A stretch of DNA of 64,000 nt from an uncultured Bacteroidota bacterium (GTDB lineage Bacteria; Bacteroidota; Bacteroidia; Bacteroidales; 4484-276): contig CAJATL010000226.1 in assembly GCA_903944895.1 (NCBI GenBank), forward strand, positions 7,762 through 71,761, given 5' to 3'. The notes below the pieces were generated by a model. It saw only the letters and a program-made list of their open reading frames with translations. It did no database searches and was not told the DNA's origin. Positions 1 through 64,000 of this stretch are shown here, one piece after another; the stretch's first letter is position 1, and each line of letters begins with the position of its first letter. Made by a program: the position numbers and the translations under genes.

Positions 1-3000
1 CTTGTTCATCCACCATAAGGCTAATGTAGGAATGGTTACCCCAGATATGGCTTTTAGTAAGTACCTCAACCTTGAATCCATTTTCCTATCAATACCTTGT
101 TGCTGTTTTTTGGACAGCATGTCGATCATTTTGAATGTTCCCTGTAACCTTGGATTAAAGAATGGAACCATCATGTTTAATACCTCCCCATAGGTACCAG
201 CTTTTTTGAAGTTAAGCGTAACCTCGTTTGCTGCGTTTGTAGCTTCTATCGCCCGGTCTCTTTTTAGCTTGTAAACCTCTGCCTGATCACCGGCCTGATA
301 AGCTGCTTTTATCCTACCTTCGTATGACCTCATAACGGCGTCGAACTCTGCATACCTTACGCCACTTTCAGTAATTGAAAGGGCTTCTCTGTATGACTTC
401 AATGGGTGTTTAATTATGTGATACCCTACATTTTGAAGTGTGATATCCGCTACTTGCTTCGCGGCTTCCCATGGCGTTGCTGCCCACGTTACTCCCGGGT
501 CCATTTTCTTTTTTAGCATAGCTTCCTGTAATAAGCTATTCATGTTGTCAATATCCTCCCCAAGAAAATTCGACATTTCAACGCCAGACCTTCTGAACTC
601 ATTGATGTATTTTCCGGTGCCAAATGTTTCGGCCCAGATACCCATTAATTGTTTATCAAGCCTGCCACCACCCTTGTATTTGCTTTGAAGTCCTCCGGTT
701 GGAATATCCCTAAGTGGGTTTGTGATCACAGCAAACGATACCTTAAATGCGGTAGCCCCTAACTTAAGCATCATGTTTGGTTTAACTAATAATGTAGTCA
801 TAATCCAATTAAGATGCGTTGGGCGCATACCTTTTGTTATGGCCTCATAGAATAATGGGTGTACTTGGTAGAATACCTTCTTTCCTGTCTCTGGGTCTGG
901 AATCCATACAATGTTTTCGTTTTTCATGGATTGGGTGTAGCCGGCATTTACCCACACATCAAGCAAAGATTCCATGTCAGCGTCAGTAAGGTCTGCGCCA
1001 ATTTTTTCAAGCTGATCCTCTATTTGCCTAATACCAAACTGAACTTTCTTTTTGTCAGAAGATATTTTTTCAAACCAGTTACCAAGTCCGTATTTATGGG
1101 ATTGCTTGTCGGCCATAAAATCAATAAATGCCCTGGCTACCCTTATTGAGTTTGCTGCATTGACTATTGATTCTACCTCCCGGATCATCATCTTTATTGG
1201 CATCCGGATATTTTTATCGCTTCCGCCATGCGTGAATGATTTAATCGGGCTTCCAACGTTGAATATCTTATTACCTCCACCACCAGAAAACGTACCCTTA
1301 TCCAGTACTTTTTTAAGCATGATGTATGATGGGTTTTGTTGTAATATCCTATCTTTGGCTTTTTGGGATAACCCACCGGCCTCAACAAGATAATCCATTA
1401 CCATACTCATAAATTGAGTTAATTCTTCTGTAAATTTTTGTCTTTCAGGTGTGTATAATGTATCTACCAGATGAACTGCTTCATCCAGTGGCATACCAGT
1501 ATTTATCGGGGTTGAATTATTATCCTTATCAACCCTGTTATGGAGATCAATAGCCCTTAATGCCCATGCGTAAAGTATTGCATCTTCAAAATCTTTTTTG
1601 GTTTTAGTAACCGGGCTCATCACTTCTTTTAAGCTCTTGCCGGTTTTTTCAAAGGCATTATTATAAGTTCCACCCAACACAAACCTGTTTGTGGTTAACG
1701 CTGCTGTCTTTTGACGGGAAGCTGCAATTTGCCCGGCGTGTTCAGATGGCCTTACAAAATCAACGCCTGATTGCTGCATCATTCTATTAAATACCCAATC
1801 AATCACAGATAACTTATCTTTCCATTGTGATGCTACTTTTAATGATACCTCCGTGCGCTTATCCTTTGATGTTAAAAACTCTTTGGTATTTTTATAGGCT
1901 CTCGTAAGTTTACCCTCATCCATCATATCAATAGAGTTTAGCGCCCGAAGTCTGGCCCCTTGCATTCTCCATTGAGTTACTTGTTCACGGTACCAGTCAA
2001 TATTTTCCGCCACTTCTTTGTTGGCCGGTTTCCATGTGCCCTCAAACCAAGCCATAAATTTTGGAGCAGCCAATCGTATCGAATCATCCGCACCACTGGC
2101 ATACAACCTCATGTATTCTGCAAAACCTTCCAGTGGGCGTTTTTGTGAAGGATCATAATCAAGGTCAGCAAGCTCTTGTTTCATTTCCGGGGTAAGTTTA
2201 CTTGCCCTACCCTTGGTAATGAAAAATTTATAATCAAGGTCGTGAGCAATTTCGTGAGCAAGCACATCAAGCATTTTGTGTTGTTTGGTGCGAATTACCC
2301 TTGCCCAAGGTTTAAATATCCCAAGCGTTCTACTTCCGGCGTGCATCCGGCCTTTTCTGATCTTCAAATCAAATCTCTTTTCGGCTTCCTTGGTGATCTG
2401 CATTGCATCCACAGGCTTCTTTCCACCAGTTTGATCATCCAGTTCCATATTCATATCCCGCACTTGGGTTTTACCTCCTGCAGCCATAGCATTTACACCA
2501 CCCTCCGGACTACCCTCGTTGAAATCATCAATAATGGCTTGAGCTTCTTCTTGTTTTGTTTTTGGGAGCATCCACCCCTTTTGACTTCCGATCCATTTGG
2601 CTCCAATGCTTTTAAGGGCATCCTTAATGTCAAATGATTCTTTTACGATGATACCATTCGTGCCAAAATCTTCGATAACCGGTTTTTTCTTTTCTGCTGG
2701 TTGCTTTGGTACTCTTACCGGGCCACCGTCAATTTCATCAATTACCCCTTCATCCTCCTTGGTATTTCCTTCCAGCCTGGCTTTATCTAAATCCTCTGTT
2801 CCAGCAACAATAGCCCTGATAACTTTTCTTTTTTCATCAGACCTCTTTTTCCGATTGTTGTCGGATGTGTTTGGGAAGTAAACCATCGTTACTTTGGCCG
2901 GTGATTTTGTGTTTCTCCGACTTACCCTGCCCAATACCTGCTCGAGAACGTCACCAGAATATTCACCTGTTGCGATTATCATTTCCCTGGGGGAATTGCC

Positions 3001-6000
3001 AACAACATCATCGAGATTGATTCCGGTGCCACCGCTTTTCGATGTCATTAACAACACCTTTGCTTTCCCTGATTGAAACTTATCCTGTTCCCGGGAATAT
3101 GCCTTGTTTTTGTTTCCACCGAATATTTTAGCGACCCCAATACCTTCTTTTGCAAGGGCTTGTTCTACCCTATAAATCAACGTTTCTTCTGTTGGTATTT
3201 CTCTCTCGTAAAATCCATATTTAGAACCGGCTGATCCTGCTTTTACTTTTACCTTGTTTACATAGCTGGCCACAACAACCACCTGTTTACCGGCAGCAAG
3301 TGCCTTCTTTACTTTATTATAAACTACATCGAATTTACCGACTTCATTGATTTTATCAATGTTAGCAAGCATCGTGAAACGTTCCTGTTTTTTAAATTCT
3401 TCGATTTTGCTGTGCAACACCCAATAGTTCTGGCTTAAGCTCTTGGATTCGTACTCCTTTTTGAGTTTGGCGTACATATCCTTCTCGGATAATCCTTGAA
3501 TACTCGAAGTATTTAACCCTGTGAATTTATTCATCACAACGTCTTTGACTGTCCTGGCAATTACTATACTCATAGCATTGTCAATCCTGTCGTTATGAAT
3601 TTCTTCGATTTTAGCAACCGTTTGTGGGTTTGAGTACGGGTGCTTATCATTCATCTCATGTTTCTCGTCACCTATATCTCCAAAGAAAGGATATTCCCTT
3701 CTTACCATAGCGCCCTTGGTAATAGCTTCTTTTCTTAGCTCGAGCAATTTTACAATATACTCTTTAACGCCGCCCGGGATTCTGACTATCGGAAATGTTT
3801 CGCCGTTTTTCGTCTTCCATTCGATTTCAACACCTAATCGTTTTTGAATTTCTTTCTGTGGTATGTCTGTGATCTCTGAAAGGAAATATACCGCATGTTC
3901 CGGTTTGTCCATCGGGGTTGCGCTCACAAACATATTGTGCTTGGAGTTTACCTTTGATTGGGCTATTGCTTTTCCGGAAAGCGGGTTTTTAAGGTTCTGG
4001 CTTTCATCGTAAATAGCCAAAGCATATTCGCCTTGTCCAATTTTACCATTTCTCAAATCATCATAGGTCCCGATCTCAAATTTATTGAGATCAATCCCCA
4101 GCGCTTTTGCGTCCTTTACAAAACTATCTTCGATTACATTCCCAAGGGAAACGATAAGCACTTTTCCTTCTCCGCTCATTTCGTTGGCGATCACTTCAAT
4201 CATTCTTGTCTTTCCTACGCCGGCACCATCGGCCAGCAGGAATGATTTTCCTTTCGCTACTTTGAATCTGTCAATTGCGAGGTTTGATGCGAATCTTTGG
4301 TTTTCATCAATGTCGTATTTGCCATCTACAATATGTTCTTTTGAAGGACTTGGTAAACTTCCTTCATCTGCGATTCGTATTGGGGGTCGAACTGCGCCCG
4401 TTGTTCCAGTTGGTCCATTATTGACTGATCCCCCCGCCACGTTTCCTCCGGCTTCCACCCCTTCCTCGTTGGGTTTTCCTGGTACGAATCTTCTGTAATC
4501 GAATCCGCTGATTTCTTTTCCATTTGATAAGCTATTTTTTACTTCTAATGATAAATCTGATTCATCTCTGAATATCTGGTATGCTTCCTGTAGTTTGGGA
4601 AGCCAATCGTTATATCCTTTTTCGGCAAGGTACTTTGCTACGTCCTCAATTTTATAGTAACCAACTTGTACCAGCTTTCCAATAACGCCTACAAATGGTT
4701 GTAATTTTGACAAACCACCAGTTTCAAATACTGGCTTACCAAGCTCTCCAAGTAACCCGTCGATCTCGCCCATGATCTTCTTGATCTTTTCATCATTACG
4801 GGCGAAGGTTATTTTTTCTTTTGGCTTTACGTCTGGTTGGACGTCTGGTTTAGCCCCAAAATTACCGGCATTAAACGGAGTGTGCTGTTTGGCGTCAATA
4901 TGGTACAGCAGGAAACTTCCATTTTCTTCCCGGGTCTGGCCTTTATTGTATTTCAAAGTAGCTGTTACATCATCCTCACCAAAGGTAGTCATTTTTTCGA
5001 TGGTGTAAAAATCACCATACCTATTATCCCAATATTTCTCACCAACCTTGATTTCTAATCCCTTGTACCGTGTTTTGGCACCGTAACTCTTTACTTCCTT
5101 AATTTCATCTTCCGGTTCTTCTTCGATTGCTTTACGCTCGGTAAGTAACCGGTCAAAGATTTTTTTAACCTCTGGGGTTAATGATTTTTCTATTGGGCTA
5201 CCCACTAAGGATTGATAAATGTCAGTAAGCCATGTTTTGAATTTATCAAACAATGACTGCATTTCCGGATCGGGGGCATTGCCATCGCGGAGGTACCTTT
5301 CAAATCCCCGGGCAAAGGCTTCGCTGCCACCAATTCTTTTTACTACGCCCCTTTCAATGTAGTTTAGGTCTCCTTCAAATACGTGAGCAATCTCATGTAC
5401 CATTGTGGAGAAGTCGGGGGATTCAAGTGCGTGAATCACGTACTTGCCATCCTTTAAGGTTTCAAGTGCGCCTTTTTTAATCCCTTCGCCTTCTTGGAAT
5501 TTGAAGTCCGGGTGTATTTCGGATTCTTCACCCCTCATTGGGTATGTAGTTTCCCGGACATCGAATATCTCTGATATGAAATAATGATTGTTGCGCTTTT
5601 GGCTGTAACCCAAAACAGAATCATATCCGGCCTTTCGTACTGCATGGGCAACAATGTTTTCAAGAATGGCGTATTTTAGGGTATTTCCCTGCTTACTTAC
5701 CCTTACCATGTCATAAGCAATGTCGTAATTATCAGAATAATAACTGCCTTCGTTGTACCTGGTAAGTAGGTTTGCAACATCCTCCGGAATGTCTTTTCTA
5801 TTAGACCATTGTCCAAATGGAGATGATAAAGTAGCGTCGTGTACTTTTGCAACCATATCATTATAAGCGCCCTTTCCCTTTATTTGATCATAAGCCGCTT
5901 GTGGTGCTTTACCACCAGTTGCTCCCCGCACAAATATTGGTTTCTTGATTAGGATTTCTCCCTCATGCTTTTCTTTACCGCCATACCCAATCTTGCCATT

Positions 6001-9000
6001 TCTGTAATGCCTTACGTCTGTGGATTTGTATGGAAGGTAAAATACACCAGTTCTTACGCTGTTGGACCCGGATTGATCAGGTTTCTGGTAACGTATGGCT
6101 CTTATGATAAGACCTTCGTCCGTTACTCTTGCTCCTTCTGTAGTTTCAACTGCATCCCTGAAAATGTGATCGGTTGGAAGTTCTGATTTATATTTTAACC
6201 TACCGGCTTGCTCCGGGTTTATCTGGAATTTGGGTAGGCCTTTTTCTACTTCGGCTCTTAGTTCTGGGGTGATATCAATAGAGTGCTGGGTTTGTTTTAC
6301 TTTTCCCAACTTATTTCTTGCCTCAACCGCTTTTTCGTATGTATCGAATAGTTTTGGTTCTTCGCCTGGTTCGCCTATCATCAATTCCCATTTTTTACCA
6401 TTCCTTTCGATTCCTATTTGATCTGGACTTGTTAAGTCTTTGGTTTCAATATCGGTAGTACTTACCTTTTGCTTAAACAGTTTCTCCGCTACTTCTCCAA
6501 TAATGCCAAGTTTACCTTCGGTTGGTGATCCATAGAAACCTTTCATTCCCTTCCCGCCTACCTTTAAACCCTCACCTTCAATTCTTCCTGATTTTTTATC
6601 TGTCAATACTCTTTCAGATAGTTCTTTGCCAATAACGTCTTCCAGGTTTTTACCAACCGATCCTATGCGTTGGTTTTTTTCCTCGGTTATTTTTCCTGTT
6701 TTACTGTCAACATACAGGGTAGTTATTCCGTCTTTATGTGAAATATCAACATACCTATTCCCACCAAACCCGTCTTCATATTGAATATAATCCACTTGTT
6801 TTTCTAAACTCCACCTATCATTCTGCTGCTCACCGGTAGTCCAGGCAATTTTATCAACACCTTGCTTTACTGCTTCTTTTAAAGCTACCTTAAGGCCAAG
6901 TTTTGTCCATGATGCTGTTTCAGTTACGAATGGTGCAGATTGAATGCTTTTTTTCCCAATATTATTTTGATTGTGGTCAAAAAGCTCCTTTTCAATGGCC
7001 TTTTCTTCCGTGTAAGCAACTTGTATGCTTTTTAGCTTGGTTCTTTTATTAAATATTGTAAATATTTTAGTGTTGCCAAGGTGCGGTAAAAATGGATTGT
7101 TCCTTCCAGAATCTTTAGATTCTATTATTTCAAGATCATCTGATTTTAATCCACCACCAATAAAGCCTTCTTTCTTCCCTTTCTGACCCCAATCACTCTG
7201 AACTTCTTCGAGAAATAATACCTTTTTGCCATCGGCACCAACACGGGTGTTCATGCGGAGGTGTACAGCAATGTTTGGTTCGCTGTAATGTGTATCGTTT
7301 ACAAACTGTACATCAGTTTTTGCGCCAGCATTTGCTTTGAGTAAGTCAATGACGTAATCTCTCGATTCGCCGGCCTCAAATGGATTGTAGCCTATGTTTT
7401 TTTCATAAATTTCGGCAAGCTGCTTGTCGGATAATGTTTCGTAATCTACGCCCTTGCCTTGTTTTGGAAGCGTTACCAGTATTTCTTTGTAGTTTTCTTT
7501 TTGGCCTTCGAGTTGGTATTGGGAATGTTTGGTATTGTCAAAGCCATCTTCATTTTGTTCATCAAGAACAATTTTTTTAGCCTCGTTTACTGTTTTTGCC
7601 TCTGACTTATCAACCGTTCTGAATAAAACACTAAGACCATTTTCTTGTCCATAAACGCTCCAATTTCCCGACGCTGTTTTCTGAACCGTTAAATCATTAA
7701 TACCTATTTTATCGTTTGTTCCTTTCACTACCTCCACGATCTCAATCCTGTTATCTTTCAGGAAATTTTGAATGTCGGCTTTGGTTACGCTTCCTGGCTG
7801 TGACTGCAGCCAATCGGTTAATCCAGTCCACTTAGCTTCTTCACCTTTTAATTGACTAAATTTTTCAACCCATTGTTTTGCCGGTAATTTATCATATTTT
7901 GCGTCAATAATTACCTTTTCCAGTGGGGAATAAAACCCATTGACTATCTCCGGAGAAACAGACTTACCATTCACGGTCCGGCCATCAGGTAGCTGGTAAA
8001 GCTTTGTGGTGCCATCCATAAATTCTCCACCACCGACATCGGCGATCCTATCATACCATTCATCGGGGGTTCGGTTTAATATGTCTTCACTTGCCCAGCT
8101 TTTTGCTCTTGCCTCCATTATGGCAATGGCGGCATCTATTTGTTGACCGGGGATGCCTTTTTTACTGAACTCTGCCCTGAATCTTTCGTGGACGTATTGT
8201 TTGTGTTCAGCGGAACTTCGTTTGATCGGCTGTTGAGGGTTTGGAGCATCTGGTTTAACCTGCCCTTTTCCATCTTGTCCAAACTTTGTAATATTGCTTT
8301 TAACTTTTTCATAATTATCAAGACTTTGTTTAAGTACTTCGTCAATAATATCTGCCTTTGTTCTTTCCTTACTTACCCCTGTTTCAAAATCAGTTTCAAG
8401 CTGACCAACGTGAGCGTTATAGTTTTTGATAAACTCTTTGAATTTTCCTTCAAGTTTTATCGCTACGGCGAGGTCGGCTGCATCAAAATTCTTTACCTCA
8501 AACATATTAACCTGCGAGGCCCATCCTTCCAGAGATTGCCCCGTTTTCTTTGCTTCATTGATAATCCCGATGGCGGTTTCTACATTCTTCTGTAAGGAAC
8601 TTTTGCCCAGCGCGGAGTTTTTGATTAAAGGAATAATTGAATCGAGAATCTTGTTGCGGATATCGCCCATTTGGGCTGCATCCAGTGTACGAATTGTTCC
8701 TTCGCTTAATGAAGACCCGAGTAGTATGTTGTTAACTAACGCAACGCCCTCTGCGGTTGATGTTATTGCTTTTTTATCAAAATACCTCGGCATTTCATTT
8801 GGCAATAAAATACCCTCCTCCTCGAACAACTTGATTAACTCTTTAACCTTTTTTGGGTTTGAGGTAACGTCGCTCATTCTGTCGGCAGTCTCGTAAATAC
8901 CATACAATAACCTTCTTGCCCGGTCAGTGATGATCTTGCCGATTTCTATTGCTTTTTCAATTGGAGATTGTGTTTTTTTATCATCCTTGTTAAACTTAGC

Positions 9001-12000
9001 CCAATTTTCTACCGTATAGGGCATTTCCTCTTTAAGTTCAAAAACAAACATCGGATTTTTAATCTTATCAATTTCATTTGGATTAATGCCATACATTTCA
9101 GCATTTTCCTTTAATATTGCTGTAAATTTTTTATCCGTACCCCTTATTGCAGCAAGCTGTCTTCCTGCCGTTCTGTTTGTTCCGCTAAATACAATTCCGC
9201 GTTTGTCAACTATTGGTAATTGGAATACCATTCTATCATCTGGGTTTAATGATACCCTTTCAATTTCACCCTGCTTTGCCACGCTATTCTCATAATCACT
9301 ACTATTAACAGTAGTTCCGTCTGGATTTGTTGGAAAATTTGGATTCTTTGCAAATGTTTCTGGGTTGTGTGAGGGAACAACATCATCACTTGACACGCAT
9401 TTAACTACACCAACAATTCTTTCCCCATTTGCGATTGTCTGCGTCATTGTTCTTCCTACAAGTTGATTCTTACCCTCTTTGTAGTTTTTGTTTCCGATTT
9501 CCGGGGATTGTTCTGGCTTTATGCCTTTCGCTGTATTGTAGTTTTTTAATATCTCCGTGGCAGCATCGAATCCGATTTTGAATTTACGTTGGATTTCACC
9601 AAGCGTTACTTCCCCGTGGATTAATTCTTCAACGTCTTTGAGTGTGATAACCTCACCGTTTTTGCGGGTGTGGAGGATTTTTTCTTCACCGGTTACCGGT
9701 TTAAACCCAGGCATTTTTTTGATGCCAAGTTTATCCAGTACCCGGGATTCGTAAAATTCCTTTTCCTTGCCTTCCGGCATTAACCCATCACGATTTAGCT
9801 GTTCCCAAGCAAGTTCCTTGGCTTGCTCTAATCCAATTCTCATTAATGGAACGCCCTGCCTTTTTGCGTAAAAATTATTCCGGCTATCTTTGAATACTTC
9901 GGCTGAATCCCTTTCTGATGTATTGAATAACCTTTCTATTCTTCCTTTTTGGTCTTTATACAGGTACTCGAGTTCTGAATCAGTCATATCCCACGGCTCT
10001 TTATCAACTTCACCGGCTGGCCTTTCATCTATTGGCATCCCAATTTTTAACTTTTCTCTATTTACCTGGGCCTGAATGGCACTTAATTGATCGGGGGATA
10101 ACTTCTTGCCGTTTGATTTACCTGATTTTAAAATCAACTCACCTTCGGCAATGCTGTTCTTGATTTTTTGAACTTCTGCCGGGTCGGTAACTTCTGGTTT
10201 TTCCTGTGCCGGTTTTTCAGAATGTTTTTTAATCAGTTCTTTGATCTCTGTTTCGTACTGATTTTTAACTTCATCAATGTAGGCTTCCTTGATTTCGAGT
10301 TCATTTTTACCCCTTTGGGTTGCCTTGAATTTTTTTAATGCTGCGTCCTCGATGGAAATTTCTTGTATTTTACCTCTTGCGGTGTTTTCTACTTCATACA
10401 GCTTGTTTTCTTTTTTGTTGTAGCGGATAGTGTTTGTTGACCCGTGATTTGTGGCGTAATGATCGAAAAGATTAACGTATTCTTTTTCTTTGGCCTTTTT
10501 TTCTTCCTCTGCCTCTAAAATTGAAACAATTTCATTTTCTTTTTTAGTTAGTTCATCAACCCGGCCCCGAAGTTCTTGTATTTTACCTGCATTTCCTTTT
10601 TCGTCTTCTTTTTCAAGGTCAATAATCTGATTATTCAAATCAAATATTTCGTTCCTAACTACAGATAAATCATTTCTGGTAACGGGCTTAATTTCTGGAT
10701 TTGGTGGAGGTACTGGTTTTTTTTGTTCAACCGGCTTTTCAACCTTTTTCTGTTCCTTCGGTGTAAATTCACCAACCAACACTTCTTCCCGGGTTTTGTC
10801 AATAATTACTTGGCGCTCGGCCTCAAGTTTCTCGAGTTCTGGTTGTAGTTTATCAATTTCCTCGGAAGCCTGTGCCATTTCCTCGTCGGACTTCGGGTTG
10901 CCTATTTTTTCATCAATGGCCTTAATTTTGATGCTTAACTTATCAATTTTAGCATTTATCTCTTTGGTGTTTTTCTCAACCTCCGAATCAGCAATTGATA
11001 AAATATCAACTTCCTGCTGTTTCAATAGTTCAATCTGGGCATCAATTTCTGACATCTTTGCTAATGTCTCATTTGTTACCACACCATTTGCTAAAATGTC
11101 TTCGTTTTGAATCTTTTCAGTTTCGGAAGTTAGTTCGGTAATCTTGTTTCTTACCGAGGATAATGCGTCGCGATTTGTAAGTTTTACCTCTGTGGGTGCG
11201 GGCTGTGGCTTCTTTTTTTCTTCCTCTAATTTCTTTACTTCTTCTGCTTTGGCTTTTTCTTCCGCAAGCACGTCAATAGTCCTGTCAATTTCGGCGTACA
11301 GGTCTTCAACAACCTTTTGTTCATTTGGAAGCCTTTCGCTGGGCATCATGGCTATATATGGCTCAATGCCATTAAGAAGACCTTCTTCTTTAAGTTTGGC
11401 CATAGTTACTTCGCCAATTCTTTTACGTTGTTCATCGGGGAGCGCCCAAAGTTTGTTCAGGTATTTGTTGTTTAATGAAAGGTGATTGTACTTATCAACC
11501 GATTGCTGTGCATCAGCCGGATTATCATAAAACTCTGATACCAATAAATTACCTCTACGATCTCTTATGTCAACATACGCACCATATTCTGTTGTGCGAA
11601 GGGTAACATCATCTGCAGGAATATCGTTCATTGGAGCCATTCCCTTGGAGCCAAAAAGTATTTTTCTCTTTACGCTCTCTGGAATGTTTTTATTAATGAT
11701 AAGTTCGTGTAATCCATACTCACTTAATGGTCTTACCATATCAATATCGGCCATCCTTTTCTTTTTCCCAAATTCATCACGAACGGACATTCTTTTTTCC
11801 CATGGCAATAGAAAATCATATTTATCTAAAGCATGAAGTTCTCCAGCTGTGAATTTTATCTCTTTCCTTAATTTAGCCTTTGCTCTTTCGTTCTTAAATG
11901 CACTTATCTCATGGGCTATTCCTTTTGCCTTCATAAATCCGAGCATAGCAACGCTCTCCATAAAGTCTTCGGAGGTTACTTCTGATAACCGGCCTTCAAG

Positions 12001-13878
12001 TGCAGCGCCACCATAAACAAAAAGCGCGTTTTCCACACCAAATGATGTAGCCCCCAAGCTAAATCTTGCTCCTTTTTTTAATGCTGGATTGTTTATGGTC
12101 TTGTTTATGGTGTTCATTCCCATTGAAGACACGGCAGAAAGAACGCCAAGCCCTGATCCTATAATAGTACCTTTACCGGCAGCAGTTAATGTTTCAAGAA
12201 CGTGATAATCTTTTAATGATAATTCCGGGTTAGCGGATATTTCAGTTCCCTGTCTTAAAATATCTTGTATTGCGTCATATCCACCAAGCATAGATGCAGA
12301 TGGCAGCGCTGCCTTAATCACCCCTTGGGTTAATGGTTTTGTTAAAAATGATTTTGATCCGCGTAACATGGCTTTTTCAGCCATCCTTACGGCTAATTGT
12401 TTTGATGCTCCTGCAGTAACAAACCTTTTCGCTACGTTCTCTGTAATCTTTGCTAACGCTACTTTGGCGGCGTACTTTCCTGGGGCGGCCAAAAGACCGA
12501 ATAGCGGTGCGTCAAATGAAATACTTACGGCCCCGGCAGCACCCCTTTCAATCCAATTTGAAGGATATTTATCTTCATGTATTCTTCCCTCAATCATTTG
12601 AGTTACAACACCCGGAATACTTCCATAAGCTCCCTGCGTAAGAATAAATTCAGCAGATGATTTTGATGCTGTTTGCTTTAAATATTCATCATTGGCAGCA
12701 AGCATGTACTCATTATATGTTTTTACTACCTCTTTATTTACATATTCTTCGAGGGCTGGGCCAACATCTCCATCAACTTTGTTTGTGTAAATTTCAGAAA
12801 ATATTTTTTTGTACTCATCTTCTGATTGTGGATTTCTGGATAATGCTTCTTCGTGAGAAGCCCTCTCAATTTCTGATAAACGCTCCTGTACCTGTGGCTT
12901 TTCGGTAAATTCTTTGATTTTTTTATCTTGGATTGCTCCGGTTAACTCCAATGCAATATCTTGTTGAATTTGCATTGGATTATAATCAGTATCTTCTAAT
13001 TGTTTTAACCTTGCAAATGCTGTTTTAGCGACTGAAAGCACAGCGCTTCCACCAACAACATAATCAGTAATAGTTTTTAGTACGGATTTATCTTGGCCTT
13101 TTACCTCATTTATTTTATCAACAACCCTTTGTTTTCTTTTTTCAATTTCTGAAAATACCTTACTGCCAATTTCTTCTTTTTTACCTTCAATAGTTTCAGC
13201 CCATATTCTTTTGTTGTCTTGGGTTACGATTTCATTGTAAATTTTATCGTCAGCCTGTTTTCCAGATAAATCAAATGCCTTTTCGTTTTTAGGGTCAATA
13301 ACGTAAACCGAACCGTTGAGGGCTGCTTTAAATGCCTTATCGTTCATTGATGTTTCTTTCATCATCACTGGAACGTCGGACATACTAAACTCTCCCGTTT
13401 TCATTGGAGATATATTAGTTTGCTTTCCGGAAGAATCAGGCGTTTCTTGGGCTTGTTTTTGTGGTATGGTGTCACCGACAACTACCGGTTGCTCTGGTTG
13501 AATTATTTGTTCATCTTCTTCTGGCGAAGGGCTTGGAGATTTTGGACCACGCGAGTAAAACCATTTCGACAAGCCTCCCTGAACAGCATCCTGAAAAGTA
13601 GGAATTGGTTCCGAATTGTCTTTTTTTTTTACTTCACTGGCTTCCGGGTGTTTGTTTAAAAATCCAGATACTTTATCTTCTGGGATATCATACAACGAGC
13701 CATTAAGATCATATCGCACTACTTTTTGCTTTGCAACTGGTGTGCTTGTAGCTGCCGGAGGCGGTGTACTTTGTGATTGTTCTTTAGCTTCCGGATATTT
13801 AGCAAGAAATCCATCAATTTTATCGCTTGGGATTGCGTACATTTTTTCACCTACAACGAAATTCTTTACATCTGGCAT
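1..13878 (-). CDS. giant multidomain polyvalent-type virion/ejection protein, partial (>4626 codons; C-terminus lies left of window)
   Basis: Own translation of the minus strand. ATG at 13878 gives MPDVKNFVVGEKMYAIPSDK... The frame stays open and protein-like: checked codon by codon over 13878-11400 and 9420-1, read through elsewhere. It ends at base 1 in ...ISGVTIPTLALWWMNK. No stop lies inside the window, so the supplied track omitted it; the + strand here carries only short shadow ORFs. Confidence 0.85.
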   Translation of the reverse strand, partial: MPDVKNFVVGEKMYAIPSDKIDGFLAKYPEAKEQSQSTPPPAATSTPVAKQKVVRYDLNGSLYDIPEDKVSGFLNKHPEASEVKKKDNSEPIPTFQDAVQGGLSKWFYSRGPKSPSPSPEEDEQIIQPEQPVVVGDTIPQKQAQETPDSSGKQTNISPMKTGEFSMSDVPVMMKETSMNDKAFKAALNGSVYVIDPKNEKAFDLSGKQADDKIYNEIVTQDNKRIWAETIEGKKEEIGSKVFSEIEKRKQRVVDKINEVKGQDKSVLKTITDYVVGGSAVLSVAKTAFARLKQLEDTDYNPMQIQQDIALELTGAIQDKKIKEFTEKPQVQERLSEIERASHEEALSRNPQSEDEYKKIFSEIYTNKVDGDVGPALEEYVNKEVVKTYNEYMLAANDEYLKQTASKSSAEFILTQGAYGSIPGVVTQMIEGRIHEDKYPSNWIERGAAGAVSISFDAPLFGLLAAPGKYAAKVALAKITENVAKRFVTAGASKQLAVRMAEKAMLRGSKSFLTKPLTQGVIKAALPSASMLGGYDAIQDILRQGTEISANPELSLKDYHVLETLTAAGKGTIIGSGLGVLSAVSSMGMNTINKTINNPALKKGARFSLGATSFGVENALFVYGGAALEGRLSEVTSEDFMESVAMLGFMKAKGIAHEISAFKNERAKAKLRKEIKFTAGELHALDKYDFLLPWEKRMSVRDEFGKKKRMADIDMVRPLSEYGLHELIINKNIPESVKRKILFGSKGMAPMNDIPADDVTLRTTEYGAYVDIRDRRGNLLVSEFYDNPADAQQSVDKYNHLSLNNKYLNKLWALPDEQRKRIGEVTMAKLKEEGLLNGIEPYIAMMPSERLPNEQKVVEDLYAEIDRTIDVLAEEKAKAEEVKKLEEEKKKPQPAPTEVKLTNRDALSSVRNKITELTSETEKIQNEDILANGVVTNETLAKMSEIDAQIELLKQQEVDILSIADSEVEKNTKEINAKIDKLSIKIKAIDEKIGNPKSDEEMAQASEEIDKLQPELEKLEAERQVIIDKTREEVLVGEFTPKEQKKVEKPVEQKKPVPPPNPEIKPVTRNDLSVVRNEIFDLNNQIIDLEKEDEKGNAGKIQELRGRVDELTKKENEIVSILEAEEEKKAKEKEYVNLFDHYATNHGSTNTIRYNKKENKLYEVENTARGKIQEISIEDAALKKFKATQRGKNELEIKEAYIDEVKNQYETEIKELIKKHSEKPAQEKPEVTDPAEVQKIKNSIAEGELILKSGKSNGKKLSPDQLSAIQAQVNREKLKIGMPIDERPAGEVDKEPWDMTDSELEYLYKDQKGRIERLFNTSERDSAEVFKDSRNNFYAKRQGVPLMRIGLEQAKELAWEQLNRDGLMPEGKEKEFYESRVLDKLGIKKMPGFKPVTGEEKILHTRKNGEVITLKDVEELIHGEVTLGEIQRKFKIGFDAATEILKNYNTAKGIKPEQSPEIGNKNYKEGKNQLVGRTMTQTIANGERIVGVVKCVSSDDVVPSHNPETFAKNPNFPTNPDGTTVNSSDYENSVAKQGEIERVSLNPDDRMVFQLPIVDKRGIVFSGTNRTAGRQLAAIRGTDKKFTAILKENAEMYGINPNEIDKIKNPMFVFELKEEMPYTVENWAKFNKDDKKTQSPIEKAIEIGKIITDRARRLLYGIYETADRMSDVTSNPKKVKELIKLFEEEGILLPNEMPRYFDKKAITSTAEGVALVNNILLGSSLSEGTIRTLDAAQMGDIRNKILDSIIPLIKNSALGKSSLQKNVETAIGIINEAKKTGQSLEGWASQVNMFEVKNFDAADLAVAIKLEGKFKEFIKNYNAHVGQLETDFETGVSKERTKADIIDEVLKQSLDNYEKVKSNITKFGQDGKGQVKPDAPNPQQPIKRSSAEHKQYVHERFRAEFSKKGIPGQQIDAAIAIMEARAKSWASEDILNRTPDEWYDRIADVGGGEFMDGTTKLYQLPDGRTVNGKSVSPEIVNGFYSPLEKVIIDAKYDKLPAKQWVEKFSQLKGEEAKWTGLTDWLQSQPGSVTKADIQNFLKDNRIEIVEVVKGTNDKIGINDLTVQKTASGNWSVYGQENGLSVLFRTVDKSEAKTVNEAKKIVLDEQNEDGFDNTKHSQYQLEGQKENYKEILVTLPKQGKGVDYETLSDKQLAEIYEKNIGYNPFEAGESRDYVIDLLKANAGAKTDVQFVNDTHYSEPNIAVHLRMNTRVGADGKKVLFLEEVQSDWGQKGKKEGFIGGGLKSDDLEIIESKDSGRNNPFLPHLGNTKIFTIFNKRTKLKSIQVAYTEEKAIEKELFDHNQNNIGKKSIQSAPFVTETASWTKLGLKVALKEAVKQGVDKIAWTTGEQQNDRWSLEKQVDYIQYEDGFGGNRYVDISHKDGITTLYVDSKTGKITEEKNQRIGSVGKNLEDVIGKELSERVLTDKKSGRIEGEGLKVGGKGMKGFYGSPTEGKLGIIGEVAEKLFKQKVSTTDIETKDLTSPDQIGIERNGKKWELMIGEPGEEPKLFDTYEKAVEARNKLGKVKQTQHSIDITPELRAEVEKGLPKFQINPEQAGRLKYKSELPTDHIFRDAVETTEGARVTDEGLIIRAIRYQKPDQSGSNSVRTGVFYLPYKSTDVRHYRNGKIGYGGKEKHEGEILIKKPIFVRGATGGKAPQAAYDQIKGKGAYNDMVAKVHDATLSSPFGQWSNRKDIPEDVANLLTRYNEGSYYSDNYDIAYDMVRVSKQGNTLKYAILENIVAHAVRKAGYDSVLGYSQKRNNHYFISEIFDVRETTYPMRGEESEIHPDFKFQEGEGIKKGALETLKDGKYVIHALESPDFSTMVHEIAHVFEGDLNYIERGVVKRIGGSEAFARGFERYLRDGNAPDPEMQSLFDKFKTWLTDIYQSLVGSPIEKSLTPEVKKIFDRLLTERKAIEEEPEDEIKEVKSYGAKTRYKGLEIKVGEKYWDNRYGDFYTIEKMTTFGEDDVTATLKYNKGQTREENGSFLLYHIDAKQHTPFNAGNFGAKPDVQPDVKPKEKITFARNDEKIKKIMGEIDGLLGELGKPVFETGGLSKLQPFVGVIGKLVQVGYYKIEDVAKYLAEKGYNDWLPKLQEAYQIFRDESDLSLEVKNSLSNGKEISGFDYRRFVPGKPNEEGVEAGGNVAGGSVNNGPTGTTGAVRPPIRIADEGSLPSPSKEHIVDGKYDIDENQRFASNLAIDRFKVAKGKSFLLADGAGVGKTRMIEVIANEMSGEGKVLIVSLGNVIEDSFVKDAKALGIDLNKFEIGTYDDLRNGKIGQGEYALAIYDESQNLKNPLSGKAIAQSKVNSKHNMFVSATPMDKPEHAVYFLSEITDIPQKEIQKRLGVEIEWKTKNGETFPIVRIPGGVKEYIVKLLELRKEAITKGAMVRREYPFFGDIGDEKHEMNDKHPYSNPQTVAKIEEIHNDRIDNAMSIVIARTVKDVVMNKFTGLNTSSIQGLSEKDMYAKLKKEYESKSLSQNYWVLHSKIEEFKKQERFTMLANIDKINEVGKFDVVYNKVKKALAAGKQVVVVASYVNKVKVKAGSAGSKYGFYEREIPTEETLIYRVEQALAKEGIGVAKIFGGNKNKAYSREQDKFQSGKAKVLLMTSKSGGTGINLDDVVGNSPREMIIATGEYSGDVLEQVLGRVSRRNTKSPAKVTMVYFPNTSDNNRKKRSDEKRKVIRAIVAGTEDLDKARLEGNTKEDEGVIDEIDGGPVRVPKQPAEKKKPVIEDFGTNGIIVKESFDIKDALKSIGAKWIGSQKGWMLPKTKQEEAQAIIDDFNEGSPEGGVNAMAAGGKTQVRDMNMELDDQTGGKKPVDAMQITKEAEKRFDLKIRKGRMHAGSRTLGIFKPWARVIRTKQHKMLDVLAHEIAHDLDYKFFITKGRASKLTPEMKQELADLDYDPSQKRPLEGFAEYMRLYASGADDSIRLAAPKFMAWFEGTWKPANKEVAENIDWYREQVTQWRMQGARLRALNSIDMMDEGKLTRAYKNTKEFLTSKDKRTEVSLKVASQWKDKLSVIDWVFNRMMQQSGVDFVRPSEHAGQIAASRQKTAALTTNRFVLGGTYNNAFEKTGKSLKEVMSPVTKTKKDFEDAILYAWALRAIDLHNRVDKDNNSTPINTGMPLDEAVHLVDTLYTPERQKFTEELTQFMSMVMDYLVEAGGLSQKAKDRILQQNPSYIMLKKVLDKGTFSGGGGNKIFNVGSPIKSFTHGGSDKNIRMPIKMMIREVESIVNAANSIRVARAFIDFMADKQSHKYGLGNWFEKISSDKKKVQFGIRQIEDQLEKIGADLTDADMESLLDVWVNAGYTQSMKNENIVWIPDPETGKKVFYQVHPLFYEAITKGMRPTHLNWIMTTLLVKPNMMLKLGATAFKVSFAVITNPLRDIPTGGLQSKYKGGGRLDKQLMGIWAETFGTGKYINEFRRSGVEMSNFLGEDIDNMNSLLQEAMLKKKMDPGVTWAATPWEAAKQVADITLQNVGYHIIKHPLKSYREALSITESGVRYAEFDAVMRSYEGRIKAAYQAGDQAEVYKLKRDRAIEATNAANEVTLNFKKAGTYGEVLNMMVPFFNPRLQGTFKMIDMLSKKQQQGIDRKMDSRLRYLLKAISGVTIPTLALWWMNK
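2150..2330 (-). other. zincin-like HExxH motif 2 within giant ORF
   Basis: LDVLAHEIAHDLDYKF; codons at 2239-2256. Confidence 0.5.
2900..4260 (-). other. SNF2-family helicase domain within giant ORF
   Basis: Motif I LLADGAGVGKT (4207-4227). Motif II IYDESQNLKN (3994-4008). Motif III SATP. Motif V LLMTSKSGGTGINLDD (3008-3046). Motif VI LGRVSRRN. Confidence 0.8.
5250..5480 (-). other. zincin-like HExxH motif 1 within giant ORF
   Basis: FSTMVHEIAHVFEGDL; the HEIAH codons lie at 5383-5397. Confidence 0.5.
6850..8000 (-). other. conserved uncharacterised module within giant ORF
   Basis: FYSPLEKVI..LPAKQWVEKF..KGEEAKWTGLTDWL ... HLRMNTRVGADGKKVLFLEEVQSDWGQKGKKEGF ... DKIAWTTGEQQNDRW. I recall similar strings in plasmid and phage polyvalent proteins but cannot name the family. 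Confidence 0.3.
9150..9420 (-). other. ParB/Srx-like (DdrB-ParB type) region within giant ORF
   Basis: SSDDVVPSHNPETF ... QLPIVDKRGIVFSGTNRTAGRQLA. The SH(D/N)P plus G(T/N)NR pattern is typical of ParB-like domains in polyvalent proteins, recalled from memory. Confidence 0.4.
9540..9640 (-). other. FtsK-gamma-like winged-helix motif within giant ORF
   Basis: VTLGEIQRKFKIGFDAATEIL resembles the FtsK gamma signature (s.lQRr.riGynRAarii), recalled from memory. Confidence 0.35.
10200..11350 (-). other. Lys/Glu-rich coiled-coil region with internal repeat, within giant ORF
   Basis: Heptad-like K/E-rich sequence. A repeated block occurs twice: TNRDALSSVRNKITELTSE and TRNDLSVVRNEIFDLNNQ. Confidence 0.5.
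12000..12550 (-). other. Gly/Ala-rich hydrophobic, membrane-insertion-like segments within giant ORF
   Basis: Translated segments: GAAGAVSISFDAPLFGLLAAPG, GKGTIIGSGLGVLSAVSSMG, LGATSFGVENALFVYGGAAL. Confidence 0.4.
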
Positions 13879-13890
13879 GATCAATGGTTT

Positions 13891-15102
13891 TTATTTTACC
13901 GGTAAAGGTACTTCAAATTTAGCATATTCATCTGGCTCATATTCTACAACGATTTTATTCTGTTTTGCGTATCGCTCAACATCATCCCATGGCACATAAA
14001 AACGGGTCTCTACAACCTTAGATATTCCTGGAGCCGTAACAGTTCCTCCAATTGCTCCTAACGATCCACCAATGCTTGATGTCTGCTGTTCTTCTTTTGG
14101 TTTAGTGAGTATTGCCCATTTTTTATCGCCAACATATCTCGCCCCAACTACCTTTGACCCAGCAAGTGATTCTGATGGATCTTTGTCATTTACAGCCTTG
14201 CTTTGCCCGTTTGGCGCATCCCAATATTTTGTAATTCCAGATACCGGAAATTCATCGAACAATATCTCGTCACCTTCTTTAGTAAGTGGATACACCTTTA
14301 ATTCTTTGTCGGTACCGTCACCAGTTTTTTGCTTACCAATAAGGGTTGATTTACCTGCTATTTTTGGACTTACGGCCATTCCTTTTGCCATATAGTCTTC
14401 TTTATTTTTAAACCACCCATCATTAAGATAATCTTGGCCTCTTACTTGCCAGTTAGCTTCAAGTGCATTTTTCCAATTTTCGACATTAAGTACCTTCCCC
14501 CCTTGTTCAACATTATATTTTTGAGTTCCGGCGTCTTTATCGCCTACTGTTACCGGTGCGGCATCATAAAAATTCTTTGCCATCTTGTCGAACATATCAA
14601 CTGGTGGAGGTGTAGTTTTTACTGACAACCACGCACCGGACTGTACGGCTTGTAATCTTTGGTCAAGGGGTAATTTTGCAATTTCATCAAGCGCCTTTAG
14701 TGATTCTTCCCTGTTTATTTTACCGCTTTTATCGAAAGTAACACCCTTCACGGCATCATACATTGATTGCTTTGCTTCGACATAATTACTCACATAAGAT
14801 TCAAGCCCTTTTACGTTTTCATTAACCTTCATGTAATCCCTGGGGGAAAGTTTAGCCCCACTATTTTTGTAGATTTTAGCTGTTTCTTCGAGCAACTTGT
14901 CCTGCAAGGCAAGATACCCCTCCCTGTCCTGTCCATAAACCGGATAAAATGACTTATCAACTATCTTTTGAAATTCATCAATCTTTTGACTTTTTTCCTG
15001 ATAGTCTTGCTGTAAAATGTTCATGTTCATTTGAGCAACCCCTTGAAGGGCTTGATCCATTTTACCAGAATCCGGTAGTATTGTTACTCCACTTTGAAAC
15101 AT
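13891..15102 (-). CDS. hypothetical virion/internal protein (403 aa)
   Basis: Track ORF. Stop lies 12 nt before the giant ORF start. Co-oriented in the late operon. Confidence 0.7.
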   Translation of the reverse strand: MFQSGVTILPDSGKMDQALQGVAQMNMNILQQDYQEKSQKIDEFQKIVDKSFYPVYGQDREGYLALQDKLLEETAKIYKNSGAKLSPRDYMKVNENVKGLESYVSNYVEAKQSMYDAVKGVTFDKSGKINREESLKALDEIAKLPLDQRLQAVQSGAWLSVKTTPPPVDMFDKMAKNFYDAAPVTVGDKDAGTQKYNVEQGGKVLNVENWKNALEANWQVRGQDYLNDGWFKNKEDYMAKGMAVSPKIAGKSTLIGKQKTGDGTDKELKVYPLTKEGDEILFDEFPVSGITKYWDAPNGQSKAVNDKDPSESLAGSKVVGARYVGDKKWAILTKPKEEQQTSSIGGSLGAIGGTVTAPGISKVVETRFYVPWDDVERYAKQNKIVVEYEPDEYAKFEVPLPVK

Positions 15103-15114
15103 ATCAAATTTATA

Positions 15115-15894
15115 TTATTTGATTCCTGAAAGATACTTTTTTAACATCATCTCAAACGACTCCGGCGTTGATTGCTTGTTTTTTTGTTCAGTCAAATACT
15201 TACCATATCCAACATCAAATGATTCTTGGCTTATAGTTGGCGTAGAAATCGTTTGTTTAAAAATATCTGAAACTGGTTCTGTGGTACCGCCATCCTTACC
15301 AATATTATCAAAGTGCTCATCCAATAGGTCGTTCTTTCCCTTCATGTACTTTTGCATGTTCCCATAACCAACTCCGGTCATTGCGCTGGACAATCCACTG
15401 GACAATCCATTCAATAATTCTTTATATCCGGCCATTTCCTCGGACTTGGCAGCAATATCTTTCTGCATGTTAAACTGATTAACATTTAGTTCGGTTGGTG
15501 CCTTTACGCTTGATAAGAAGTTTGCAAGCATGGCTTCGTTTTGCATTTGCGCCGAAGCATCCTGTACGCCTAACTGCCTTAAATTTGCCGTAGCACCTTC
15601 GGAGGACTTTGCGAGAAGGTCAAGTAACGCGGAAGGATTATCAACAACCTCCTTACCCAAGCCCATTGTCCTGGCCATTTGTGATTGAATGTCGGCTTCA
15701 ATGGTATCTTTACCCGGAAGCCCTTTGCTTGCCATATCCCGGTAAATGTTTTCTGCAGAATACACGCTATCCGGAACCTGTAAGTTCATAGACCTCAAAT
15801 AATCAGCATATTCATCATGCTTGATTTTTGAAAATATCCCACCACCAGCGCTTAATACCCCTGATGCTAATCCTAATGCAACTACTGGTAACAT
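15115..15894 (-). CDS. hypothetical internal/ejection-type protein with N-terminal hydrophobic Gly-rich segment (259 aa)
   Basis: Track ORF. N-terminus reads MLPVVALGLASGVLSAGGGIF. Its ATG sits 1 nt downstream of the upstream gene's stop (TAG 15898-15900). Confidence 0.65.
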   Translation of the reverse strand: MLPVVALGLASGVLSAGGGIFSKIKHDEYADYLRSMNLQVPDSVYSAENIYRDMASKGLPGKDTIEADIQSQMARTMGLGKEVVDNPSALLDLLAKSSEGATANLRQLGVQDASAQMQNEAMLANFLSSVKAPTELNVNQFNMQKDIAAKSEEMAGYKELLNGLSSGLSSAMTGVGYGNMQKYMKGKNDLLDEHFDNIGKDGGTTEPVSDIFKQTISTPTISQESFDVGYGKYLTEQKNKQSTPESFEMMLKKYLSGIK

Positions 15895-15897
15895 ATC

Positions 15898-18800
15898 CTA
15901 ACTTTTTTCATTAACAATACTGTTTACAACAAGGTACGAAATTACTCCACCAGAACTATTTTTCAATTTTAATTTCATCCATCTCCCCTTTAACCTGTTT
16001 CCATTAACCAGTTCGATTGGCGTTGTGCCGTTCCTTCTAAAATTAGCCCAAAGCATATCGTTCTTATTAACAAAATCACTTTCATAAATTACGCTTTCCG
16101 CTACTTTATTCATTAAATCATCATAAATAGCTACCTCCGCGCTCCAACCAGTCGTTCCTTTAATTTGAATGTTCTGGAATATCTTACTTTTTAATGGCTC
16201 AATATTGATCGGGATTTCCACCTCACAATCAAAATCGTTACCATAAATTTTAGTTGATCCTTCTTGGTTGTGCTTCCATAACTTTTCATCATAATACGAC
16301 AACATTCTATCACCAAGCCAGGCGTAACCCATAGGCGTGTAAACTGGCGAGTGAGACCAAAGGTTTTCGTCTTCGTGAAATGTAATAGTTTCGCTAACTC
16401 CATTGATTGTAAAAGTAACATTTAATTCGTTATACAAGCCATCCCATCCACAACTAACTTCTGACTGACCCAGATTGGATAATATTTCTTTTGATTTTTG
16501 CTTGAAGTACCCATTAAGTCCGTATTTGGATATTGGGAATGGGCCATTGGAAGATTCCCGGACCATAACCCCATTAAACACATCGAAAAAATATTGAGCA
16601 TTGTTTACGGTAGCCACTGACTTTGGGAATATGGTACCAAAATCCAAAGTACTTGGAACAATTGTCCCGAGCAGCTTGTCGGTGTACCCAACATAACCAG
16701 TGGTGCCGTCGGCCTGATCAATAACCGTCCGGCCAATATAGATACTCGTAACCTTTGTGTCTTGGATTACCTTCAAAATATAACCAACAACGTCCATGTC
16801 ACGAATTTCGCCATATTTTTCGTCAAGAAGTATCTCGCTTGCATCGAAGTTTGAAAGCCCATTAAAAGCTCCTTTAATGTATTGACGGCTATGTTTTATG
16901 GCAACGGTATTCCATTTTGGGTCGGCGTGTTCAATAACTACATTCGGACGACCTTTGTTCCAGAAATTACTTTCGTAAATGTCAGAAAAATGGGTGTCCT
17001 CACACATGAAATAATACTCTCCACTTTTTACCCGGGGCTTTACATACGAATCACCCTGAATAGTGACCTCTAAAAATCCTCCCGGACCATGAAGCCTATT
17101 TGGCGTGTGTGCGCCCTGAATAGTATAAAGTCCAGGTAATTCATTAAACAAATTGTTTTCATCATCAATTAACTCCGGGGAATACACTTCGATCAATACA
17201 TTGTAATTATCCCAATGCTCACTCTCAAAATCAAAATTCTTTACTACCAGGTATTGTGAAGATTCCTTTTTTACCTTGTTTCCGTTTTCATCAACGATAA
17301 ATGATTTATTGTCTCCATCTGCATCATCTGTTTTGTAAGTTGAGTTTGCTTTATCAGCGCCAACTTCATCTACATCATACTTCGCATCAATAATTTCCAT
17401 GTCATACAAATCGGACGACAGAACAATGTCTCCGGGGGTGTTTACCCGGCCAATTATCCTTACCCGATCTCTTTTCTGAAAATCATAATAACCATAGGTT
17501 ACTTTGCTGTTATTTAATAGCGCCTCCTGAATAGAATCATTAAGCCTGATTTTTACCATGTTTGCAGCAACATCTCTTTCGAGCGGCTCTACAAGAAACT
17601 GGAAATACCTTCTTTGTTTTGGGGATACGGCAAGTTGAAAATATTTTGCTTCTGCCGGTGGGATTCCGTCAATTTTTATTTTTAAATCGGTTGTAGCCAT
17701 TGTTGGCTTCATCCAATGAATACCCGGGTAACTTTCCGTCACAAAAGGTATTTTAACCGTTTGTGCTGCCTGAACACCGCCACACCTTCCGTAATCATCA
17801 TAATAGATTACTCCAACCTCCACGCTTGACCCGGACTTGAATGTTCTTTGAGTACTAAAAGACGATGAATAAGTTACAGTGTAACCATCAACAGCGTAAA
17901 CGCGACCATTATCATCCCAGCTTTCATCAACAGTAAGAACATTTGGGGTGATGTTTGTAACTGACGCAATCCCGCTAAATATTGATTCATTAAACCAAGT
18001 TGCGATTGCTTCAATAACATCTTGCATTGATTCATTCTCTTGGGCGGTATAAAAATAATTTCTTTCGTAATCAGCGTTATCATCATGGTACTTAAATGAC
18101 ACCGAAAATAATGCACCATCACCAGTAACAATAAAATTACCAAAATATAAAACATACCAAGTTCCAAATAATGCGGCTTCAATAGATTGAAATTCATAAC
18201 TAACAAGTCCACGAACCTGTGTTATTGTTAAATCGGTTTCTTGAGTATTCCTATAACCAGTGAGATAGTTTCCGTAAAGTATGTTCTTTCCATCAATGAA
18301 CTTTTGAACCTTTGCCGAAATAGGAACATCAAAAAACAACCTGCCAACCTCTATATCGTCCAATGGGTAGCTAATTTCATTCCCAAAGAAACTTACCCGG
18401 CCAACGGCACCAGCCCAAGTATCGTCTTCATTCCATTTATGGATTGTTTTAAATTGCCTCCAATGTCCATTGTTGCCTTCTCGGTAGGCTACATTTACCG
18501 ATTCAACCTGATCTGGACCCAATTCAAATGTAACAACAATTTCGTTGTTCGTGTTTTCCGGGTTTCCGTAAATCCCAATCGGATTACTTTCACCTATTGG
18601 GGTAGGAAGATTAGATATTTCAGACCAAGCGCCTTGCTCCTTATCATCCCAAACGTACTGAACCCTAAACTGAAATAGTTTTTCGCGGAGGTAATTTTGG
18701 TTTAATGAAAGATTGTTTGTGTAAGCAGCACTTACTTTGGCCATGTTATTTTTGGCAACATTTGTAATTTGCGGAATATTTACATTTGTAAATGTAGGAT

Positions 18801-19284
18801 ATCTGTCTCTTAACGAAACATTTATGTTGTCAATGTTTATAGCCTTATCAATATTTATCTTTCTGGGTTGATTAAAATCAGAGTTTTCAAACTTATTAAA
18901 ATATCCATCCGTCCAGTAAATCATATCACCAACAACATCGGCACTTATCCAATGGGTTGGCCGGAAGTTTAGTTTAGCGGAAACAATCTGCTGAACGGTA
19001 TCGTTTTCCAGAAAATATCTGACAATTTTACTGTTATTACTCAAGTCATTTGGGGCCAGAAAAATTAAAACAGCCTTATTTTTAACATCTTTACACCAAC
19101 CATTAATTGAATGCCCCGGATATTGAGCCAGAAGAAAAGTGCCATCAATGGGTACGTTTATCCCAATAAATCCGGGCTTGTATGATCTCATGTTTTTTTT
19201 CGAGGTCGCACCATTGGCATCAAGAAATTTAGGGTCAACATCCTGATCAATTTTACGCAAATATTTGATGTCTGGTATCTGCAT
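15898..19284 (-). CDS. large tail/baseplate-type structural protein (1128 aa)
   Basis: Track ORF. Called from its size and position in the structural operon. Uses TAG as its stop. Confidence 0.7.
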   Translation of the reverse strand: MQIPDIKYLRKIDQDVDPKFLDANGATSKKNMRSYKPGFIGINVPIDGTFLLAQYPGHSINGWCKDVKNKAVLIFLAPNDLSNNSKIVRYFLENDTVQQIVSAKLNFRPTHWISADVVGDMIYWTDGYFNKFENSDFNQPRKINIDKAINIDNINVSLRDRYPTFTNVNIPQITNVAKNNMAKVSAAYTNNLSLNQNYLREKLFQFRVQYVWDDKEQGAWSEISNLPTPIGESNPIGIYGNPENTNNEIVVTFELGPDQVESVNVAYREGNNGHWRQFKTIHKWNEDDTWAGAVGRVSFFGNEISYPLDDIEVGRLFFDVPISAKVQKFIDGKNILYGNYLTGYRNTQETDLTITQVRGLVSYEFQSIEAALFGTWYVLYFGNFIVTGDGALFSVSFKYHDDNADYERNYFYTAQENESMQDVIEAIATWFNESIFSGIASVTNITPNVLTVDESWDDNGRVYAVDGYTVTYSSSFSTQRTFKSGSSVEVGVIYYDDYGRCGGVQAAQTVKIPFVTESYPGIHWMKPTMATTDLKIKIDGIPPAEAKYFQLAVSPKQRRYFQFLVEPLERDVAANMVKIRLNDSIQEALLNNSKVTYGYYDFQKRDRVRIIGRVNTPGDIVLSSDLYDMEIIDAKYDVDEVGADKANSTYKTDDADGDNKSFIVDENGNKVKKESSQYLVVKNFDFESEHWDNYNVLIEVYSPELIDDENNLFNELPGLYTIQGAHTPNRLHGPGGFLEVTIQGDSYVKPRVKSGEYYFMCEDTHFSDIYESNFWNKGRPNVVIEHADPKWNTVAIKHSRQYIKGAFNGLSNFDASEILLDEKYGEIRDMDVVGYILKVIQDTKVTSIYIGRTVIDQADGTTGYVGYTDKLLGTIVPSTLDFGTIFPKSVATVNNAQYFFDVFNGVMVRESSNGPFPISKYGLNGYFKQKSKEILSNLGQSEVSCGWDGLYNELNVTFTINGVSETITFHEDENLWSHSPVYTPMGYAWLGDRMLSYYDEKLWKHNQEGSTKIYGNDFDCEVEIPINIEPLKSKIFQNIQIKGTTGWSAEVAIYDDLMNKVAESVIYESDFVNKNDMLWANFRRNGTTPIELVNGNRLKGRWMKLKLKNSSGGVISYLVVNSIVNEKS

Positions 19285-19285
19285 G

Positions 19286-19996
19286 CTATTTTACCCCCTG
19301 CGATTTTCCCCGGTTAATAGCATCAAGAAGCTCTCTCATTGAGAAGCTATTCTTGGTAAGTATGTACCTCTTTTTGGCGTTCACATAATTCCTGTGAGCC
19401 ATCTGCACCCTTCCAAGGTTTGAATCAAGATTTCTTTTGAGCAACACCCATTCAAGGTATTCTTTTAGTGCCGGAATAATAGTTACTGGTATGTAAGATT
19501 CTCCTTCAAGTGAAATTCCGGAGCTTCTATATTCCAATGCCATAATCTGACCAGCAAGGTTTCCACGAAACCGGATAACCCGATTCCTCATATCGACACG
19601 ATACTCACCAATATCATAACCACCACCCTTCGCGTAATTAAATCCCTGTGGAGGTGTAAGCCCCCTTAACAGGTCTGAATTTACCACCTCAACACCACAA
19701 ACAAGCCCGTCTGGCATTGCAAGGTTGTCGTTTTTTACAAAGGTATGAATCTGGCCATTTGATATTATTCCAGCCCTGGAAATATTAATGCAGTCAGATG
19801 GTATGAAAAAGTTGTTCACGGCATCAACTGTACCGTAATACACCTTTACGCCCTCTCCGTTCTTTACCGAAAACTCTTGGGTAAACCCCTCAATAACGAT
19901 CTGCTTGTATCGTAAAAAGTTCTCAAGTCCTTCGTCTTTCTCATTCAAAAACGAATAAACCACATTATCAATTTTTACCAGCGCTGACGTGTCCAT
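19286..19996 (-). CDS. hypothetical structural protein (236 aa)
   Basis: Track ORF, abutting its neighbours in the late operon. Confidence 0.65.
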   Translation of the reverse strand: MDTSALVKIDNVVYSFLNEKDEGLENFLRYKQIVIEGFTQEFSVKNGEGVKVYYGTVDAVNNFFIPSDCINISRAGIISNGQIHTFVKNDNLAMPDGLVCGVEVVNSDLLRGLTPPQGFNYAKGGGYDIGEYRVDMRNRVIRFRGNLAGQIMALEYRSSGISLEGESYIPVTIIPALKEYLEWVLLKRNLDSNLGRVQMAHRNYVNAKKRYILTKNSFSMRELLDAINRGKSQGVK

Positions 19997-20574
19997 TATG
20001 TTGTTTTTTGATTGCTGTCAATAACTTTATCTTCAACCGGTGACTGCCTTAAAAATTGCCACACAATATCCCTAATTGACATCTGACTGTGAGGCGCAAA
20101 GTAAATTTCATCTGATGGCAAATATGAATCATATCTGATTACTAACCTAAGATTGACTTTACTGAATCCATAAATTTTATTAAGCAACTGAATACGATCC
20201 TGTGTAACAAGATACCATATTTGCCCGGGCATTAATCCTACTTCAAGTTCCTTCAATATTTTGGTTTGGTTTAATGTGACGGGTAGGAATCTTGCACTAA
20301 TCTCACCCACCGGCTCAACACTTACCCCACCACCGGCAATGGGTAAATCAATAATGGCTGCAGGTAACATAATGTATCTTTCGCTGCCGGTACCAAGAAT
20401 GTCTTGCTCCGGGAATAGCTTTGAATAGAAGTCAATATTTTGTGTCCTCTTGTTCTGCCAGTGATTTACTACATAGAGATCGTAGGCCATCGAAATATAC
20501 TTTTCGACCAATGCCGGGTTTACGTCAACAACTAAGGACTTCCGTATGAGTTCTGTAAATTCCCTTTTCTTCAT
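19996..20574 (-). CDS. hypothetical structural protein (192 aa)
   Basis: Track ORF with 1-nt overlaps at both ends. Confidence 0.65.
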   Translation of the reverse strand: MKKREFTELIRKSLVVDVNPALVEKYISMAYDLYVVNHWQNKRTQNIDFYSKLFPEQDILGTGSERYIMLPAAIIDLPIAGGGVSVEPVGEISARFLPVTLNQTKILKELEVGLMPGQIWYLVTQDRIQLLNKIYGFSKVNLRLVIRYDSYLPSDEIYFAPHSQMSIRDIVWQFLRQSPVEDKVIDSNQKTT

Positions 20575-21335
20575 TATCCCTCCGATTTCTTCATTTGAGC
20601 AAAGTCAATAGGTAATCTTTCCCGTATCTCAACACCCATTTTCTCGAACACCAGGTTTACTATTTCTGTGTAAGCCGAATCTCCATACGAAAACTCCACT
20701 GATTTTGATTGGTAGTCTGGGATGAATGGATATGTAATTTGTCTTACAACGGTAACATTTGATGAATCAACAATGTAATACTCTCCCTGCCCCTGTTTAA
20801 CTGTCCAACCTGGCTTCAAATACTTTTGGTTGTGCCCTGAATCAATGTAGTAATCATAATATGGCCTTGCTGGTAATGCAAGGTAATGGTATGTAAATTC
20901 GGTGCCATTGGCTGACAGGTAAACATACTTGTTTACCAGGTACCCATAAACAGAATCTACATTATCAACCAATCCATTTGCAAGCTCATTGAATTTTGTT
21001 TCAGGTACGATATTAACCTTCCTGCCAATACCACCAATTACTATCCTTGATGATAACATCATGTCGTAATCATCTTCCAGTTTAATGGGACTTACCGCTT
21101 CACCATTAATCACCTTCTTTAACTCGTTGAGGTAGCTATCCCTTAAGAGTTCGATGAAGTTCATTTGCTTGGAAATAGAAAGCTCTGTGATGCGCCTTTT
21201 TTCCCGGTGAAATACTTCAATGTTCACAACTGGAATGATCGAATTGTATTCAACCGGACTAACCGGATCAGATACCTGGTCTTTATTGATCAGGTAGTTA
21301 CAGTAGTTTAATATGTCCTCATGTGTTAATGTCAT
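20574..21335 (-). CDS. hypothetical structural protein (253 aa)
   Basis: Track ORF, overlap-coupled to its neighbours. Confidence 0.65.
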   Translation of the reverse strand: MTLTHEDILNYCNYLINKDQVSDPVSPVEYNSIIPVVNIEVFHREKRRITELSISKQMNFIELLRDSYLNELKKVINGEAVSPIKLEDDYDMMLSSRIVIGGIGRKVNIVPETKFNELANGLVDNVDSVYGYLVNKYVYLSANGTEFTYHYLALPARPYYDYYIDSGHNQKYLKPGWTVKQGQGEYYIVDSSNVTVVRQITYPFIPDYQSKSVEFSYGDSAYTEIVNLVFEKMGVEIRERLPIDFAQMKKSEG

Positions 21336-22066
21336 ATTCCTTGTTGTTTATGCTTTTCAGCAATTTGAAACACATCTTGTCTTTGCATGGTAATCCCCAG
21401 ATCAGACAACAGCACATACATAATATCAACCTGATTAACCTCGTCCCAATCATCTCCCGAAATTCCCCACGAACTACCGGCTGGATTGTACTGGTTTACT
21501 CCATTTGGAGATATAGTTACACTGTAAACTGGCTTGGATGGCTGCCTTAAATAAACCATTCCAACGCGGATAATAGTTTCCGGGGCCACCCGAATAAATG
21601 TCGCTTGAGAATTGGCTATTGGGTATTCATCATTTGGCCGGTCAACCCAATTTCCCTGCATTTCATCCCAGCGTTTATCAGTAACAATTTCAATGACCTT
21701 AGACCTTGTTCCCTCTCCCGGGTATTCAATAAAAGCGACCAGTGAAGATGGGTAGTAATAACCGGCTGGGTAATTAAACCTACCCCCAACAACAGGAATA
21801 GCTGACGGCCCATCCTTTATTACCTTGAATCGTCTTAAGTCTTCGGTTATCTTTTGGGTAATATCAAAAGCCTGTCTTGGTAATGGCATCCCGGGCTGAT
21901 ACTCCTCCGGCAAACCCAACTTCCTTTTGTAATGTTTTAACTGTGCTATGTGCAACAGATCACAAAACTTTGCTGGGGTCAATGATGGAATATCCGGCAA
22001 CCGATCACCGATGATAAAATTGACAATATTTGATATTTGTAAAAGGTTCATTAATGAATCTCCCAA
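21332..22066 (-). CDS. hypothetical structural protein (244 aa)
   Basis: Track ORF, overlap-coupled to its neighbours. Confidence 0.65.
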   Translation of the reverse strand: MGDSLMNLLQISNIVNFIIGDRLPDIPSLTPAKFCDLLHIAQLKHYKRKLGLPEEYQPGMPLPRQAFDITQKITEDLRRFKVIKDGPSAIPVVGGRFNYPAGYYYPSSLVAFIEYPGEGTRSKVIEIVTDKRWDEMQGNWVDRPNDEYPIANSQATFIRVAPETIIRVGMVYLRQPSKPVYSVTISPNGVNQYNPAGSSWGISGDDWDEVNQVDIMYVLLSDLGITMQRQDVFQIAEKHKQQGI

Positions 22067-23487
22067 TTATTATTTCTTAGTACGACATGAATGGAATCGC
22101 CCTGTGTTTTAAATGCGTAACTGTCTTGGTTATTAATTTTCGGGCTTCCGGGATACATAGATGGACTTGCTGGACTATATGGAATAACTGTAACGTCCCT
22201 TATAAGGATAGCTGCCTTAATTTCAAATTCCCTGCCTTGTAGTGATGGTCCAGGGGTAGGAAGATTAAGTATCACATTTACTGAAACAGCCTCGGCGTAA
22301 ATAATATCGTCTGGTGTTGTAATTAACGAACTTACGGTAACTGTACGAATCGTTCTATTCCCTACTACCGCCAGTTTCATAATAAATTGCCAATTCCCGC
22401 CAACCTTTTTATAAACACTTCCATCGGTTGTTTTAAGATAAAAATCATCATTATCACCTTCTGACGCCAATGGGTTTCCAGCACCAGAAAGCCATGTAGC
22501 TCCGTCGTCACCATCTACCCCATTCGTTCCACTTAATACAGTTGCAGGAATCCTTACTGGATTCTTAGACGGGGTAATATCAACATTACACTCTGAACGT
22601 AATATTGATTTAATCTGTTCGCACGGCCATGAAGCATCCAGGTCGGCACTCTTGTACATCAAATACAGATCATAGTAAAACGAAATATCATAAATCATTC
22701 TTTCGTAATACTCCGCGTCTCTTGGGCTTCTGGACCTTGCCAAAATCAATCTTTCACTTAACTGCCTGATACAATTAATACAGGAAGTGATGCACGATTC
22801 TTCATAGTCAATATTGAAGTTATCGTTGTACTCTGCTTCGGTGATGTAAATAACCCACCAGTCATTATCTGTCCATGTAGCCAGCCTGTAAGTAAGGGAA
22901 GATACAATTTTCAGGTCATAGTTATTGGTGTAAAGATCGGGGCCTACCGTAACTACATCTTCCGCGACATCATCATAAGCAAGCCCAGCGTCGGCGGGAA
23001 TACCAAGCGGAGGTCTTAATGTCAGGTGTCTTGAAATTAAAAACGGCTCAAACGATCCAGAATTTATGGCGTATGTTGAGTTATCCGTTATGGTAAGTTT
23101 TGACAGATAATAATCAACAGACCTTGTTACTGTAATTGTCGGCGCTTCTGACTGAAAATCATAACTGGCTGTGGTAATAAAATCTTCTGTGACACCACCG
23201 ATAACTGCAACGATCCTGTAATTTACTTCATAAACACCCTTCAAAATTGTGTATTCTTTTTCGAGAAAGGTAACAGGTATTGCCGCGAAAATATTAGTGT
23301 CTGGCTCGGATATGATTGTGTCAAAGCCCGGGTTTTTGTAAACACTCACACCATTCCTTGAAATAGAAATAGCTCCAATAACCGAAGCATATCCGGCGTA
23401 CACCGTATCCGAAATATCCTCAAACAACAACTTCCCAGTTATCTCATTGAGTGTTATCCTGAATTTAATTTGGCCTTGCAGTGACAT
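22051..23487 (-). CDS. tail fibre/spike-like protein (478 aa)
   Basis: Track ORF. Contains a short collagen-like or Gly-rich stretch, GTNGVDGDDGATWLSGAGNP. Located in the tail gene block. Confidence 0.55.
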   Translation of the reverse strand: MSLQGQIKFRITLNEITGKLLFEDISDTVYAGYASVIGAISISRNGVSVYKNPGFDTIISEPDTNIFAAIPVTFLEKEYTILKGVYEVNYRIVAVIGGVTEDFITTASYDFQSEAPTITVTRSVDYYLSKLTITDNSTYAINSGSFEPFLISRHLTLRPPLGIPADAGLAYDDVAEDVVTVGPDLYTNNYDLKIVSSLTYRLATWTDNDWWVIYITEAEYNDNFNIDYEESCITSCINCIRQLSERLILARSRSPRDAEYYERMIYDISFYYDLYLMYKSADLDASWPCEQIKSILRSECNVDITPSKNPVRIPATVLSGTNGVDGDDGATWLSGAGNPLASEGDNDDFYLKTTDGSVYKKVGGNWQFIMKLAVVGNRTIRTVTVSSLITTPDDIIYAEAVSVNVILNLPTPGPSLQGREFEIKAAILIRDVTVIPYSPASPSMYPGSPKINNQDSYAFKTQGDSIHVVLRNNNWEIH

Positions 23488-23512
23488 GGTATTATAATTT
23501 TAAAGTTATGAA

Positions 23513-23537
23513 GGGCTGCCGAAATTAACGGCAGCCC
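23513..23537 (-). terminator. GC-rich hairpin between genes
   Basis: GGGCTGCCG-ttaattt-CGGCAGCCC, with a weak U-tract. Confidence 0.4.
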
Positions 23538-23546
23538 AAATTTTAT

Positions 23547-24584
23547 TTATTTCTTTCTGTTACGTCGAATTACCGGATCACCGAGAAATTCATATTCATC
23601 GTCAACGGGTACTGTAACATCAACTGGTGAGTTTACCCTGTCTGAAATGATTTGTTTGACATCGTTGTATTGATTTTCGTTTTGATTGAAGAATACTTCC
23701 AACGATTTTTCGGCACCGTAATAATTATTGATCCTACAAAGCATTGTTGCCGGCTCCCCATTATCAGATGCGATAGCCCACTGCATTTCATTTCCAGAAC
23801 CAATTTCCTTAACAACCTTGAAAGCAATTGCTTTCTTTACCACAACCTTTACTTCGGTTACGTGAGGCACGTCGCAATCATCAATGAATGTTTGCAGCTT
23901 TTTGTAATCATATTCACCATGCTCTTTATGCAGTACATAGTTTCGTAAAAGTTTACGGGCAATAAACTCGTCTCCCTTAACCTTCGGGTCCATAAGGCCA
24001 TACGCAATACAAATGTCAATGACTTTGTTTGCGGGTAATCCGATGTCCTGGCTTACAATCATAGCGTCAGCTTTTGAAGCAAGACTGGCATCAATAATTT
24101 CTTTACGAGCATCTCCTTGTTCATCCCACACGACAAATTGTGGTGTTCCTGCTCTTTTGTCGTTTTGCAGCTTGCCAATTTCCCCATTCATCGCTCCACA
24201 CAAAGGCGAAACGAAAATCATAAAAAAGGCAAAATCCGGATCGGTGTCAAGACTTATGGCTATTTTATCAGCGAAGTGTATGTACGCTGGCTCATACCCC
24301 TTACGTCCGGTACGAAGCATTTTTTCATTACGGAAATACCTGATATTCCATTGGTTTTGGTTGTTGTTGTAGATGGTTACTGATTTAAACAATACCCCCT
24401 GTGAGTGTTCAATAATGCTTTTGTTTTTATCGGTTTTAACAACACGATAATTATCTTTTGGAAAGTCAAGTACAACATGCCTTCCAAATCTTTCTTTCAA
24501 TAAACGAACTGCTTTGTCGTAAATCTCAAAAATTTTTACGTCCGGACTATTGGACGAAATCTTTACATCATTTGCTTCTAACAT
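23547..24584 (-). CDS. hypothetical virion protein (345 aa)
   Basis: Track ORF, the first gene after the capsid terminator. Confidence 0.65.
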   Translation of the reverse strand: MLEANDVKISSNSPDVKIFEIYDKAVRLLKERFGRHVVLDFPKDNYRVVKTDKNKSIIEHSQGVLFKSVTIYNNNQNQWNIRYFRNEKMLRTGRKGYEPAYIHFADKIAISLDTDPDFAFFMIFVSPLCGAMNGEIGKLQNDKRAGTPQFVVWDEQGDARKEIIDASLASKADAMIVSQDIGLPANKVIDICIAYGLMDPKVKGDEFIARKLLRNYVLHKEHGEYDYKKLQTFIDDCDVPHVTEVKVVVKKAIAFKVVKEIGSGNEMQWAIASDNGEPATMLCRINNYYGAEKSLEVFFNQNENQYNDVKQIISDRVNSPVDVTVPVDDEYEFLGDPVIRRNRKK

Positions 24585-24600
24585 ATACTTTTTTATTTTT

Positions 24601-24634
24601 AAATTGTGAAAAAGTGGAGGGCGGACCCTCCACT
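24601..24634 (-). terminator. intrinsic terminator after capsid gene
   Basis: AGTGGAGGG-tccg-CCCTCCACT followed by TTTTTC on the minus strand. Confidence 0.7.
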
Positions 24635-24657
24635 TAAATTATTTTACTTCAATCATC

Positions 24658-26085
24658 TTAACTCTGTGGTAGTCTTCCACCACCGTAAGCTAAGTTAGGA
24701 TCAAATAACACCGCCTGATTTGCTTTCGAGAAAGTCAACATCTGGTGTGTACGCAAATAGAAGTCAGCGCGGTCAACGCTCTTTACATAAAGTCCACCAC
24801 CGGCTCCCTTAAGAGACCAGGTTTCAAACCTTCGTGAGTAGTCACCCATTGCACGATATTTAATACCAATGTTAGGAATTTGAACCTGTGTCTTGGCATC
24901 TTTAATTGTCGATAATGGGAACAGCATAGCACCTTTTTCCATATTATAACCAGCGGCTCCATAAGTTTTAGGATTCGACCAGTTACCGTGAGGACGTACA
25001 GCGATTGTGATACCAGACCTTGTGATTGTTTTAATATTCAAAGACATCGACAACTCGCGATTTCCTTTAAACAGTGTGCTTTCAACTTTAGTAAGTCCGT
25101 CAATACCTCCACCAGCGCCGGCAGCGAAGTCATAAACTTCATTGTCAATCTGATTAGCAAAGATATTACCACATAACAGCATAGCCATGTCAGAATCAAT
25201 ACCCTGACGTTTCATGTACAGTGCAACTTCTTCGAGCATGTCCAAATCAAATCCACCTTCGGTACCTACACTAAGGCCAAGATCACGAATCCATGGCGCA
25301 ATACCCCTGGTAGTTTTAATTTGCTCACCGGTAACAGGATCAATCAAATCTTCGTGGTTGTGTTCGCCATAGCTAAACGCTCCGTCTATTTTAAGACCCA
25401 GAAGATATTCTGCTCTCGAAATACCAGTGGTGTACCATCCAGGAAGACTTCTTCCGTCGTCGATAACTTTAAACCATTTCTGGTTAACAAATTGTGTACC
25501 GGTAAGTCCAGTAGATTCTTTGAAAATCTGTGCCTGGAAATACCTGGGGGTCTGCCCAACAATAGTGCCTTCCGGCTGGTCACTACCTTCGGAGAAGGCC
25601 CCATTCGTAATGATAAGAGTATCACCTGCTGTAATTGTTCCAATTGCAAAATCAGAAACAGGTTTAATTGTAATTGTGTATGTTCCGGTATTTTTTGCGG
25701 TAACAATTACTTGCCTTTCCTTGTAGCCAGGCAAAGTAATAATGTCGCCAACCCGGGCATAAACGTAATCTGCATCAAGAGCTACTTCGAGGGCTGCTTT
25801 TGCAACAGCCTGTGTAACCGTAGATTTTACGGTAAGCGTATCGTGTATCCAGTTTTCCTCCCACTGTGTGTGTTCATCATTTGCAATGGCTTCCTCGCGG
25901 CCCATTGATCGGAACAGCATCATAAGGTTGTCAAACTGTTTTCCATATCTGGAAATGAGTTTTGCATACACGGACGGCTCAACGGCGTCCATGAGAGATA
26001 CCATTTGACTGGTATAAATACCAGTTTGAGGGTAAGTACCTGATTTAAATTCTAACGCATTAGCAGCGTTTTGTTCGTTTGTCAT
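24658..26085 (-). CDS. putative major capsid protein (475 aa)
   Basis: Canonical portal-scaffold-capsid order, consistent size, and a strong terminator directly downstream. No motif-level proof. Confidence 0.65.
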   Translation of the reverse strand: MTNEQNAANALEFKSGTYPQTGIYTSQMVSLMDAVEPSVYAKLISRYGKQFDNLMMLFRSMGREEAIANDEHTQWEENWIHDTLTVKSTVTQAVAKAALEVALDADYVYARVGDIITLPGYKERQVIVTAKNTGTYTITIKPVSDFAIGTITAGDTLIITNGAFSEGSDQPEGTIVGQTPRYFQAQIFKESTGLTGTQFVNQKWFKVIDDGRSLPGWYTTGISRAEYLLGLKIDGAFSYGEHNHEDLIDPVTGEQIKTTRGIAPWIRDLGLSVGTEGGFDLDMLEEVALYMKRQGIDSDMAMLLCGNIFANQIDNEVYDFAAGAGGGIDGLTKVESTLFKGNRELSMSLNIKTITRSGITIAVRPHGNWSNPKTYGAAGYNMEKGAMLFPLSTIKDAKTQVQIPNIGIKYRAMGDYSRRFETWSLKGAGGGLYVKSVDRADFYLRTHQMLTFSKANQAVLFDPNLAYGGGRLPQS

Positions 26086-26134
26086 TGTCTTAAACGTATT
26101 TAATGAATAAATTTATTTAAGACTGCTTGCTGAT

Positions 26135-27247
26135 TTACATGAGTACTGATGGCAATGAATCAATGAAGTCTTCGGCGTTACTAACACCTTGTCCCCCACC
26201 AGCCGACCCCTGGTTGAATTTACCCGGATTATGGATAAATTGTCGCAGTTCCTTGTCAGACATTTTTGATTTCTGTTGGATAATGGCCGCGTTATACTTT
26301 TCAAGGTTGTTCCCGATCCATAATGCGTTGACATATTTTTTCAATGTACTAACGTTTTTTGGCTCGTTCTGCAAACCATTGTCAAGTATGTAATGAAGTG
26401 CCGCCTTCAAATACACGTCCTTCTCCTGTGCCGGTATTTCTATATCCATGAAATGTTCTGATGAACCTTCTTTCCCGGGTAGCGAAACATTCACTACTGT
26501 AAGATCGGAGGTTTTAAAATCAAACCCTTTCCATGTGTTAAATACTTTTTCAATTCGTTCTTTTTTCTGCTCTGCCGATTCGATTGCCGGAATTTCTACT
26601 TTTGAAAAGTATTCATTCAGTTTTCTTTCGGCGGCAGCTTCCGCTCTTTTCATTTTCAGGGTCTCCCTTTCGTATTCCGGGGTGCCTTCTTCGAGGTCAT
26701 TGTCAAAGAAAATGGGGTACTTATCCTCCATTTCGATGCTCAACATCCTTTCGTTTTCTGCCAGGAATGGCTCTTCGAGTTTTAATGCAGCTTCAATTTT
26801 TTTCTGGGCTGACATTTTACTGGAAATAAATTCCCGGTAAACATCGGCTGCAACTGGATTATCCTTTTCCAATTTTTGTAGCCTTACATATTTTGGGTCA
26901 ACACCGGATTCAAGCCCTTTCATGGCTCTCTGCATCTTTTCGAGGTCTGCCTTTGTTTGCTCGTATTCGGTCTTGATTTTAGTGTGTTCTTCTGATACCT
27001 CTTTGTACTTAGTCCTGGATTGTTTAACTTCATCCCAAGACGTTGCATCCGGAAAGTGTGTTTTCAAAAAATCAACTTCCGGGTCTGGTTTTTGTTTACC
27101 TACAGCCGGTCCACTTACTTTTAATTCCTCTGGATGTTGCGCCGGAGGAGGTGCTGCCGCATGATCCATAAACTGCGATCCATCCTGTGCCATCATTTCT
27201 TCGATTAATGAGGTGTCTGTAATACCACCTTCTTCTTTTTCTGCCAT
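26135..27247 (-). CDS. putative scaffolding protein (370 aa)
   Basis: Acidic, Lys/Glu-rich and helical sequence, located between portal and capsid. Confidence 0.6.
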   Translation of the reverse strand: MAEKEEGGITDTSLIEEMMAQDGSQFMDHAAAPPPAQHPEELKVSGPAVGKQKPDPEVDFLKTHFPDATSWDEVKQSRTKYKEVSEEHTKIKTEYEQTKADLEKMQRAMKGLESGVDPKYVRLQKLEKDNPVAADVYREFISSKMSAQKKIEAALKLEEPFLAENERMLSIEMEDKYPIFFDNDLEEGTPEYERETLKMKRAEAAAERKLNEYFSKVEIPAIESAEQKKERIEKVFNTWKGFDFKTSDLTVVNVSLPGKEGSSEHFMDIEIPAQEKDVYLKAALHYILDNGLQNEPKNVSTLKKYVNALWIGNNLEKYNAAIIQQKSKMSDKELRQFIHNPGKFNQGSAGGGQGVSNAEDFIDSLPSVLM

Positions 27248-27253
27248 AATGTA

Positions 27254-29626
27254 CTAATTTGAAGTTACTAATTTATTCTCGTTCTGCTTATCTAATTCTT
27301 TTAATCTGTAATCGTACTCGAACTTTCTTTGCATTTTTTCGAGGTCTGCTTGTTTTTGTGCCTCGATGATTGCAAGTTCTTTTTGGGTTTCATCTTCTCG
27401 CTTTTGTATTTCATCTTGTGCCTTTAATTTGTTTTGCTGAATAGTATTATCGCTCATTTGTTGTTGGGTGGCTGCCGCGCTTTGTTTAGCCGCCTGATCC
27501 GCCTCAACTTCTTTTTTTGCAATGTAAATCCTCGCATAACTTATCCCTGCAAAGGTATTAATTAATTGTTCGATAAGATAAAGATACTCACTGTACATAA
27601 GTGCTGGAACACCATTCTTGCCGCCAGCCAATGCGTTCATAGCAGCGTTCCTTATTTCTGATTTAAGGGCATCATCCGGAGCGGCGACCATATGTATTCC
27701 GAAAGCAATAGGTGGGTCAAAGCCAGCCGACTTCAATGCGATTACGGCAGCATCCCCGATGATTCTTTTATATGGTGTATCATCATAAGACAAAACAGCG
27801 GCCTGTACCCTTAAAGTAATTGATTTTGCCATCTGTTCTTTCATAGAAAGATACCCGGCATACACACTTCTTAGAGTATTATTTGTGGCAGATACGGCTA
27901 CTTGAGTAACAAATTTTCCCTGCTCACCGGAAGGAGATTGTGAGTTTGAGCTTAACCGGTCTATTCCAGTGATCTCCATTAACTGCTGATATGCTAACTC
28001 GAAACTCATGGCAGCATCGTTGACAACGGTACCAAGTCCTCCTTTTAATTGCTCAATTGGCTTGTGATTAGTAGGGGGAAATTCTACACCTTCCGGGGTA
28101 GCGTTCCAGATGATATGTCCTTTTTGAGAGTACAGCCTTAAGCTGTCCATCGGCTTCCACTTTTCATCGTCCTCCATGGTCATACCCATCAACGACCCAT
28201 ATTCAATAGCCAGACCAGGAGGGGGTGAGTTGGCGATACCATTCTGCAGCCGGTAAAATGTAAGAGCAATCTGATCAAGCATTGGCTTACAGTTTTCCAC
28301 TGGTGGCTTCTCGTCGATCTTGTAAACCTGAATAGGGGTAACCGGTTTTCTTCCGGAATAATCGAAAGCTACATCATGGGTCCTTCCAAAGTCATAAATG
28401 ACATCTGAACCCAAAATCCACTTGGCACCATAAAGAACTTGGGTAGTCTCCTTGGTGGTTAGCTTCTTGTCGTTATTAAAAACCCGGGGTTTTCTTGATG
28501 TACCATTACTTCTTTTTCTGTATGGCTCCGGGAACTCCTCCTCCATGCCATCATCGAGTTTTCTTGTAGTGAAGTACTTGCTGTCATTGCTTAACCAGTA
28601 AGCCACAAGAACCGGAATCCGGCATTTGTAAAAATCATAAAAACCAAGTTCATCAACAGTCTTATCGTAACTCGAGCGATTGCCGTAAACACCCACATAA
28701 TTACCGGCCAGTCCATACAGATCATCATCTGTCATTTCTGTTTCATGCTTAAGGTCAGCAACGGTAATGTATTCGATAATACCCCAATAACTCACGTCAC
28801 TAAAATCTTCTTCACGCGAGCTTTCGATAATCAGGTTGTTTACGTCAAGGTGCCTTGTTCTTACTTCCCCCAGCGCATAATCAAAGGTGTCCATTGTGGC
28901 GGTAATTCCATAGGTAAGAATATCCTTAATGATGGCCCGTTTAATTTTTTTGTCGTTGGAGGCTTTTAGTGTATGCTCCAATGCTCTTTGAAGCCCGATC
29001 TCATAAGTAAGTTTAAACTCACCCATCTGCTCGAACATTCCTAATTCATCAACGCTTGCCGGATAAATCACCTGATCTTCGCCGGTCTCTATCTCCATGG
29101 CCTTCATAAAGGCATCGAGTTTTGATTTTAGCGCCCCCTGTGCGAATCTTTTGAATTTTATGTCTTCACGTAGGTCTCCGGATTTTTCGTCAATAGCATT
29201 GATATTAACCATGTGTTCCTGCCCTTCCATGATACCAATTATGGTGTTCATATATTTAGGCATCGGGGACATGGTATCGTGGAAGTTAATGTTTACAAAT
29301 CCATCTCTGGAAGATTTATTTTTTGGTGGGTTTTTGGTGTCACCTCCATCTTGATATTGTGGTGAGGTTGTGTCTGACTGAAATTCATCAAGGATAAGGT
29401 CTTTGTACAGATTGGTGTCCTGGCGACCCCGGGCATAAGAAAGGTTAATAGCAAACCTGGCAACATCATCTGGTGTTATCGCGCAATTACCCTTACAATA
29501 ATTTGAATAAATGTGTTCTACGAATGATTTACTCCATTGAGAGGAATTTTGCTTGTAATCCGGGTCAACATCATCTGATGGCCTTTCAAAAAACCCTCTT
29601 TTATAGTTATTGCTAATGTCAGCCAT
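27254..29626 (-). CDS. putative portal protein (790 aa)
   Basis: Size, position upstream of scaffold and capsid, and a coiled-coil C-terminal tail. Confidence 0.6.
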   Translation of the reverse strand: MADISNNYKRGFFERPSDDVDPDYKQNSSQWSKSFVEHIYSNYCKGNCAITPDDVARFAINLSYARGRQDTNLYKDLILDEFQSDTTSPQYQDGGDTKNPPKNKSSRDGFVNINFHDTMSPMPKYMNTIIGIMEGQEHMVNINAIDEKSGDLREDIKFKRFAQGALKSKLDAFMKAMEIETGEDQVIYPASVDELGMFEQMGEFKLTYEIGLQRALEHTLKASNDKKIKRAIIKDILTYGITATMDTFDYALGEVRTRHLDVNNLIIESSREEDFSDVSYWGIIEYITVADLKHETEMTDDDLYGLAGNYVGVYGNRSSYDKTVDELGFYDFYKCRIPVLVAYWLSNDSKYFTTRKLDDGMEEEFPEPYRKRSNGTSRKPRVFNNDKKLTTKETTQVLYGAKWILGSDVIYDFGRTHDVAFDYSGRKPVTPIQVYKIDEKPPVENCKPMLDQIALTFYRLQNGIANSPPPGLAIEYGSLMGMTMEDDEKWKPMDSLRLYSQKGHIIWNATPEGVEFPPTNHKPIEQLKGGLGTVVNDAAMSFELAYQQLMEITGIDRLSSNSQSPSGEQGKFVTQVAVSATNNTLRSVYAGYLSMKEQMAKSITLRVQAAVLSYDDTPYKRIIGDAAVIALKSAGFDPPIAFGIHMVAAPDDALKSEIRNAAMNALAGGKNGVPALMYSEYLYLIEQLINTFAGISYARIYIAKKEVEADQAAKQSAAATQQQMSDNTIQQNKLKAQDEIQKREDETQKELAIIEAQKQADLEKMQRKFEYDYRLKELDKQNENKLVTSN

Positions 29627-29773
29627 TCCTTATTTACAGTTTGGGGCAAATTTACTGTAAAACATAATAACTTGTTTTTTTATTTAAAGAACAGCTTAAT
29701 CACCCCCATTAAGAAATTTATTTTCAGCCTTTTCTGATTCTGAAAAAAACCCAGATTCATCGTCCTTGTAAAA

Positions 29774-30154
29774 TTACTTACCGCTACCATCGTGCTTACA
29801 GGAACCTTCCGGGCATTTTGCGGCAAAAATCTTTTGTTCATACGGAGAAGCCCATACGCCATCAATACAAGTGTCATTCATCGACAAATTTGGGATATCC
29901 CGGACACAGCCCTTACACCAATCCTTTAAATCAACTTTAATTTTCGGGGTAATGCTTTCAACCTGAACGCCAAGTTCCACCATCAAATCATCGTGCATTT
30001 GACACAATTTATCAATGATATTGTAAGGATCATCACCACGTTCAAGCATTTTAATGACACTATGAAAAAGTGGAGACTTGTAATACCTTTCGCGGCCATT
30101 TTTGAACCGATCAAAAATTTGACTTGATTCGACTTTAATTTTTATGCTTTCCAT
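29774..30154 (-). CDS. hypothetical Cys-rich protein (126 aa)
   Basis: Track ORF, preceded by the leader motif GTAAAACTAAACTATAAA. Confidence 0.55.
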   Translation of the reverse strand: MESIKIKVESSQIFDRFKNGRERYYKSPLFHSVIKMLERGDDPYNIIDKLCQMHDDLMVELGVQVESITPKIKVDLKDWCKGCVRDIPNLSMNDTCIDGVWASPYEQKIFAAKCPEGSCKHDGSGK

Positions 30155-30172
30155 TTTATAGTTTAGTTTTAC
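30155..30172 (-). promoter_or_regulatory. leader motif copy (GTAAAACTAAACTATAAA-ATG)
   Basis: Reverse complement of + strand TTTATAGTTTAGTTTTAC, directly upstream of the ATG at 30154. Confidence 0.45.
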
Positions 30173-30606
30173 GATTTAATAAAATTTGTCTCAACTCCAA
30201 GCATACCAGATTTTGGAATAATCACTTCCTTTACCGGCTTGATTGTTTTAAACTTTTTCTTTTTTTTCTTTTTCTGCTTCTTCTTTTTTTTATAAAAATC
30301 AAAATCAGAACGTTTCATTTTAAAAGCCCCATGAACTTTTACATGGCAATTTTTACACAAAGTAATAAGATCGCTTAGGTTGTTGTGTTCATTTTTGTAA
30401 TGTTCGTATGTAATATGATGAACATGAAGGCTATCCTTACTCCCACACATAACGCAATTATTACCATCTCTTGATAGCACAACCTTCCTAATTTCCTTCC
30501 AGTAGTCAGATAATAGATAATCATGGTAATTTAGCTCTACACACCTTGATTGAAGTATTTTAAATACTTTATCAGTCATTCTTTTAATGTTTTTGCCAAA
30601 TATCAA
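30169..30606 (-). CDS. HNH endonuclease with poly-Lys tail (145 aa)
   Basis: CVMCGSKDSLHVHHITYEHYKNEHNNLSDLITLCKNCHVKVH: paired Cys motifs plus H-N-H. Confidence 0.8.
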   Translation of the reverse strand: MIFGKNIKRMTDKVFKILQSRCVELNYHDYLLSDYWKEIRKVVLSRDGNNCVMCGSKDSLHVHHITYEHYKNEHNNLSDLITLCKNCHVKVHGAFKMKRSDFDFYKKKKKQKKKKKKKFKTIKPVKEVIIPKSGMLGVETNFIKS

Positions 30607-30621
30607 ATTTAACTCAAACTA

Positions 30622-31341
30622 TTAGTACCATCTAACTCTCTTAATGGTAATCCCTTTGTGCTGGTAAACCAACCCATTAAAGACAAAGAAATAGCCGTCT
30701 AACTTTTTATAATTAGAAATTGCCTTAAATTCAGCTACACTCATTTCAGACTTTTCAATTATCTCTTTTACTTTAATGTATCCGTTTTTTACCAAACTTT
30801 TTAAAATGTTTCTTGCTTTTGATTGTGAACACCTAAAAACTTTAGCCAAACTCCTGGTTGATAATAGCACATTCTCACAATACTTCTCACCTACCCTAAA
30901 GTACTTATTGAATTTCTTGTACTTTTTTGGGTCAAATCCTTTTACTAATTTCTGCTTGCGATGATAATAGCTTTTTATGCTTCTGCACCAACCCTGTTTT
31001 TTTTGATTACATTCGATCAGCTTAGTATAAACCCTTCGCATGAACGCACCAAATGAAGTCCATGGGCGAATATCTAACTTTTCATATTCACCAACATTAA
31101 ATTCTTGTTTTTTAAATTTTAAATTTTTACCGTCCCGGATCAGGTATTTTATTTTTACCAGATGCCCTACATATTTTCGTACTGTGTTAACTGAAAATCC
31201 GGTTAAAACAGCAACCTTTTCTGGCGTGTAATCAAGTATGATAGGGTACAGGTATTTAGACCTAAGAAAGTAGTAAAAAGCAAACTCGTTGCTTTTAACA
31301 GCTTCATTTACATCTACTTTTATTGATTCCCTTACTTGCAT
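30622..31341 (-). CDS. winged-helix DNA-binding-like protein (239 aa from ATG 31341; track start 31407 less likely)
   Basis: SVNTVRKYVGHLVKIKYLIRDGKNLKF and SKARNILKSLVKNGYIKV are HTH-like. The 31342-31407 extension contains a terminator hairpin. Confidence 0.55.
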   Translation of the reverse strand: MQVRESIKVDVNEAVKSNEFAFYYFLRSKYLYPIILDYTPEKVAVLTGFSVNTVRKYVGHLVKIKYLIRDGKNLKFKKQEFNVGEYEKLDIRPWTSFGAFMRRVYTKLIECNQKKQGWCRSIKSYYHRKQKLVKGFDPKKYKKFNKYFRVGEKYCENVLLSTRSLAKVFRCSQSKARNILKSLVKNGYIKVKEIIEKSEMSVAEFKAISNYKKLDGYFFVFNGLVYQHKGITIKRVRWY

Positions 31342-31345
31342 GGCG

Positions 31346-31383
31346 TTAAAAATAAAAAAGCCCAACCACAGGTGTGATTGAGC
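31346..31383 (-). terminator. intrinsic terminator-like hairpin
   Basis: GCTCAA-tcacacctgtgg-TTGGGC followed by TTTTTTATTTTT on the minus strand. Confidence 0.5.
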
Positions 31384-31523
31384 TTTGTATGAGATGCTTA
31401 GCGCCATTGTTTAAATAACCGGTGACGAGCCGATCCAATGAAGAACTATTTTCAATATTTTTAACCAAGCATGTCATATTCTGTATTTTAATGTTGGGCC
31501 GTCAAAACCAACAATTGTTTCCT

Positions 31524-31596
31524 AAAAAAAGCCCCGGAGAGTTACCGTAACCGAGGCTAACTAAACTCTTAAACCCTAAAAAAAGACAAATTTTAC
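31524..31596 (-). ncRNA. candidate small RNA 2 (promoter box, seed AGUUUAGUUAGCC, terminator)
   Basis: Downstream of the TATCTTTG box (31603-31610). Contains GAGTTTAGTTAGCC, then the hairpin AGCCTCGG..CCGGGGCT and T7. No ORF. Confidence 0.4.
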
Positions 31597-31602
31597 GAGC
31601 AA

Positions 31603-31610
31603 CAAAGATA
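31603..31610 (-). promoter_or_regulatory. Bacteroidota-type -7 box TATCTTTG
   Basis: Part of the exact 12-mer TATCTTTGTTGC, which is shared with the box at 31716-31723. Confidence 0.4.
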
Positions 31611-31641
31611 GTCAGAATTTTTCAAAAAGCAAGAAAAAAAT

Positions 31642-31708
31642 AAAAAAACCGGAAATATTTTTCAGGTATCTCCGGCCAACTAAACTAAATGTGTGATATG
31701 GAAGTAAA
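31642..31708 (-). ncRNA. candidate small RNA 1 (promoter box, seed AUUUAGUUUAGUUGG, terminator)
   Basis: Downstream of the TATCTTTG box. Contains ATTTAGTTTAGTTGG, then the hairpin CCGGAGATA..TATTTCCGG and T7. No ORF. Confidence 0.4.
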
Positions 31709-31715
31709 AGCGCAA

Positions 31716-31723
31716 CAAAGATA
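31716..31723 (-). promoter_or_regulatory. Bacteroidota-type -7 box TATCTTTG
   Basis: TATCTTTGTTGC, 5 nt after the TerL stop. Confidence 0.4.
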
Positions 31724-31728
31724 ACAAA

Positions 31729-33948
31729 TTATCTAATATTTTTCCTTGAAAAAAAATCATTCATTGAAACAGTTTTCTTTTTATCCGGATTAGTCCGATC
31801 CATAACAACGTCTTTACTTCCCAGGTACGACCCTCCAACCGCTACAAACAAGTCAAAGTCAGTAAGCTCATCAACACCCTTAATGGTTTTGGCTTGCTGT
31901 AAGATTTCGATATGCTTCTCCCGGAACCAGTGATCGGATAAATATTTTTCATGGGCATAGAAAATATCCTGTTGCACCGGACCCCGGGTATAGAAACCTG
32001 GTGTAAGATTTTGTTTGCCGTCTGGCTTCCGGCCGTACTTCAAATATCCTAAGTACCCTCTTTTCCTAAAGTGCGACCAGATCAAAGGAACGTTAATTTC
32101 CGGAAACATCATAGCGCCATAGTACACACACATCATTAACATATCTTCCGCGTAATCATCCGGGTCATGCGGCCTGAACAGGTAGGTGCAAACATTACGG
32201 TAAGTCTGCCAGTCCTCCAATGGCGTATCATCATCATCAATGGAGGTATCACGGTTAAAGAACACATTACCTCCACCGTATGACTTTCTGGTTTCGTTGG
32301 TCTTTAAAAACGAATATGGGTCAGCGCTGGCAGTAAAGCGATTTCCATCTTTAGGCTTGTAGGTCTTAACCATTTTGGTAGTGTCCCAGATAGAAACGCT
32401 GTACTTCCTGTTCGATTCATCTGCCGGCAGTAGTAATGAAGTCCTGAATCTACCATCTTTGTTCTTGACAAACTCAACGGTACCATCCTTAACTTTCCCC
32501 CTCCATCTGAAATTTCCCTGCTGTACGCCAATTTCTTCATCAGTCATAAACTGCAGCTTCTTGATCTGCATCATAATTTTGTGAATAGGAAGACCCGATC
32601 CGGAGCCAGAAGAAATAAAACATTCATCGAAGCTCATTGGAGCCAGACGCACCTCCTCGTCAAAATTCTTCCGGGCATCAACGCTGTCTTCATCAAGATA
32701 AGCAGCCTTCACATTTTCCAGGTAACGTTTTGCTCCTATGACCTTTCCGGTTGCGTCATAGGTAAGCATAGGAATACGCCAGTAATCCTCTTGTACCGGA
32801 TCATCAACAATAGCATTACCGAAAATATCAATAAACCCATCCAGACAAACGTATGAAGGAATAAACAGGTTGTACAGCCCGGTTACGGTTTCGCCGTTGG
32901 CGTTTCTCTCTTTGTACATCGAAGCCCTACAAAGATTGTAAAAATTCTTTCCGCCCTGGTTAGTCATTTCCCCAACCGTGGAGGTCTTTATTGTCAGTCC
33001 GTGGATAATTCTACCATTAGCTTGAGATAAAGCTTTCTTTACAACCATGTGCCTGGCATACACATCTTCCTCTTTTGTCTTCCCGGTCTCGTCATCGTGA
33101 TAGAAGATAAGTTTATCACCATCATACCAACCCCTGTTAGCAGAATCGGCAAAAGTGATTTTAGATTGAAGGCCGGTTTCCACATTGGCAACCCCACCCT
33201 TACCCCCGATGTTCACGGTAGGCGCATCGAAGTTCATTCCCGATACCTGGGCTGTGGTGCCGGTGAAATTCGGTTTAAAGAAGAATGGTAATTTCTTCCA
33301 GGGATCACGGCACTTTTCCAGATATGCTTTCTTGGCTGACGGACCATCCATGGACTGAATACCACCATGGACGTTAAATGTTCTGGAAACAATTTCATAG
33401 AGAATAGATTCTGCTTTGTATGTAGCACCTTCCCTTCTATGTTTTGGATAGTTAAACCCATAACACAACCTCCGGCCAAGGTCGGTGCCATCTGGTAGCT
33501 TGGTGTCCAGAAAACAAAATCTCGCAAAGTGAAAAAACAGGTAATCCCGGTAACGATATTGTGGAAGTCCGGAATCCAAATGCCAGAACCCGCAATAGAA
33601 ATAATGCCACCCATCCATGTAAGTGGCCTTGCCGTTCACGAAAAACCAGTAACCATTAAGCCGGCGTTCCCATTGAAGTTTTATCCAGGCAATCTCCGGG
33701 GCATATTCCTTGGAGTTTTTTTTGAGCTTGTTGTAAATATCCTGTAAGGTCTCCGAGGACTTTTGAAGTTTCAATAACCTGATGGGCATCTGTGGAGGTT
33801 TCCACATCTGTTTTTTCGGGTCTTCTCCGTAACCATCAATTTCTTTTTCCGGTGGAGGTTTAGGAAGGTAATAAGTGATCGGGGTAAGAACCGGGTCACC
33901 TTCATTGAAAACTATAAATTCATCTGCTTTTTGATATTTATGAGCCAT
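31729..33948 (-). CDS. terL: putative terminase large subunit (739 aa)
   Basis: Size, position next to the portal region, an ATPase-like KHRREGATYK segment with an acidic IFYHDDETGK Walker-B-like stretch, and a C-terminal Asp-rich nuclease-like half. Confidence 0.65.
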   Translation of the reverse strand: MAHKYQKADEFIVFNEGDPVLTPITYYLPKPPPEKEIDGYGEDPKKQMWKPPQMPIRLLKLQKSSETLQDIYNKLKKNSKEYAPEIAWIKLQWERRLNGYWFFVNGKATYMDGWHYFYCGFWHLDSGLPQYRYRDYLFFHFARFCFLDTKLPDGTDLGRRLCYGFNYPKHRREGATYKAESILYEIVSRTFNVHGGIQSMDGPSAKKAYLEKCRDPWKKLPFFFKPNFTGTTAQVSGMNFDAPTVNIGGKGGVANVETGLQSKITFADSANRGWYDGDKLIFYHDDETGKTKEEDVYARHMVVKKALSQANGRIIHGLTIKTSTVGEMTNQGGKNFYNLCRASMYKERNANGETVTGLYNLFIPSYVCLDGFIDIFGNAIVDDPVQEDYWRIPMLTYDATGKVIGAKRYLENVKAAYLDEDSVDARKNFDEEVRLAPMSFDECFISSGSGSGLPIHKIMMQIKKLQFMTDEEIGVQQGNFRWRGKVKDGTVEFVKNKDGRFRTSLLLPADESNRKYSVSIWDTTKMVKTYKPKDGNRFTASADPYSFLKTNETRKSYGGGNVFFNRDTSIDDDDTPLEDWQTYRNVCTYLFRPHDPDDYAEDMLMMCVYYGAMMFPEINVPLIWSHFRKRGYLGYLKYGRKPDGKQNLTPGFYTRGPVQQDIFYAHEKYLSDHWFREKHIEILQQAKTIKGVDELTDFDLFVAVGGSYLGSKDVVMDRTNPDKKKTVSMNDFFSRKNIR

Positions 33949-34609
33949 GCTTAGTTTTCTTTATGACCGGCTCCTCAATATTAAATGAGTAAAGTATAGC
34001 TACTTCCTCTGGCGTTATCCCCAAGACATAGCTCTCCACAAAATCATACAACGCCCTGTTTAGCTTATCATCATCCTTGGTACCCAGCAAGTCTTCCTTA
34101 AGGTCTTTTACCTCTTGTTTCAGTTTGTTGATATTGGCGATAAGCTCTCTACTTTTCTCGTTTTCATCGTCGCCAGCGAACAATCTTTCCTGTTGCTTGC
34201 GGAGCGCTTCCGTAAAAGTGATGTATGTAGAGAAGTCCTCGTTACTGATCATAGAGACATACCTGATGATCATCCTGTTTATTTCCGGCACACCACAAAG
34301 CACCATATTCTCCACCGGCAACTCGAACTTGTTGTACTTATTAAGTCCAAACCCGGCGATAATAGCAGCTTTGTGTCTTTGTTCATTGATGTCTTTGTAT
34401 GCAGACCTAAGTGGGGAGTGGAGGTCGAAGGCCAAAACAATGTACCTAATCATTTTATTGAAAGGCACCTCAACATAAGCCTGGAACTCACTATGTTTTT
34501 TCAGGATAGGAAATTCAAGCATAAGGTCAGCTTCATCCGGAAACTTGTGGATCGGAAAGAACATCTTCCCAAAATCGAAATCATTAAACCCAAAACTTTT
34601 GTAGTCCAT
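33938..34609 (-). CDS. hypothetical; positional candidate for small terminase subunit (223 aa)
   Basis: Overlaps the TerL start by 11 nt and has a coiled-coil C-terminal half. The call rests on position only. Confidence 0.4.
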   Translation of the reverse strand: MDYKSFGFNDFDFGKMFFPIHKFPDEADLMLEFPILKKHSEFQAYVEVPFNKMIRYIVLAFDLHSPLRSAYKDINEQRHKAAIIAGFGLNKYNKFELPVENMVLCGVPEINRMIIRYVSMISNEDFSTYITFTEALRKQQERLFAGDDENEKSRELIANINKLKQEVKDLKEDLLGTKDDDKLNRALYDFVESYVLGITPEEVAILYSFNIEEPVIKKTKHGS

Positions 34610-34610
34610 A

Positions 34611-35729
34611 TTAAATGAGGTGCCTGGTGTTTCTTATATTCTGACCAAACCGATAAAGGTGAAAAACATACAAACCTTGCATGATGTAAATCTTGTGGCC
34701 AGCATTAAGAACCCTCTGGGAGAAATCCCAATCCACCCCAATCATACCATCCCTGAATTTAATGTCATTCCACACCTTCTTAGAGATAACAGAAACAAGC
34801 ATGCTCGTTCTTTTTTTCGCTGCCAATACGTCCAGTTCCCTGGTCTTTTTGAGGTTGTCAGCAATCTTTTTATGGTAGTCAATGTATGGGTTACTGCTGA
34901 TCTTAACCCGCCACTGCTGCTCCGGGTTTCCGATCCTATTGGTAAGGCATGTGTAAATCGCTCCTCCGGGTCTTTTCTTTATTGTTTTGGCGATCTGGTG
35001 GCCGAAGTCATTATTGAGAAACATAGTATCACCATCCATAATGCACACATAGTCATGGTCTGGAATATCTTTAAAACATTCATTGTAAACTTTGCCGATA
35101 TTCTTATCATAAGCATACGGAGTAAAGTAATGAATTTTCGGAAGGTCGATAAGATCAACCGGGTTTCCAAGGTTTGTCTGTAAGACGTTGGCGATTATTT
35201 TATCCACAAACACCGGTGTCTTTTCTTTGATCAGCTTGTTAATGAAAAAGAAATCACCGGCTTTTTCAGCTTCAAATTTCAGTTCAGTGTGCTTTGGATG
35301 AAAGACAAAATTCGGCATCCCGATATCACCCCGAGTAAATGGCGTTTTTCCCCACGTCTTTACAGTAGGAAGCCTTTGTCCCATGTACCTTATCCTGAAT
35401 ATGTACACACAGTCTTCGGACTTCTCCAATTCATCAATTTCCTCCACAGCACCATCAACAAGCATATCATCATCATCAAGTATCATGGACCAGTCATTGC
35501 TTTGAGCCATAAGGTCGTTGAGGTATAGATTATAAAACCCCATGGTTAACTTGGGGTAATCAACACATACTATAGTGTACCTGAATCCACTGTTTTTACA
35601 GATGGTATTGGCGTAGTGTGCAGATTCATCGTTATCAACCGAGATGATAAGATTCGGATCACCGGTTATTGATTCGATACACCTCTTGAAGTAGTTCCTT
35701 CTGTTTGATGTTCTGATTAGAATGTTCAT
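34611..35729 (-). CDS. glycosyltransferase with two GT-A-like halves (372 aa)
   Basis: MNILIRTSNRRNYFKRCIESI (GT2-like N-terminus). DXD-like ILDDDDML and a second CIMDGDTMF. Confidence 0.6.
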   Translation of the reverse strand: MNILIRTSNRRNYFKRCIESITGDPNLIISVDNDESAHYANTICKNSGFRYTIVCVDYPKLTMGFYNLYLNDLMAQSNDWSMILDDDDMLVDGAVEEIDELEKSEDCVYIFRIRYMGQRLPTVKTWGKTPFTRGDIGMPNFVFHPKHTELKFEAEKAGDFFFINKLIKEKTPVFVDKIIANVLQTNLGNPVDLIDLPKIHYFTPYAYDKNIGKVYNECFKDIPDHDYVCIMDGDTMFLNNDFGHQIAKTIKKRPGGAIYTCLTNRIGNPEQQWRVKISSNPYIDYHKKIADNLKKTRELDVLAAKKRTSMLVSVISKKVWNDIKFRDGMIGVDWDFSQRVLNAGHKIYIMQGLYVFHLYRFGQNIRNTRHLI

Positions 35730-35905
35730 TTTTTCTTCCCCCCCATTATTCCAAACTCACCTTTTATTCTCTTGGTTGCGAAATACAAATCCCGCAAAAT
35801 AAGATTTTCAGCCTGTGGACTTCTGATCTGGTGCTTTCCGGTCTCCATTAACTCGAGCATGTATTTAAGGTCAGAAATAATCCTTGCGTTTTGATTAGAC
35901 GACAT
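35726..35905 (-). CDS. small hypothetical protein (59 aa, below track cutoff)
   Basis: Own translation: MSSNQNARIISDLKYMLELMETGKHQIRSPQAENLILRDLYFATKRIKGEFGIMGGKKK. ATGA overlap with the glycosyltransferase start. Confidence 0.5.
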   Translation of the reverse strand: MSSNQNARIISDLKYMLELMETGKHQIRSPQAENLILRDLYFATKRIKGEFGIMGGKKK

Positions 35906-36632
35906 ATTCTTCTTGTGCTAAAATGTAACGACGTTGTATGACATACAAATTCTTGTTGTGTGTAGCATGGCTATCATATTCGAGCTTACGGTGCATCCCA
36001 CCAGCCCTTTTTCTGAAATAACACTTTTCCCCTGGTGCCATCCCATCAACATCAAACAGCCAGCCTTGACCCTTAAAGTTACGTGTTTTAATGTACTCAA
36101 CATTACAGTTCCCAACATACTTTATAACACCTTGGCCTGGATCGAAAGTTTCCTTGGTATATTCGCCAAAGGTCATTTTATTACTCACCCCTTCAAAAAT
36201 CACATACCCATTGAGCGGAACCAGATCATCTCCATCAATCTTAGCATACATGCTATGGTAGTTGATAAACACAAAATATTCACCTTCCCATTCCAAAAAC
36301 ATCTCCACCGGATGCCCGATGAACCTGTTCACTTTAGTACCAAAGTTAATCATGCACTCATGGTAATCGATAATAACCTTATCCCCGGGCTTTACATCAC
36401 AGGTAGGCTTCCACTCAATTCCTTTTTGAGCAGTGGATTCGGTTGGTGTAGAAAATTTCTGTGGGATTTGGATTACTTCTGCGATTACGTTGGCATGGTC
36501 AGCGGAGTTAAAAGTGGTGTCTATCAGCAGTTCCCCGCCATTACTAAAAACAATCTTGTCGTTGACCGGTTTCATCTTAAGCAAAACCTTGTCATACGGA
36601 ATCTTGATGTTGTACGGATTTATTCCAATCAT
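35895..36632 (-). CDS. hypothetical protein, first gene of the minus-strand late operon (245 aa)
   Basis: Track ORF adjacent to the divergent promoter region. Confidence 0.65.
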   Translation of the reverse strand: MIGINPYNIKIPYDKVLLKMKPVNDKIVFSNGGELLIDTTFNSADHANVIAEVIQIPQKFSTPTESTAQKGIEWKPTCDVKPGDKVIIDYHECMINFGTKVNRFIGHPVEMFLEWEGEYFVFINYHSMYAKIDGDDLVPLNGYVIFEGVSNKMTFGEYTKETFDPGQGVIKYVGNCNVEYIKTRNFKGQGWLFDVDGMAPGEKCYFRKRAGGMHRKLEYDSHATHNKNLYVIQRRYILAQEEYVV

Positions 36633-36651
36633 AAATTTATTTTTAAAGTTC

Positions 36652-36683
36652 TTGCAAAAGTAAGAATATTATTGCTATATTTG
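36652..36683 (+). promoter_or_regulatory. putative Bacteroidota sigma-A type promoter (TTG ... TATATTTG)
   Basis: TTG at 36652-36654, a 21 nt spacer, then TATATTTG at 36676-36683. Located at the head of the + strand early operon. Confidence 0.5.
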
Positions 36684-36818
36684 CAACGCAAACGATAGAT
36701 AAATGAACGCGCAAAATAAAAATACTTTAAGCTGTCCGGTCCAAACGCCAAAACTCGATGTCGTTTGCAACACACCTTTGCGTTCAGGCGTTACCGGCAG
36801 CTTTAATTTTTTACAGGC

Positions 36819-37145
36819 ATGAAAAGTAACGAATTGAGGATTGGGAATTTTGCCACATTGAGGGGTGTCATTAAAACAGTAAATGGGGCATTGATAAAGG
36901 ATCAACAACAATCAGAGATGATTGAAGGTGAGGTTTATTTAGAATCAATTCTATTAACCGAAGAATGGTTGGTGAGGCTTGGGTTTAAAAGGTTTATGTA
37001 TGACTGGTAAAAAAAAGGAATTGTAATTCATACAAGGAAACGGGGATTTGTATTAAGGGCATCAGTTCCAATTATTCAATACGTGCATCAATTACAGAAT
37101 TTATTTTTCGCATTAACCGGAAAAGAATTGGAGGTAAAATTATGA
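36819..37145 (+). CDS. conserved small phage protein interrupted by one in-frame TAA (37008-37010)
   Basis: MKSNELRIGN...LTEEWLVRLGFKRFMYDW-TAA-KKGIVIHTRKRGFVLRASVPIIQYVHQLQNLFFALTGKELEVKL. Both halves are in the same frame, and the final TGA overlaps the next ATG (ATGA). Confidence 0.5.
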
Positions 37146-37273
37146 AACCAAGAAGAGCATGGATAATAATTCCACTATTAATTATTTCTATTGCTGACGA
37201 CGGCACAAGAGAAATAACAATAGGTTGGTGGACACAATTATATACAATCACATGGAATCAGAAAAACAAGTAA
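37142..37273 (+). CDS. small membrane protein (43 aa)
   Basis: Own translation: MKPRRAWIIIPLLIISIADDGTREITIGWWTQLYTITWNQKNK. ATGA and TAATG coupling at the two ends. Confidence 0.45.
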   Translation: MKPRRAWIIIPLLIISIADDGTREITIGWWTQLYTITWNQKNK

Positions 37274-37620
37274 TGGATAGAATCATATCCGAAAGACCCC
37301 CGGTGAGCTTTGTAAGTGGGCAGAATCTCTCTACCTACCTCAACTGCTATTTAAGGTACAACTGCTGCGCCCATGTAATCCCAAAGGCCGGGCATATCAG
37401 ACTGCCGTTCCCAACAAAAGATGCCAGGAACAAACACCTTCGATTGAACGAGGACAACATAGTTCTGGTAACCCCACATGAACACCATCTTATCGACCAC
37501 GGCACCGAAGACCAGAGAGCCAGATACGAAAAGGAAAACAATTGCGGATTTGGGGGATTCTTTGCCAAAAAGGAAAAGTTAATTTTTGATTTACAACAAG
37601 TAATAAGATCAGCAAAATGA
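37273..37620 (+). CDS. hypothetical, possible His-Me finger/HNH-like (115 aa from ATG 37273; track start 37225 is TTG)
   Basis: CAHVIPK ... VTPHEHHLIDHG. The nuclease call is weak. Confidence 0.5.
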   Translation: MDRIISERPPVSFVSGQNLSTYLNCYLRYNCCAHVIPKAGHIRLPFPTKDARNKHLRLNEDNIVLVTPHEHHLIDHGTEDQRARYEKENNCGFGGFFAKKEKLIFDLQQVIRSAK

Positions 37621-37709
37621 TACTCGCTGGATTGGTAATTTTTGTTGGTTGGTATCTTTACAAATGTTACAGAATTGATCAAAACCATAAAAAGGAGATA
37701 GACAAATGA
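37617..37709 (+). CDS. small membrane peptide (30 aa)
   Basis: Own translation: MILAGLVIFVGWYLYKCYRIDQNHKKEIDK. ATGA overlaps at both ends. Confidence 0.4.
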   Translation: MILAGLVIFVGWYLYKCYRIDQNHKKEIDK

Positions 37710-37918
37710 AAATCAAAGCAAAAGAACTTATTAAAAGATTTGGTACAATTGAAGGAATGGATTATGAAATGGGCAAACAATGTGCTAAAATTGCGATAGG
37801 GTATTACACGCAAATTTTAGAAGCACAAAACAAAAAAGCGTCAGACGAATATTGTTCTATTGATGAAATGAAAGCAAAACCAGTTAATTACGCAACAAAA
37901 GATGGGGTAATCTTATGA
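37706..37918 (+). CDS. hypothetical protein (70 aa)
   Basis: Track ORF with an AAGGAG Shine-Dalgarno upstream. Confidence 0.6.
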   Translation: MKIKAKELIKRFGTIEGMDYEMGKQCAKIAIGYYTQILEAQNKKASDEYCSIDEMKAKPVNYATKDGVIL

Positions 37919-38247
37919 AAAAGTTAATATTTCTTACCATGTTCCTGATGTCAGGAATATGGTCACAGGCCCAGACAATATACCAGAATGATTACGTGAA
38001 ATTCGTGTACGGGAACTTCCAGGGCGCACCAGGACTTTTCGTCCAAACAACCCAGGCAGGAGTCTATAAAATAAATTGGGAGTGCGGAACACAATCCGGT
38101 ACAGTCCCAACAATGGGAGGATTAACACGGGTGACATGGGGAGAGATTCATGGTACATTTATCTTTAAGCTATCAAAATTCTTCCCGCCAAACAGCACAT
38201 CAAACACCCAATGGAAAGTTATCGGATGGTATTACTTTTATATTTAG
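37915..38247 (+). CDS. secreted small protein (110 aa)
   Basis: Signal peptide MKKLIFLTMFLMSGIWSQAQ. Confidence 0.6.
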   Translation: MKKLIFLTMFLMSGIWSQAQTIYQNDYVKFVYGNFQGAPGLFVQTTQAGVYKINWECGTQSGTVPTMGGLTRVTWGEIHGTFIFKLSKFFPPNSTSNTQWKVIGWYYFYI

Positions 38248-38251
38248 TGTA

Positions 38252-38461
38252 ATGAAAAGAAAACTTGACAACGAAGAACGCCGGAGCATGTCTGGCAGGG
38301 TGAATGAAATCAAATCACTTCACAAAAAGGCGCTTGATCAAAACATCGAAGCCTACAACTATGACTGGCAGGAGTTAAACATAGCCATCAACGAGGTGCT
38401 TGTAAAATACAAAGTAATAATCTTCAAAGATGAACTTGAACAAAGCGTGGAGGTAAAATGA
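38252..38461 (+). CDS. hypothetical protein (69 aa from ATG 38252)
   Basis: Track ORF 38150..38461, trimmed to the first ATG after the upstream stop. Confidence 0.5.
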   Translation: MKRKLDNEERRSMSGRVNEIKSLHKKALDQNIEAYNYDWQELNIAINEVLVKYKVIIFKDELEQSVEVK

Positions 38462-38898
38462 AAGAAATCCCAATACTATGCGGTGCCGATGAAACAAAAG
38501 AAATTCTGCTCGGAAAAAAAACTTTACGCCGGCGGATAAAAGGATTGCCGGAGGGTGTTGCCGAAATTACCTATATCAACAACGAATGGATGCTGGATAA
38601 TGGTTGGATATTCCCCATCAAATGCCCATACGGTAAAAAAGGCGACATTCTTTGGGCCCGGGAGCCATTCAAATACGAAAACTACTTCCAGCTTACCGAT
38701 CAGATACACTTTCGGTTTATGGCCGGTGGATCGAAAATTGTTACCGGAATGGAAAAGTATATCCCCGCAAGGAAGCTTGGCAAAGAAATCCCGGCAACTC
38801 ACATGCCCAGACAAGCATCACGTATCAGTCTTACTGTACAAGAAATCAACGTAGAACAAATTAAAGATGAATTTTATTGGATCATAACAACTATCTAA
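38458..38898 (+). CDS. ASCH/PUA-like domain protein (146 aa)
   Basis: LLGKKTLRRR, CPYGKKGDILWAREPF and HMPRQASRISLTV..INVEQI match the phage ASCH-like pattern as I recall it. Confidence 0.5.
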   Translation: MKEIPILCGADETKEILLGKKTLRRRIKGLPEGVAEITYINNEWMLDNGWIFPIKCPYGKKGDILWAREPFKYENYFQLTDQIHFRFMAGGSKIVTGMEKYIPARKLGKEIPATHMPRQASRISLTVQEINVEQIKDEFYWIITTI

Positions 38899-38901
38899 AT
38901 T

Positions 38902-39840
38902 ATGGAAAAATCATTAGCAGTAGTAATCAAAGATTCCGGCGTCAACGACCAGTCCGGAGTAGTAATTCAGTCCTCATTTGACGTGTTTCTCAAACAAGCA
39001 GATACATGGAAATCAGTGGTTGAATCAATAGTGGTAACAAGCTCCTCCCAGAAAAAGGAAATGAAGCTCGCCAGAACAACCAGGCTTGCCCTCAAAGATA
39101 TCCGGGTAGCAGCAAAAAAACGTACCACAGAACTTAAAGCAGAAGCCTTGAAGTACAACAAAGCAGTGCAGGATGCGTACAACTTCATTGAGGAGACGAT
39201 CACCCCATTGGAGGAACAACTGTTCGCCCAGGAGAAGTTCGCAGAAATAGAGGCCGCTGCGCTTAAAATTAAGCTGCGTGAGGAAAGAAATGCTGAAATG
39301 GTGCAGTACGGGTCATTCGCACCTCATGGGATTGATTACGCCTCTTTATCGGAGGAGGAGTATATCACCATGAAAGAAGGTATCGAGGTGTCCATGGCCG
39401 AAAAGGCAGAGGCCGATAGGATCGCGGAGGAGGAGAGACTTGAAAGGTTACGCTTGGAAGAAATTGCCCGGGTGGAGGCAGAAAGAGTAAAAGCTGAACA
39501 GGCACGTATTGAGGCCGAAAATTACGCAAAGTTACGGGCTGAAAACGAAAGGCTTCGTTTGGAGAAAAAAGAAATAGCCGAAAAGGTAAAGAAAGACCTG
39601 GCAGAAGAAAAGGCCCGGGTGGCGGCTACAATAGATGATGTTAAACAGGTACCAGAATCAAGCTTTAAAATTGACGATACTAACAGCGCTTATCTTGGCT
39701 CTGGTATTTATGTGGTTTTCAATGGAACTGCCTATGAGCTGAAACATGGTTCTACTTCCAGTCATGCCGTTATCATTATGCCTGATACTGCAATCATTAA
39801 GTTGGCAGAATTTAGCATGAGGATTATCGCAAATGGATAA
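38902..39840 (+). CDS. coiled-coil protein (312 aa)
   Basis: Long charged helix: RIAEEERLERLRLEEIARVEAERVKAEQARIEAENYAKLRAENERLRLEKKE. Confidence 0.65.
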   Translation: MEKSLAVVIKDSGVNDQSGVVIQSSFDVFLKQADTWKSVVESIVVTSSSQKKEMKLARTTRLALKDIRVAAKKRTTELKAEALKYNKAVQDAYNFIEETITPLEEQLFAQEKFAEIEAAALKIKLREERNAEMVQYGSFAPHGIDYASLSEEEYITMKEGIEVSMAEKAEADRIAEEERLERLRLEEIARVEAERVKAEQARIEAENYAKLRAENERLRLEKKEIAEKVKKDLAEEKARVAATIDDVKQVPESSFKIDDTNSAYLGSGIYVVFNGTAYELKHGSTSSHAVIIMPDTAIIKLAEFSMRIIANG

Positions 39841-40084
39841 CAAGAACGTTGAGATAATGTCAGGGGCGCTTATTTTTTTAATGAGCGAATGTAACTCGAT
39901 GGGATATGTAAACCCCAAGCTCGAACTAACTGCAGTGAGTACGCTTGATGGATCACGGTACAGGTTAACATTCGAGAGACTTGATCTTAATGATGAATTG
40001 AGTGAATTAACAAAAGAAATATTCGGAAATGAAAGAGATAATCCTGGAAAAGATTCTGGTGAACACGAAAAGACAGGCCGGTAA
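39833..40084 (+). CDS. hypothetical protein (83 aa)
   Basis: Track ORF. Confidence 0.5.
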   Translation: MDNKNVEIMSGALIFLMSECNSMGYVNPKLELTAVSTLDGSRYRLTFERLDLNDELSELTKEIFGNERDNPGKDSGEHEKTGR

Positions 40085-40253
40085 AGCTAACGAAGATTTA
40101 ACTGAAAATGAGTTAACTTTACGGGCAATGGAAAACGCTTGCAGACTTACTGTGGAGGCGTGTATTGACGCCGTTCACGATTCTGATATCACACATTACA
40201 ATTATCTTGCAGTTAAACATTCACTACTTAAAGTACACGGGAGGATAAAATGA
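40029..40253 (+). CDS. hypothetical protein (74 aa)
   Basis: Track ORF. It overlaps the previous gene by 56 nt, so the start is uncertain. Confidence 0.45.
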   Translation: MKEIILEKILVNTKRQAGKANEDLTENELTLRAMENACRLTVEACIDAVHDSDITHYNYLAVKHSLLKVHGRIK

Positions 40254-40366
40254 GAAAGTTCTTGTGGGAGTACCGGTTCGATTTGATCTTGGTTGCGATG
40301 CTTGTTGTTATCGGTGGGATTATTGAGTTCCTGGTTAAGTGGGTTGAGTTCCTGGTTAAATTTTAG
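40250..40366 (+). CDS. small membrane peptide (38 aa) containing a 16-bp direct repeat
   Basis: Own translation: MRKFLWEYRFDLILVAMLVVIGGIIEFLVKWVEFLVKF. ATGA overlap upstream. TTGAGTTCCTGGTTAA occurs at 40323 and 40344. Confidence 0.4.
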   Translation: MRKFLWEYRFDLILVAMLVVIGGIIEFLVKWVEFLVKF

Positions 40367-40370
40367 TAAG

Positions 40371-40763
40371 ATGAATAAAGTTACATACGAAAATTGCTTG
40401 GGGGTGTTAACCGCATTTGGTGAAGACGGAGACTACTTTAGGTTTAAAGATTCAGTACAAACACAGGACACCATAACCTATTACGATATTGATGGAAATA
40501 TCGTTGGAAACATACACCTTCCACCGGCAACGCATCACATAACAAGGTGTAGGCTTGCTAAAGAAAATGGCATAGAAAACTGGCATCATTATTCCATGAG
40601 AGATTTATTATTTGGAATGGCAAAAGATGATGACATGCACTATTTCGACATTGACCCGGAGACCGGGAAGATTAACGAAAGTACTATTGTAAATATCTTT
40701 ACTCATAAACCAGATGGTGACGAAAGCCCTTTTAAACAATTTTATGTAAGAATTGAACCATGA
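40371..40763 (+). CDS. hypothetical protein (130 aa from ATG 40371)
   Basis: Track ORF 40293..40763, trimmed to MNKVTYEN. Confidence 0.55.
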   Translation: MNKVTYENCLGVLTAFGEDGDYFRFKDSVQTQDTITYYDIDGNIVGNIHLPPATHHITRCRLAKENGIENWHHYSMRDLLFGMAKDDDMHYFDIDPETGKINESTIVNIFTHKPDGDESPFKQFYVRIEP

Positions 40764-40966
40764 AAGAGTACACAGAAGAAGAAGTGCAAAAGGCATTAAA
40801 GGAAATAGAATCCATGGATCACTATACTATGTGTAAGCTGTGGAGGTTTGGGGGTGATCCTATTTACTTCCATTCCGACCTACCAACAGGAAAGGCTTAC
40901 AATGATAGGTTGTTCGGTCATTTTGGAGGGTTTACGCCGGAAATATCTAAATCTCTTGGATGGTGA
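40760..40966 (+). CDS. hypothetical protein (68 aa)
   Basis: Track ORF with a 4-nt overlap. Confidence 0.55.
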   Translation: MKEYTEEEVQKALKEIESMDHYTMCKLWRFGGDPIYFHSDLPTGKAYNDRLFGHFGGFTPEISKSLGW

Positions 40967-41055
40967 AAATAGTTTTGTTTTCCCCATAGAGGAATAGCAT
41001 TTTTTCCTTTATTCATAAGGGTTTTAATTTTTAGTAAAAATTTAATATTTAGATT

Positions 41056-41310
41056 ATGGACGAAGAAGTAATGACATTAAATCTTGCGTTTAGCAAATTA
41101 ATGAACTGCGTTAACATGGCAGCGGAGGTGGAAAAACTTACCAACAACGCTTTGGTTAAATTAATGCCAAACCAAGTAGGTATAGAAGCCAAACCAAGGC
41201 CTATTGGCGATGGGATTCTTGCTGGGCTATTTGTAGCTATTGATGCCCTGGAAGACAAATTGAATCAGATTGGCTCCAATGCAGACAAGATTAATAAAAT
41301 AATTGGGTGA
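41056..41310 (+). CDS. hypothetical protein (84 aa)
   Basis: Track ORF. Confidence 0.55.
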   Translation: MDEEVMTLNLAFSKLMNCVNMAAEVEKLTNNALVKLMPNQVGIEAKPRPIGDGILAGLFVAIDALEDKLNQIGSNADKINKIIG

Positions 41311-41501
41311 TTCCCATTGGTTACGACCAGAAATAAAACCAGAAAGGCGATCCAAATAATTACCAAAACAGAGAGGATGGTAAGCATTTTAGGGAGTGAA
41401 CCCTGACAAGATAAACTCGGAGCCGGAAGTAATGCACCCGGCAGCCTTTTTCTAACATAAGAAATTCGTTATTATAGTTTTTGGCTTAAAAGTAAAATAA
41501 G

Positions 41502-41813
41502 ATGGACGATAAATGGAAAATGTTCAAGAACTACATGCACAACGAGCTTGGTATCACCAAATACGATATTAAGCAGTGGATAGAAGATGCGGTAGAAAGA
41601 CAGGCAGAAGCCTTGGTGAAGCATCAGTTCGATAACTTTGATGTAGCTTCGGTAGTGCAGAAAATCATCACAGATGATAATTACTTTGGACAGGAGCGAT
41701 TAAAACATGAAATTGCCACAGAACTATCCAGACAAATATTAAGTCGCTTAGAGTTCACTAAAAACGATAATGAAGAACCCAAATTTTACCCACCAACAAT
41801 AACGCTTCCATAA
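41502..41813 (+). CDS. hypothetical protein (103 aa)
   Basis: Track ORF. Confidence 0.55.
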   Translation: MDDKWKMFKNYMHNELGITKYDIKQWIEDAVERQAEALVKHQFDNFDVASVVQKIITDDNYFGQERLKHEIATELSRQILSRLEFTKNDNEEPKFYPPTITLP

Positions 41814-42130
41814 TGGCACTTTCAATAATCAAAGACCTCAAAAAAAGATACTACGCAATCTGTAAAGAGTACGTGTTTTATTTCTCCCAGAAGCATGAAT
41901 ACGTGTTTTCGTATTGGGTTGCCGGTGAAAAGGGCGGGATCGCTTGCTTTATCGACCAGTATTTCTTTAGTACAGAAAACATCATTTTTGATGTTAACAC
42001 CAATCAACCTAAAAATCAGATATTTGAGTGGATGGATTACTGTGTTGAGCGGGAACTTCCTGGGTTAAGCTACCAGGAGTACATTGCGAACCTTAAAAAA
42101 AACAATATTCCGGAAAGTGATGGTAAGTAG
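41813..42130 (+). CDS. hypothetical protein (105 aa)
   Basis: Track ORF with a 1-nt overlap. Confidence 0.55.
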   Translation: MALSIIKDLKKRYYAICKEYVFYFSQKHEYVFSYWVAGEKGGIACFIDQYFFSTENIIFDVNTNQPKNQIFEWMDYCVERELPGLSYQEYIANLKKNNIPESDGK

Positions 42131-42264
42131 CGCGACATTTTACCAGAAATAGTTGTCTCCGTCCCGTGGAGAAAGTTGACTAAGCCCACTAAAATCAATG
42201 GTTTCATTTTTTATCTCAAAAAAATATTTCTGGACAAGAACATTGACTTAATAGATATAATGAC

Positions 42265-42311
42265 GGGGGCCTGGCACGCCACCCGAAACGTTTTTTGCGG
42301 ATGCCACCCCC
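42265..42311 (+). other. long imperfect GC-rich hairpin
   Basis: GGGGG-cc-TGGCA-CGC ... GCG-ga-TGCCA-CCCCC. The loop contains the palindrome AAACGTTT. Confidence 0.4.
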
Positions 42312-42720
42312 TCCATTAATAGGCGATCACACAGCCAGCAATTTCACTTAGTCCAAAGCAGACTGTTAATTTCCTGAATATCAATGTTTTATGATTTATT
42401 ATTGTAAATCTGGGAGTTTGATCACATCTAACTGCCTGATAATCAGATAGTTAACGTATTTTGCCGTATTGCACCAAAAACCACTAAAAAACATCGGGAC
42501 CGTTAACCATTCCCATTCTGGGAATTATGTCCGTTAATATGACTTCATTCTATTTATTGGAATGTGATCCCATTTAAGTAATCGAGTTCATAAATGATCT
42601 TACCGATATGTTTATAAATTCATATCGCTTTTCTTCCCTCCACTGGTTAAAATACTGATCAATTTATTGCACCCTGGTAGCAATATTACTTAATCAGTGT
42701 TAACCAATCATCTATATCAA

Positions 42721-42760
42721 TCTTAACGTTCTTTAACATTCATTAAAGTTCATTAACAGT
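42721..42760 (+). repeat. four tandem 10-bp iterons (consensus CnTTAACnTT)
   Basis: tcttaacgtt / ctttaacatt / cattaaagtt / cattaacagt. Further TTAAC copies at 42451, 42502, 42533, 42647 and 42700. Confidence 0.6.
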
Positions 42761-42787
42761 TTGTAGCATTATTACAATATATCTTTG
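42760..42787 (+). promoter_or_regulatory. putative promoter (TTTG ... TATCTTTG)
   Basis: TTTG at 42760-42763 and TATCTTTG at 42780-42787. The spacer is shorter than the consensus I recall. Confidence 0.4.
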
Positions 42788-42848
42788 CATCGTTGTTTAG
42801 TTCATTGAATGTCTGTAAAGAAACCGAGTTTTAGAAAGGCTTTGGGAG

Positions 42849-42895
42849 GTGTTATAGCTTAGTAGGGGTAACGTTAGCATCCTGAATCATAACAC
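42849..42895 (+). ncRNA. 47-nt structured element closed by a perfect 7-bp stem
   Basis: GTGTTAT ... ATAACAC. The interior has a D-loop-like TAGGGGTAACGTTAGC. Confidence 0.3.
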
Positions 42896-42931
42896 ACAGA
42901 GAGCGCAATAGATAAAGCGGGCACAGAAAAT

Positions 42932-43001
42932 AATACGACATGCGGGGCAGTAAATTAGCTTTAATTAGCTGGTTTAGGGAGTTCGATTCTCCATCGTATT
43001 A
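42932..43001 (+). ncRNA. non-canonical tRNA-like element
   Basis: Perfect 7-bp acceptor-like stem AATACGA/TCGTATT. T-arm GGAG-TTCGATT-CTCC. 8-9 bp central hairpin AAATTAGC-TTTAATTA-GCTGGTTT. No normal D-arm and no 7-nt anticodon loop. Confidence 0.4.
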
Positions 43002-43038
43002 CAATTTAATTTTAACTAAACTAACAGGAGGTAACACA

Positions 43039-43239
43039 ATGCCAAAACAAAACAAATTCACCTACTATAAGGTGATACAAGAAAATTGGGGTAACGGCTG
43101 GGATGATGTGGATTTTGAGGAAGTCAATACAGTGGAAGCGCGGAAGCTGTTTAAAGAGAATTTAAAAGCATACCGCGACAATTCACCGGCACTAATCAGG
43201 GTAATTAACCGCAGGGTATTAAAGGAGGCAACAGCATGA
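43039..43239 (+). CDS. hypothetical protein (66 aa from ATG 43039)
   Basis: Shine-Dalgarno AGGAGG 8 nt upstream. The track start at 42940 would read through the tRNA-like element. Confidence 0.6.
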   Translation: MPKQNKFTYYKVIQENWGNGWDDVDFEEVNTVEARKLFKENLKAYRDNSPALIRVINRRVLKEATA

Positions 43240-43466
43240 AAAGAACAAAACTACAAAGGCTTTTAAAGTCTTACGAAGTTGAAACAATTGGCGGCTATTT
43301 CTGGGTAATCGTTGAGAGCGTAATAAATGGGAACAGGGAACAAGCCCGAGAGCAATTTAAAGAGATGCAACAAGAACAAAGGAAAGAGTTTTTAATTTTC
43401 CTTTGCGTCGGCAATTACACAACATTAAGCGACAGAGATAAAGAAATGTTTATAAAAATTATTTAG
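43236..43466 (+). CDS. hypothetical protein (76 aa)
   Basis: Track ORF with a 4-nt overlap. Confidence 0.55.
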   Translation: MKRTKLQRLLKSYEVETIGGYFWVIVESVINGNREQAREQFKEMQQEQRKEFLIFLCVGNYTTLSDRDKEMFIKII

Positions 43467-43484
43467 CTGTTACAAGTCAGCAAA

Positions 43485-43510
43485 GCGGAGCCGGATTTAT
43501 TCGGCTCCGC
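43485..43510 (+). terminator. hairpin of intergenic cassette
   Basis: GCGGAGCCG-gatttatt-CGGCTCCGC. Confidence 0.5.
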
Positions 43511-43533
43511 TCAATAGTGAGGGCCGCAAAGGT

Positions 43534-43548
43534 GTAAACTAACTAAAT
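43534..43548 (+). promoter_or_regulatory. leader motif GTAAACTAACTAAAT
   Basis: Ends 10 nt before the ATG at 43559. Confidence 0.5.
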
Positions 43549-43558
43549 ATTTTTAATC

Positions 43559-44032
43559 ATGCAAACATTTCAAATTGATCTATTTACCGCGAATATTGCG
43601 GAAGTAGAAATTTCTTACAAGAACAAAGTAAGACCAGCAGACCGGCCAAAACTCGATAACTCAAACGATTGTGCGGATATTTTTAGGCGCATATGGACAG
43701 ATACGCTCGAGCATCACGAGAGCTTTTATTCCTTGATGTTAGACAGGGCAAACAAGGTTTTAGGGGTTTATAGAGTATCAGAAGGGGGAACGACTGGAAC
43801 GATAGCTGACCCCAAAATGATTTTTCAGGCAGCCCTAAAATGTAACGCTGCAGCCCTTATTTTGGCGCACAATCACCCATCAGGGAATTTGATCCCGTCG
43901 GTTTCCGATGTTAAACTAACTGAAAAAATGAAGGCTGCGGGGGTGCTTTTAGATATTCCCGTGCTTGATCATGTAATCTTAGGCATTGATGATAAGTACT
44001 ATAGTTTTGCTGATAATGGTAATGTATTTTAA
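43559..44032 (+). CDS. radC: RadC-like JAB/MPN domain protein (157 aa)
   Basis: LILAHNHPSGNLIPSVSDVKLT: the JAMM motif HxHPSG..S..D. Confidence 0.8.
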   Translation: MQTFQIDLFTANIAEVEISYKNKVRPADRPKLDNSNDCADIFRRIWTDTLEHHESFYSLMLDRANKVLGVYRVSEGGTTGTIADPKMIFQAALKCNAAALILAHNHPSGNLIPSVSDVKLTEKMKAAGVLLDIPVLDHVILGIDDKYYSFADNGNVF

Positions 44033-44082
44033 GCGGTGGCCAGTCCGTTAAATTGTGAGCCGGTCAGTCTTCATAACTGACT

Positions 44083-44097
44083 GTAAACAAACTAAAT
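44083..44097 (+). promoter_or_regulatory. leader motif GTAAACAAACTAAAT
   Basis: Preceded by the hairpin CAGTC-ttcataa-GACTG and followed by the ATG at 44107. Confidence 0.5.
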
Positions 44098-44106
44098 TTT
44101 TAGAGT

Positions 44107-44742
44107 ATGTCAAAAAGCAAATTAACACTTAAGGAAGCGTTGAGTATTGAGTTTTCAAACGAATGCCACAACAAAAGTATAAAGGCTGTGGAAGCCTTTG
44201 TAAATCAGATTAAAGAATTTTATCCTGTTCTTGATGTTGAAATCAATACAGAAGGCGAAGGGCAATATTTATCCTTCACTGATTCGGAAATAATTTTGCA
44301 GGTGGAACCGGTTAAAATCATCATCAAGCAGATGGGATCAATCTACAAAAATGAAATTTACCTGTTTTACAGGAAGGAGTTTAAAAACCTCCGCCATTCT
44401 GCAGAACACACGATTAAAAACACGTTCAAGGCACCAAACGCCATTTACAAGCCAACAACAAAAAAAATTCAGGCTTGGATTGATTATCTCAACTTGGTTT
44501 ACACCGAGTGCGAGAGACAGAACAACGAGAGACAAACCGAAATAGATCGGTTTTACGCATCCATCAAAAACGAGCCGGTAAGGTATTGGCGTGACAGAAC
44601 AGAAGGGGAGATAAGAAAAGGTGGGCTGATATTCACCTTTAAAATCGAATATGGATTTGTTTACAAAAGGATTCAGGTTGATAGCGTTGATTCTACCATT
44701 GAGAATTTTAATCTGATGGCAGACAACAAACTAAAAGTTTAA
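44107..44742 (+). CDS. hypothetical protein (211 aa)
   Basis: Track ORF. Confidence 0.65.
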   Translation: MSKSKLTLKEALSIEFSNECHNKSIKAVEAFVNQIKEFYPVLDVEINTEGEGQYLSFTDSEIILQVEPVKIIIKQMGSIYKNEIYLFYRKEFKNLRHSAEHTIKNTFKAPNAIYKPTTKKIQAWIDYLNLVYTECERQNNERQTEIDRFYASIKNEPVRYWRDRTEGEIRKGGLIFTFKIEYGFVYKRIQVDSVDSTIENFNLMADNKLKV

Positions 44743-44746
44743 AGCC

Positions 44747-44992
44747 ATGAAAACTATTTTCCTATTTTCGTTCATGTTCCTTTCACTTATTTTAAGCGCA
44801 CAGGACAGTTTTAAAGTTGATTCGGCAGGTAAGGTCGTACAAATCAAAATAACGCAGCCCAAGCAGCCGGATAAAGTAATTCAAGTAATAGACACTGTAA
44901 AATATTATCAGGGTGCAAAGGGTGGAGTTTATTACCTCCGCAAATCGAAGAAGACCGGCAAAACATATAAATGTTACCTGAAAAAAGATTGA
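44747..44992 (+). CDS. secreted small basic protein with PBCV-type basic adaptor-like motif (81 aa)
   Basis: Signal peptide MKTIFLFSFMFLSLILSAQ, followed by GAKGGVYYLRKSKKTGKTYKCYL. Confidence 0.5.
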   Translation: MKTIFLFSFMFLSLILSAQDSFKVDSAGKVVQIKITQPKQPDKVIQVIDTVKYYQGAKGGVYYLRKSKKTGKTYKCYLKKD

Positions 44993-45094
44993 TTTACTCT
45001 CTCGGTTAATAGTACTGAAAAGAAGTGCTAAAGCCTTGTAAGCTGAACCGAGACCAAATTTTTTAAACAAAGTATTAATCCGGCCAGCAATGGT

Positions 45095-45110
45095 CACAAA
45101 CTAAACTACA
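45095..45110 (+). promoter_or_regulatory. leader motif CACAAACTAAACTACA
   Basis: Immediately 5' of the ATG at 45111. Preceded by the hairpin TCTCGGTT..AACCGAGA plus T6. Confidence 0.45.
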
Positions 45111-45398
45111 ATGATAAATTTAAAAAAGAAAGTAACTCTCAAACGTAAGGTTACGCTAAAAAACAAGGAGGAACAGAAACTTGCTTACCTCAACATTTTA
45201 AACAGGCAAATTTTAAGGCTTGCCCGAATCTACCAAAGCCGAAAGGTTACAGTACAAAGCTCGGCATGGCACCAGCGGGTTTGTTCAATGCAATGCGATG
45301 TAATTCTTGAAAAGCATAGGATATTACGTCAGCCCAATTCAGTGACGGTGCAAGAGTTGGTATTTCGTGGAATGATAAACACAAACAGCCATGAATAA
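45111..45398 (+). CDS. hypothetical basic protein (95 aa)
   Basis: Track ORF. Confidence 0.5.
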   Translation: MINLKKKVTLKRKVTLKNKEEQKLAYLNILNRQILRLARIYQSRKVTVQSSAWHQRVCSMQCDVILEKHRILRQPNSVTVQELVFRGMINTNSHE

Positions 45399-45537
45399 AA
45401 ATTGGTTTTGTTATTACATGAATAACGACGGCAGAAGGGAAATAGTTGAGGAAGGGCTTACATACAGTGCAGCCGTGAAACTTTCTCAACAGTGGGTTAC
45501 AAAGTATCAAATCTATTTAGAAGTTGAATCGAAATGA
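45391..45537 (+). CDS. small hypothetical protein (48 aa)
   Basis: Own translation: MNKNWFCYYMNNDGRREIVEEGLTYSAAVKLSQQWVTKYQIYLEVESK. ATGA overlap with the gene starting at 45534. Confidence 0.45.
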   Translation: MNKNWFCYYMNNDGRREIVEEGLTYSAAVKLSQQWVTKYQIYLEVESK

Positions 45538-45755
45538 CCAACAAGCAGAAATCAAGAATCCTCAACAGTATGCTTGAGGATTCTTACAGTGAGGAAAGTT
45601 TCATCGAAAACTTTATTTACCTGACAAACAAGAACAGGGGAGATCACACAACAGAACGCGCGATGCGTAACGCTTACAGAAACGGCAAAGCCGGTGATAT
45701 GTTAATGAAGTATGATTCTATTGCAGCAAATCAAATGTTAAGTGATCGTGATTGA
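45534..45755 (+). CDS. hypothetical protein (73 aa)
   Basis: Track ORF. Confidence 0.55.
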   Translation: MTNKQKSRILNSMLEDSYSEESFIENFIYLTNKNRGDHTTERAMRNAYRNGKAGDMLMKYDSIAANQMLSDRD

Positions 45756-45865
45756 TAAGCTATACAGATTGATAACCTCCGCGCGGGTTGATCAATTAAC
45801 TACCTCAACCTTGATCGTTGGGGTTTTATGGGTGATTATGGTATTTATTGTAAAACATTTATAGT

Positions 45866-46360
45866 ATGAAAAAAGAATTAAAGAAGGTCAAACAGTTTAA
45901 AGGCCGGCAAATGGATGGCTTTAGTGCCGTTCTGTACCTCAACGATGTTAAAGTTTGTGATGTTATTAATCACGGCGATGGGTCAGCTTTTTATTATGGC
46001 CCATTGCTTACCGGCCAGCAAAAAGAATTATTGAGTGAATTTCAGATGATCGTAAGTAGTTTACCTCCCATCAAAGTAGATGATAACCTTTCCTTTGAGC
46101 CTGATATGGATTACTACCTTTCAGAATTATTGGAAACACAACAGGTGCAGGTAAAACTCGAGAAGCTGTACAAGAATCACATTGTTTTCGGGATTCCTGG
46201 AAATTGGTTTGAATTAAAAAAACTCAAAACACACCTACCTATATCGGAGCTATCCGATAAACACCTTCAAATCTATGTTAATGAAATTAAGTTAAAGCTA
46301 AAGCCAAACGAACAGATTTTAAACACAAATTTAAGGCCGTTACAAGTCGGCAATGAATAG
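45866..46360 (+). CDS. hypothetical protein (164 aa)
   Basis: Track ORF. Confidence 0.6.
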   Translation: MKKELKKVKQFKGRQMDGFSAVLYLNDVKVCDVINHGDGSAFYYGPLLTGQQKELLSEFQMIVSSLPPIKVDDNLSFEPDMDYYLSELLETQQVQVKLEKLYKNHIVFGIPGNWFELKKLKTHLPISELSDKHLQIYVNEIKLKLKPNEQILNTNLRPLQVGNE

Positions 46361-46385
46361 TGAGGGGTCGCCAGCGATGGCGGCT

Positions 46386-46401
46386 GTAAACTAACCTAAA
46401 T
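46386..46401 (+). promoter_or_regulatory. leader motif GTAAACTAACCTAAAT
   Basis: Part of a cassette shared with 43466-43558: GTTACAAGTCRGCAA .. AATAGTGAGGG .. TGTAAACTAAC. Confidence 0.5.
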
Positions 46402-46411
46402 TTTAATTATA

Positions 46412-46702
46412 ATGCGAATAGACAAATCGAAATTAAGAACAATGATCGTAGGGATTAATGATCACGTTGCCCAGCAATATTCTCAATCCTTGCTTGATCA
46501 GAAACTTGCTAACGGAAAACATAAATACCGGAGACTGGAAACGTTTACCGGCTTTGATATTGTTTTGCCGGTGTACACAGAAAGCTCGGCCAGTTATAAG
46601 GTAGTGTTTTCTTATCAATCAGAACCCGCTCAAATTTGGTGGGATGCTTCAATAGTTAATATTCATACTGTAAGAGAACAACAAGTAAGTATGTTTGCTT
46701 AG
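46412..46702 (+). CDS. hypothetical protein (96 aa)
   Basis: Track ORF. Confidence 0.55.
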   Translation: MRIDKSKLRTMIVGINDHVAQQYSQSLLDQKLANGKHKYRRLETFTGFDIVLPVYTESSASYKVVFSYQSEPAQIWWDASIVNIHTVREQQVSMFA

Positions 46703-46769
46703 TTCTTTTTTATGCGAATAGTAGCCATATATGTAATAATCTAAATATGTACAATGTAATAATACAACT

Positions 46770-47156
46770 ATGAATGATTTATTTGGAGAAGTAATTTACG
46801 CTTACACACGTAAGCAAGCCGTCGAGGATGGCTTTCAGGTATTGGCACCTGATACAGAGTGCAAAGCAGCCGGCATTAAATATCCGGTTTTTATCAATCG
46901 TACTGTTTGGGACAAGTATGTAGTTGTCCCGAAAATTATGGATGGATGGCAGGATGAATCGGGCCGGCTATGGGATATTCTTTTTATGTTCACACTGGCA
47001 GCAAAAAGGATTCAGGGTAATACCCTACTGTTTAAGTTGTTCGTGCAAAATACAAAGGCCAAGCCCCGCGAAATAACACTAAAAGCGGTGATCGGGCCGA
47101 ATGACATTGATAATCCTCAACCGGCAATAACAATTATGTTACCGGATGAAGATTAG
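46770..47156 (+). CDS. DUF6573-like protein, a family I recall from plasmid/ICE leading regions (128 aa)
   Basis: FGEVIYAYTRKQAVEDGFQV ... GRLWDILFMF ... LKAVIGPNDIDNPQPAITIMLPDED matches the remembered family pattern. Confidence 0.5.
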   Translation: MNDLFGEVIYAYTRKQAVEDGFQVLAPDTECKAAGIKYPVFINRTVWDKYVVVPKIMDGWQDESGRLWDILFMFTLAAKRIQGNTLLFKLFVQNTKAKPREITLKAVIGPNDIDNPQPAITIMLPDED

Positions 47157-47200
47157 GTTTAGTTTAGTTTAGGCGGCACCCCAAGGGGTGCTGCTTTTTT
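47156..47200 (+). terminator. intrinsic terminator preceded by the antisense version of the leader motif (possible 3'UTR-derived sRNA)
   Basis: GGTTTAGTTTAGTTTAGG, then GCGGCACCCC-aa-GGGGTGCTGC, then T6. Confidence 0.6.
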
Positions 47201-47280
47201 AAAAGTATTGATTCTATTGATAAAAATGCCATTCCCTCACGGGGTGGAGACAAAAATATTTTAATAAAAAAGGAGACAAA

Positions 47281-47460
47281 ATGAATATTACAAAAAGGCA
47301 CACTAAATGGCAAATTACCGGCGCAAAAGTCGATGGAGTTACTCAACAATTTACTTGTTTTGGTTCACGGGACAGAGATAGGATATTACATATTCTTACG
47401 CAAGACCCGACATTCACAGTAATCATATTAATCAATCAAGGAAAGGTAACAGGACTATGA
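47281..47460 (+). CDS. small hypothetical protein (59 aa)
   Basis: Own translation: MNITKRHTKWQITGAKVDGVTQQFTCFGSRDRDRILHILTQDPTFTVIILINQGKVTGL. Shine-Dalgarno AAGGAG upstream; ATGA overlap downstream. Confidence 0.5.
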   Translation: MNITKRHTKWQITGAKVDGVTQQFTCFGSRDRDRILHILTQDPTFTVIILINQGKVTGL

Positions 47461-47756
47461 GACATTCAAAAAAACCATGGCGTTACTGCGAAGAAAAACG
47501 CACCGTTTACAGTTCCTATGGAGACATAATTGCTCGAATAGTTGTTGGGGAATTGGAACGTAAAGGAGGGGAAAAAGACACAACAGCACATGCAAACGCT
47601 TTGCTTATGGCTGCCGCCCCTGAAATGCACGAAGCGCTTGTATTGATCAAGCAAATACTTACTGACTGGAATATTGAAGGCAGGTACATTAACGAAATCG
47701 AGTACATAAAAACAATCTTAAACAAAACACATGAAAACAATTCTTGCGTGGGTTAA
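47457..47756 (+). CDS. hypothetical protein (99 aa)
   Basis: Track ORF. Confidence 0.55.
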   Translation: MRHSKKPWRYCEEKRTVYSSYGDIIARIVVGELERKGGEKDTTAHANALLMAAAPEMHEALVLIKQILTDWNIEGRYINEIEYIKTILNKTHENNSCVG

Positions 47757-47874
47757 AAAAGTTCACTGGCCATCTTTGGCTATCGCCACTTATGTAGTGG
47801 TTGCCTGTGTTGCGCTTTTCTATTGGCTGTTAACTGCATTGATTGACCTTTTCAATGCGATAAATTTCTGGTAA
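47731..47874 (+). CDS. small membrane protein (47 aa)
   Basis: Own translation: MKTILAWVKKVHWPSLAIATYVVVACVALFYWLLTALIDLFNAINFW. Confidence 0.4.
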   Translation: MKTILAWVKKVHWPSLAIATYVVVACVALFYWLLTALIDLFNAINFW

Positions 47875-47949
47875 CAGAAACCCTCCCCGATGATGGCCTG
47901 AAAAGAAGGTCAATGTTTTGGAGACTGATCGGGGAACAAGTTTTTTTTA

Positions 47950-47963
47950 TTAACTAACTAAAT
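47950..47963 (+). promoter_or_regulatory. leader motif TTAACTAACTAAAT
   Basis: Preceded by the hairpin TCCCCGAT..ATCGGGGA plus T8. The ATG is at 47973. Confidence 0.5.
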
Positions 47964-47972
47964 ATTATTTTT

Positions 47973-48200
47973 ATGGACAAATTAAATAAACAGCATGTAC
48001 AAAATGCGCTGGATTCATTCAAAAAAGAGAATCCAGAATTACAGGATTTTACCCTACAATGGGCCGACAAACGGTTAGGGAAGAAAGTTGCTCTTGTAAA
48101 TAAACTCGGTCACATTCAAACCGATTTTATGACACTCACTGAAATGAATCAGTTTTTGCGTGGATATTATTTTAAATCGACTAACAAATTTGTGAAATGA
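47973..48200 (+). CDS. hypothetical protein (75 aa)
   Basis: Track ORF. Confidence 0.55.
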   Translation: MDKLNKQHVQNALDSFKKENPELQDFTLQWADKRLGKKVALVNKLGHIQTDFMTLTEMNQFLRGYYFKSTNKFVK

Positions 48201-48376
48201 AAACATTTTGCTCACAACAGGAACATGAACGCAAGACACCATACATTGCGGTTGACCGGATCACGAATGAAATACACAATTCATTCTCTACTCGTAAAGT
48301 AGCTAAAAATTGGGTACTTAAAACCAATCCAACATCAAACATTGAGATCACAACACGTAAAAAATTCAAGCCATGA
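48197..48376 (+). CDS. small hypothetical protein (59 aa)
   Basis: Own translation: MKTFCSQQEHERKTPYIAVDRITNEIHNSFSTRKVAKNWVLKTNPTSNIEITTRKKFKP. ATGA overlaps at both ends. Confidence 0.45.
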   Translation: MKTFCSQQEHERKTPYIAVDRITNEIHNSFSTRKVAKNWVLKTNPTSNIEITTRKKFKP

Positions 48377-48525
48377 AAAAAGTAAAATGTAAATTAATCC
48401 TTCACGGATCGTGCAAACAGCTTGATTGGGGGATATTTGAAAGTATCACAGCAGCAAAGAAATATGTTCGTGAGTGCTGGGATCGGCCCTACACGATTGT
48501 TAAACTCAAAAATCAATCAACATGA
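48373..48525 (+). CDS. small hypothetical protein (50 aa)
   Basis: Own translation: MKKVKCKLILHGSCKQLDWGIFESITAAKKYVRECWDRPYTIVKLKNQST. ATGA overlaps at both ends. Confidence 0.45.
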   Translation: MKKVKCKLILHGSCKQLDWGIFESITAAKKYVRECWDRPYTIVKLKNQST

Positions 48526-48716
48526 AAACATACTTTGTGCGCGACAAATCCGGTAGGTGTGGTACCAACACCCTGACCGATGAAGCTATTAACATCTTTG
48601 ATGATGATGAAGATTTAAGCTGGGATGGTGAACGTTTAAATGAATGGACACCGGAAGCTGGTGTTGGTGATGTATGGGAAAACAATTCACTCGAAATAAC
48701 CTGTATTGCCGTATGA
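48522..48716 (+). CDS. hypothetical acidic protein (64 aa)
   Basis: Track ORF. Confidence 0.5.
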   Translation: MKTYFVRDKSGRCGTNTLTDEAINIFDDDEDLSWDGERLNEWTPEAGVGDVWENNSLEITCIAV

Positions 48717-48859
48717 AAACACTTTACTATTTTATGGAAAGGCTGGTATGGTCTAAAAGGGTTGATGTGATATTAAACGCCATCTTGATCCTATTAACCA
48801 TGTGCGTAACGGCTTGGGTTATTATTGCCATCATTTACTTTAAGGAGGAGGTTTTATGA
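48713..48859 (+). CDS. small membrane protein (48 aa from ATG 48713)
   Basis: Track ORF 48674..48859, trimmed to the ATGA-coupled start. TM segment ILNAILILLTMCVTAWVIIAIIYF. Confidence 0.45.
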   Translation: MKTLYYFMERLVWSKRVDVILNAILILLTMCVTAWVIIAIIYFKEEVL

Positions 48860-48963
48860 ATAACGGATTGATCTACATTATTGTCTGTGTTGTGTTCTTC
48901 GCTATTTTTATGGTGAAGGTATTCAGTCAGGACAAGGATGATGATGCTGGGAATTTAGCTTAA
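48856..48963 (+). CDS. small membrane peptide (35 aa)
   Basis: Own translation: MNNGLIYIIVCVVFFAIFMVKVFSQDKDDDAGNLA. ATGA overlap upstream. Confidence 0.4.
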   Translation: MNNGLIYIIVCVVFFAIFMVKVFSQDKDDDAGNLA

Positions 48964-48991
48964 TTAAATTTTAATTTTTAATAAATAATTT

Positions 48992-49726
48992 ATGACAACG
49001 AAAGAAGAAGTATTACAAAATTGTACAGTAGAAGGCAATGTAATTAAACTACCAACCGAGCAACTGGATAGAAAACTTTATCAAGATGTGGCAAAATCAC
49101 TGGAATTAATTGGCGGTAAGTGGAAAGGAGGAAAGATATTTGGGTTTGTTTTTGCAACAGACCCAACCGATTTGCTTGATCAAATTGCCAATGGAGAAAA
49201 GCGAAATCTTAAAAAAGAGTTTCAATTTTTTGCAACCCCAGATAAACTGGCTGATAAGCTGGTTTATTTAGCTGACCTAAAACAACACGACACTATTTTA
49301 GAGCCAAGTGCGGGGCAAGGGGCTATTATTAAAGCGATAAATAAGGTTTGTGATGTTGCGCCTGATTGCTTTGAATTAATGGACGTAAATGCCATTATTT
49401 TAAATAAAAGCGGCCTTCGGTTTAATTTGATTGGTGATGATTTCCTGAAACACAACGGTAAAACATACACCAAGATAATTGCCAATCCTCCTTTTACAAA
49501 AAACCAAGACATTGATCATTTAAAAGAAATGTATGGGTGTCTTTCCCGTGGGGGTAGATTGGTTTGCATTACTTCTGAAAGCTGGGAAAATGGAAGTCAG
49601 AAAAAGCAGGTTGACTTCAAAAGCTGGCTCAAGGAAGTTAATGCAGAAGTAATTGACATTGAAAAGGGAGTATTTAAAGAAAGTGGAACTGTTGTTGGTG
49701 GCAAAATTGTAGTCATTAACAAGTAG
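48992..49726 (+). CDS. SAM-dependent DNA methyltransferase, N6-adenine type (NPPF) (244 aa)
   Basis: Motif I ILEPSAGQGAII. Motif IV IIANPPFTKNQD. Confidence 0.75.
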   Translation: MTTKEEVLQNCTVEGNVIKLPTEQLDRKLYQDVAKSLELIGGKWKGGKIFGFVFATDPTDLLDQIANGEKRNLKKEFQFFATPDKLADKLVYLADLKQHDTILEPSAGQGAIIKAINKVCDVAPDCFELMDVNAIILNKSGLRFNLIGDDFLKHNGKTYTKIIANPPFTKNQDIDHLKEMYGCLSRGGRLVCITSESWENGSQKKQVDFKSWLKEVNAEVIDIEKGVFKESGTVVGGKIVVINK

Positions 49727-49760
49727 CTACAATAAACGCATTTAACTTATCAGGTAAATC

Positions 49761-49800
49761 AAAAAAGGCGACCTCGTTAATTCGGGGCCGCCTTTTTTTT
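49761..49800. terminator. bidirectional terminator between convergent operons
   Basis: A6-GGCGACCTCG-ttaatt-CGGGGCCGCC-T8. Confidence 0.75.
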
Positions 49801-49802
49801 GT

Positions 49803-49952
49803 TTAGAGCAGTATCAATATCATAAAATCTTTCAATGCACGGATTATTCCGCGATCCTTGGCAGCCTCCCTTGCTGCGGTTGGCGAGAATCCTTTTCTGA
49901 TCAGAAGGTTGTACCTCCGCTGTTCAGACTTATTAAGCATAACTTCTTTCAT
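49803..49952 (-). CDS. small hypothetical protein (49 aa)
   Basis: Own translation: MKEVMLNKSEQRRYNLLIRKGFSPTAAREAAKDRGIIRALKDFMILILL. The stop abuts the terminator. Confidence 0.4.
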   Translation of the reverse strand: MKEVMLNKSEQRRYNLLIRKGFSPTAAREAAKDRGIIRALKDFMILILL

Positions 49953-49985
49953 TTTGCAAAGATACTACATATTTGTTAAAATCAG

Positions 49986-50534
49986 TTATTTAATTACAAC
50001 GATCCACACCCCCGGGTTATTACGATCAAGCTTCCATGTTTTGAATACTGGTATCAGGTGACGTGAATCATCGTTCTCAATCCATCCGGATTTTACCATC
50101 ATGTCCTGAACAAGCTGGGACATATTGGTATAATCGAATATCCCTTCCGTCCTTCGGTGGAAGATAAACTCAATTTTTAATGGGAAGGGAAGCCCATCGG
50201 TAAGCTCGATGAATCTTTCTGTATGCTGCCGGTACACTGCCAGTTTTTGTTTTTTGTATTCGGTGACCGATTTGCTGGAACTTATGAACGGGATCATCCT
50301 TACCCCGCCATAGCTCCATTTACTCGATTCTCCATACTTCGGCTTACGCATGTGTATTGTATGGCTATTTTTTGAGCTGTACACTTCACCTGGAATGAAG
50401 ATTGAGTTTTTTACTTCGATATGAGCAACGTATTCAGGGAGTAATTCGGGCATCACTAATCGTTTCCCTGATACCTTGATTACCCCCTGACACATCAACT
50501 TTTTAAACTCACTCGCCGTTAGTTTGTCTTGCAT
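49986..50534 (-). CDS. rusA: RusA-like Holliday junction resolvase (start uncertain: ATG 50534 or 50495; track start 50642 is TTG)
   Basis: C-terminal FDYTNMSQLVQDMMVKSGWIENDDSRHLIPV fits the RusA D..N..K...D....G...DD pattern as recalled, with Q in place of the K. Confidence 0.5.
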   Translation of the reverse strand: MQDKLTASEFKKLMCQGVIKVSGKRLVMPELLPEYVAHIEVKNSIFIPGEVYSSKNSHTIHMRKPKYGESSKWSYGGVRMIPFISSSKSVTEYKKQKLAVYRQHTERFIELTDGLPFPLKIEFIFHRRTEGIFDYTNMSQLVQDMMVKSGWIENDDSRHLIPVFKTWKLDRNNPGVWIVVIK

Positions 50535-51237
50535 CTTTTGGCGGGTGGGGTCCAACAACTTTACGATGATCCTTTTCTGATTCGGGATAAGTGCGCGGGG
50601 TTTTATTGTTCGGCGACCCCTCCCTTCTTTTTTTAGGCTCAATCACGTGCATCGTACCTTGTCCCGGATCAACTTTTGCCGGCGGGGTTGCTTCTTCAAA
50701 ACTTGCCGGCTGCTGTTCTTTGGATAGGTCGGCTTGTTTTGCGCGTTGCTCCTCGATCTTCTTCTGTAAAATGGCCTGTTCTTCCATTATCATCCGATTG
50801 TAGCGCTCAAAGGCTGCATTTGATGCCTCGATGGAATTGCGAAGCACATAAGCTCCTTTATGAAGTGTGTAACGCGGTACATCTGCTGTTTTGCCAAAGA
50901 TTGTGTACCTCCACCCCATCACTGCCTTTTGATATTCCTTCCATTGGACTACCGCCTTTGTCTCTCCGAGGGTTACATACTCTCCCGATGTATTGGGAAT
51001 AAGGTCGGCGTGATGAATCATTTCCTCCACAACCGGAGTAGTTGTTAGGGCTGTAAAGATTTGCATGTAGGTTTCCCTGATCATTACTTTACGCTCTGTT
51101 TCAACATGATTTTGAATGAACATAGCTGCTTGCTGATTCATCACCCTGACGAGTTCTTGTTCAAGGTCTCTGTCTTTTAACTGTCCGGCTTTGTGGGCGT
51201 GGATCAGTGTTCTAATAATTTCTTGTCCTGTCTGCAT
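50509..51237 (-). CDS. hypothetical protein (242 aa)
   Basis: Track ORF. Confidence 0.6.
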   Translation of the reverse strand: MQTGQEIIRTLIHAHKAGQLKDRDLEQELVRVMNQQAAMFIQNHVETERKVMIRETYMQIFTALTTTPVVEEMIHHADLIPNTSGEYVTLGETKAVVQWKEYQKAVMGWRYTIFGKTADVPRYTLHKGAYVLRNSIEASNAAFERYNRMIMEEQAILQKKIEEQRAKQADLSKEQQPASFEEATPPAKVDPGQGTMHVIEPKKRREGSPNNKTPRTYPESEKDHRKVVGPHPPKDARQTNGE

Positions 51238-51280
51238 AACTTATTAATTTTTGATAAAAGAATTATAAAAACATTAATTT

Positions 51281-51508
51281 TTAATGTGCACTTGTCCATA
51301 AAATAGCCTTACCAACACGAATCGGCGCGTGAACGGTAATATTGCCTTTCTTATCTGACTTTGTTATAAAACAAAGGCAACCTGCCTGTTGCAAAATATT
51401 TCCAACCTCCAATATTTCATCTGATTTCGTAACAAGCTCGAATGTTCTCCGGCCAACCTTCCTCACTTCTAAAATATCAACCTTTTTTAGTTCCGAAATT
51501 TCGTTCAT
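51281..51508 (-). CDS. hypothetical protein (75 aa)
   Basis: Track ORF. Confidence 0.5.
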   Translation of the reverse strand: MNEISELKKVDILEVRKVGRRTFELVTKSDEILEVGNILQQAGCLCFITKSDKKGNITVHAPIRVGKAILWTSAH

Positions 51509-51522
51509 GGTGACTGGCTAAT

Positions 51523-52452
51523 TTATAACTTACTTAAAAGATATTCCTCAAATTTACGGGCCACTATATCATAATCAAACTCTTTTGCTTTTTCCTGGGC
51601 TTGTTCTGATAAGTATTCCCGCAGTTTATCATTATTCATTAAAAGGTTGATGGCGTCAACAAAGTCTCTCACGCTGTTGTCGGATAGCACAAAAGCTGTT
51701 TTGTTGTTAATAGCGAAGTCTTTCACTGCTGGTATGTCGTTACATATTACAGCGCATCCACAGGCCATTGCTTCCAGAACAGGGTTACACCATCCGGCCC
51801 GAAGGTGGTTGTCCACAAAAATCTTGGTGCGGTTCAGAAATTCTACTATAAATTTCTGGTCTCCTTTGGCCCAATAGTAGTCATGCTTCCATGTTATTCT
51901 TTCCAGCGCTGAAAGTATGGTACCCGTTCCTTTACGTGGCCGGCGATCTCCTGAATAACCTACGTCAATATTCCTTTTGGAATTGGTGTTGTTAAACTGC
52001 TGTATGTTGATGCCCCCAATTGGTACGCCTGTACATATCCCAAGTTCCTTGAAGTAGTCAAGCTGCCACTGGCCATCTGCACACACTTCATAGTTCATCA
52101 GGATTTCTTTTAGGTTGCGATCTACCGCATTGCCTTTTAAGTCTTCCAAGGAAAACCTTTCGTGGTCGAAGCCCATCATCACAAATGTTTTGAATTTTGA
52201 ATCACAGTTTCTAAATTCCGTCATGTGATAGTCGAATGGTGAATCCATCAGGATAAGTGCATCCATCTTAGGTAAATTATCGTTCAACGACAATTTAGCG
52301 TTTATTGGCATCCAGTGACGTACTGGGAAATTTACTTGATCAAAATAGATGGTTACATCGTGATGCCATGCAACCAGTCTATTTGATATTTCAAGTAATT
52401 CCCTTATACTGCCGAATAACCCAAGGTGAGTTGTTAAGAATCCTATTTTCAT
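51523..52452 (-). CDS. GT-B (GT1/GT4-like) glycosyltransferase (309 aa)
   Basis: MKIGFLTTHLGLFGS N-terminus. C-terminal GWCNPVLEAMACGCAVICNDIP. Confidence 0.7.
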   Translation of the reverse strand: MKIGFLTTHLGLFGSIRELLEISNRLVAWHHDVTIYFDQVNFPVRHWMPINAKLSLNDNLPKMDALILMDSPFDYHMTEFRNCDSKFKTFVMMGFDHERFSLEDLKGNAVDRNLKEILMNYEVCADGQWQLDYFKELGICTGVPIGGINIQQFNNTNSKRNIDVGYSGDRRPRKGTGTILSALERITWKHDYYWAKGDQKFIVEFLNRTKIFVDNHLRAGWCNPVLEAMACGCAVICNDIPAVKDFAINNKTAFVLSDNSVRDFVDAINLLMNNDKLREYLSEQAQEKAKEFDYDIVARKFEEYLLSKL

Positions 52453-52715
52453 AGTTTTTCGATTTCTGTTTTTACTTCATTCCAAAACTCTAAATGGTTC
52501 GTGGTTTTTAAATACAAATCATTTGGATACTTACTACCTCCCAATAAACATTCGAGTTTTAATATTTCGTCAACTGCGATGGTTGCGCATCGTTTGGCTT
52601 GTTTAATAATTTGCTCTGGATATTCTGTGTTTGTAAGCATCGAGCTTCCTACATATCCATGAACATAATCCTTAAACTTTTCGGTTAACTCATTTGCTTT
52701 TTCTTGCGGTGTCAT
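52449..52715 (-). CDS. hypothetical protein (88 aa)
   Basis: Track ORF with a 4-nt overlap. Confidence 0.55.
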   Translation of the reverse strand: MTPQEKANELTEKFKDYVHGYVGSSMLTNTEYPEQIIKQAKRCATIAVDEILKLECLLGGSKYPNDLYLKTTNHLEFWNEVKTEIEKL

Positions 52716-52736
52716 AACTTAAAATTATGTTTTATT

Positions 52737-53516
52737 TTAGAACGGTAAATCATCTGTTGGTTCTGGCGGGATTTCGTCCATCGGTGGAGGTGGCGCATTC
52801 ATATCATCACCATCGTAATAAGAATTTTCTTTTTTCGCTGACCGCGATGTTTCCTGTTTTTGTGGGCGATCACCCTGACCAACATTCACACCCTTTTCGT
52901 TAATGCGCTCATTCCATACCTCGAAATAGGCTTTCAGGTATTCCTGCAGTTCCTTGTCAAGTACTAAGGATTTTTGTTCTGTCTCTGTGGTGGCTGTTGT
53001 TATTTTGAAGACAGGGTACATATACCCTTCATCGTCGGGTTGTGTTGCGCCTTCACACAATACCGCGCCATCCCATACCTTTGATTCAATGCTTCCCCAT
53101 GCGCTGATTGCTTTACCATGAAGCTCAAGTTTGGCAATCTCCATGCCTGTTTTCGTCTCTTTACTTGGGATCATGGCAAAGATTACTTTAGTCCATCTTC
53201 CACCATAGCCCCGCAGTGGTTCTTTAAGAGTTTCCCAGAATCCGCTTCGGGGGAATCCGTTTACTCCTTTTACGTTCACCACGAAATACTGTGGCTCGAA
53301 CTGCCTCACCATGTTACTGGTCACCTGTGTTTTGTCTGCTTTGTAGTAACCGGTTACCTGACTCAACATATCCAATACCAAAAACCTGAACGGAAATTTA
53401 ATTTCCTGTGGTTCCATCTCTTTGGCTCTAACCATAAACTTACCAGTTTTGGCGTTCCAACTAATGTACTTTGTGACCGGGCTAAGTACCGAAGCCGCTC
53501 TGTTTGATCTGCTCAT
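52737..53516 (-). CDS. ssb: single-stranded DNA-binding protein-like (acidic C-terminal tail ending DDLPF) (259 aa)
   Basis: C-terminus PPPPMDEIPPEPTDDLPF resembles the SSB / T7 gp2.5-type acidic tail with a terminal Phe. Confidence 0.55.
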   Translation of the reverse strand: MSRSNRAASVLSPVTKYISWNAKTGKFMVRAKEMEPQEIKFPFRFLVLDMLSQVTGYYKADKTQVTSNMVRQFEPQYFVVNVKGVNGFPRSGFWETLKEPLRGYGGRWTKVIFAMIPSKETKTGMEIAKLELHGKAISAWGSIESKVWDGAVLCEGATQPDDEGYMYPVFKITTATTETEQKSLVLDKELQEYLKAYFEVWNERINEKGVNVGQGDRPQKQETSRSAKKENSYYDGDDMNAPPPPMDEIPPEPTDDLPF

Positions 53517-53537
53517 TTTACTTGTTATTTTAAATTA

Positions 53538-54224
53538 TTAATAAATAGACCATTGCATAGCCATTGCGTTTGCAACGCCTTCATAGGTTTTACTTCTTAT
53601 CTTTGCTCTGTCGGGTGATGGCCTGAGTTTGTTTTGTCCTGATGGTGTTTGGTTTTCCCATATTGGTTTTGCCGGCGATTTACAGCAGCCATAAACCCCA
53701 AGTTGGGCATCAAAAACGCTACCGCATTTTGTACATCTATACCTTTTTACCTCCGCGATTTCACCAGTAGGTACCAGCTTGGGAAGATTCTTTAACCACA
53801 GGCATGTCTTCTTACTTTCTGGGTGTCCGTACTCGTATGGCTGTATGATCTGATCCGGCTTCCGGTATCTGGTGTTCATTACCCCGATGGGGTTCTCTAT
53901 TGCGATCCGTTCAGCGGGGGCGCTGACAAATTCCATAAAAAACGCTTGGGCTTTTGCTTGGTGTTCCCGGGCTTCTTGTATGGTGTACTTACTGCAACCC
54001 CTGTTCAGGTAGGTGTTGGCTACCGTTAAAAATGTGTAGGGAGGATGGGCTATTACCAAATCCCAATACGACCATTTTAAGTATTCCAGCACATCTCCTT
54101 GGAAGTGCCATTCCGGGTGTCCTCCTGATGGTGCTTCGAGGTCACATGAATAGGCTTCATGTCCGGCCAGTCTAAATGCTTTTGTCACTATCTGCGATTC
54201 TTCACATGCTACCAGTACTTTCAT
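53538..54224 (-). CDS. phage C5-cytosine-methyltransferase-like protein with PPY in place of the expected PPC (228 aa)
   Basis: MKVLVACEESQIVTKAFRLAGHEAYSCDL, VIAHPPYTF, IAIENP and GVANAMAMQW resemble a phage methylase-like family as I recall it. Confidence 0.4.
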   Translation of the reverse strand: MKVLVACEESQIVTKAFRLAGHEAYSCDLEAPSGGHPEWHFQGDVLEYLKWSYWDLVIAHPPYTFLTVANTYLNRGCSKYTIQEAREHQAKAQAFFMEFVSAPAERIAIENPIGVMNTRYRKPDQIIQPYEYGHPESKKTCLWLKNLPKLVPTGEIAEVKRYRCTKCGSVFDAQLGVYGCCKSPAKPIWENQTPSGQNKLRPSPDRAKIRSKTYEGVANAMAMQWSIY

Positions 54225-54245
54225 TCGTTTAGTTTTTGAAATATG

Positions 54246-54485
54246 TTATTTTAAAATGTAAACCTTTCGATAAACCTTTCCATTAACTTTCACCTCCTCT
54301 TGTTTATGTCTTCCCATTGATAAAAGTTCCGTTTTATTGCAAATATTTTCTATTCGCTTTTGTTCGTAATATGTCTCTGCAAATTCAATTAATTGATTTG
54401 CCGTAAACATTTCTTCATCCATATCATCAACCCCAACCACTGTGTTTTTGAAAAATTCTTCTGCTGTCATTCTTTTAACCTCCAT
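54246..54485 (-). CDS. hypothetical protein (79 aa)
   Basis: Track ORF. Confidence 0.5.
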   Translation of the reverse strand: MEVKRMTAEEFFKNTVVGVDDMDEEMFTANQLIEFAETYYEQKRIENICNKTELLSMGRHKQEEVKVNGKVYRKVYILK

Positions 54486-54694
54486 AATATTGCTTCTTTA
54501 CCATAGCGCTCCATCTTTTTGCCGCCCCTAATCACCTTCCGAACTCCGGGTGATGATAATACACTTAATGAATGGCTGATCCTGTTTATTTGCGTTGAGG
54601 GGTATTTCATGTTGTAAATATCCCTGATCTCGAGTGCGGTTAATGGCTTTGCCTTTAACTTCATTATGTCCAGTACTTTTTCTTCTATCGTCAT
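54467..54694 (-). CDS. small winged-helix-like protein (75 aa)
   Basis: Track ORF. LTALEIRDIY...QINRISHSLSVLSSPG is HTH-like. Confidence 0.45.
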   Translation of the reverse strand: MTIEEKVLDIMKLKAKPLTALEIRDIYNMKYPSTQINRISHSLSVLSSPGVRKVIRGGKKMERYGKEAILWRLKE

Positions 54695-55047
54695 ACTGAT
54701 CTCCTTCTTTCTCTTTTTCTATCTGATTTGTCCGTTTTTACTTGAAGTGTTTCTTCTGTTTCAATGAATCTTCTTAATGTCAGGTTTTCAATTATTGCTG
54801 CCAGGAAATATCTGTTTGTTACTTCGGTGTAACAGTCCATGGTGCCGGTCATGTCTTTTACCGTTACCTTACCCCCAAGCATCTCAACTGAAAGCCCGTA
54901 AATGCAATACCTGATCTTTGTGTTGTCATTTACAAATACCGGTCTTTTTTGATCGGGATCACCGATTGATACCGGTGGGTGTTCGTCAACAAGTAGGTCA
55001 AAGATCATCTGTTTTAGTACAGTGGCCTTTAGTTCTATTAGTTTCAT
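54691..55047 (-). CDS. hypothetical protein (118 aa)
   Basis: Track ORF, overlap-coupled. Confidence 0.55.
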   Translation of the reverse strand: MKLIELKATVLKQMIFDLLVDEHPPVSIGDPDQKRPVFVNDNTKIRYCIYGLSVEMLGGKVTVKDMTGTMDCYTEVTNRYFLAAIIENLTLRRFIETEETLQVKTDKSDRKRERRRSV

Positions 55048-55286
55048 TCAAACTGTTTTGTTACTGTGTTTAAATCCTCACTAAATGATACGTGAATCAA
55101 ATGTTCCTGATACAAGTTCATAATTGTTTCCCGCACCGCTTCCTGATACTTTGGCTTGCCAATGCCAATCCATGTGATCATTATTGTTTGCCCTACTTCC
55201 ATATCGGTAAACAGCGTTAAAATGTTATCCTTTAGCTCGTCTCTACTTTTAGCTTCAAAAATAGCCTTTTTAAACGAATCTATCAT
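55044..55286 (-). CDS. hypothetical protein (80 aa)
   Basis: Track ORF, overlap-coupled. Confidence 0.55.
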   Translation of the reverse strand: MIDSFKKAIFEAKSRDELKDNILTLFTDMEVGQTIMITWIGIGKPKYQEAVRETIMNLYQEHLIHVSFSEDLNTVTKQFE

Positions 55287-55290
55287 ATTA

Positions 55291-55500
55291 TCATGCTAAA
55301 ATTGTCACTTTCGTAATTCTTTCTGCAGGAGCGTCCGGAAAGTCACCGATGTTGAAAGCTGCGATTCTTTCTGTTGTAATCTTGCGTTTATAATAGACTG
55401 CGGAAGCGGTCATTTGCTTGTCGTCCTTCTGGGTGTAAAATACGTCCCCGGGAACGCCGTTTTTCATCCACCATGTTTCTGATAATTCTGTTTTTGACAT
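55291..55500 (-). CDS. hypothetical protein (69 aa)
   Basis: Track ORF. Confidence 0.5.
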   Translation of the reverse strand: MSKTELSETWWMKNGVPGDVFYTQKDDKQMTASAVYYKRKITTERIAAFNIGDFPDAPAERITKVTILA

Positions 55501-55516
55501 AATTTATAATTTTAAG

Positions 55517-55720
55517 TTAAACAATCCATCCATGTTCTTTAGCGCAAATTTTAGCGTTTTTCTTTACCTTAAACCATCCATCGACGATATTTTCCAAGTC
55601 CGGACATTTTGGCCATAGTAAGTAGAATCCAATTCCGGCCATGTGCTTAATTTCAAGCTTAGTGCCTTTTGGTGGGTTATCAAGCCCAAGTGATTCCCGA
55701 TAAGTCTTTTTGTCTCTCAT
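55517..55720 (-). CDS. hypothetical protein (67 aa)
   Basis: Track ORF. Confidence 0.5.
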   Translation of the reverse strand: MRDKKTYRESLGLDNPPKGTKLEIKHMAGIGFYLLWPKCPDLENIVDGWFKVKKNAKICAKEHGWIV

Positions 55721-55939
55721 TCATTGTTCTGGTATTATTTCCACATTCCAGTTAATATCTCCAATTATAGCTACCTTGATTAGCGTCTCACCAGCGAAAT
55801 CAAACCATCCGTCAGTCAATACGTCGCTATCAGGTTTTTTCGCAGTTATTTTCCAGATCATATCCCCAGCGCCTCCGAAGAATATCACCACTGGCTACAA
55901 CCACTGATCATTATTTCCATCCCAAATTTTTACTTTCAT
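55721..55939 (-). CDS. small protein interrupted by one in-frame TAG (55895-55897); alternatively a 56-aa GTG-start gene
   Basis: Own codon-by-codon translation: MKVKIWDGNNDQWL-TAG-PVVIFFGGAGDMIWKITAKKPDSDVLTDGWFDFAGETLIKVAIIGDINWNVEIIPEQ. ATGA overlap upstream; TGAATG junction downstream. Confidence 0.45.
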
Positions 55940-56151
55940 TCTGCATCCCTCCTTACAACTTGATTATCATCGTCGTCGTGTTCCCAGCAATTTGAGCAAT
56001 AATGGCTGTGATCTATTTCAGCCCAGCCCATTTCCTCTGCACATTCCCACGCATACTCTTTATCGTTCCAACCAACGTTATCCTCTTCATCACTCGATTC
56101 TTTCTTACACTTATCGCAGATGTAACTGTAAACCTTTGTTTCTTTAAGCAT
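55936..56151 (-). CDS. zinc-ribbon-like small protein (71 aa)
   Basis: CDKCKK ... CSNCW. Confidence 0.55.
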   Translation of the reverse strand: MLKETKVYSYICDKCKKESSDEEDNVGWNDKEYAWECAEEMGWAEIDHSHYCSNCWEHDDDDNQVVRRDAE

Positions 56152-56368
56152 TTTTCGTTAAATTTTTATTTGGTTCGTAATATGGACAATCTTCATCCTG
56201 CATATTTTTTGCAGCTTCACCGTAAAACCATGTTCGGCGGCATTTCACCGGCGCGTTTCTATCGGGACTTTTACAGTAAACAGCATGACCGCTTACCAGC
56301 TTCCCAAATTTACACTTCTGGTTAAATTCTCCGCCTTCGCATAGTTCGTTTAATGTTAGTTCTTCCAT
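56144..56368 (-). CDS. hypothetical Cys-containing protein (74 aa)
   Basis: Track ORF. Confidence 0.5.
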   Translation of the reverse strand: MEELTLNELCEGGEFNQKCKFGKLVSGHAVYCKSPDRNAPVKCRRTWFYGEAAKNMQDEDCPYYEPNKNLTKNA

Positions 56369-56372
56369 TTAT

Positions 56373-56678
56373 TTAAAATTCAAGTGGTGAGCTAATTTCG
56401 GTTATAGTGTAATGAATTTCAGGCTCCGCGCCTACGCGAAAGTACTTTACAACACCATCCTTTTCAATATTAATGTTAATGGTGTCATTCATTAAATCAC
56501 ATTCACTTCCGTTATACCACTTTCCATATTCCAGTGCCGCGTCTTCGTGGCTTGATCCCCTAACTGCTTTCGGATCCTCTCCTAAATAATCTTCGTGGTA
56601 CGCAAAATAAATGGGCCTACATTCTGATTCAGTCCAATGCCAATCAAGGCATTTTTCACATCTTCCAAATTTGTTCAT
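56373..56678 (-). CDS. hypothetical protein (101 aa from ATG 56678)
   Basis: Track ORF 56373..56726, trimmed. AAGGAGG Shine-Dalgarno 7 nt upstream of 56678. Confidence 0.55.
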   Translation of the reverse strand: MNKFGRCEKCLDWHWTESECRPIYFAYHEDYLGEDPKAVRGSSHEDAALEYGKWYNGSECDLMNDTININIEKDGVVKYFRVGAEPEIHYTITEISSPLEF

Positions 56679-56691
56679 AGTTTTACCTCCT

Positions 56692-58131
56692 TTAAAATGG
56701 CATGTCCCCCACTGGAACATCTTCAATTGACATTTGTGTTTGATTTTCTGCTCCGGGTTCCCGGAAATTATAAAAGTGTGATATCGCTAAATTGGTTCTC
56801 ATGGCAATTCGACCAATGGCTCCGTTACGGTGCTTGTCGATTTTTCCGATACAGATATTCTTTGATGAAATATTTGTACCCTCGTAATCAATTTCGTCAA
56901 TATTGTATGCTTCTGGCCTGTACAAGAACAGTACGATATCAGCATCCTGCTCGATGGCTCCGCTCTCACGTAAATCAAAGAGTTTTGGTTCTGGTGGGCT
57001 GCGCTTCTCACAATCCCTGTTAAGTTGTGATAAGGCGATTATCGGAATATCAAGCTCCTTGGCCAGTTGTTTTAATCCTCTGGACATCTCACTTACCTCC
57101 GCTTCCCTGTTTGAGTACTTTCCTCCGGTGCTGCCGATCAATTGAATGTAATCAACGATGATAAGCTTTACATCATCCGAACTTTTCCATTCGATTGCTT
57201 TGGCTCTTATGGTGGAAATTGAAATTGCTGCCCTGTAGTCAATGCGAATAGGAGCCTCTCTGATGATTTCTGTGGCTTCGATAAGCCTTGATATCTCATA
57301 GTCTGAAATATTGCCTCTCTGTGCGCGTGATCCACTCACACCGGATATCATTGATTTAAGCCTTACTTCTAATTGTGGTGCGCTCATTTCAAGTGAGAAC
57401 ATTCCTACTGGTAGCTTCTGGTCGATGGCCAGGTTTTTCATTACAGTCAGGGCAAATGCAGTCTTCCCCATCCCGGGCCTTGCCGCCACTACAATTAGGT
57501 CTGGCGCGATCAACCCATTTATTACATTGTCGAGGTCGATAAGCATTGTTGAGGTACCGAATCGCTGTATCTCGCCGGACTTGATTTTGATGATCAGTTC
57601 CATGTTGTCGTCAGCAATTGTTTTGATGGAAACTTCCTGTGCAAATCCCCTGTTAAGCTGGATGATGGCCACTGATAATTTTTCGATCAACCCATTGATG
57701 TCTTCTGTGTCATTATACGCCTGTGATCCGGTTTCGTGGCAAAGCTCTATGGTTTTTCTCCTGATGTATTTGCTTAGTACGATATTGATATGTTCTTCCA
57801 GATTGGATATGGCGAATCCCCCCACCTTTCTGGTAACTTGTGCTACCTCAAACGGTCCACCGGCTATTTCCAGTGTGTTTGATTCTTTGAGTTTGTGAAC
57901 GATGGTAAGCATGTCAACCGGCTTGCTGGCGTTAAACAAATCAACACACGCCTGAAACAATGCCTTGTGGGCTTCGGTGTAAAAGTGTTTTGCTTCGAGG
58001 ATTGGAATAACCGCCCTCATTGCCCTTTCATCTAAAATGATGGCACCAAGTATAGCTTCCTCCACGTCAGTTGCCTGTGGGGGTATTTTCCCATACTCAA
58101 AACTCAAATCTATTCCGTCCCTTTTAACCAT
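56692..58131 (-). CDS. dnaB: replicative DNA helicase, DnaB family (479 aa)
   Basis: Walker A AARPGMGKTAFAL. Walker B LIIVDYIQL. An N-terminal DnaB-like helical domain. Confidence 0.85.
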   Translation of the reverse strand: MVKRDGIDLSFEYGKIPPQATDVEEAILGAIILDERAMRAVIPILEAKHFYTEAHKALFQACVDLFNASKPVDMLTIVHKLKESNTLEIAGGPFEVAQVTRKVGGFAISNLEEHINIVLSKYIRRKTIELCHETGSQAYNDTEDINGLIEKLSVAIIQLNRGFAQEVSIKTIADDNMELIIKIKSGEIQRFGTSTMLIDLDNVINGLIAPDLIVVAARPGMGKTAFALTVMKNLAIDQKLPVGMFSLEMSAPQLEVRLKSMISGVSGSRAQRGNISDYEISRLIEATEIIREAPIRIDYRAAISISTIRAKAIEWKSSDDVKLIIVDYIQLIGSTGGKYSNREAEVSEMSRGLKQLAKELDIPIIALSQLNRDCEKRSPPEPKLFDLRESGAIEQDADIVLFLYRPEAYNIDEIDYEGTNISSKNICIGKIDKHRNGAIGRIAMRTNLAISHFYNFREPGAENQTQMSIEDVPVGDMPF

Positions 58132-58544
58132 GTTTCTTTTTTTACCTCGTTCTTTACTTCTTTCTCGGCTTCCTTAAACACTTCATCGTAAAACTTCTTG
58201 CGAAGCAGGTACTTTCTTGGGCTGCACAAGTACTGCTTGTCGGGCCACTGCGTCAACCACTTCGGGATGTGGGCTATTGCGATCTCCCTTTCTTCGTCGG
58301 TGAGGTTAAACCAAAGTCTTTTTGATTCCTCCCTGTCCACCTTTTTTCCATAAGCAAACCAGAATGTGTCGAATCCGATATTTACCTCTTTGATGTTTTT
58401 CTTGATTTTGTAATCAAGGTTTTTGAGAACATAAAGAATGTCTTTATCCCTGACATCAACAACATTCTGGTGCTTTTCCCGAAACTCTATCCGGGCTGTC
58501 TGGAAGTCTATCAACTCCTGTAATCTTTTTACTGATAAGTTCAT
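58110..58544 (-). CDS. hypothetical protein upstream of DnaB (144 aa)
   Basis: Track ORF. By position only, a possible initiator or loader. Confidence 0.5.
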   Translation of the reverse strand: MNLSVKRLQELIDFQTARIEFREKHQNVVDVRDKDILYVLKNLDYKIKKNIKEVNIGFDTFWFAYGKKVDREESKRLWFNLTDEEREIAIAHIPKWLTQWPDKQYLCSPRKYLLRKKFYDEVFKEAEKEVKNEVKKETWLKGTE

Positions 58545-59512
58545 TGTGTTGTGTGTTGAAACATTCCAAGTTCTGTACTTAATCGCTTGTTTGCGATACT
58601 GATGTAGTCAGGGTTTAATTCAAAACCCACGTAATTCCTGTTTAACTTCCTACTTACCAAGGCCGTGGTACCGGCACCCATAAATGGGTCAAGGACTAAT
58701 CCAGCTTCCGGGCAACCTGCTTTTATCATATCAACAATCAATTCTTCTGGAAAAGTAGCGAAGTGCGCTCCTCTGAATGATTTGGTGTTTACCGTCCATA
58801 CTGAACGTTTGTTGCGAATCATTTCACCGGCATCGTTCTTATTCCATCTTTCATGTGCGCCAGAAGCTACTGTTTGTGATGTTCCATTTGGCATGATATG
58901 ATTTTTGTATTTCTCCGATCCTTTCATTACAGTATCTTTACGTCCATCGTAGTTGGCCAGTTCTTGTATGGCTACATTATCGAAGTAATACTGTTTGCTT
59001 TTACTCAACAGGAAAATGTACTCATGTGATTTTGTACACCTGTCGGTTACACTTTCGGGCATTGGGTTTGGTTTGTGCCAGATAATATCTTGGCGTAAAT
59101 ACCAACCATCGGCACGAAGGGCAAAGGCTACCATCCAAGGAATACCGATAAGGTCTTTTGGTTTACACTCTGTTATTATTTTAATGCCAGAAATATTTGT
59201 GCCGTTATTTGTCTTTTGTTTTGATCCGGGGTTGTTGTTATTATTTCTCCACCCCGCACCGGCGTAACTATCCCCCAAATTCAACCACAACGTACCATCA
59301 TCCTTCAATACCCGCTTTACTTCCCTGAATACCTCAACCAGTTTAGCAACAAAAGCCTCCGGTGTTTCTTCAAGCCCTATCTGTGCATCATTTCCATAAT
59401 CACGCAATCCGTAATACGGAGGCGATGTTACGCAACAGTTTACTGATTTACCCGGGATGCCAGCTAAACCAATTAAACAGTCAGTATTTATGATTTGGTT
59501 TATCATAATCAA
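58541..59512 (-). CDS. DNA methyltransferase, N4-C/N6-A beta class (SPPY) (323 aa)
   Basis: Motif IV CCVTSPPYYGLRDYG. Motif I VLDPFMGAGTTALV at the C-terminus. Confidence 0.8.
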   Translation of the reverse strand: MIMINQIINTDCLIGLAGIPGKSVNCCVTSPPYYGLRDYGNDAQIGLEETPEAFVAKLVEVFREVKRVLKDDGTLWLNLGDSYAGAGWRNNNNNPGSKQKTNNGTNISGIKIITECKPKDLIGIPWMVAFALRADGWYLRQDIIWHKPNPMPESVTDRCTKSHEYIFLLSKSKQYYFDNVAIQELANYDGRKDTVMKGSEKYKNHIMPNGTSQTVASGAHERWNKNDAGEMIRNKRSVWTVNTKSFRGAHFATFPEELIVDMIKAGCPEAGLVLDPFMGAGTTALVSRKLNRNYVGFELNPDYISIANKRLSTELGMFQHTTQ

Positions 59513-59871
59513 TTAAATCCGTCTTTCTGGTAATTCTCAACGTGAGGTTCCGGAGCCTCCTTAAGGCCTTCTAATGATTTAATGATCTTCTTTGCGATCA
59601 TCTCATTTACTGCAGTATCTATATCATCACTGGTAATGTTAACCTTAAGGTCTTCGTCAACCGTAACAATAAACTTCCTTTCGTTGACGTGATCGGTATG
59701 AATCCGATCTGTTTTTGAATAATTTGGTACAAACCAATCCTTCCTGCACTCTGCCGGGTATTCCAAGATGTCTTTACCGGTTGCCTCGATCAATTCTTCT
59801 TCACTGATCACACTTCCTGCTGCTGCCTCGAACATAGGGGTGATCAAAGTTCTTTTCAATTTAATTTTCAT
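59509..59871 (-). CDS. hypothetical protein (120 aa)
   Basis: Track ORF with a 4-nt overlap. Confidence 0.55.
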   Translation of the reverse strand: MKIKLKRTLITPMFEAAAGSVISEEELIEATGKDILEYPAECRKDWFVPNYSKTDRIHTDHVNERKFIVTVDEDLKVNITSDDIDTAVNEMIAKKIIKSLEGLKEAPEPHVENYQKDGFN

Positions 59872-59883
59872 CGCTTTTAATTT

Positions 59884-60981
59884 TTAAGTTATCATATTCA
59901 TATCAACATATCCTTGTGCTGTTGCGGTGCTTGTAATGCCACCGGCCTTCATTACTGACCAAACATTACCGGTTTCTCTGGCTGTTTTAGTCAGGAAGGT
60001 GTGCCTTGAAACGTGAAACGTCAAAGGGCTTTCTAATTCCAGATTAGCATACTTTTCTATACTTTTCAATAAGATGTTTACCTCAACATTGCTTACCTTT
60101 TTGAATAGTCCAGGAAAATTATATTCAATCAGGTCTGATACAACATACCACCTATCCACCTCACACTTTATCCCACGATTCGCAATTTTCTTCATCTCTC
60201 CTATTATGATGAACATCTTTCCGTCGATGTACTTGATATTACTTTCGTTCAACGTCGAAACGTCACTGTACCTTAGTCCGGTTGCACAGGAAATTAGAAA
60301 CATATCTCTGGCCTTGGATTGTGGCAATTCTCTGATAGCCGCTACCTGTTCATCGGTCAACGCGAACTTGTTTTTAGTGATTCTTTTTACCTTGTATTTG
60401 AAGTAAGGATTCTTTTGAAGATATCCGGCAGCAATAGCTTGGTTAATGAAAGCCTTGAAGTGCTTGTTGAACTTCCAGATGGTATTCACGGCAAACCCTT
60501 TTTTATTGATGAAATCATTAAAGCGATCCAGCGTGAAGGTATCAAGGTCGCTCATGTAAACAGTGCCGAATTTTTCCAGTATTCTTACAAACCCCATACG
60601 ATCAACATAGGTAGACGCCCTGATACCTCCTTTTATTGATGCCTTACGGCAGAAATCATTAAAGGTGAGTTTTTTATCAATGGCGTATCTGATTGAATTT
60701 GGATTGAAGACCTTGCCGGTTAACCTGTGTTCCTCCTTCATGTTTTCATAAACAGAAAGGGCTTTACGGATCAGTTCATTGGCCTTCATGTAGTCCCTCT
60801 CTCGAGAAGTAACAAACCCCTCTCCCCAATCTGGCTTCCGGCACCAAGCTCCTGTTGCACGGTAAACCGTTTTTTGTTGATCGGGGAAATAAACCCTTAC
60901 ATACACTTGGATTTTATGGTACTCATCCTCCTCCCCGAAAAGAACGGGAGTTATTTTAGCTTCTAAGATACGTGCTGGCAT
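59884..60981 (-). CDS. int: tyrosine recombinase/integrase (365 aa)
   Basis: ATGLRYSDV (Arg), HVSRHTF (H..R.H) and TAQGYVD (Tyr). Confidence 0.8.
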   Translation of the reverse strand: MPARILEAKITPVLFGEEDEYHKIQVYVRVYFPDQQKTVYRATGAWCRKPDWGEGFVTSRERDYMKANELIRKALSVYENMKEEHRLTGKVFNPNSIRYAIDKKLTFNDFCRKASIKGGIRASTYVDRMGFVRILEKFGTVYMSDLDTFTLDRFNDFINKKGFAVNTIWKFNKHFKAFINQAIAAGYLQKNPYFKYKVKRITKNKFALTDEQVAAIRELPQSKARDMFLISCATGLRYSDVSTLNESNIKYIDGKMFIIIGEMKKIANRGIKCEVDRWYVVSDLIEYNFPGLFKKVSNVEVNILLKSIEKYANLELESPLTFHVSRHTFLTKTARETGNVWSVMKAGGITSTATAQGYVDMNMIT

Positions 60982-61081
60982 GTTTTTTTTGTCGTTTGCA
61001 TTAACGCTACAAAATTAATCAATACACAATACCAAGGCTGTTAAAATTCGTTAATGTTTATTAATGGGATTTGGTTAAATG

Positions 61082-61110
61082 AAAAAACCCCAGCCATTGA
61101 AGGGTGGGGC
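61082..61110 (-). terminator. intrinsic terminator
   Basis: Minus strand: CCCCACCC-ttcaatgg-CTGGGG followed by T6. Confidence 0.6.
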
Positions 61111-61202
61111 CTTAACAAGTACATGATGCGGCAAGATCAGAATAGCAGTCCGAGCCACAAAAGTATTACCTGCTACAATGTTTTGTTTTTTTATTTGAAT
61201 AA

Positions 61203-61673
61203 TTATGGTAAGAGCCTTCGTCCCAGGTAAACAATATATCCTCCCACCAATAACCCGGCAAGAAATGGGATGTACCAAACATAAGTTCTTTTTTTTGTAA
61301 TGATTGTATCGTTAGTGGACTTGGTTAAATTGTATTTTGCAGTAAGCCGCTCCTCCGCCTGCCGGATGATGGCTGAACTGTCAACACTTACCAGTATCTC
61401 AATGGTGTTGTTTTTAAATACAGTGCTTATCTTCATCTTGCCCTTTTCCTCGTCAAGCTGCCTGATAAGAACATTACCCAGGCTGTCGCACTCGAAGTAA
61501 GCCTTAATTGATGTACTGTCTGCCGGGGTAACAATGGTATCATATTTCGTGATTAACTTCTCGCTGTACACCACACTGTCAACCTTGACATACTGCGTTG
61601 ATACCGTTTGCTTGGTCTTACACCCAAACATCATCACGACACTCATTAAAACAAATAGCTTAAGTATTCTCAT
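61203..61673 (-). CDS. lipoprotein with C-terminal TM segment, u-spanin-like architecture (156 aa from ATG 61673)
   Basis: MRILKLFVLMSVVMMFGC lipobox. C-terminal WYIPFLAGLLVGGYIVYLGRRLLP. Confidence 0.5.
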   Translation of the reverse strand: MRILKLFVLMSVVMMFGCKTKQTVSTQYVKVDSVVYSEKLITKYDTIVTPADSTSIKAYFECDSLGNVLIRQLDEEKGKMKISTVFKNNTIEILVSVDSSAIIRQAEERLTAKYNLTKSTNDTIITKKRTYVWYIPFLAGLLVGGYIVYLGRRLLP

Positions 61674-61854
61674 TGCATTTTTTCCCGAATTGATTACCAT
61701 AATTTTGCCCCACAATCATTACACCAGCAATACCTACACCAGTAACAAAGTACACACTGTCTTTAAGCAAGTAGCTTAGTATTGAAGAAATAATCATCAA
61801 CACAAAGCCACTTGCTTTTGTGAATGTAATTGTTAACCTGAAAACTTTACTCAT
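61660..61854 (-). CDS. two-TM small protein, holin-like (64 aa)
   Basis: TM1 ASGFVLMIISSILSYLL. TM2 VYFVTGVGIAGVMIVG. Charged C-terminus. Confidence 0.45.
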   Translation of the reverse strand: MSKVFRLTITFTKASGFVLMIISSILSYLLKDSVYFVTGVGIAGVMIVGQNYGNQFGKKCNENT

Positions 61855-62590
61855 TTAACCAGTAAATTTTATATTTTTTGCTCTTGTAATTAGACCCACT
61901 GTTCTTTAATGGCTCGGCATTTATTGTAAGGTAGAAGTACCCCTTTGCAACGTCTTGCTTACTAAACCGGACGGTACAGGCATTTAAAAAGATAATACCG
62001 TTCTTTCCTTTTGATATTGTAAGTTTCGCGGTAGTTTCAGAAAGTTCTGGTGTAAAGGAGCCGGTGGTCCATTGCGGGGTTAATTTGGAATACCCAGGAA
62101 GGAATTGATAAAATTTAAGTGCCTTTGAGGTGGTTGGTTTATCAATTAAAAATTCCGTGACCTCCGGCCAGATGGGTTTCATCGAGTAGTATAGATTATC
62201 TTTTACGGTAATAACACCAAGGGGAACAAAGGTAGCGTACTCCCCGGAAAATGATATTGTTTTTAGCTGCGTTATCACACCTCCACGGCACCGGCCCCAA
62301 TAAATACTGTCCGACCCTAAAAATCCATTTTTCAATAGAACGTCACTGTCGTTTGCAAAGGCCATCGCAAACCCGACACTTGACTTACTCCACTTAACTG
62401 CATTAGCGTAATACACATCACTAATTTTGTAGATTGAATAAATGCTGTCACCGGACTGATACCAATCATTATCAACCGGGTTAATCTTGTACAGCTTAAT
62501 TGGAAAACTGCCGTTATTCCACGCTAACGGATTCTGCGCTACTGCAAATACTGATACAATCATCAGTATCATTAAAACTACATTTTTCAT
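61847..62590 (-). CDS. secreted protein of unknown function (247 aa)
   Basis: Signal peptide MKNVVLMILMIVSVFAVAQ. Confidence 0.6.
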   Translation of the reverse strand: MKNVVLMILMIVSVFAVAQNPLAWNNGSFPIKLYKINPVDNDWYQSGDSIYSIYKISDVYYANAVKWSKSSVGFAMAFANDSDVLLKNGFLGSDSIYWGRCRGGVITQLKTISFSGEYATFVPLGVITVKDNLYYSMKPIWPEVTEFLIDKPTTSKALKFYQFLPGYSKLTPQWTTGSFTPELSETTAKLTISKGKNGIIFLNACTVRFSKQDVAKGYFYLTINAEPLKNSGSNYKSKKYKIYWLNE

Positions 62591-62614
62591 ACTTGTTAAA
62601 TTTTGATTTATAAT

Positions 62615-63052
62615 TTATTTTGAAACAACTTCAAATTCTTCTGTTCTTGATGTCATTACTATTTCCCTTAGTGGATTAACCCGGTATGTCCATGTAATAA
62701 CTATGTAATATTTTCCAGGGCTTACAAATTGTGGTATCGCAATGTCGTGATTCCATACCTCATAATCTCCTTTTGGAAGGAATGAAGCTATGTCAGAGAA
62801 ATTAATCTGAACATGGTTTACAAGCGTATGGTTGGCTCTTGCCGGGACGTTCATTAGTTTGTGGTACTCTACATAATACTTTACAACCTCACCCTGCTTT
62901 ATCACTTTCTTTTCAACCGGAAATGGGTTGTCTCCAAAATTTGCAGGTTCAAATGGGTAGAATAATAGATACCCGATGTACCCAAACAAACACAAAGTAA
63001 ATACAATCACAATCATTGCCAGGTGATTTAACACCTTTTCTCTTTTTGTCAT
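62615..63052 (-). CDS. N-terminally anchored membrane protein (145 aa)
   Basis: TM segment LAMIVIVFTLCLFGYIGYLLF. Confidence 0.6.
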   Translation of the reverse strand: MTKREKVLNHLAMIVIVFTLCLFGYIGYLLFYPFEPANFGDNPFPVEKKVIKQGEVVKYYVEYHKLMNVPARANHTLVNHVQINFSDIASFLPKGDYEVWNHDIAIPQFVSPGKYYIVITWTYRVNPLREIVMTSRTEEFEVVSK

Positions 63053-63321
63053 TATTGGTTGAATATTAATTTCATTATTGCATAACCTGCACCCATCAAA
63101 ACTACTCCAACCAAACCAAATACAATGTTTCGGATCGGGAGAATTTTTTCGTCGAATAATTTACATGAAGATTCAAATTCACTCTTGGTGACAAAATCAC
63201 CCTTTAAGTCTCTCTTGATATCCTTGACATCAACCTCCATTACCTTCAACTTCTCATCCATTCTTGCCAGAATAGTTTCAACAGATTCTTGTTCTTTCAT
63301 ATTTTCTAAATCTTCGGCCAT
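63052..63321 (-). CDS. C-terminally anchored coiled-coil membrane protein (89 aa)
   Basis: TM segment VFGLVGVVLMGAGYAIMKLIF. Confidence 0.55.
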   Translation of the reverse strand: MAEDLENMKEQESVETILARMDEKLKVMEVDVKDIKRDLKGDFVTKSEFESSCKLFDEKILPIRNIVFGLVGVVLMGAGYAIMKLIFNQ

Positions 63322-63355
63322 TATTGTAGTTTAAAAAAAAGTTCATCATTCCTTT

Positions 63356-63799
63356 TTAAAGTTCCTGATCCGGGCGGTCTTCTTTCACCATTTTGCCGGC
63401 TGTTATCAAAGCATTAAATATTTCCTGATGCTGCGGGAGAATCTGATTAAAATAGATGATGCGCTGATTTCCTTTTTTCACAATCGGAAATTCTTCATCG
63501 GTAAAATACACATAAAAAGCAGGATATTCGAGTATCAGGCTTTTGTCGCATAAAATTCGGATGGCAAAATCAGGATGTTCCCAAAGCTCCAGCGGTGTCT
63601 TCTCCCTCACAGTGTAACCGATTACCCACTTACCTTCAACCAATTCTTCATGCCTTTCAGAAACCTGGTTATCTGTAATTGAAGGATATTCTTCTTCAAC
63701 TACTTCAACCCATTGTCCTTTGTTTGCTGAAATTACTGGTGCTACTTCAAAATCATGGTATTGAAGTAACTGATTATCTTTTATTAATGCGTGTTTCAT
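63356..63799 (-). CDS. hypothetical protein (147 aa)
   Basis: Track ORF. Confidence 0.6.
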   Translation of the reverse strand: MKHALIKDNQLLQYHDFEVAPVISANKGQWVEVVEEEYPSITDNQVSERHEELVEGKWVIGYTVREKTPLELWEHPDFAIRILCDKSLILEYPAFYVYFTDEEFPIVKKGNQRIIYFNQILPQHQEIFNALITAGKMVKEDRPDQEL

Positions 63800-63811
63800 T
63801 TGATTTAATTT

Positions 63812-64000
63812 TTAAAATTGCCGAATTGCACGAACATAAAAATTATTTTCCTTTGAATAATTACTTTGCGTTCCATTTACTAAATATTGCAGGTTTGCAC
63901 TAGTAGAATCTATTTGTGTCGAACTCCAATAATATCCTGCTGTAAAATTACCAATTCCATTTACTTTAAGTATTGTGTACATTAAGTTAAGTTCATCCTT
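63812..64000 (-). CDS. C-terminal fragment of a DUF1566 (Lcl C-terminal)-like protein; N-terminus lies right of window
   Basis: Own translation: KDELNLMYTILKVNGIGNFTAGYYWSSTQIDSTSANLQYLVNGTQSNYSKENNFYVRAIRQF. The frame is open to the window edge. Confidence 0.55.
   Translation of the reverse strand, partial: KDELNLMYTILKVNGIGNFTAGYYWSSTQIDSTSANLQYLVNGTQSNYSKENNFYVRAIRQF

Follow-up and report, generated by a model that had tools for sequence, protein, structure and literature searches.

Within the early gene block at 42-48 kb of the window (the whole 64-kb stretch of DNA analyzed), a short motif lies immediately upstream of start codons. As the sequence-only reading had described, copies precede five early genes, with ATGs at 43559, 44107, 45111, 46412, and 47973, and one minus-strand gene with its ATG at 30154, where the copy is GTAAAACTAAACTATAAA. 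Four of the early copies end 9 or 10 nt before the gene: GTAAACTAACTAAAT at 43534-43548 (gap of 10 nt), GTAAACAAACTAAAT at 44083-44097 (9 nt), GTAAACTAACCTAAAT, with one additional C, at 46386-46401 (10 nt), and TTAACTAACTAAAT at 47950-47963 (9 nt). At 45111, only a variant is present, ACAAACTAAACTACA, which ends 0 nt before the ATG, its core AACTAAAC ending 4 nt before. Across the whole window, the motif is not over-represented, either as TAAACWAACTAAAT with up to 2 mismatches (5 matches vs 3.2 expected) or as AACTAAA (20 vs 19.1 expected). Its position is non-random: each of the six AACTAAA copies on the sense strand of the early block (42-48 kb) falls within 35 nt upstream of a start codon, and AACTA and ACTAA were found in 11 of 84 upstream regions, compared to ~1.9 expected from coding sequence.

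When the whole window was scanned with Rfam, the twister-P3 ribozyme (RF03154) was the sole family at or above its gathering score, through a match at 46328-46402 (44.6 bits vs 39.9), with two more full-length matches to this family at 44025-44099 and 43459-43550. In these alignments, the motif falls on model positions 58-73, gUAAacaaACuaaauua. The sequence GTAAACWAACTAAAT corresponds to the ribozyme 3′ strand (scissile U^A, P2 3′ strand, the AC of pseudoknot T2, and P3 3′ strand), GTTACAAGTCRGC to P4 and its loop, and AATAGTGAGGG to the P2 5′ strand and pseudoknot T1. The blocks GTTACAAGTCRGCAA and AATAGTGAGGG, previously noted as common to the cassettes at 43466-43558 and 46338-46411, do occur in both, and the cassette at 44025-44099 has variants of both shared blocks (GGTGGCCAGTCCG and AATTGTGAGCC), which the earlier reading overlooked. 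The terminator-like hairpins attributed to these leaders fared less evenly: three of them are stem P1 and lack a U-run, while a hairpin with a T-run is indeed found upstream of 45111 and 47973. We consider it very likely that three of the five cassettes, before ATG 43559, 44107, and 46412, are type P3 twister ribozymes (ribozymes T1, T2, and T3, respectively). They are probably cis-acting and self-cleaving elements of an early polycistronic transcript, positioned where one gene ends and the next begins, in a phage that is uncultivated and has a Bacteroidota (Flavobacteriia-like) host; the nearest cultured relatives of the terminase infect Flavobacterium, Cellulophaga, Tenacibaculum, and Maribacter.

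The candidate above the gathering score, ribozyme T3 (46328-46402, plus strand), scored 73.9 bits with R1, a covariance model that we built from 12 further twisters of the subfamily obtained by a pattern scan of metagenomes. An ORF at 45866-46360 (plus strand) runs through its P3a and P4, and the stop codon of this ORF (UAG, 46358-46360) is P2a; P1 follows at 46367-46384. Alignment to the family consensus predicts cleavage at 46387/46388, which would leave a 24-nt leader (46388-46411) before AUG 46412. Ribozyme T2 (44026-44099, plus strand) reached 36.8 bits with Rfam (E = 3.9e-5), slightly under the gathering score, and 32 bits with R1 (E = 1e-6). Here, the stop codon of a RadC-like gene (UAA, 44030-44032) lies within P3a, P1 spans 44062-44082, and the aligned cleavage site is predicted at 44084/44085, so that a 22-nt leader (44085-44106) would precede AUG 44107. 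Its variant P4 loop, GUGGCCAGUC, is accompanied by a matching GAGCC, and pseudoknot T1 of this ribozyme therefore becomes three Watson-Crick pairs (loop GGC matches GCC in our reading of the sequence); the CCAG in this loop, where the highly conserved CAAG is expected, was counted against the assignment. Ribozyme T1 (43460-43550, plus strand) scored 28.2 bits with Rfam (E = 0.011) and 42.2 bits with R1 (E = 1e-9). Along the plus strand it comprises P3a (43460-43465), which holds the stop codon (UAG, 43464-43466) of the gene at 43236-43466, P4 with loop GUUACAAGUC (43466-43481), an extra P5 hairpin (43484-43511), P2a (UAGU, 43515-43518), GAGGG (43519-43523), and a short P1 (43524-43532), then the tail GU^AAACUAACUAAAU. 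The conserved U-A step, aligned to the family consensus, places predicted cleavage at 43535/43536, which would yield a 23-nt leader (43536-43558) with a 5′-OH end before AUG 43559. This ribozyme has a P1 of only 2-3 bp and 28 inserted nt, interpreted as the rare optional P5 stem, and could be impaired. That ribozymes T1 and T2 in the window are below the Rfam gathering threshold is a point against them.

Our analysis established family membership, covariation of the fold, syntenic conservation, and a regular geometry. A relative (L079), with proteins of 74-78% identity, carries a twister at each of these three junctions: the syntenic ortholog of ribozyme T1 (2827-2898 in L079) scored 54.7 bits with Rfam, above the gathering score of 39.9, the twister at the T2 junction 36.1 bits with Rfam, and the ortholog of ribozyme T3 (5204-5279) 48.6 bits, with compensatory changes in P1. 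The T2 intergenic region shares 93% identity with that of the relative, and the flanking genes share 76-77%. All six phage copies were found by the model from metagenome twisters at E ≤ 1e-6. In the covariation set (20 twisters, 18 distinct, from 14 contigs), paired cells made up 95%, compared to 29-40% with slid partners; both sides change in 16 of 20 pairs (8/8 in P1 and 5/5 in P3), and 0 of 500 shuffles matched the observed covariation. Pseudoknot T2 (GU:AC) is invariant, and the middle pair of pseudoknot T1, an A.G in 16 of the 18 distinct sequences, was counted against the family assignment. In 17 of the 20 twisters, the cleavage site lies 18-28 nt from the AUG. The upstream stop codon is usually within P3, and ribozyme position 5-6 is its site in 12 of the 20.

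The sites before ATG 45111, 47973, and 30154 are not ribozymes. They have a Bacteroidota-typical, A-rich leader that is Shine-Dalgarno-less and homologous to the twister tail. This AACUAA(A)CUAA leader, alone at 45111, 47973, 30154, 43040, 44747, and 54224, is a common start-region sequence of this phage group, and on other contigs many ATGs have it upstream in the absence of a ribozyme, as do five genes in L090. The leader before ATG 45111 (45078-45110, plus strand; small hairpin GGCCAGCAAUGGUC, then ACAAACUAAACUACA) is conserved in L079 and looks like the P1 hairpin plus tail of ribozyme T3, with the catalytic core absent; its local similarity to P1 and tail of the T3 ortholog is weak (score 22-26 vs a 95% null of 21-22). 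The leader before ATG 47973 (UUAACUAACUAAAUAUUAUUUUU, 47949-47972, plus strand) is homologous to the T1 post-cleavage leader (18-26-nt alignment, score 31-35 vs a null maximum of 23-24), and neither Rfam nor a filters-off scan found a twister there. On the plus strand, UUAACUAAACUAACAGGAGGUAACACA (43010-43039) precedes ATG 43040, a probable true start, and AACAAACUAAAAGUUUAAAGCC (44725-44746), at the 3′ end of the ORF 44107-44742, precedes ATG 44747; the latter scored 29 against the tail and leader of the L079 ortholog of ribozyme T2, equal to the maximum of 200 shuffles (95th percentile, 22). A tRNA-like structure immediately precedes the 43010-43039 leader. For GUAAAACUAAACUAUAAA (30155-30176, minus strand), before ATG 30154, alignment limited the twister similarity to the short motif. 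The filters-off twister scan of 42000-49000 gave 8.4 bits at 43014 (R1) and no match at 44729, 45099, or 47956, and nothing was found at 30168 and 54234, which were covered by the whole-window Rfam scan only. The leader appears to have spread as gene cassettes were gained and lost at these repeats.

The ribozymes probably divide an early mRNA spanning several genes into individual messages. Each occupies the entire intergenic space, with the upstream stop codon in its 5′ strand (P3a, or P2a in ribozyme T3), the motif as its 3′ strand, and the next AUG 9-11 nt past its end. Upon transcription, the RNA would fold into P3-P4-P2-P1 with two pseudoknots and cleave itself at the U-A step of GU^AAAC. 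The upstream message would then terminate in the compact body of the ribozyme, bearing a 2′,3′-cyclic phosphate, and the downstream message would start as 5′-OH-AAAC(U/A)AAC(C)UAAAU..., 22-24 nt ahead of its AUG. Ribozymes T1 and T2 flank the RadC-like gene and would set it free as an exact one-gene mRNA (43536-44084). In Flavobacterium johnsoniae, initiation is promoted by adenines at -11 to -14 and by low structure from -20 to +20 (PMC6847099). The UAAA of the P3 3′ strand lies at -11 to -15, the position of the A-rich element in Shine-Dalgarno-less start regions of Bacteroidota; a further effect of cleavage, or of a ribosome terminating on P3a, would therefore be to release the start region downstream from the P3 helix. 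In other systems, 5′-OH ends can stabilize or destabilize an mRNA. We infer both cleavage in vivo and its effects on mRNA stability and translation. A likely host-type promoter with the -7 box TATCTTTG (42780-42787, plus strand; TTG ~19 nt upstream), found by pattern scan only, would drive the operon containing ribozymes T1 and T2. The same kind of scan found no other intergenic TAnnTTTG box before 46690, and both the promoter and the operon structure are putative, being consensus matches.

The sequence-only reading offered three explanations, none of which names twister ribozymes. One of them involves two tandem sRNA-like units on the minus strand (31527-31723), after the terminase gene, each with a TATCTTTG box, 30-45 nt, a short single-stranded segment (CAUUUAGUUUAGUUGG in unit 1 and GAGUUUAGUUAG in unit 2), and a hairpin with U7. 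They look like small genes, each with a Bacteroidota-type -7 box. An inverted copy of the repeat, (GUUUA)3, lies at 47157-47205 (plus strand) right after the stop of the gene at 46770-47156, followed by a terminator hairpin with U7; its L079 copy is one unit shorter. Such inverted (GUUUA)n copies adjoin three terminators, and the ribozyme explanation leaves them unexplained. It is possible, but unlikely, that the two sRNA-like units and the (GUUUA)3 3′-UTR are trans-acting antisense RNAs that pair with AACUAA(A)CUAAA in the leaders and block translation or folding of the twister 3′ strand, an action that could add to the ribozymes. The perfect matches of 9-11 nt to the motif are there as reported, and contiguous matches of at least 8 nt involve 9 leaders for unit 1 and 7 for unit 2, compared to ~1.0 for shuffled seeds (P ≤ 0.002). 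Furthermore, five of six AACTAAA copies antisense to local transcription adjoin an intrinsic-terminator hairpin on its 5′ side, and in relatives the long intergenic region that follows the terminase gene also holds units made up of a promoter, a U/G-rich stretch, and a terminator. However, on the refutation test that the sequence-only reading itself proposed, RNAduplex energies (-10 to -14 kcal/mol) were no better than those of shuffled seeds (P = 0.16, 0.31, and 0.76), any U/G-rich segment pairs with A-rich leaders, and, with a single repeat common to the leaders, the many matches are not independent. In L085/L086 and L087, analogous units showed no excess complementarity to the available leaders, and antisense pairing leaves the conserved ribozyme core and P3 covariation unexplained. 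A DNA-level signal, such as a phage promoter or regulator-binding box before early genes, would suit the regular spot just upstream of several genes, and a DNA-binding protein could suit the pentamer periodicity (TAAAC/TAACT). Yet the motif is unlike the TTG-N19-TAnnTTTG promoters that this phage uses at 36662, 36676, 42780, and 49964, only 0-11 nt separate it from the ATG (0 nt at 45111, 9-10 nt at the remaining four sites), and it is surrounded by the invariant blocks of the twister core. Across 18 distinct sequences, the 3′ half of the motif (CTAAAT) covaries with a partner strand located 60-80 nt upstream, the signature of an RNA helix. On these grounds, a promoter was rejected and a DNA-level signal is very improbable; the earlier placement of the motif within the 5′ leader and translation start region, as an RNA-level feature, was right.

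The third explanation of the sequence-only reading likened the cassettes to PeSL elements, which belong to T4-type phages; as conserved intergenic repeats that enable gene-cassette swaps, the cassettes would then be mainly recombination linkers, with ribozyme activity incidental or lost. In partial support, two independent comparisons place the ends of gained or lost gene cassettes at the borders of a twister or leader. L092 and L098 have an upstream gene and twister in common, the difference between them being a 250-bp gene cassette with TAAAAATCAATCA, a 13-nt leader repeat, at its borders, and L095 and L101 share an upstream gene (100% identical) and twister, with unrelated downstream genes. 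Likewise, the window has a ~480-bp insertion relative to L079 that carries the gene at 45866-46360 and ends exactly at P3a of ribozyme T3, and homology links the motif-only leaders to the twister tail and leader. Recombination needs identity only, however, and would not keep helices via compensatory changes (16/20 pairs), nor would it hold catalytic nucleotides invariant across contigs with unrelated flanking genes; the fixed stop-ribozyme-AUG geometry points to RNA-level function. The presence of the cassette in both orientations did not hold either, as the inverted copies are a short repeat beside terminators rather than whole cassettes. A role mainly as linkers is improbable, and the recombination seen at these repeats makes better sense as a side effect. 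Finally, the motif might be a translation-start consensus of phage and host, with the Rfam matches arising by chance in AT-rich leaders: the 30 nt preceding starts show a 3-6-fold enrichment of A-rich TAAA-type 5-mers, and many genes have the leader without a ribozyme. This is the best description of the motif-only sites. As an account of all sites it is extremely unlikely, and for ribozymes T1-T3 it is refuted by the E-values of the full-length matches (2e-7 to 1e-9), the synteny with L079, covariation well over both controls, and the invariance of the GC-rich core blocks.

The twister reading of ribozymes T1-T3 adds new members to an RNA family that is already known, and their layout is unusually regular. 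This gene-junction geometry is regular enough for testing the role of twisters in phages. For bacterial twisters, many of which are near phage genes, the processing of polycistronic mRNA has been proposed (PMC6765202).

The cassettes that precede the early genes starting at 43559, 44107, and 46412 are best understood, from their sequence and predicted fold, as new members of the known type-P3 twister ribozyme family, and self-cleavage is predicted for them. The third of these candidates (T3, 46328-46402) matches a type-P3 twister with 44.6 bits, against the curated gathering threshold of 39.9 bits for this family (RF03154; twister, type P3), and is the sole above-threshold Rfam match in the window. 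A relaxed Rfam scan of 43000-48500 gave full-length type-P3 twister matches below 39.9 bits for the other two, at 36.8 bits (E=3.9e-5) for T2 (44025-44099) and 28.2 bits (E=0.011) for T1 (43459-43550). The score of T1 is depressed because of an insertion of 28-30 nt; an additional perfect 10-bp hairpin (43484-43511) lies between its P4 and P2, where it is predicted to occupy the site of the rare optional P5 stem. For the cassettes before 45111 and 47973, nothing was found at E≤10 among twister P1/P5, hammerhead, pistol, hatchet, twister-sister, HDV-like, and other Rfam families, and no other ribozyme class appeared in a whole-window Rfam scan at E≤5.

Alignment to the twister model assigns GTTACAAGTCRGC to stem P4 and its conserved loop, AATAGTGAGGG to the P2 5' strand together with the nucleotides of pseudoknot T1, and GTAAACWAACTAAAT to the ribozyme 3' strand, which holds the scissile U^A, the P2 3' strand (ACUA/ACAA), the AC of pseudoknot T2, and the P3 3' strand (CUAAAU). 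(The names of pseudoknots T1 and T2 are independent of those of ribozymes T1 and T2.) Every cassette element listed by the sequence-only reading is thus accounted for, while its interpretation of them is largely re-explained: the "terminator-like hairpin" of the ribozyme cassettes is stem P1 and has no U-run. The conserved core (CAAG in the P4 loop, G after P2a, and the A 3' of the scissile phosphate in U^AA) is found in 18 of 20 aligned twisters, namely T1, T3, and 16 others with the GUUACAAGUC loop; T2 and its ortholog on the relative phage contig L079 have CCAG in the P4 loop, one deviation from the CAAG core. In pseudoknot T2, formed by GU of the P4 loop with AC after P2b, the G-C and U-A pairs are invariant (18/18). 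Pseudoknot T1, between the P4 loop and GAGGG, has an invariant C-G pair, an A.G next to it in 16 copies, and little covariation; ribozyme T2 and its ortholog have a G-C pair where the others have A.G, and their loop GGC matches GCC. The complementarity at both pseudoknots looks compatible with the twister fold.

The same junctions carry twisters in a related phage. The 211-aa protein encoded downstream of T2 has a single diverged homolog (74% identity), on the 30.8-kb contig L079, which shares the gene order of the window. At all three syntenic junctions L079 has a twister, with 54.7 (T1), 36.1 (T2), and 48.6 (T3) bits and with P1 stem sequences that differ from those of the window; the orthologs of T1 and T3 pass the Rfam threshold of 39.9, and that of T2 lies below it. 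Between window and L079, identity reaches 93% in the T2 intergenic region, compared with 76-77% in the flanking genes. A core-derived pattern yielded 12 more twisters of the subfamily in lake and ocean metagenome contigs, and with our own covariance model (R1), built from 12 of them, each of the six phage copies is found at E≤1e-6. One further subfamily twister was found on a MAG contig, L102.

Covariation across the 20-sequence alignment supports the predicted stems P1, P2, P3, and P4. Standard pairs make up 95% of cells, compared with 29-40% when the partners are slid by 1-3 columns, in an alignment that was fitted to the model and so favours structure, and with a slid-partner control that retains relatedness. 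Pairs changed on both sides in 16 of 20 cases (8/8 in P1 and 5/5 in P3), and the observed values were reached by 0 of 500 shuffles. The P3 variants in the alignment are AUUUAG/CUAAAU, GUUAG/CUAAC, AAUUAG/CUAAUU, and GUUUAG/CUAAAC.

Searches of deposited phages by blastn gave no match for the region and only chance matches for the consensus twister, and a search of IMG/VR with two flanking proteins returned no relatives. A loose twister pattern run against IMG/VR gave 78 loci, nearly all of them chance matches in coding DNA; a tighter pattern in metagenomes succeeded. The L102 copy (4130-4212, minus strand) is a clear subfamily twister of 77.5 bits on an 8.9-kb contig of 34% GC that was binned in a Pirellulales MAG. 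It is the sole bacterial-genome match; L102 is probably a phage contig mis-binned into the MAG and is uninformative on the host.

The placement of the ribozymes relative to the genes is regular. The cuts predicted at U43535^A43536, U44084^A44085, and U46387^A46388 would leave leaders of 23, 22, and 24 nt, and among 20 copies on 14 contigs the first ORF-opening AUG lies 18-28 nt after the predicted cut in 17. The upstream ORF stops at ribozyme position 5-6 (UAG/UAA inside P3a) in 12 of the 20; T1 has UAG at 43464-66 and T2 has UAA at 44030-32, both in P3a, and at T3 the ORF 45866-46360 reads across P3a and P4 and ends at the UAG that forms P2a. With the stop inside the ribozyme and the AUG shortly after it, the ribozyme therefore fills the entire intergenic gap. 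T1 and T2 stand on either side of a gene that PHROG and Pfam assign as RadC-like. The sole intergenic host-type promoter box (TAnnTTTG with an upstream TTG) before T1/T2 is at 42780 and the next is at 46690, which would fit a polycistronic transcript; similar boxes occur at the phage's divergent junctions (36662/36676 and 49964), and the phage terminase is nearest to terminases of Flavobacteriia-infecting phages. In the searchable literature, which did not include the original twister paper, no description of this fixed stop-in-P3a/twister/AUG placement was found, and on twister roles in phages the literature searched offered general statements only.

The strings before the early genes and their distances to the start codons, as checked by reading 43300-48200, are those that had been claimed, except at 45111, where the string is looser. 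On the plus strand, GTAAACTAACTAAAT ends 10 nt before ATG 43559, GTAAACAAACTAAAT 9 nt before ATG 44107, GTAAACTAACCTAAAT 10 nt before ATG 46412, and TTAACTAACTAAAT 9 nt before ATG 47973, the looser variant ACAAACTAAACTACA directly abuts ATG 45111, and GTAAAACTAAACTATAAA lies upstream of ATG 30154 on the minus strand. Neither the short motif (5 matches versus 3.2 expected) nor AACTAAA (20 copies versus 19.1 expected) is in excess window-wide. Within the 42-48 kb block, all sense-strand copies of the motif are at most 35 nt from a start codon, and AACTA/ACTAA occurs in 11 of 84 upstream regions versus ~1.9 expected; it is the placement of the short motif, not its window-wide frequency, that is non-random.

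Several genes have the motif before their ATG and no ribozyme. With filters off, R1 scored below 9 bits at 43014 and had no match at 44729, 45099, or 47956, and the whole-window Rfam scan found nothing at 30168 and 54234, which lie outside the R1-scanned stretch. In local alignments, 47949-47972 matches, over 18-26 nt, the leader that cleavage of T1 would leave (score 31-35 versus a null maximum of 23-24), 44725-44746 matches the leader of T2 (score 29, equal to the highest of 200 shuffles), and 45078-45110 marginally resembles P1 and the tail of T3. A half or decayed twister at 45078-45110 is a possibility that we do not claim, given this marginal similarity and no model match; trans-cleavage of the motif-only leaders by a cleaved twister body was dropped for want of evidence and because the body's own P1 hairpin would clash. 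In other contigs AACUAA(A)CUAA stands 2-15 nt before many ATGs that have no ribozyme, five such genes being in L090. The UAAA of the motif is at -11 to -15 in all four sites with 9-11-nt spacing. Initiation without a Shine-Dalgarno (SD) sequence is favoured in Flavobacterium johnsoniae by adenines at -11 to -14 and by little structure near the AUG (PMC6847099). The motif-only copies are therefore read as the strong A-rich start region of the phage group, and the twister tail as the same start sequence with a double duty.

Other readings of the cassettes had been put forward, and they fare differently. A DNA-level promoter or regulator box does not hold: the covariation of P3 shows that what constrains the 3' half of the motif is neither a promoter nor a protein but RNA pairing to a strand located 60-80 nt upstream. 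Neither a TAnnTTTG nor a sigma-70-type promoter is present inside the cassettes. PeSL (promoter-early stem-loop) elements of T4-like phages combine a promoter with a stem-loop and act at the level of DNA and transcription. The suggestion of a mobile PeSL-like cassette finds partial support in that the repeats lie at the borders of variable gene cassettes, but the cassettes have no promoter inside, and the suggestion leaves the compensatory changes and the invariant core unexplained. As to the borders, L092 and L098 have an upstream gene and twister in common, and what sets them apart is a 250-bp gene with a 13-nt leader repeat at its borders; L095 and L101 likewise share an upstream gene and twister and continue into unrelated genes; and the window has, relative to L079, a ~480-bp insertion with gene 45866-46360 (164 aa, absent from L079 5119-5203) that ends exactly at P3a of T3, the inserted reading frame extending 30 nt into the ribozyme. 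Gene gain and loss at such borders would be a consequence of the conserved intergenic repeats.

The remaining alternative is that trans-acting antisense sRNAs target the leaders. Two tandem sRNA-like units at 31527-31723 (minus strand) each consist of a TATCTTTG box, 30-45 nt, and a hairpin with U7; their pre-hairpin segments (CAUUUAGUUUAGUUGG and GAGUUUAGUUAG) are predicted to be unpaired, and (GUUUA)3, a third inverted copy, separates the stop codon of gene 46770-47156 from the terminator. Contiguous matches of at least 8 nt are in excess, with 9 and 7 leaders versus ~1 for shuffled seeds (P≤0.002), matches that are not independent because the leaders share one repeat; the duplex energies by RNAduplex are -10 to -14 kcal/mol and no better than those of shuffled seeds (P=0.16 to 0.76). 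Relatives have analogous units of promoter, U/G-rich stretch, and terminator after the terminase gene, with neither excess complementarity to nor co-variation with the few leaders available. Antisense sRNAs are a possible but weak explanation of the cassettes, and, if real, they would act on the ribozyme strand or the leader and not replace the ribozyme explanation.

The fold, its conservation, and the geometry are observed here, and we infer that in vivo the ribozymes would fold co-transcriptionally and cleave the early polycistronic RNA at every junction, with an effect on expression. The upstream message would keep the ribozyme as a compact body ending in a 2',3'-cyclic phosphate, and the downstream message would begin with a 5'-OH and an A-rich leader of 22-24 nt. 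Before cleavage, the A-rich element at -11 to -15 would be paired in P3; it could be exposed either by cleavage or by unwinding of P3a when a ribosome terminates on the embedded stop. Overall, adjacent genes would become independent of each other in stability and translation, as with engineered ribozyme insulators. We consider it improbable that, beyond this, the twister 3' strand was co-opted as the next gene's start region and the sRNAs and the (GUUUA)n 3'-UTR pair with AAACUAACUAAAU, switching early genes. In that variant, RNA pairing to AAACUAACUAAAU would either block ribozyme folding, leaving the operon uncut, or mask the freed leader, and in a weaker form the stop codon inside P3 would couple ribozyme folding to upstream translation termination; if true, the circuit would be an early-gene expression switch linking both kinds of RNA.

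A number of neighbouring features deserve mention in their own right. The GTTTA repeat between stop codon and terminator hairpin has 3 copies in the window (47157-47172) and 2 in L079 (6030-6040), a difference that looks like slippage-type variation. Units of promoter, U/G-rich segment, and terminator occupy the long intergenic region after the terminase gene at 31527-31723 (minus strand) in the window, at 11440-11800 in L085, and at 10330-10440 in L087, the relatives' terminase identity being 56-61%; the position after the terminase appears to be conserved for small-RNA-like genes, and an Rfam scan of the relatives' terminase-side loci gave no matches. The terminase homolog P0006 (1108 aa) has intein/homing-endonuclease Pfam domains (PF05204, PF05203, and PF14528), and L087 2757-4313 holds a Y1 transposase, a Cas12f/TnpB-like fragment, and a GIY-YIG gene side by side. 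A single ORF of at least 4630 codons (1-13890, minus strand), running off the window start, is probably a giant virion/tail-associated protein of this ~74-kb phage.

Closer to the operon, 810 nt without an ORF (42130-42940), partly conserved in L079 (1382-2424), contain the TATCTTTG promoter box at 42780 with GUUUAGUU ~8 nt downstream of it; the stretch could serve as an origin or regulatory region, or as a long leader RNA. A tRNA-like structure (42931-43002, plus strand; L079 2321-2390) immediately precedes the motif leader of gene 43040. Its 8-bp acceptor stem has compensatory changes in L079, its T arm (GGGAGUUCGAUUCUCC) is canonical, and a long stem replaces the anticodon arm; ARAGORN made no call on it. 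The structure may direct processing by RNase P or RNase Z, as a second type of mRNA punctuation in the operon. The overlapping ORF 42940-43239 is probably mis-started, ATG 43040 being the start that agrees with L079. Paralogous branched hairpins at 44999-45054 and 47884-47935 (plus strand) share an identical GAAAAGA loop and have compensatory inner stems (AGUACU/AGUGCU versus UGGCCU/AGGUCA); downstream of each come a T-run and a motif leader, in that order. The hairpins are kept in L079 (intergenic region 91% identical versus ~76% for genes), have no Rfam match, and may represent a structured terminator or RNA element that is so far undescribed.

What twisters do in biology has, as for most small self-cleaving ribozymes, been an open question ever since they were discovered (PMC6765202). 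The regular layout (stop in P3, ribozyme, cut, ~22-nt leader, AUG; 20 copies, 14 contigs) yields a hypothesis testable with simple reporters, namely that these ribozymes would serve as operon punctuation, insulating neighbour genes and unmasking an SD-less start region. It is this stop-ribozyme-start architecture, in three copies in one operon, that remains of interest, besides the inverted repeats beside terminators. For annotation, a twister subfamily from uncultivated Bacteroidota phages is added, some members of which fall below the Rfam threshold. The locus also shows that a repeated pre-gene motif with the look of a promoter or sRNA target can belong to a structured RNA as one of its strands.

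The twister ribozyme class is reportedly that of Roth et al. 2014. Like type-P3 twisters (RF03154), the cassettes have P3, P4 with the loop GUUaCAAGUC, P2, P1, the U^A step, the conserved G after P2, and the predicted pseudoknot T2, in the same circular permutation with ends in P3. They differ in that the middle pair of pseudoknot T1 is A.G in this subfamily, ribozyme T1 has the rare P5 insertion and a very short P1, and ribozyme T2 has CCAG in its P4 loop. In RiboJ-type synthetic insulators, a ribozyme just before the start region removes variable upstream RNA to give a defined 5'-OH leader; the elements here differ in being natural, in being twisters and not hammerhead-type (sTRSV), and in that most of the ribozyme would stay with the upstream fragment. 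As with PeSL, they are repeated intergenic early-region elements that flank small genes and coincide with cassette gain and loss, but they are ribozymes with RNA covariation and no promoter. The motif-only leaders fit the SD-less starts of Bacteroidota, which are A-rich at about -11 to -14 with little structure and no SD (Baez et al. 2019, PMC6847099), although AACUAA(A)CUAA is here a specific phage-wide version, 6-fold enriched, in contrast to general Bacteroidota A-richness. Self-cleaving hammerheads and twisters between co-transcribed genes have been proposed to process bacterial polycistronic or 3'-UTR mRNA, and bacterial twisters are often near phage genes, with differing stability or translation of the two halves as the proposed effect (PMC6765202). 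The cassettes resemble those cases as RNAs of predicted self-cleavage between co-transcribed genes near phage genes, and differ from them in the presence of three copies in a 3-kb part of one operon, in having one gene flanked on both sides, and in a 3' strand that would double as the start region of the following gene.
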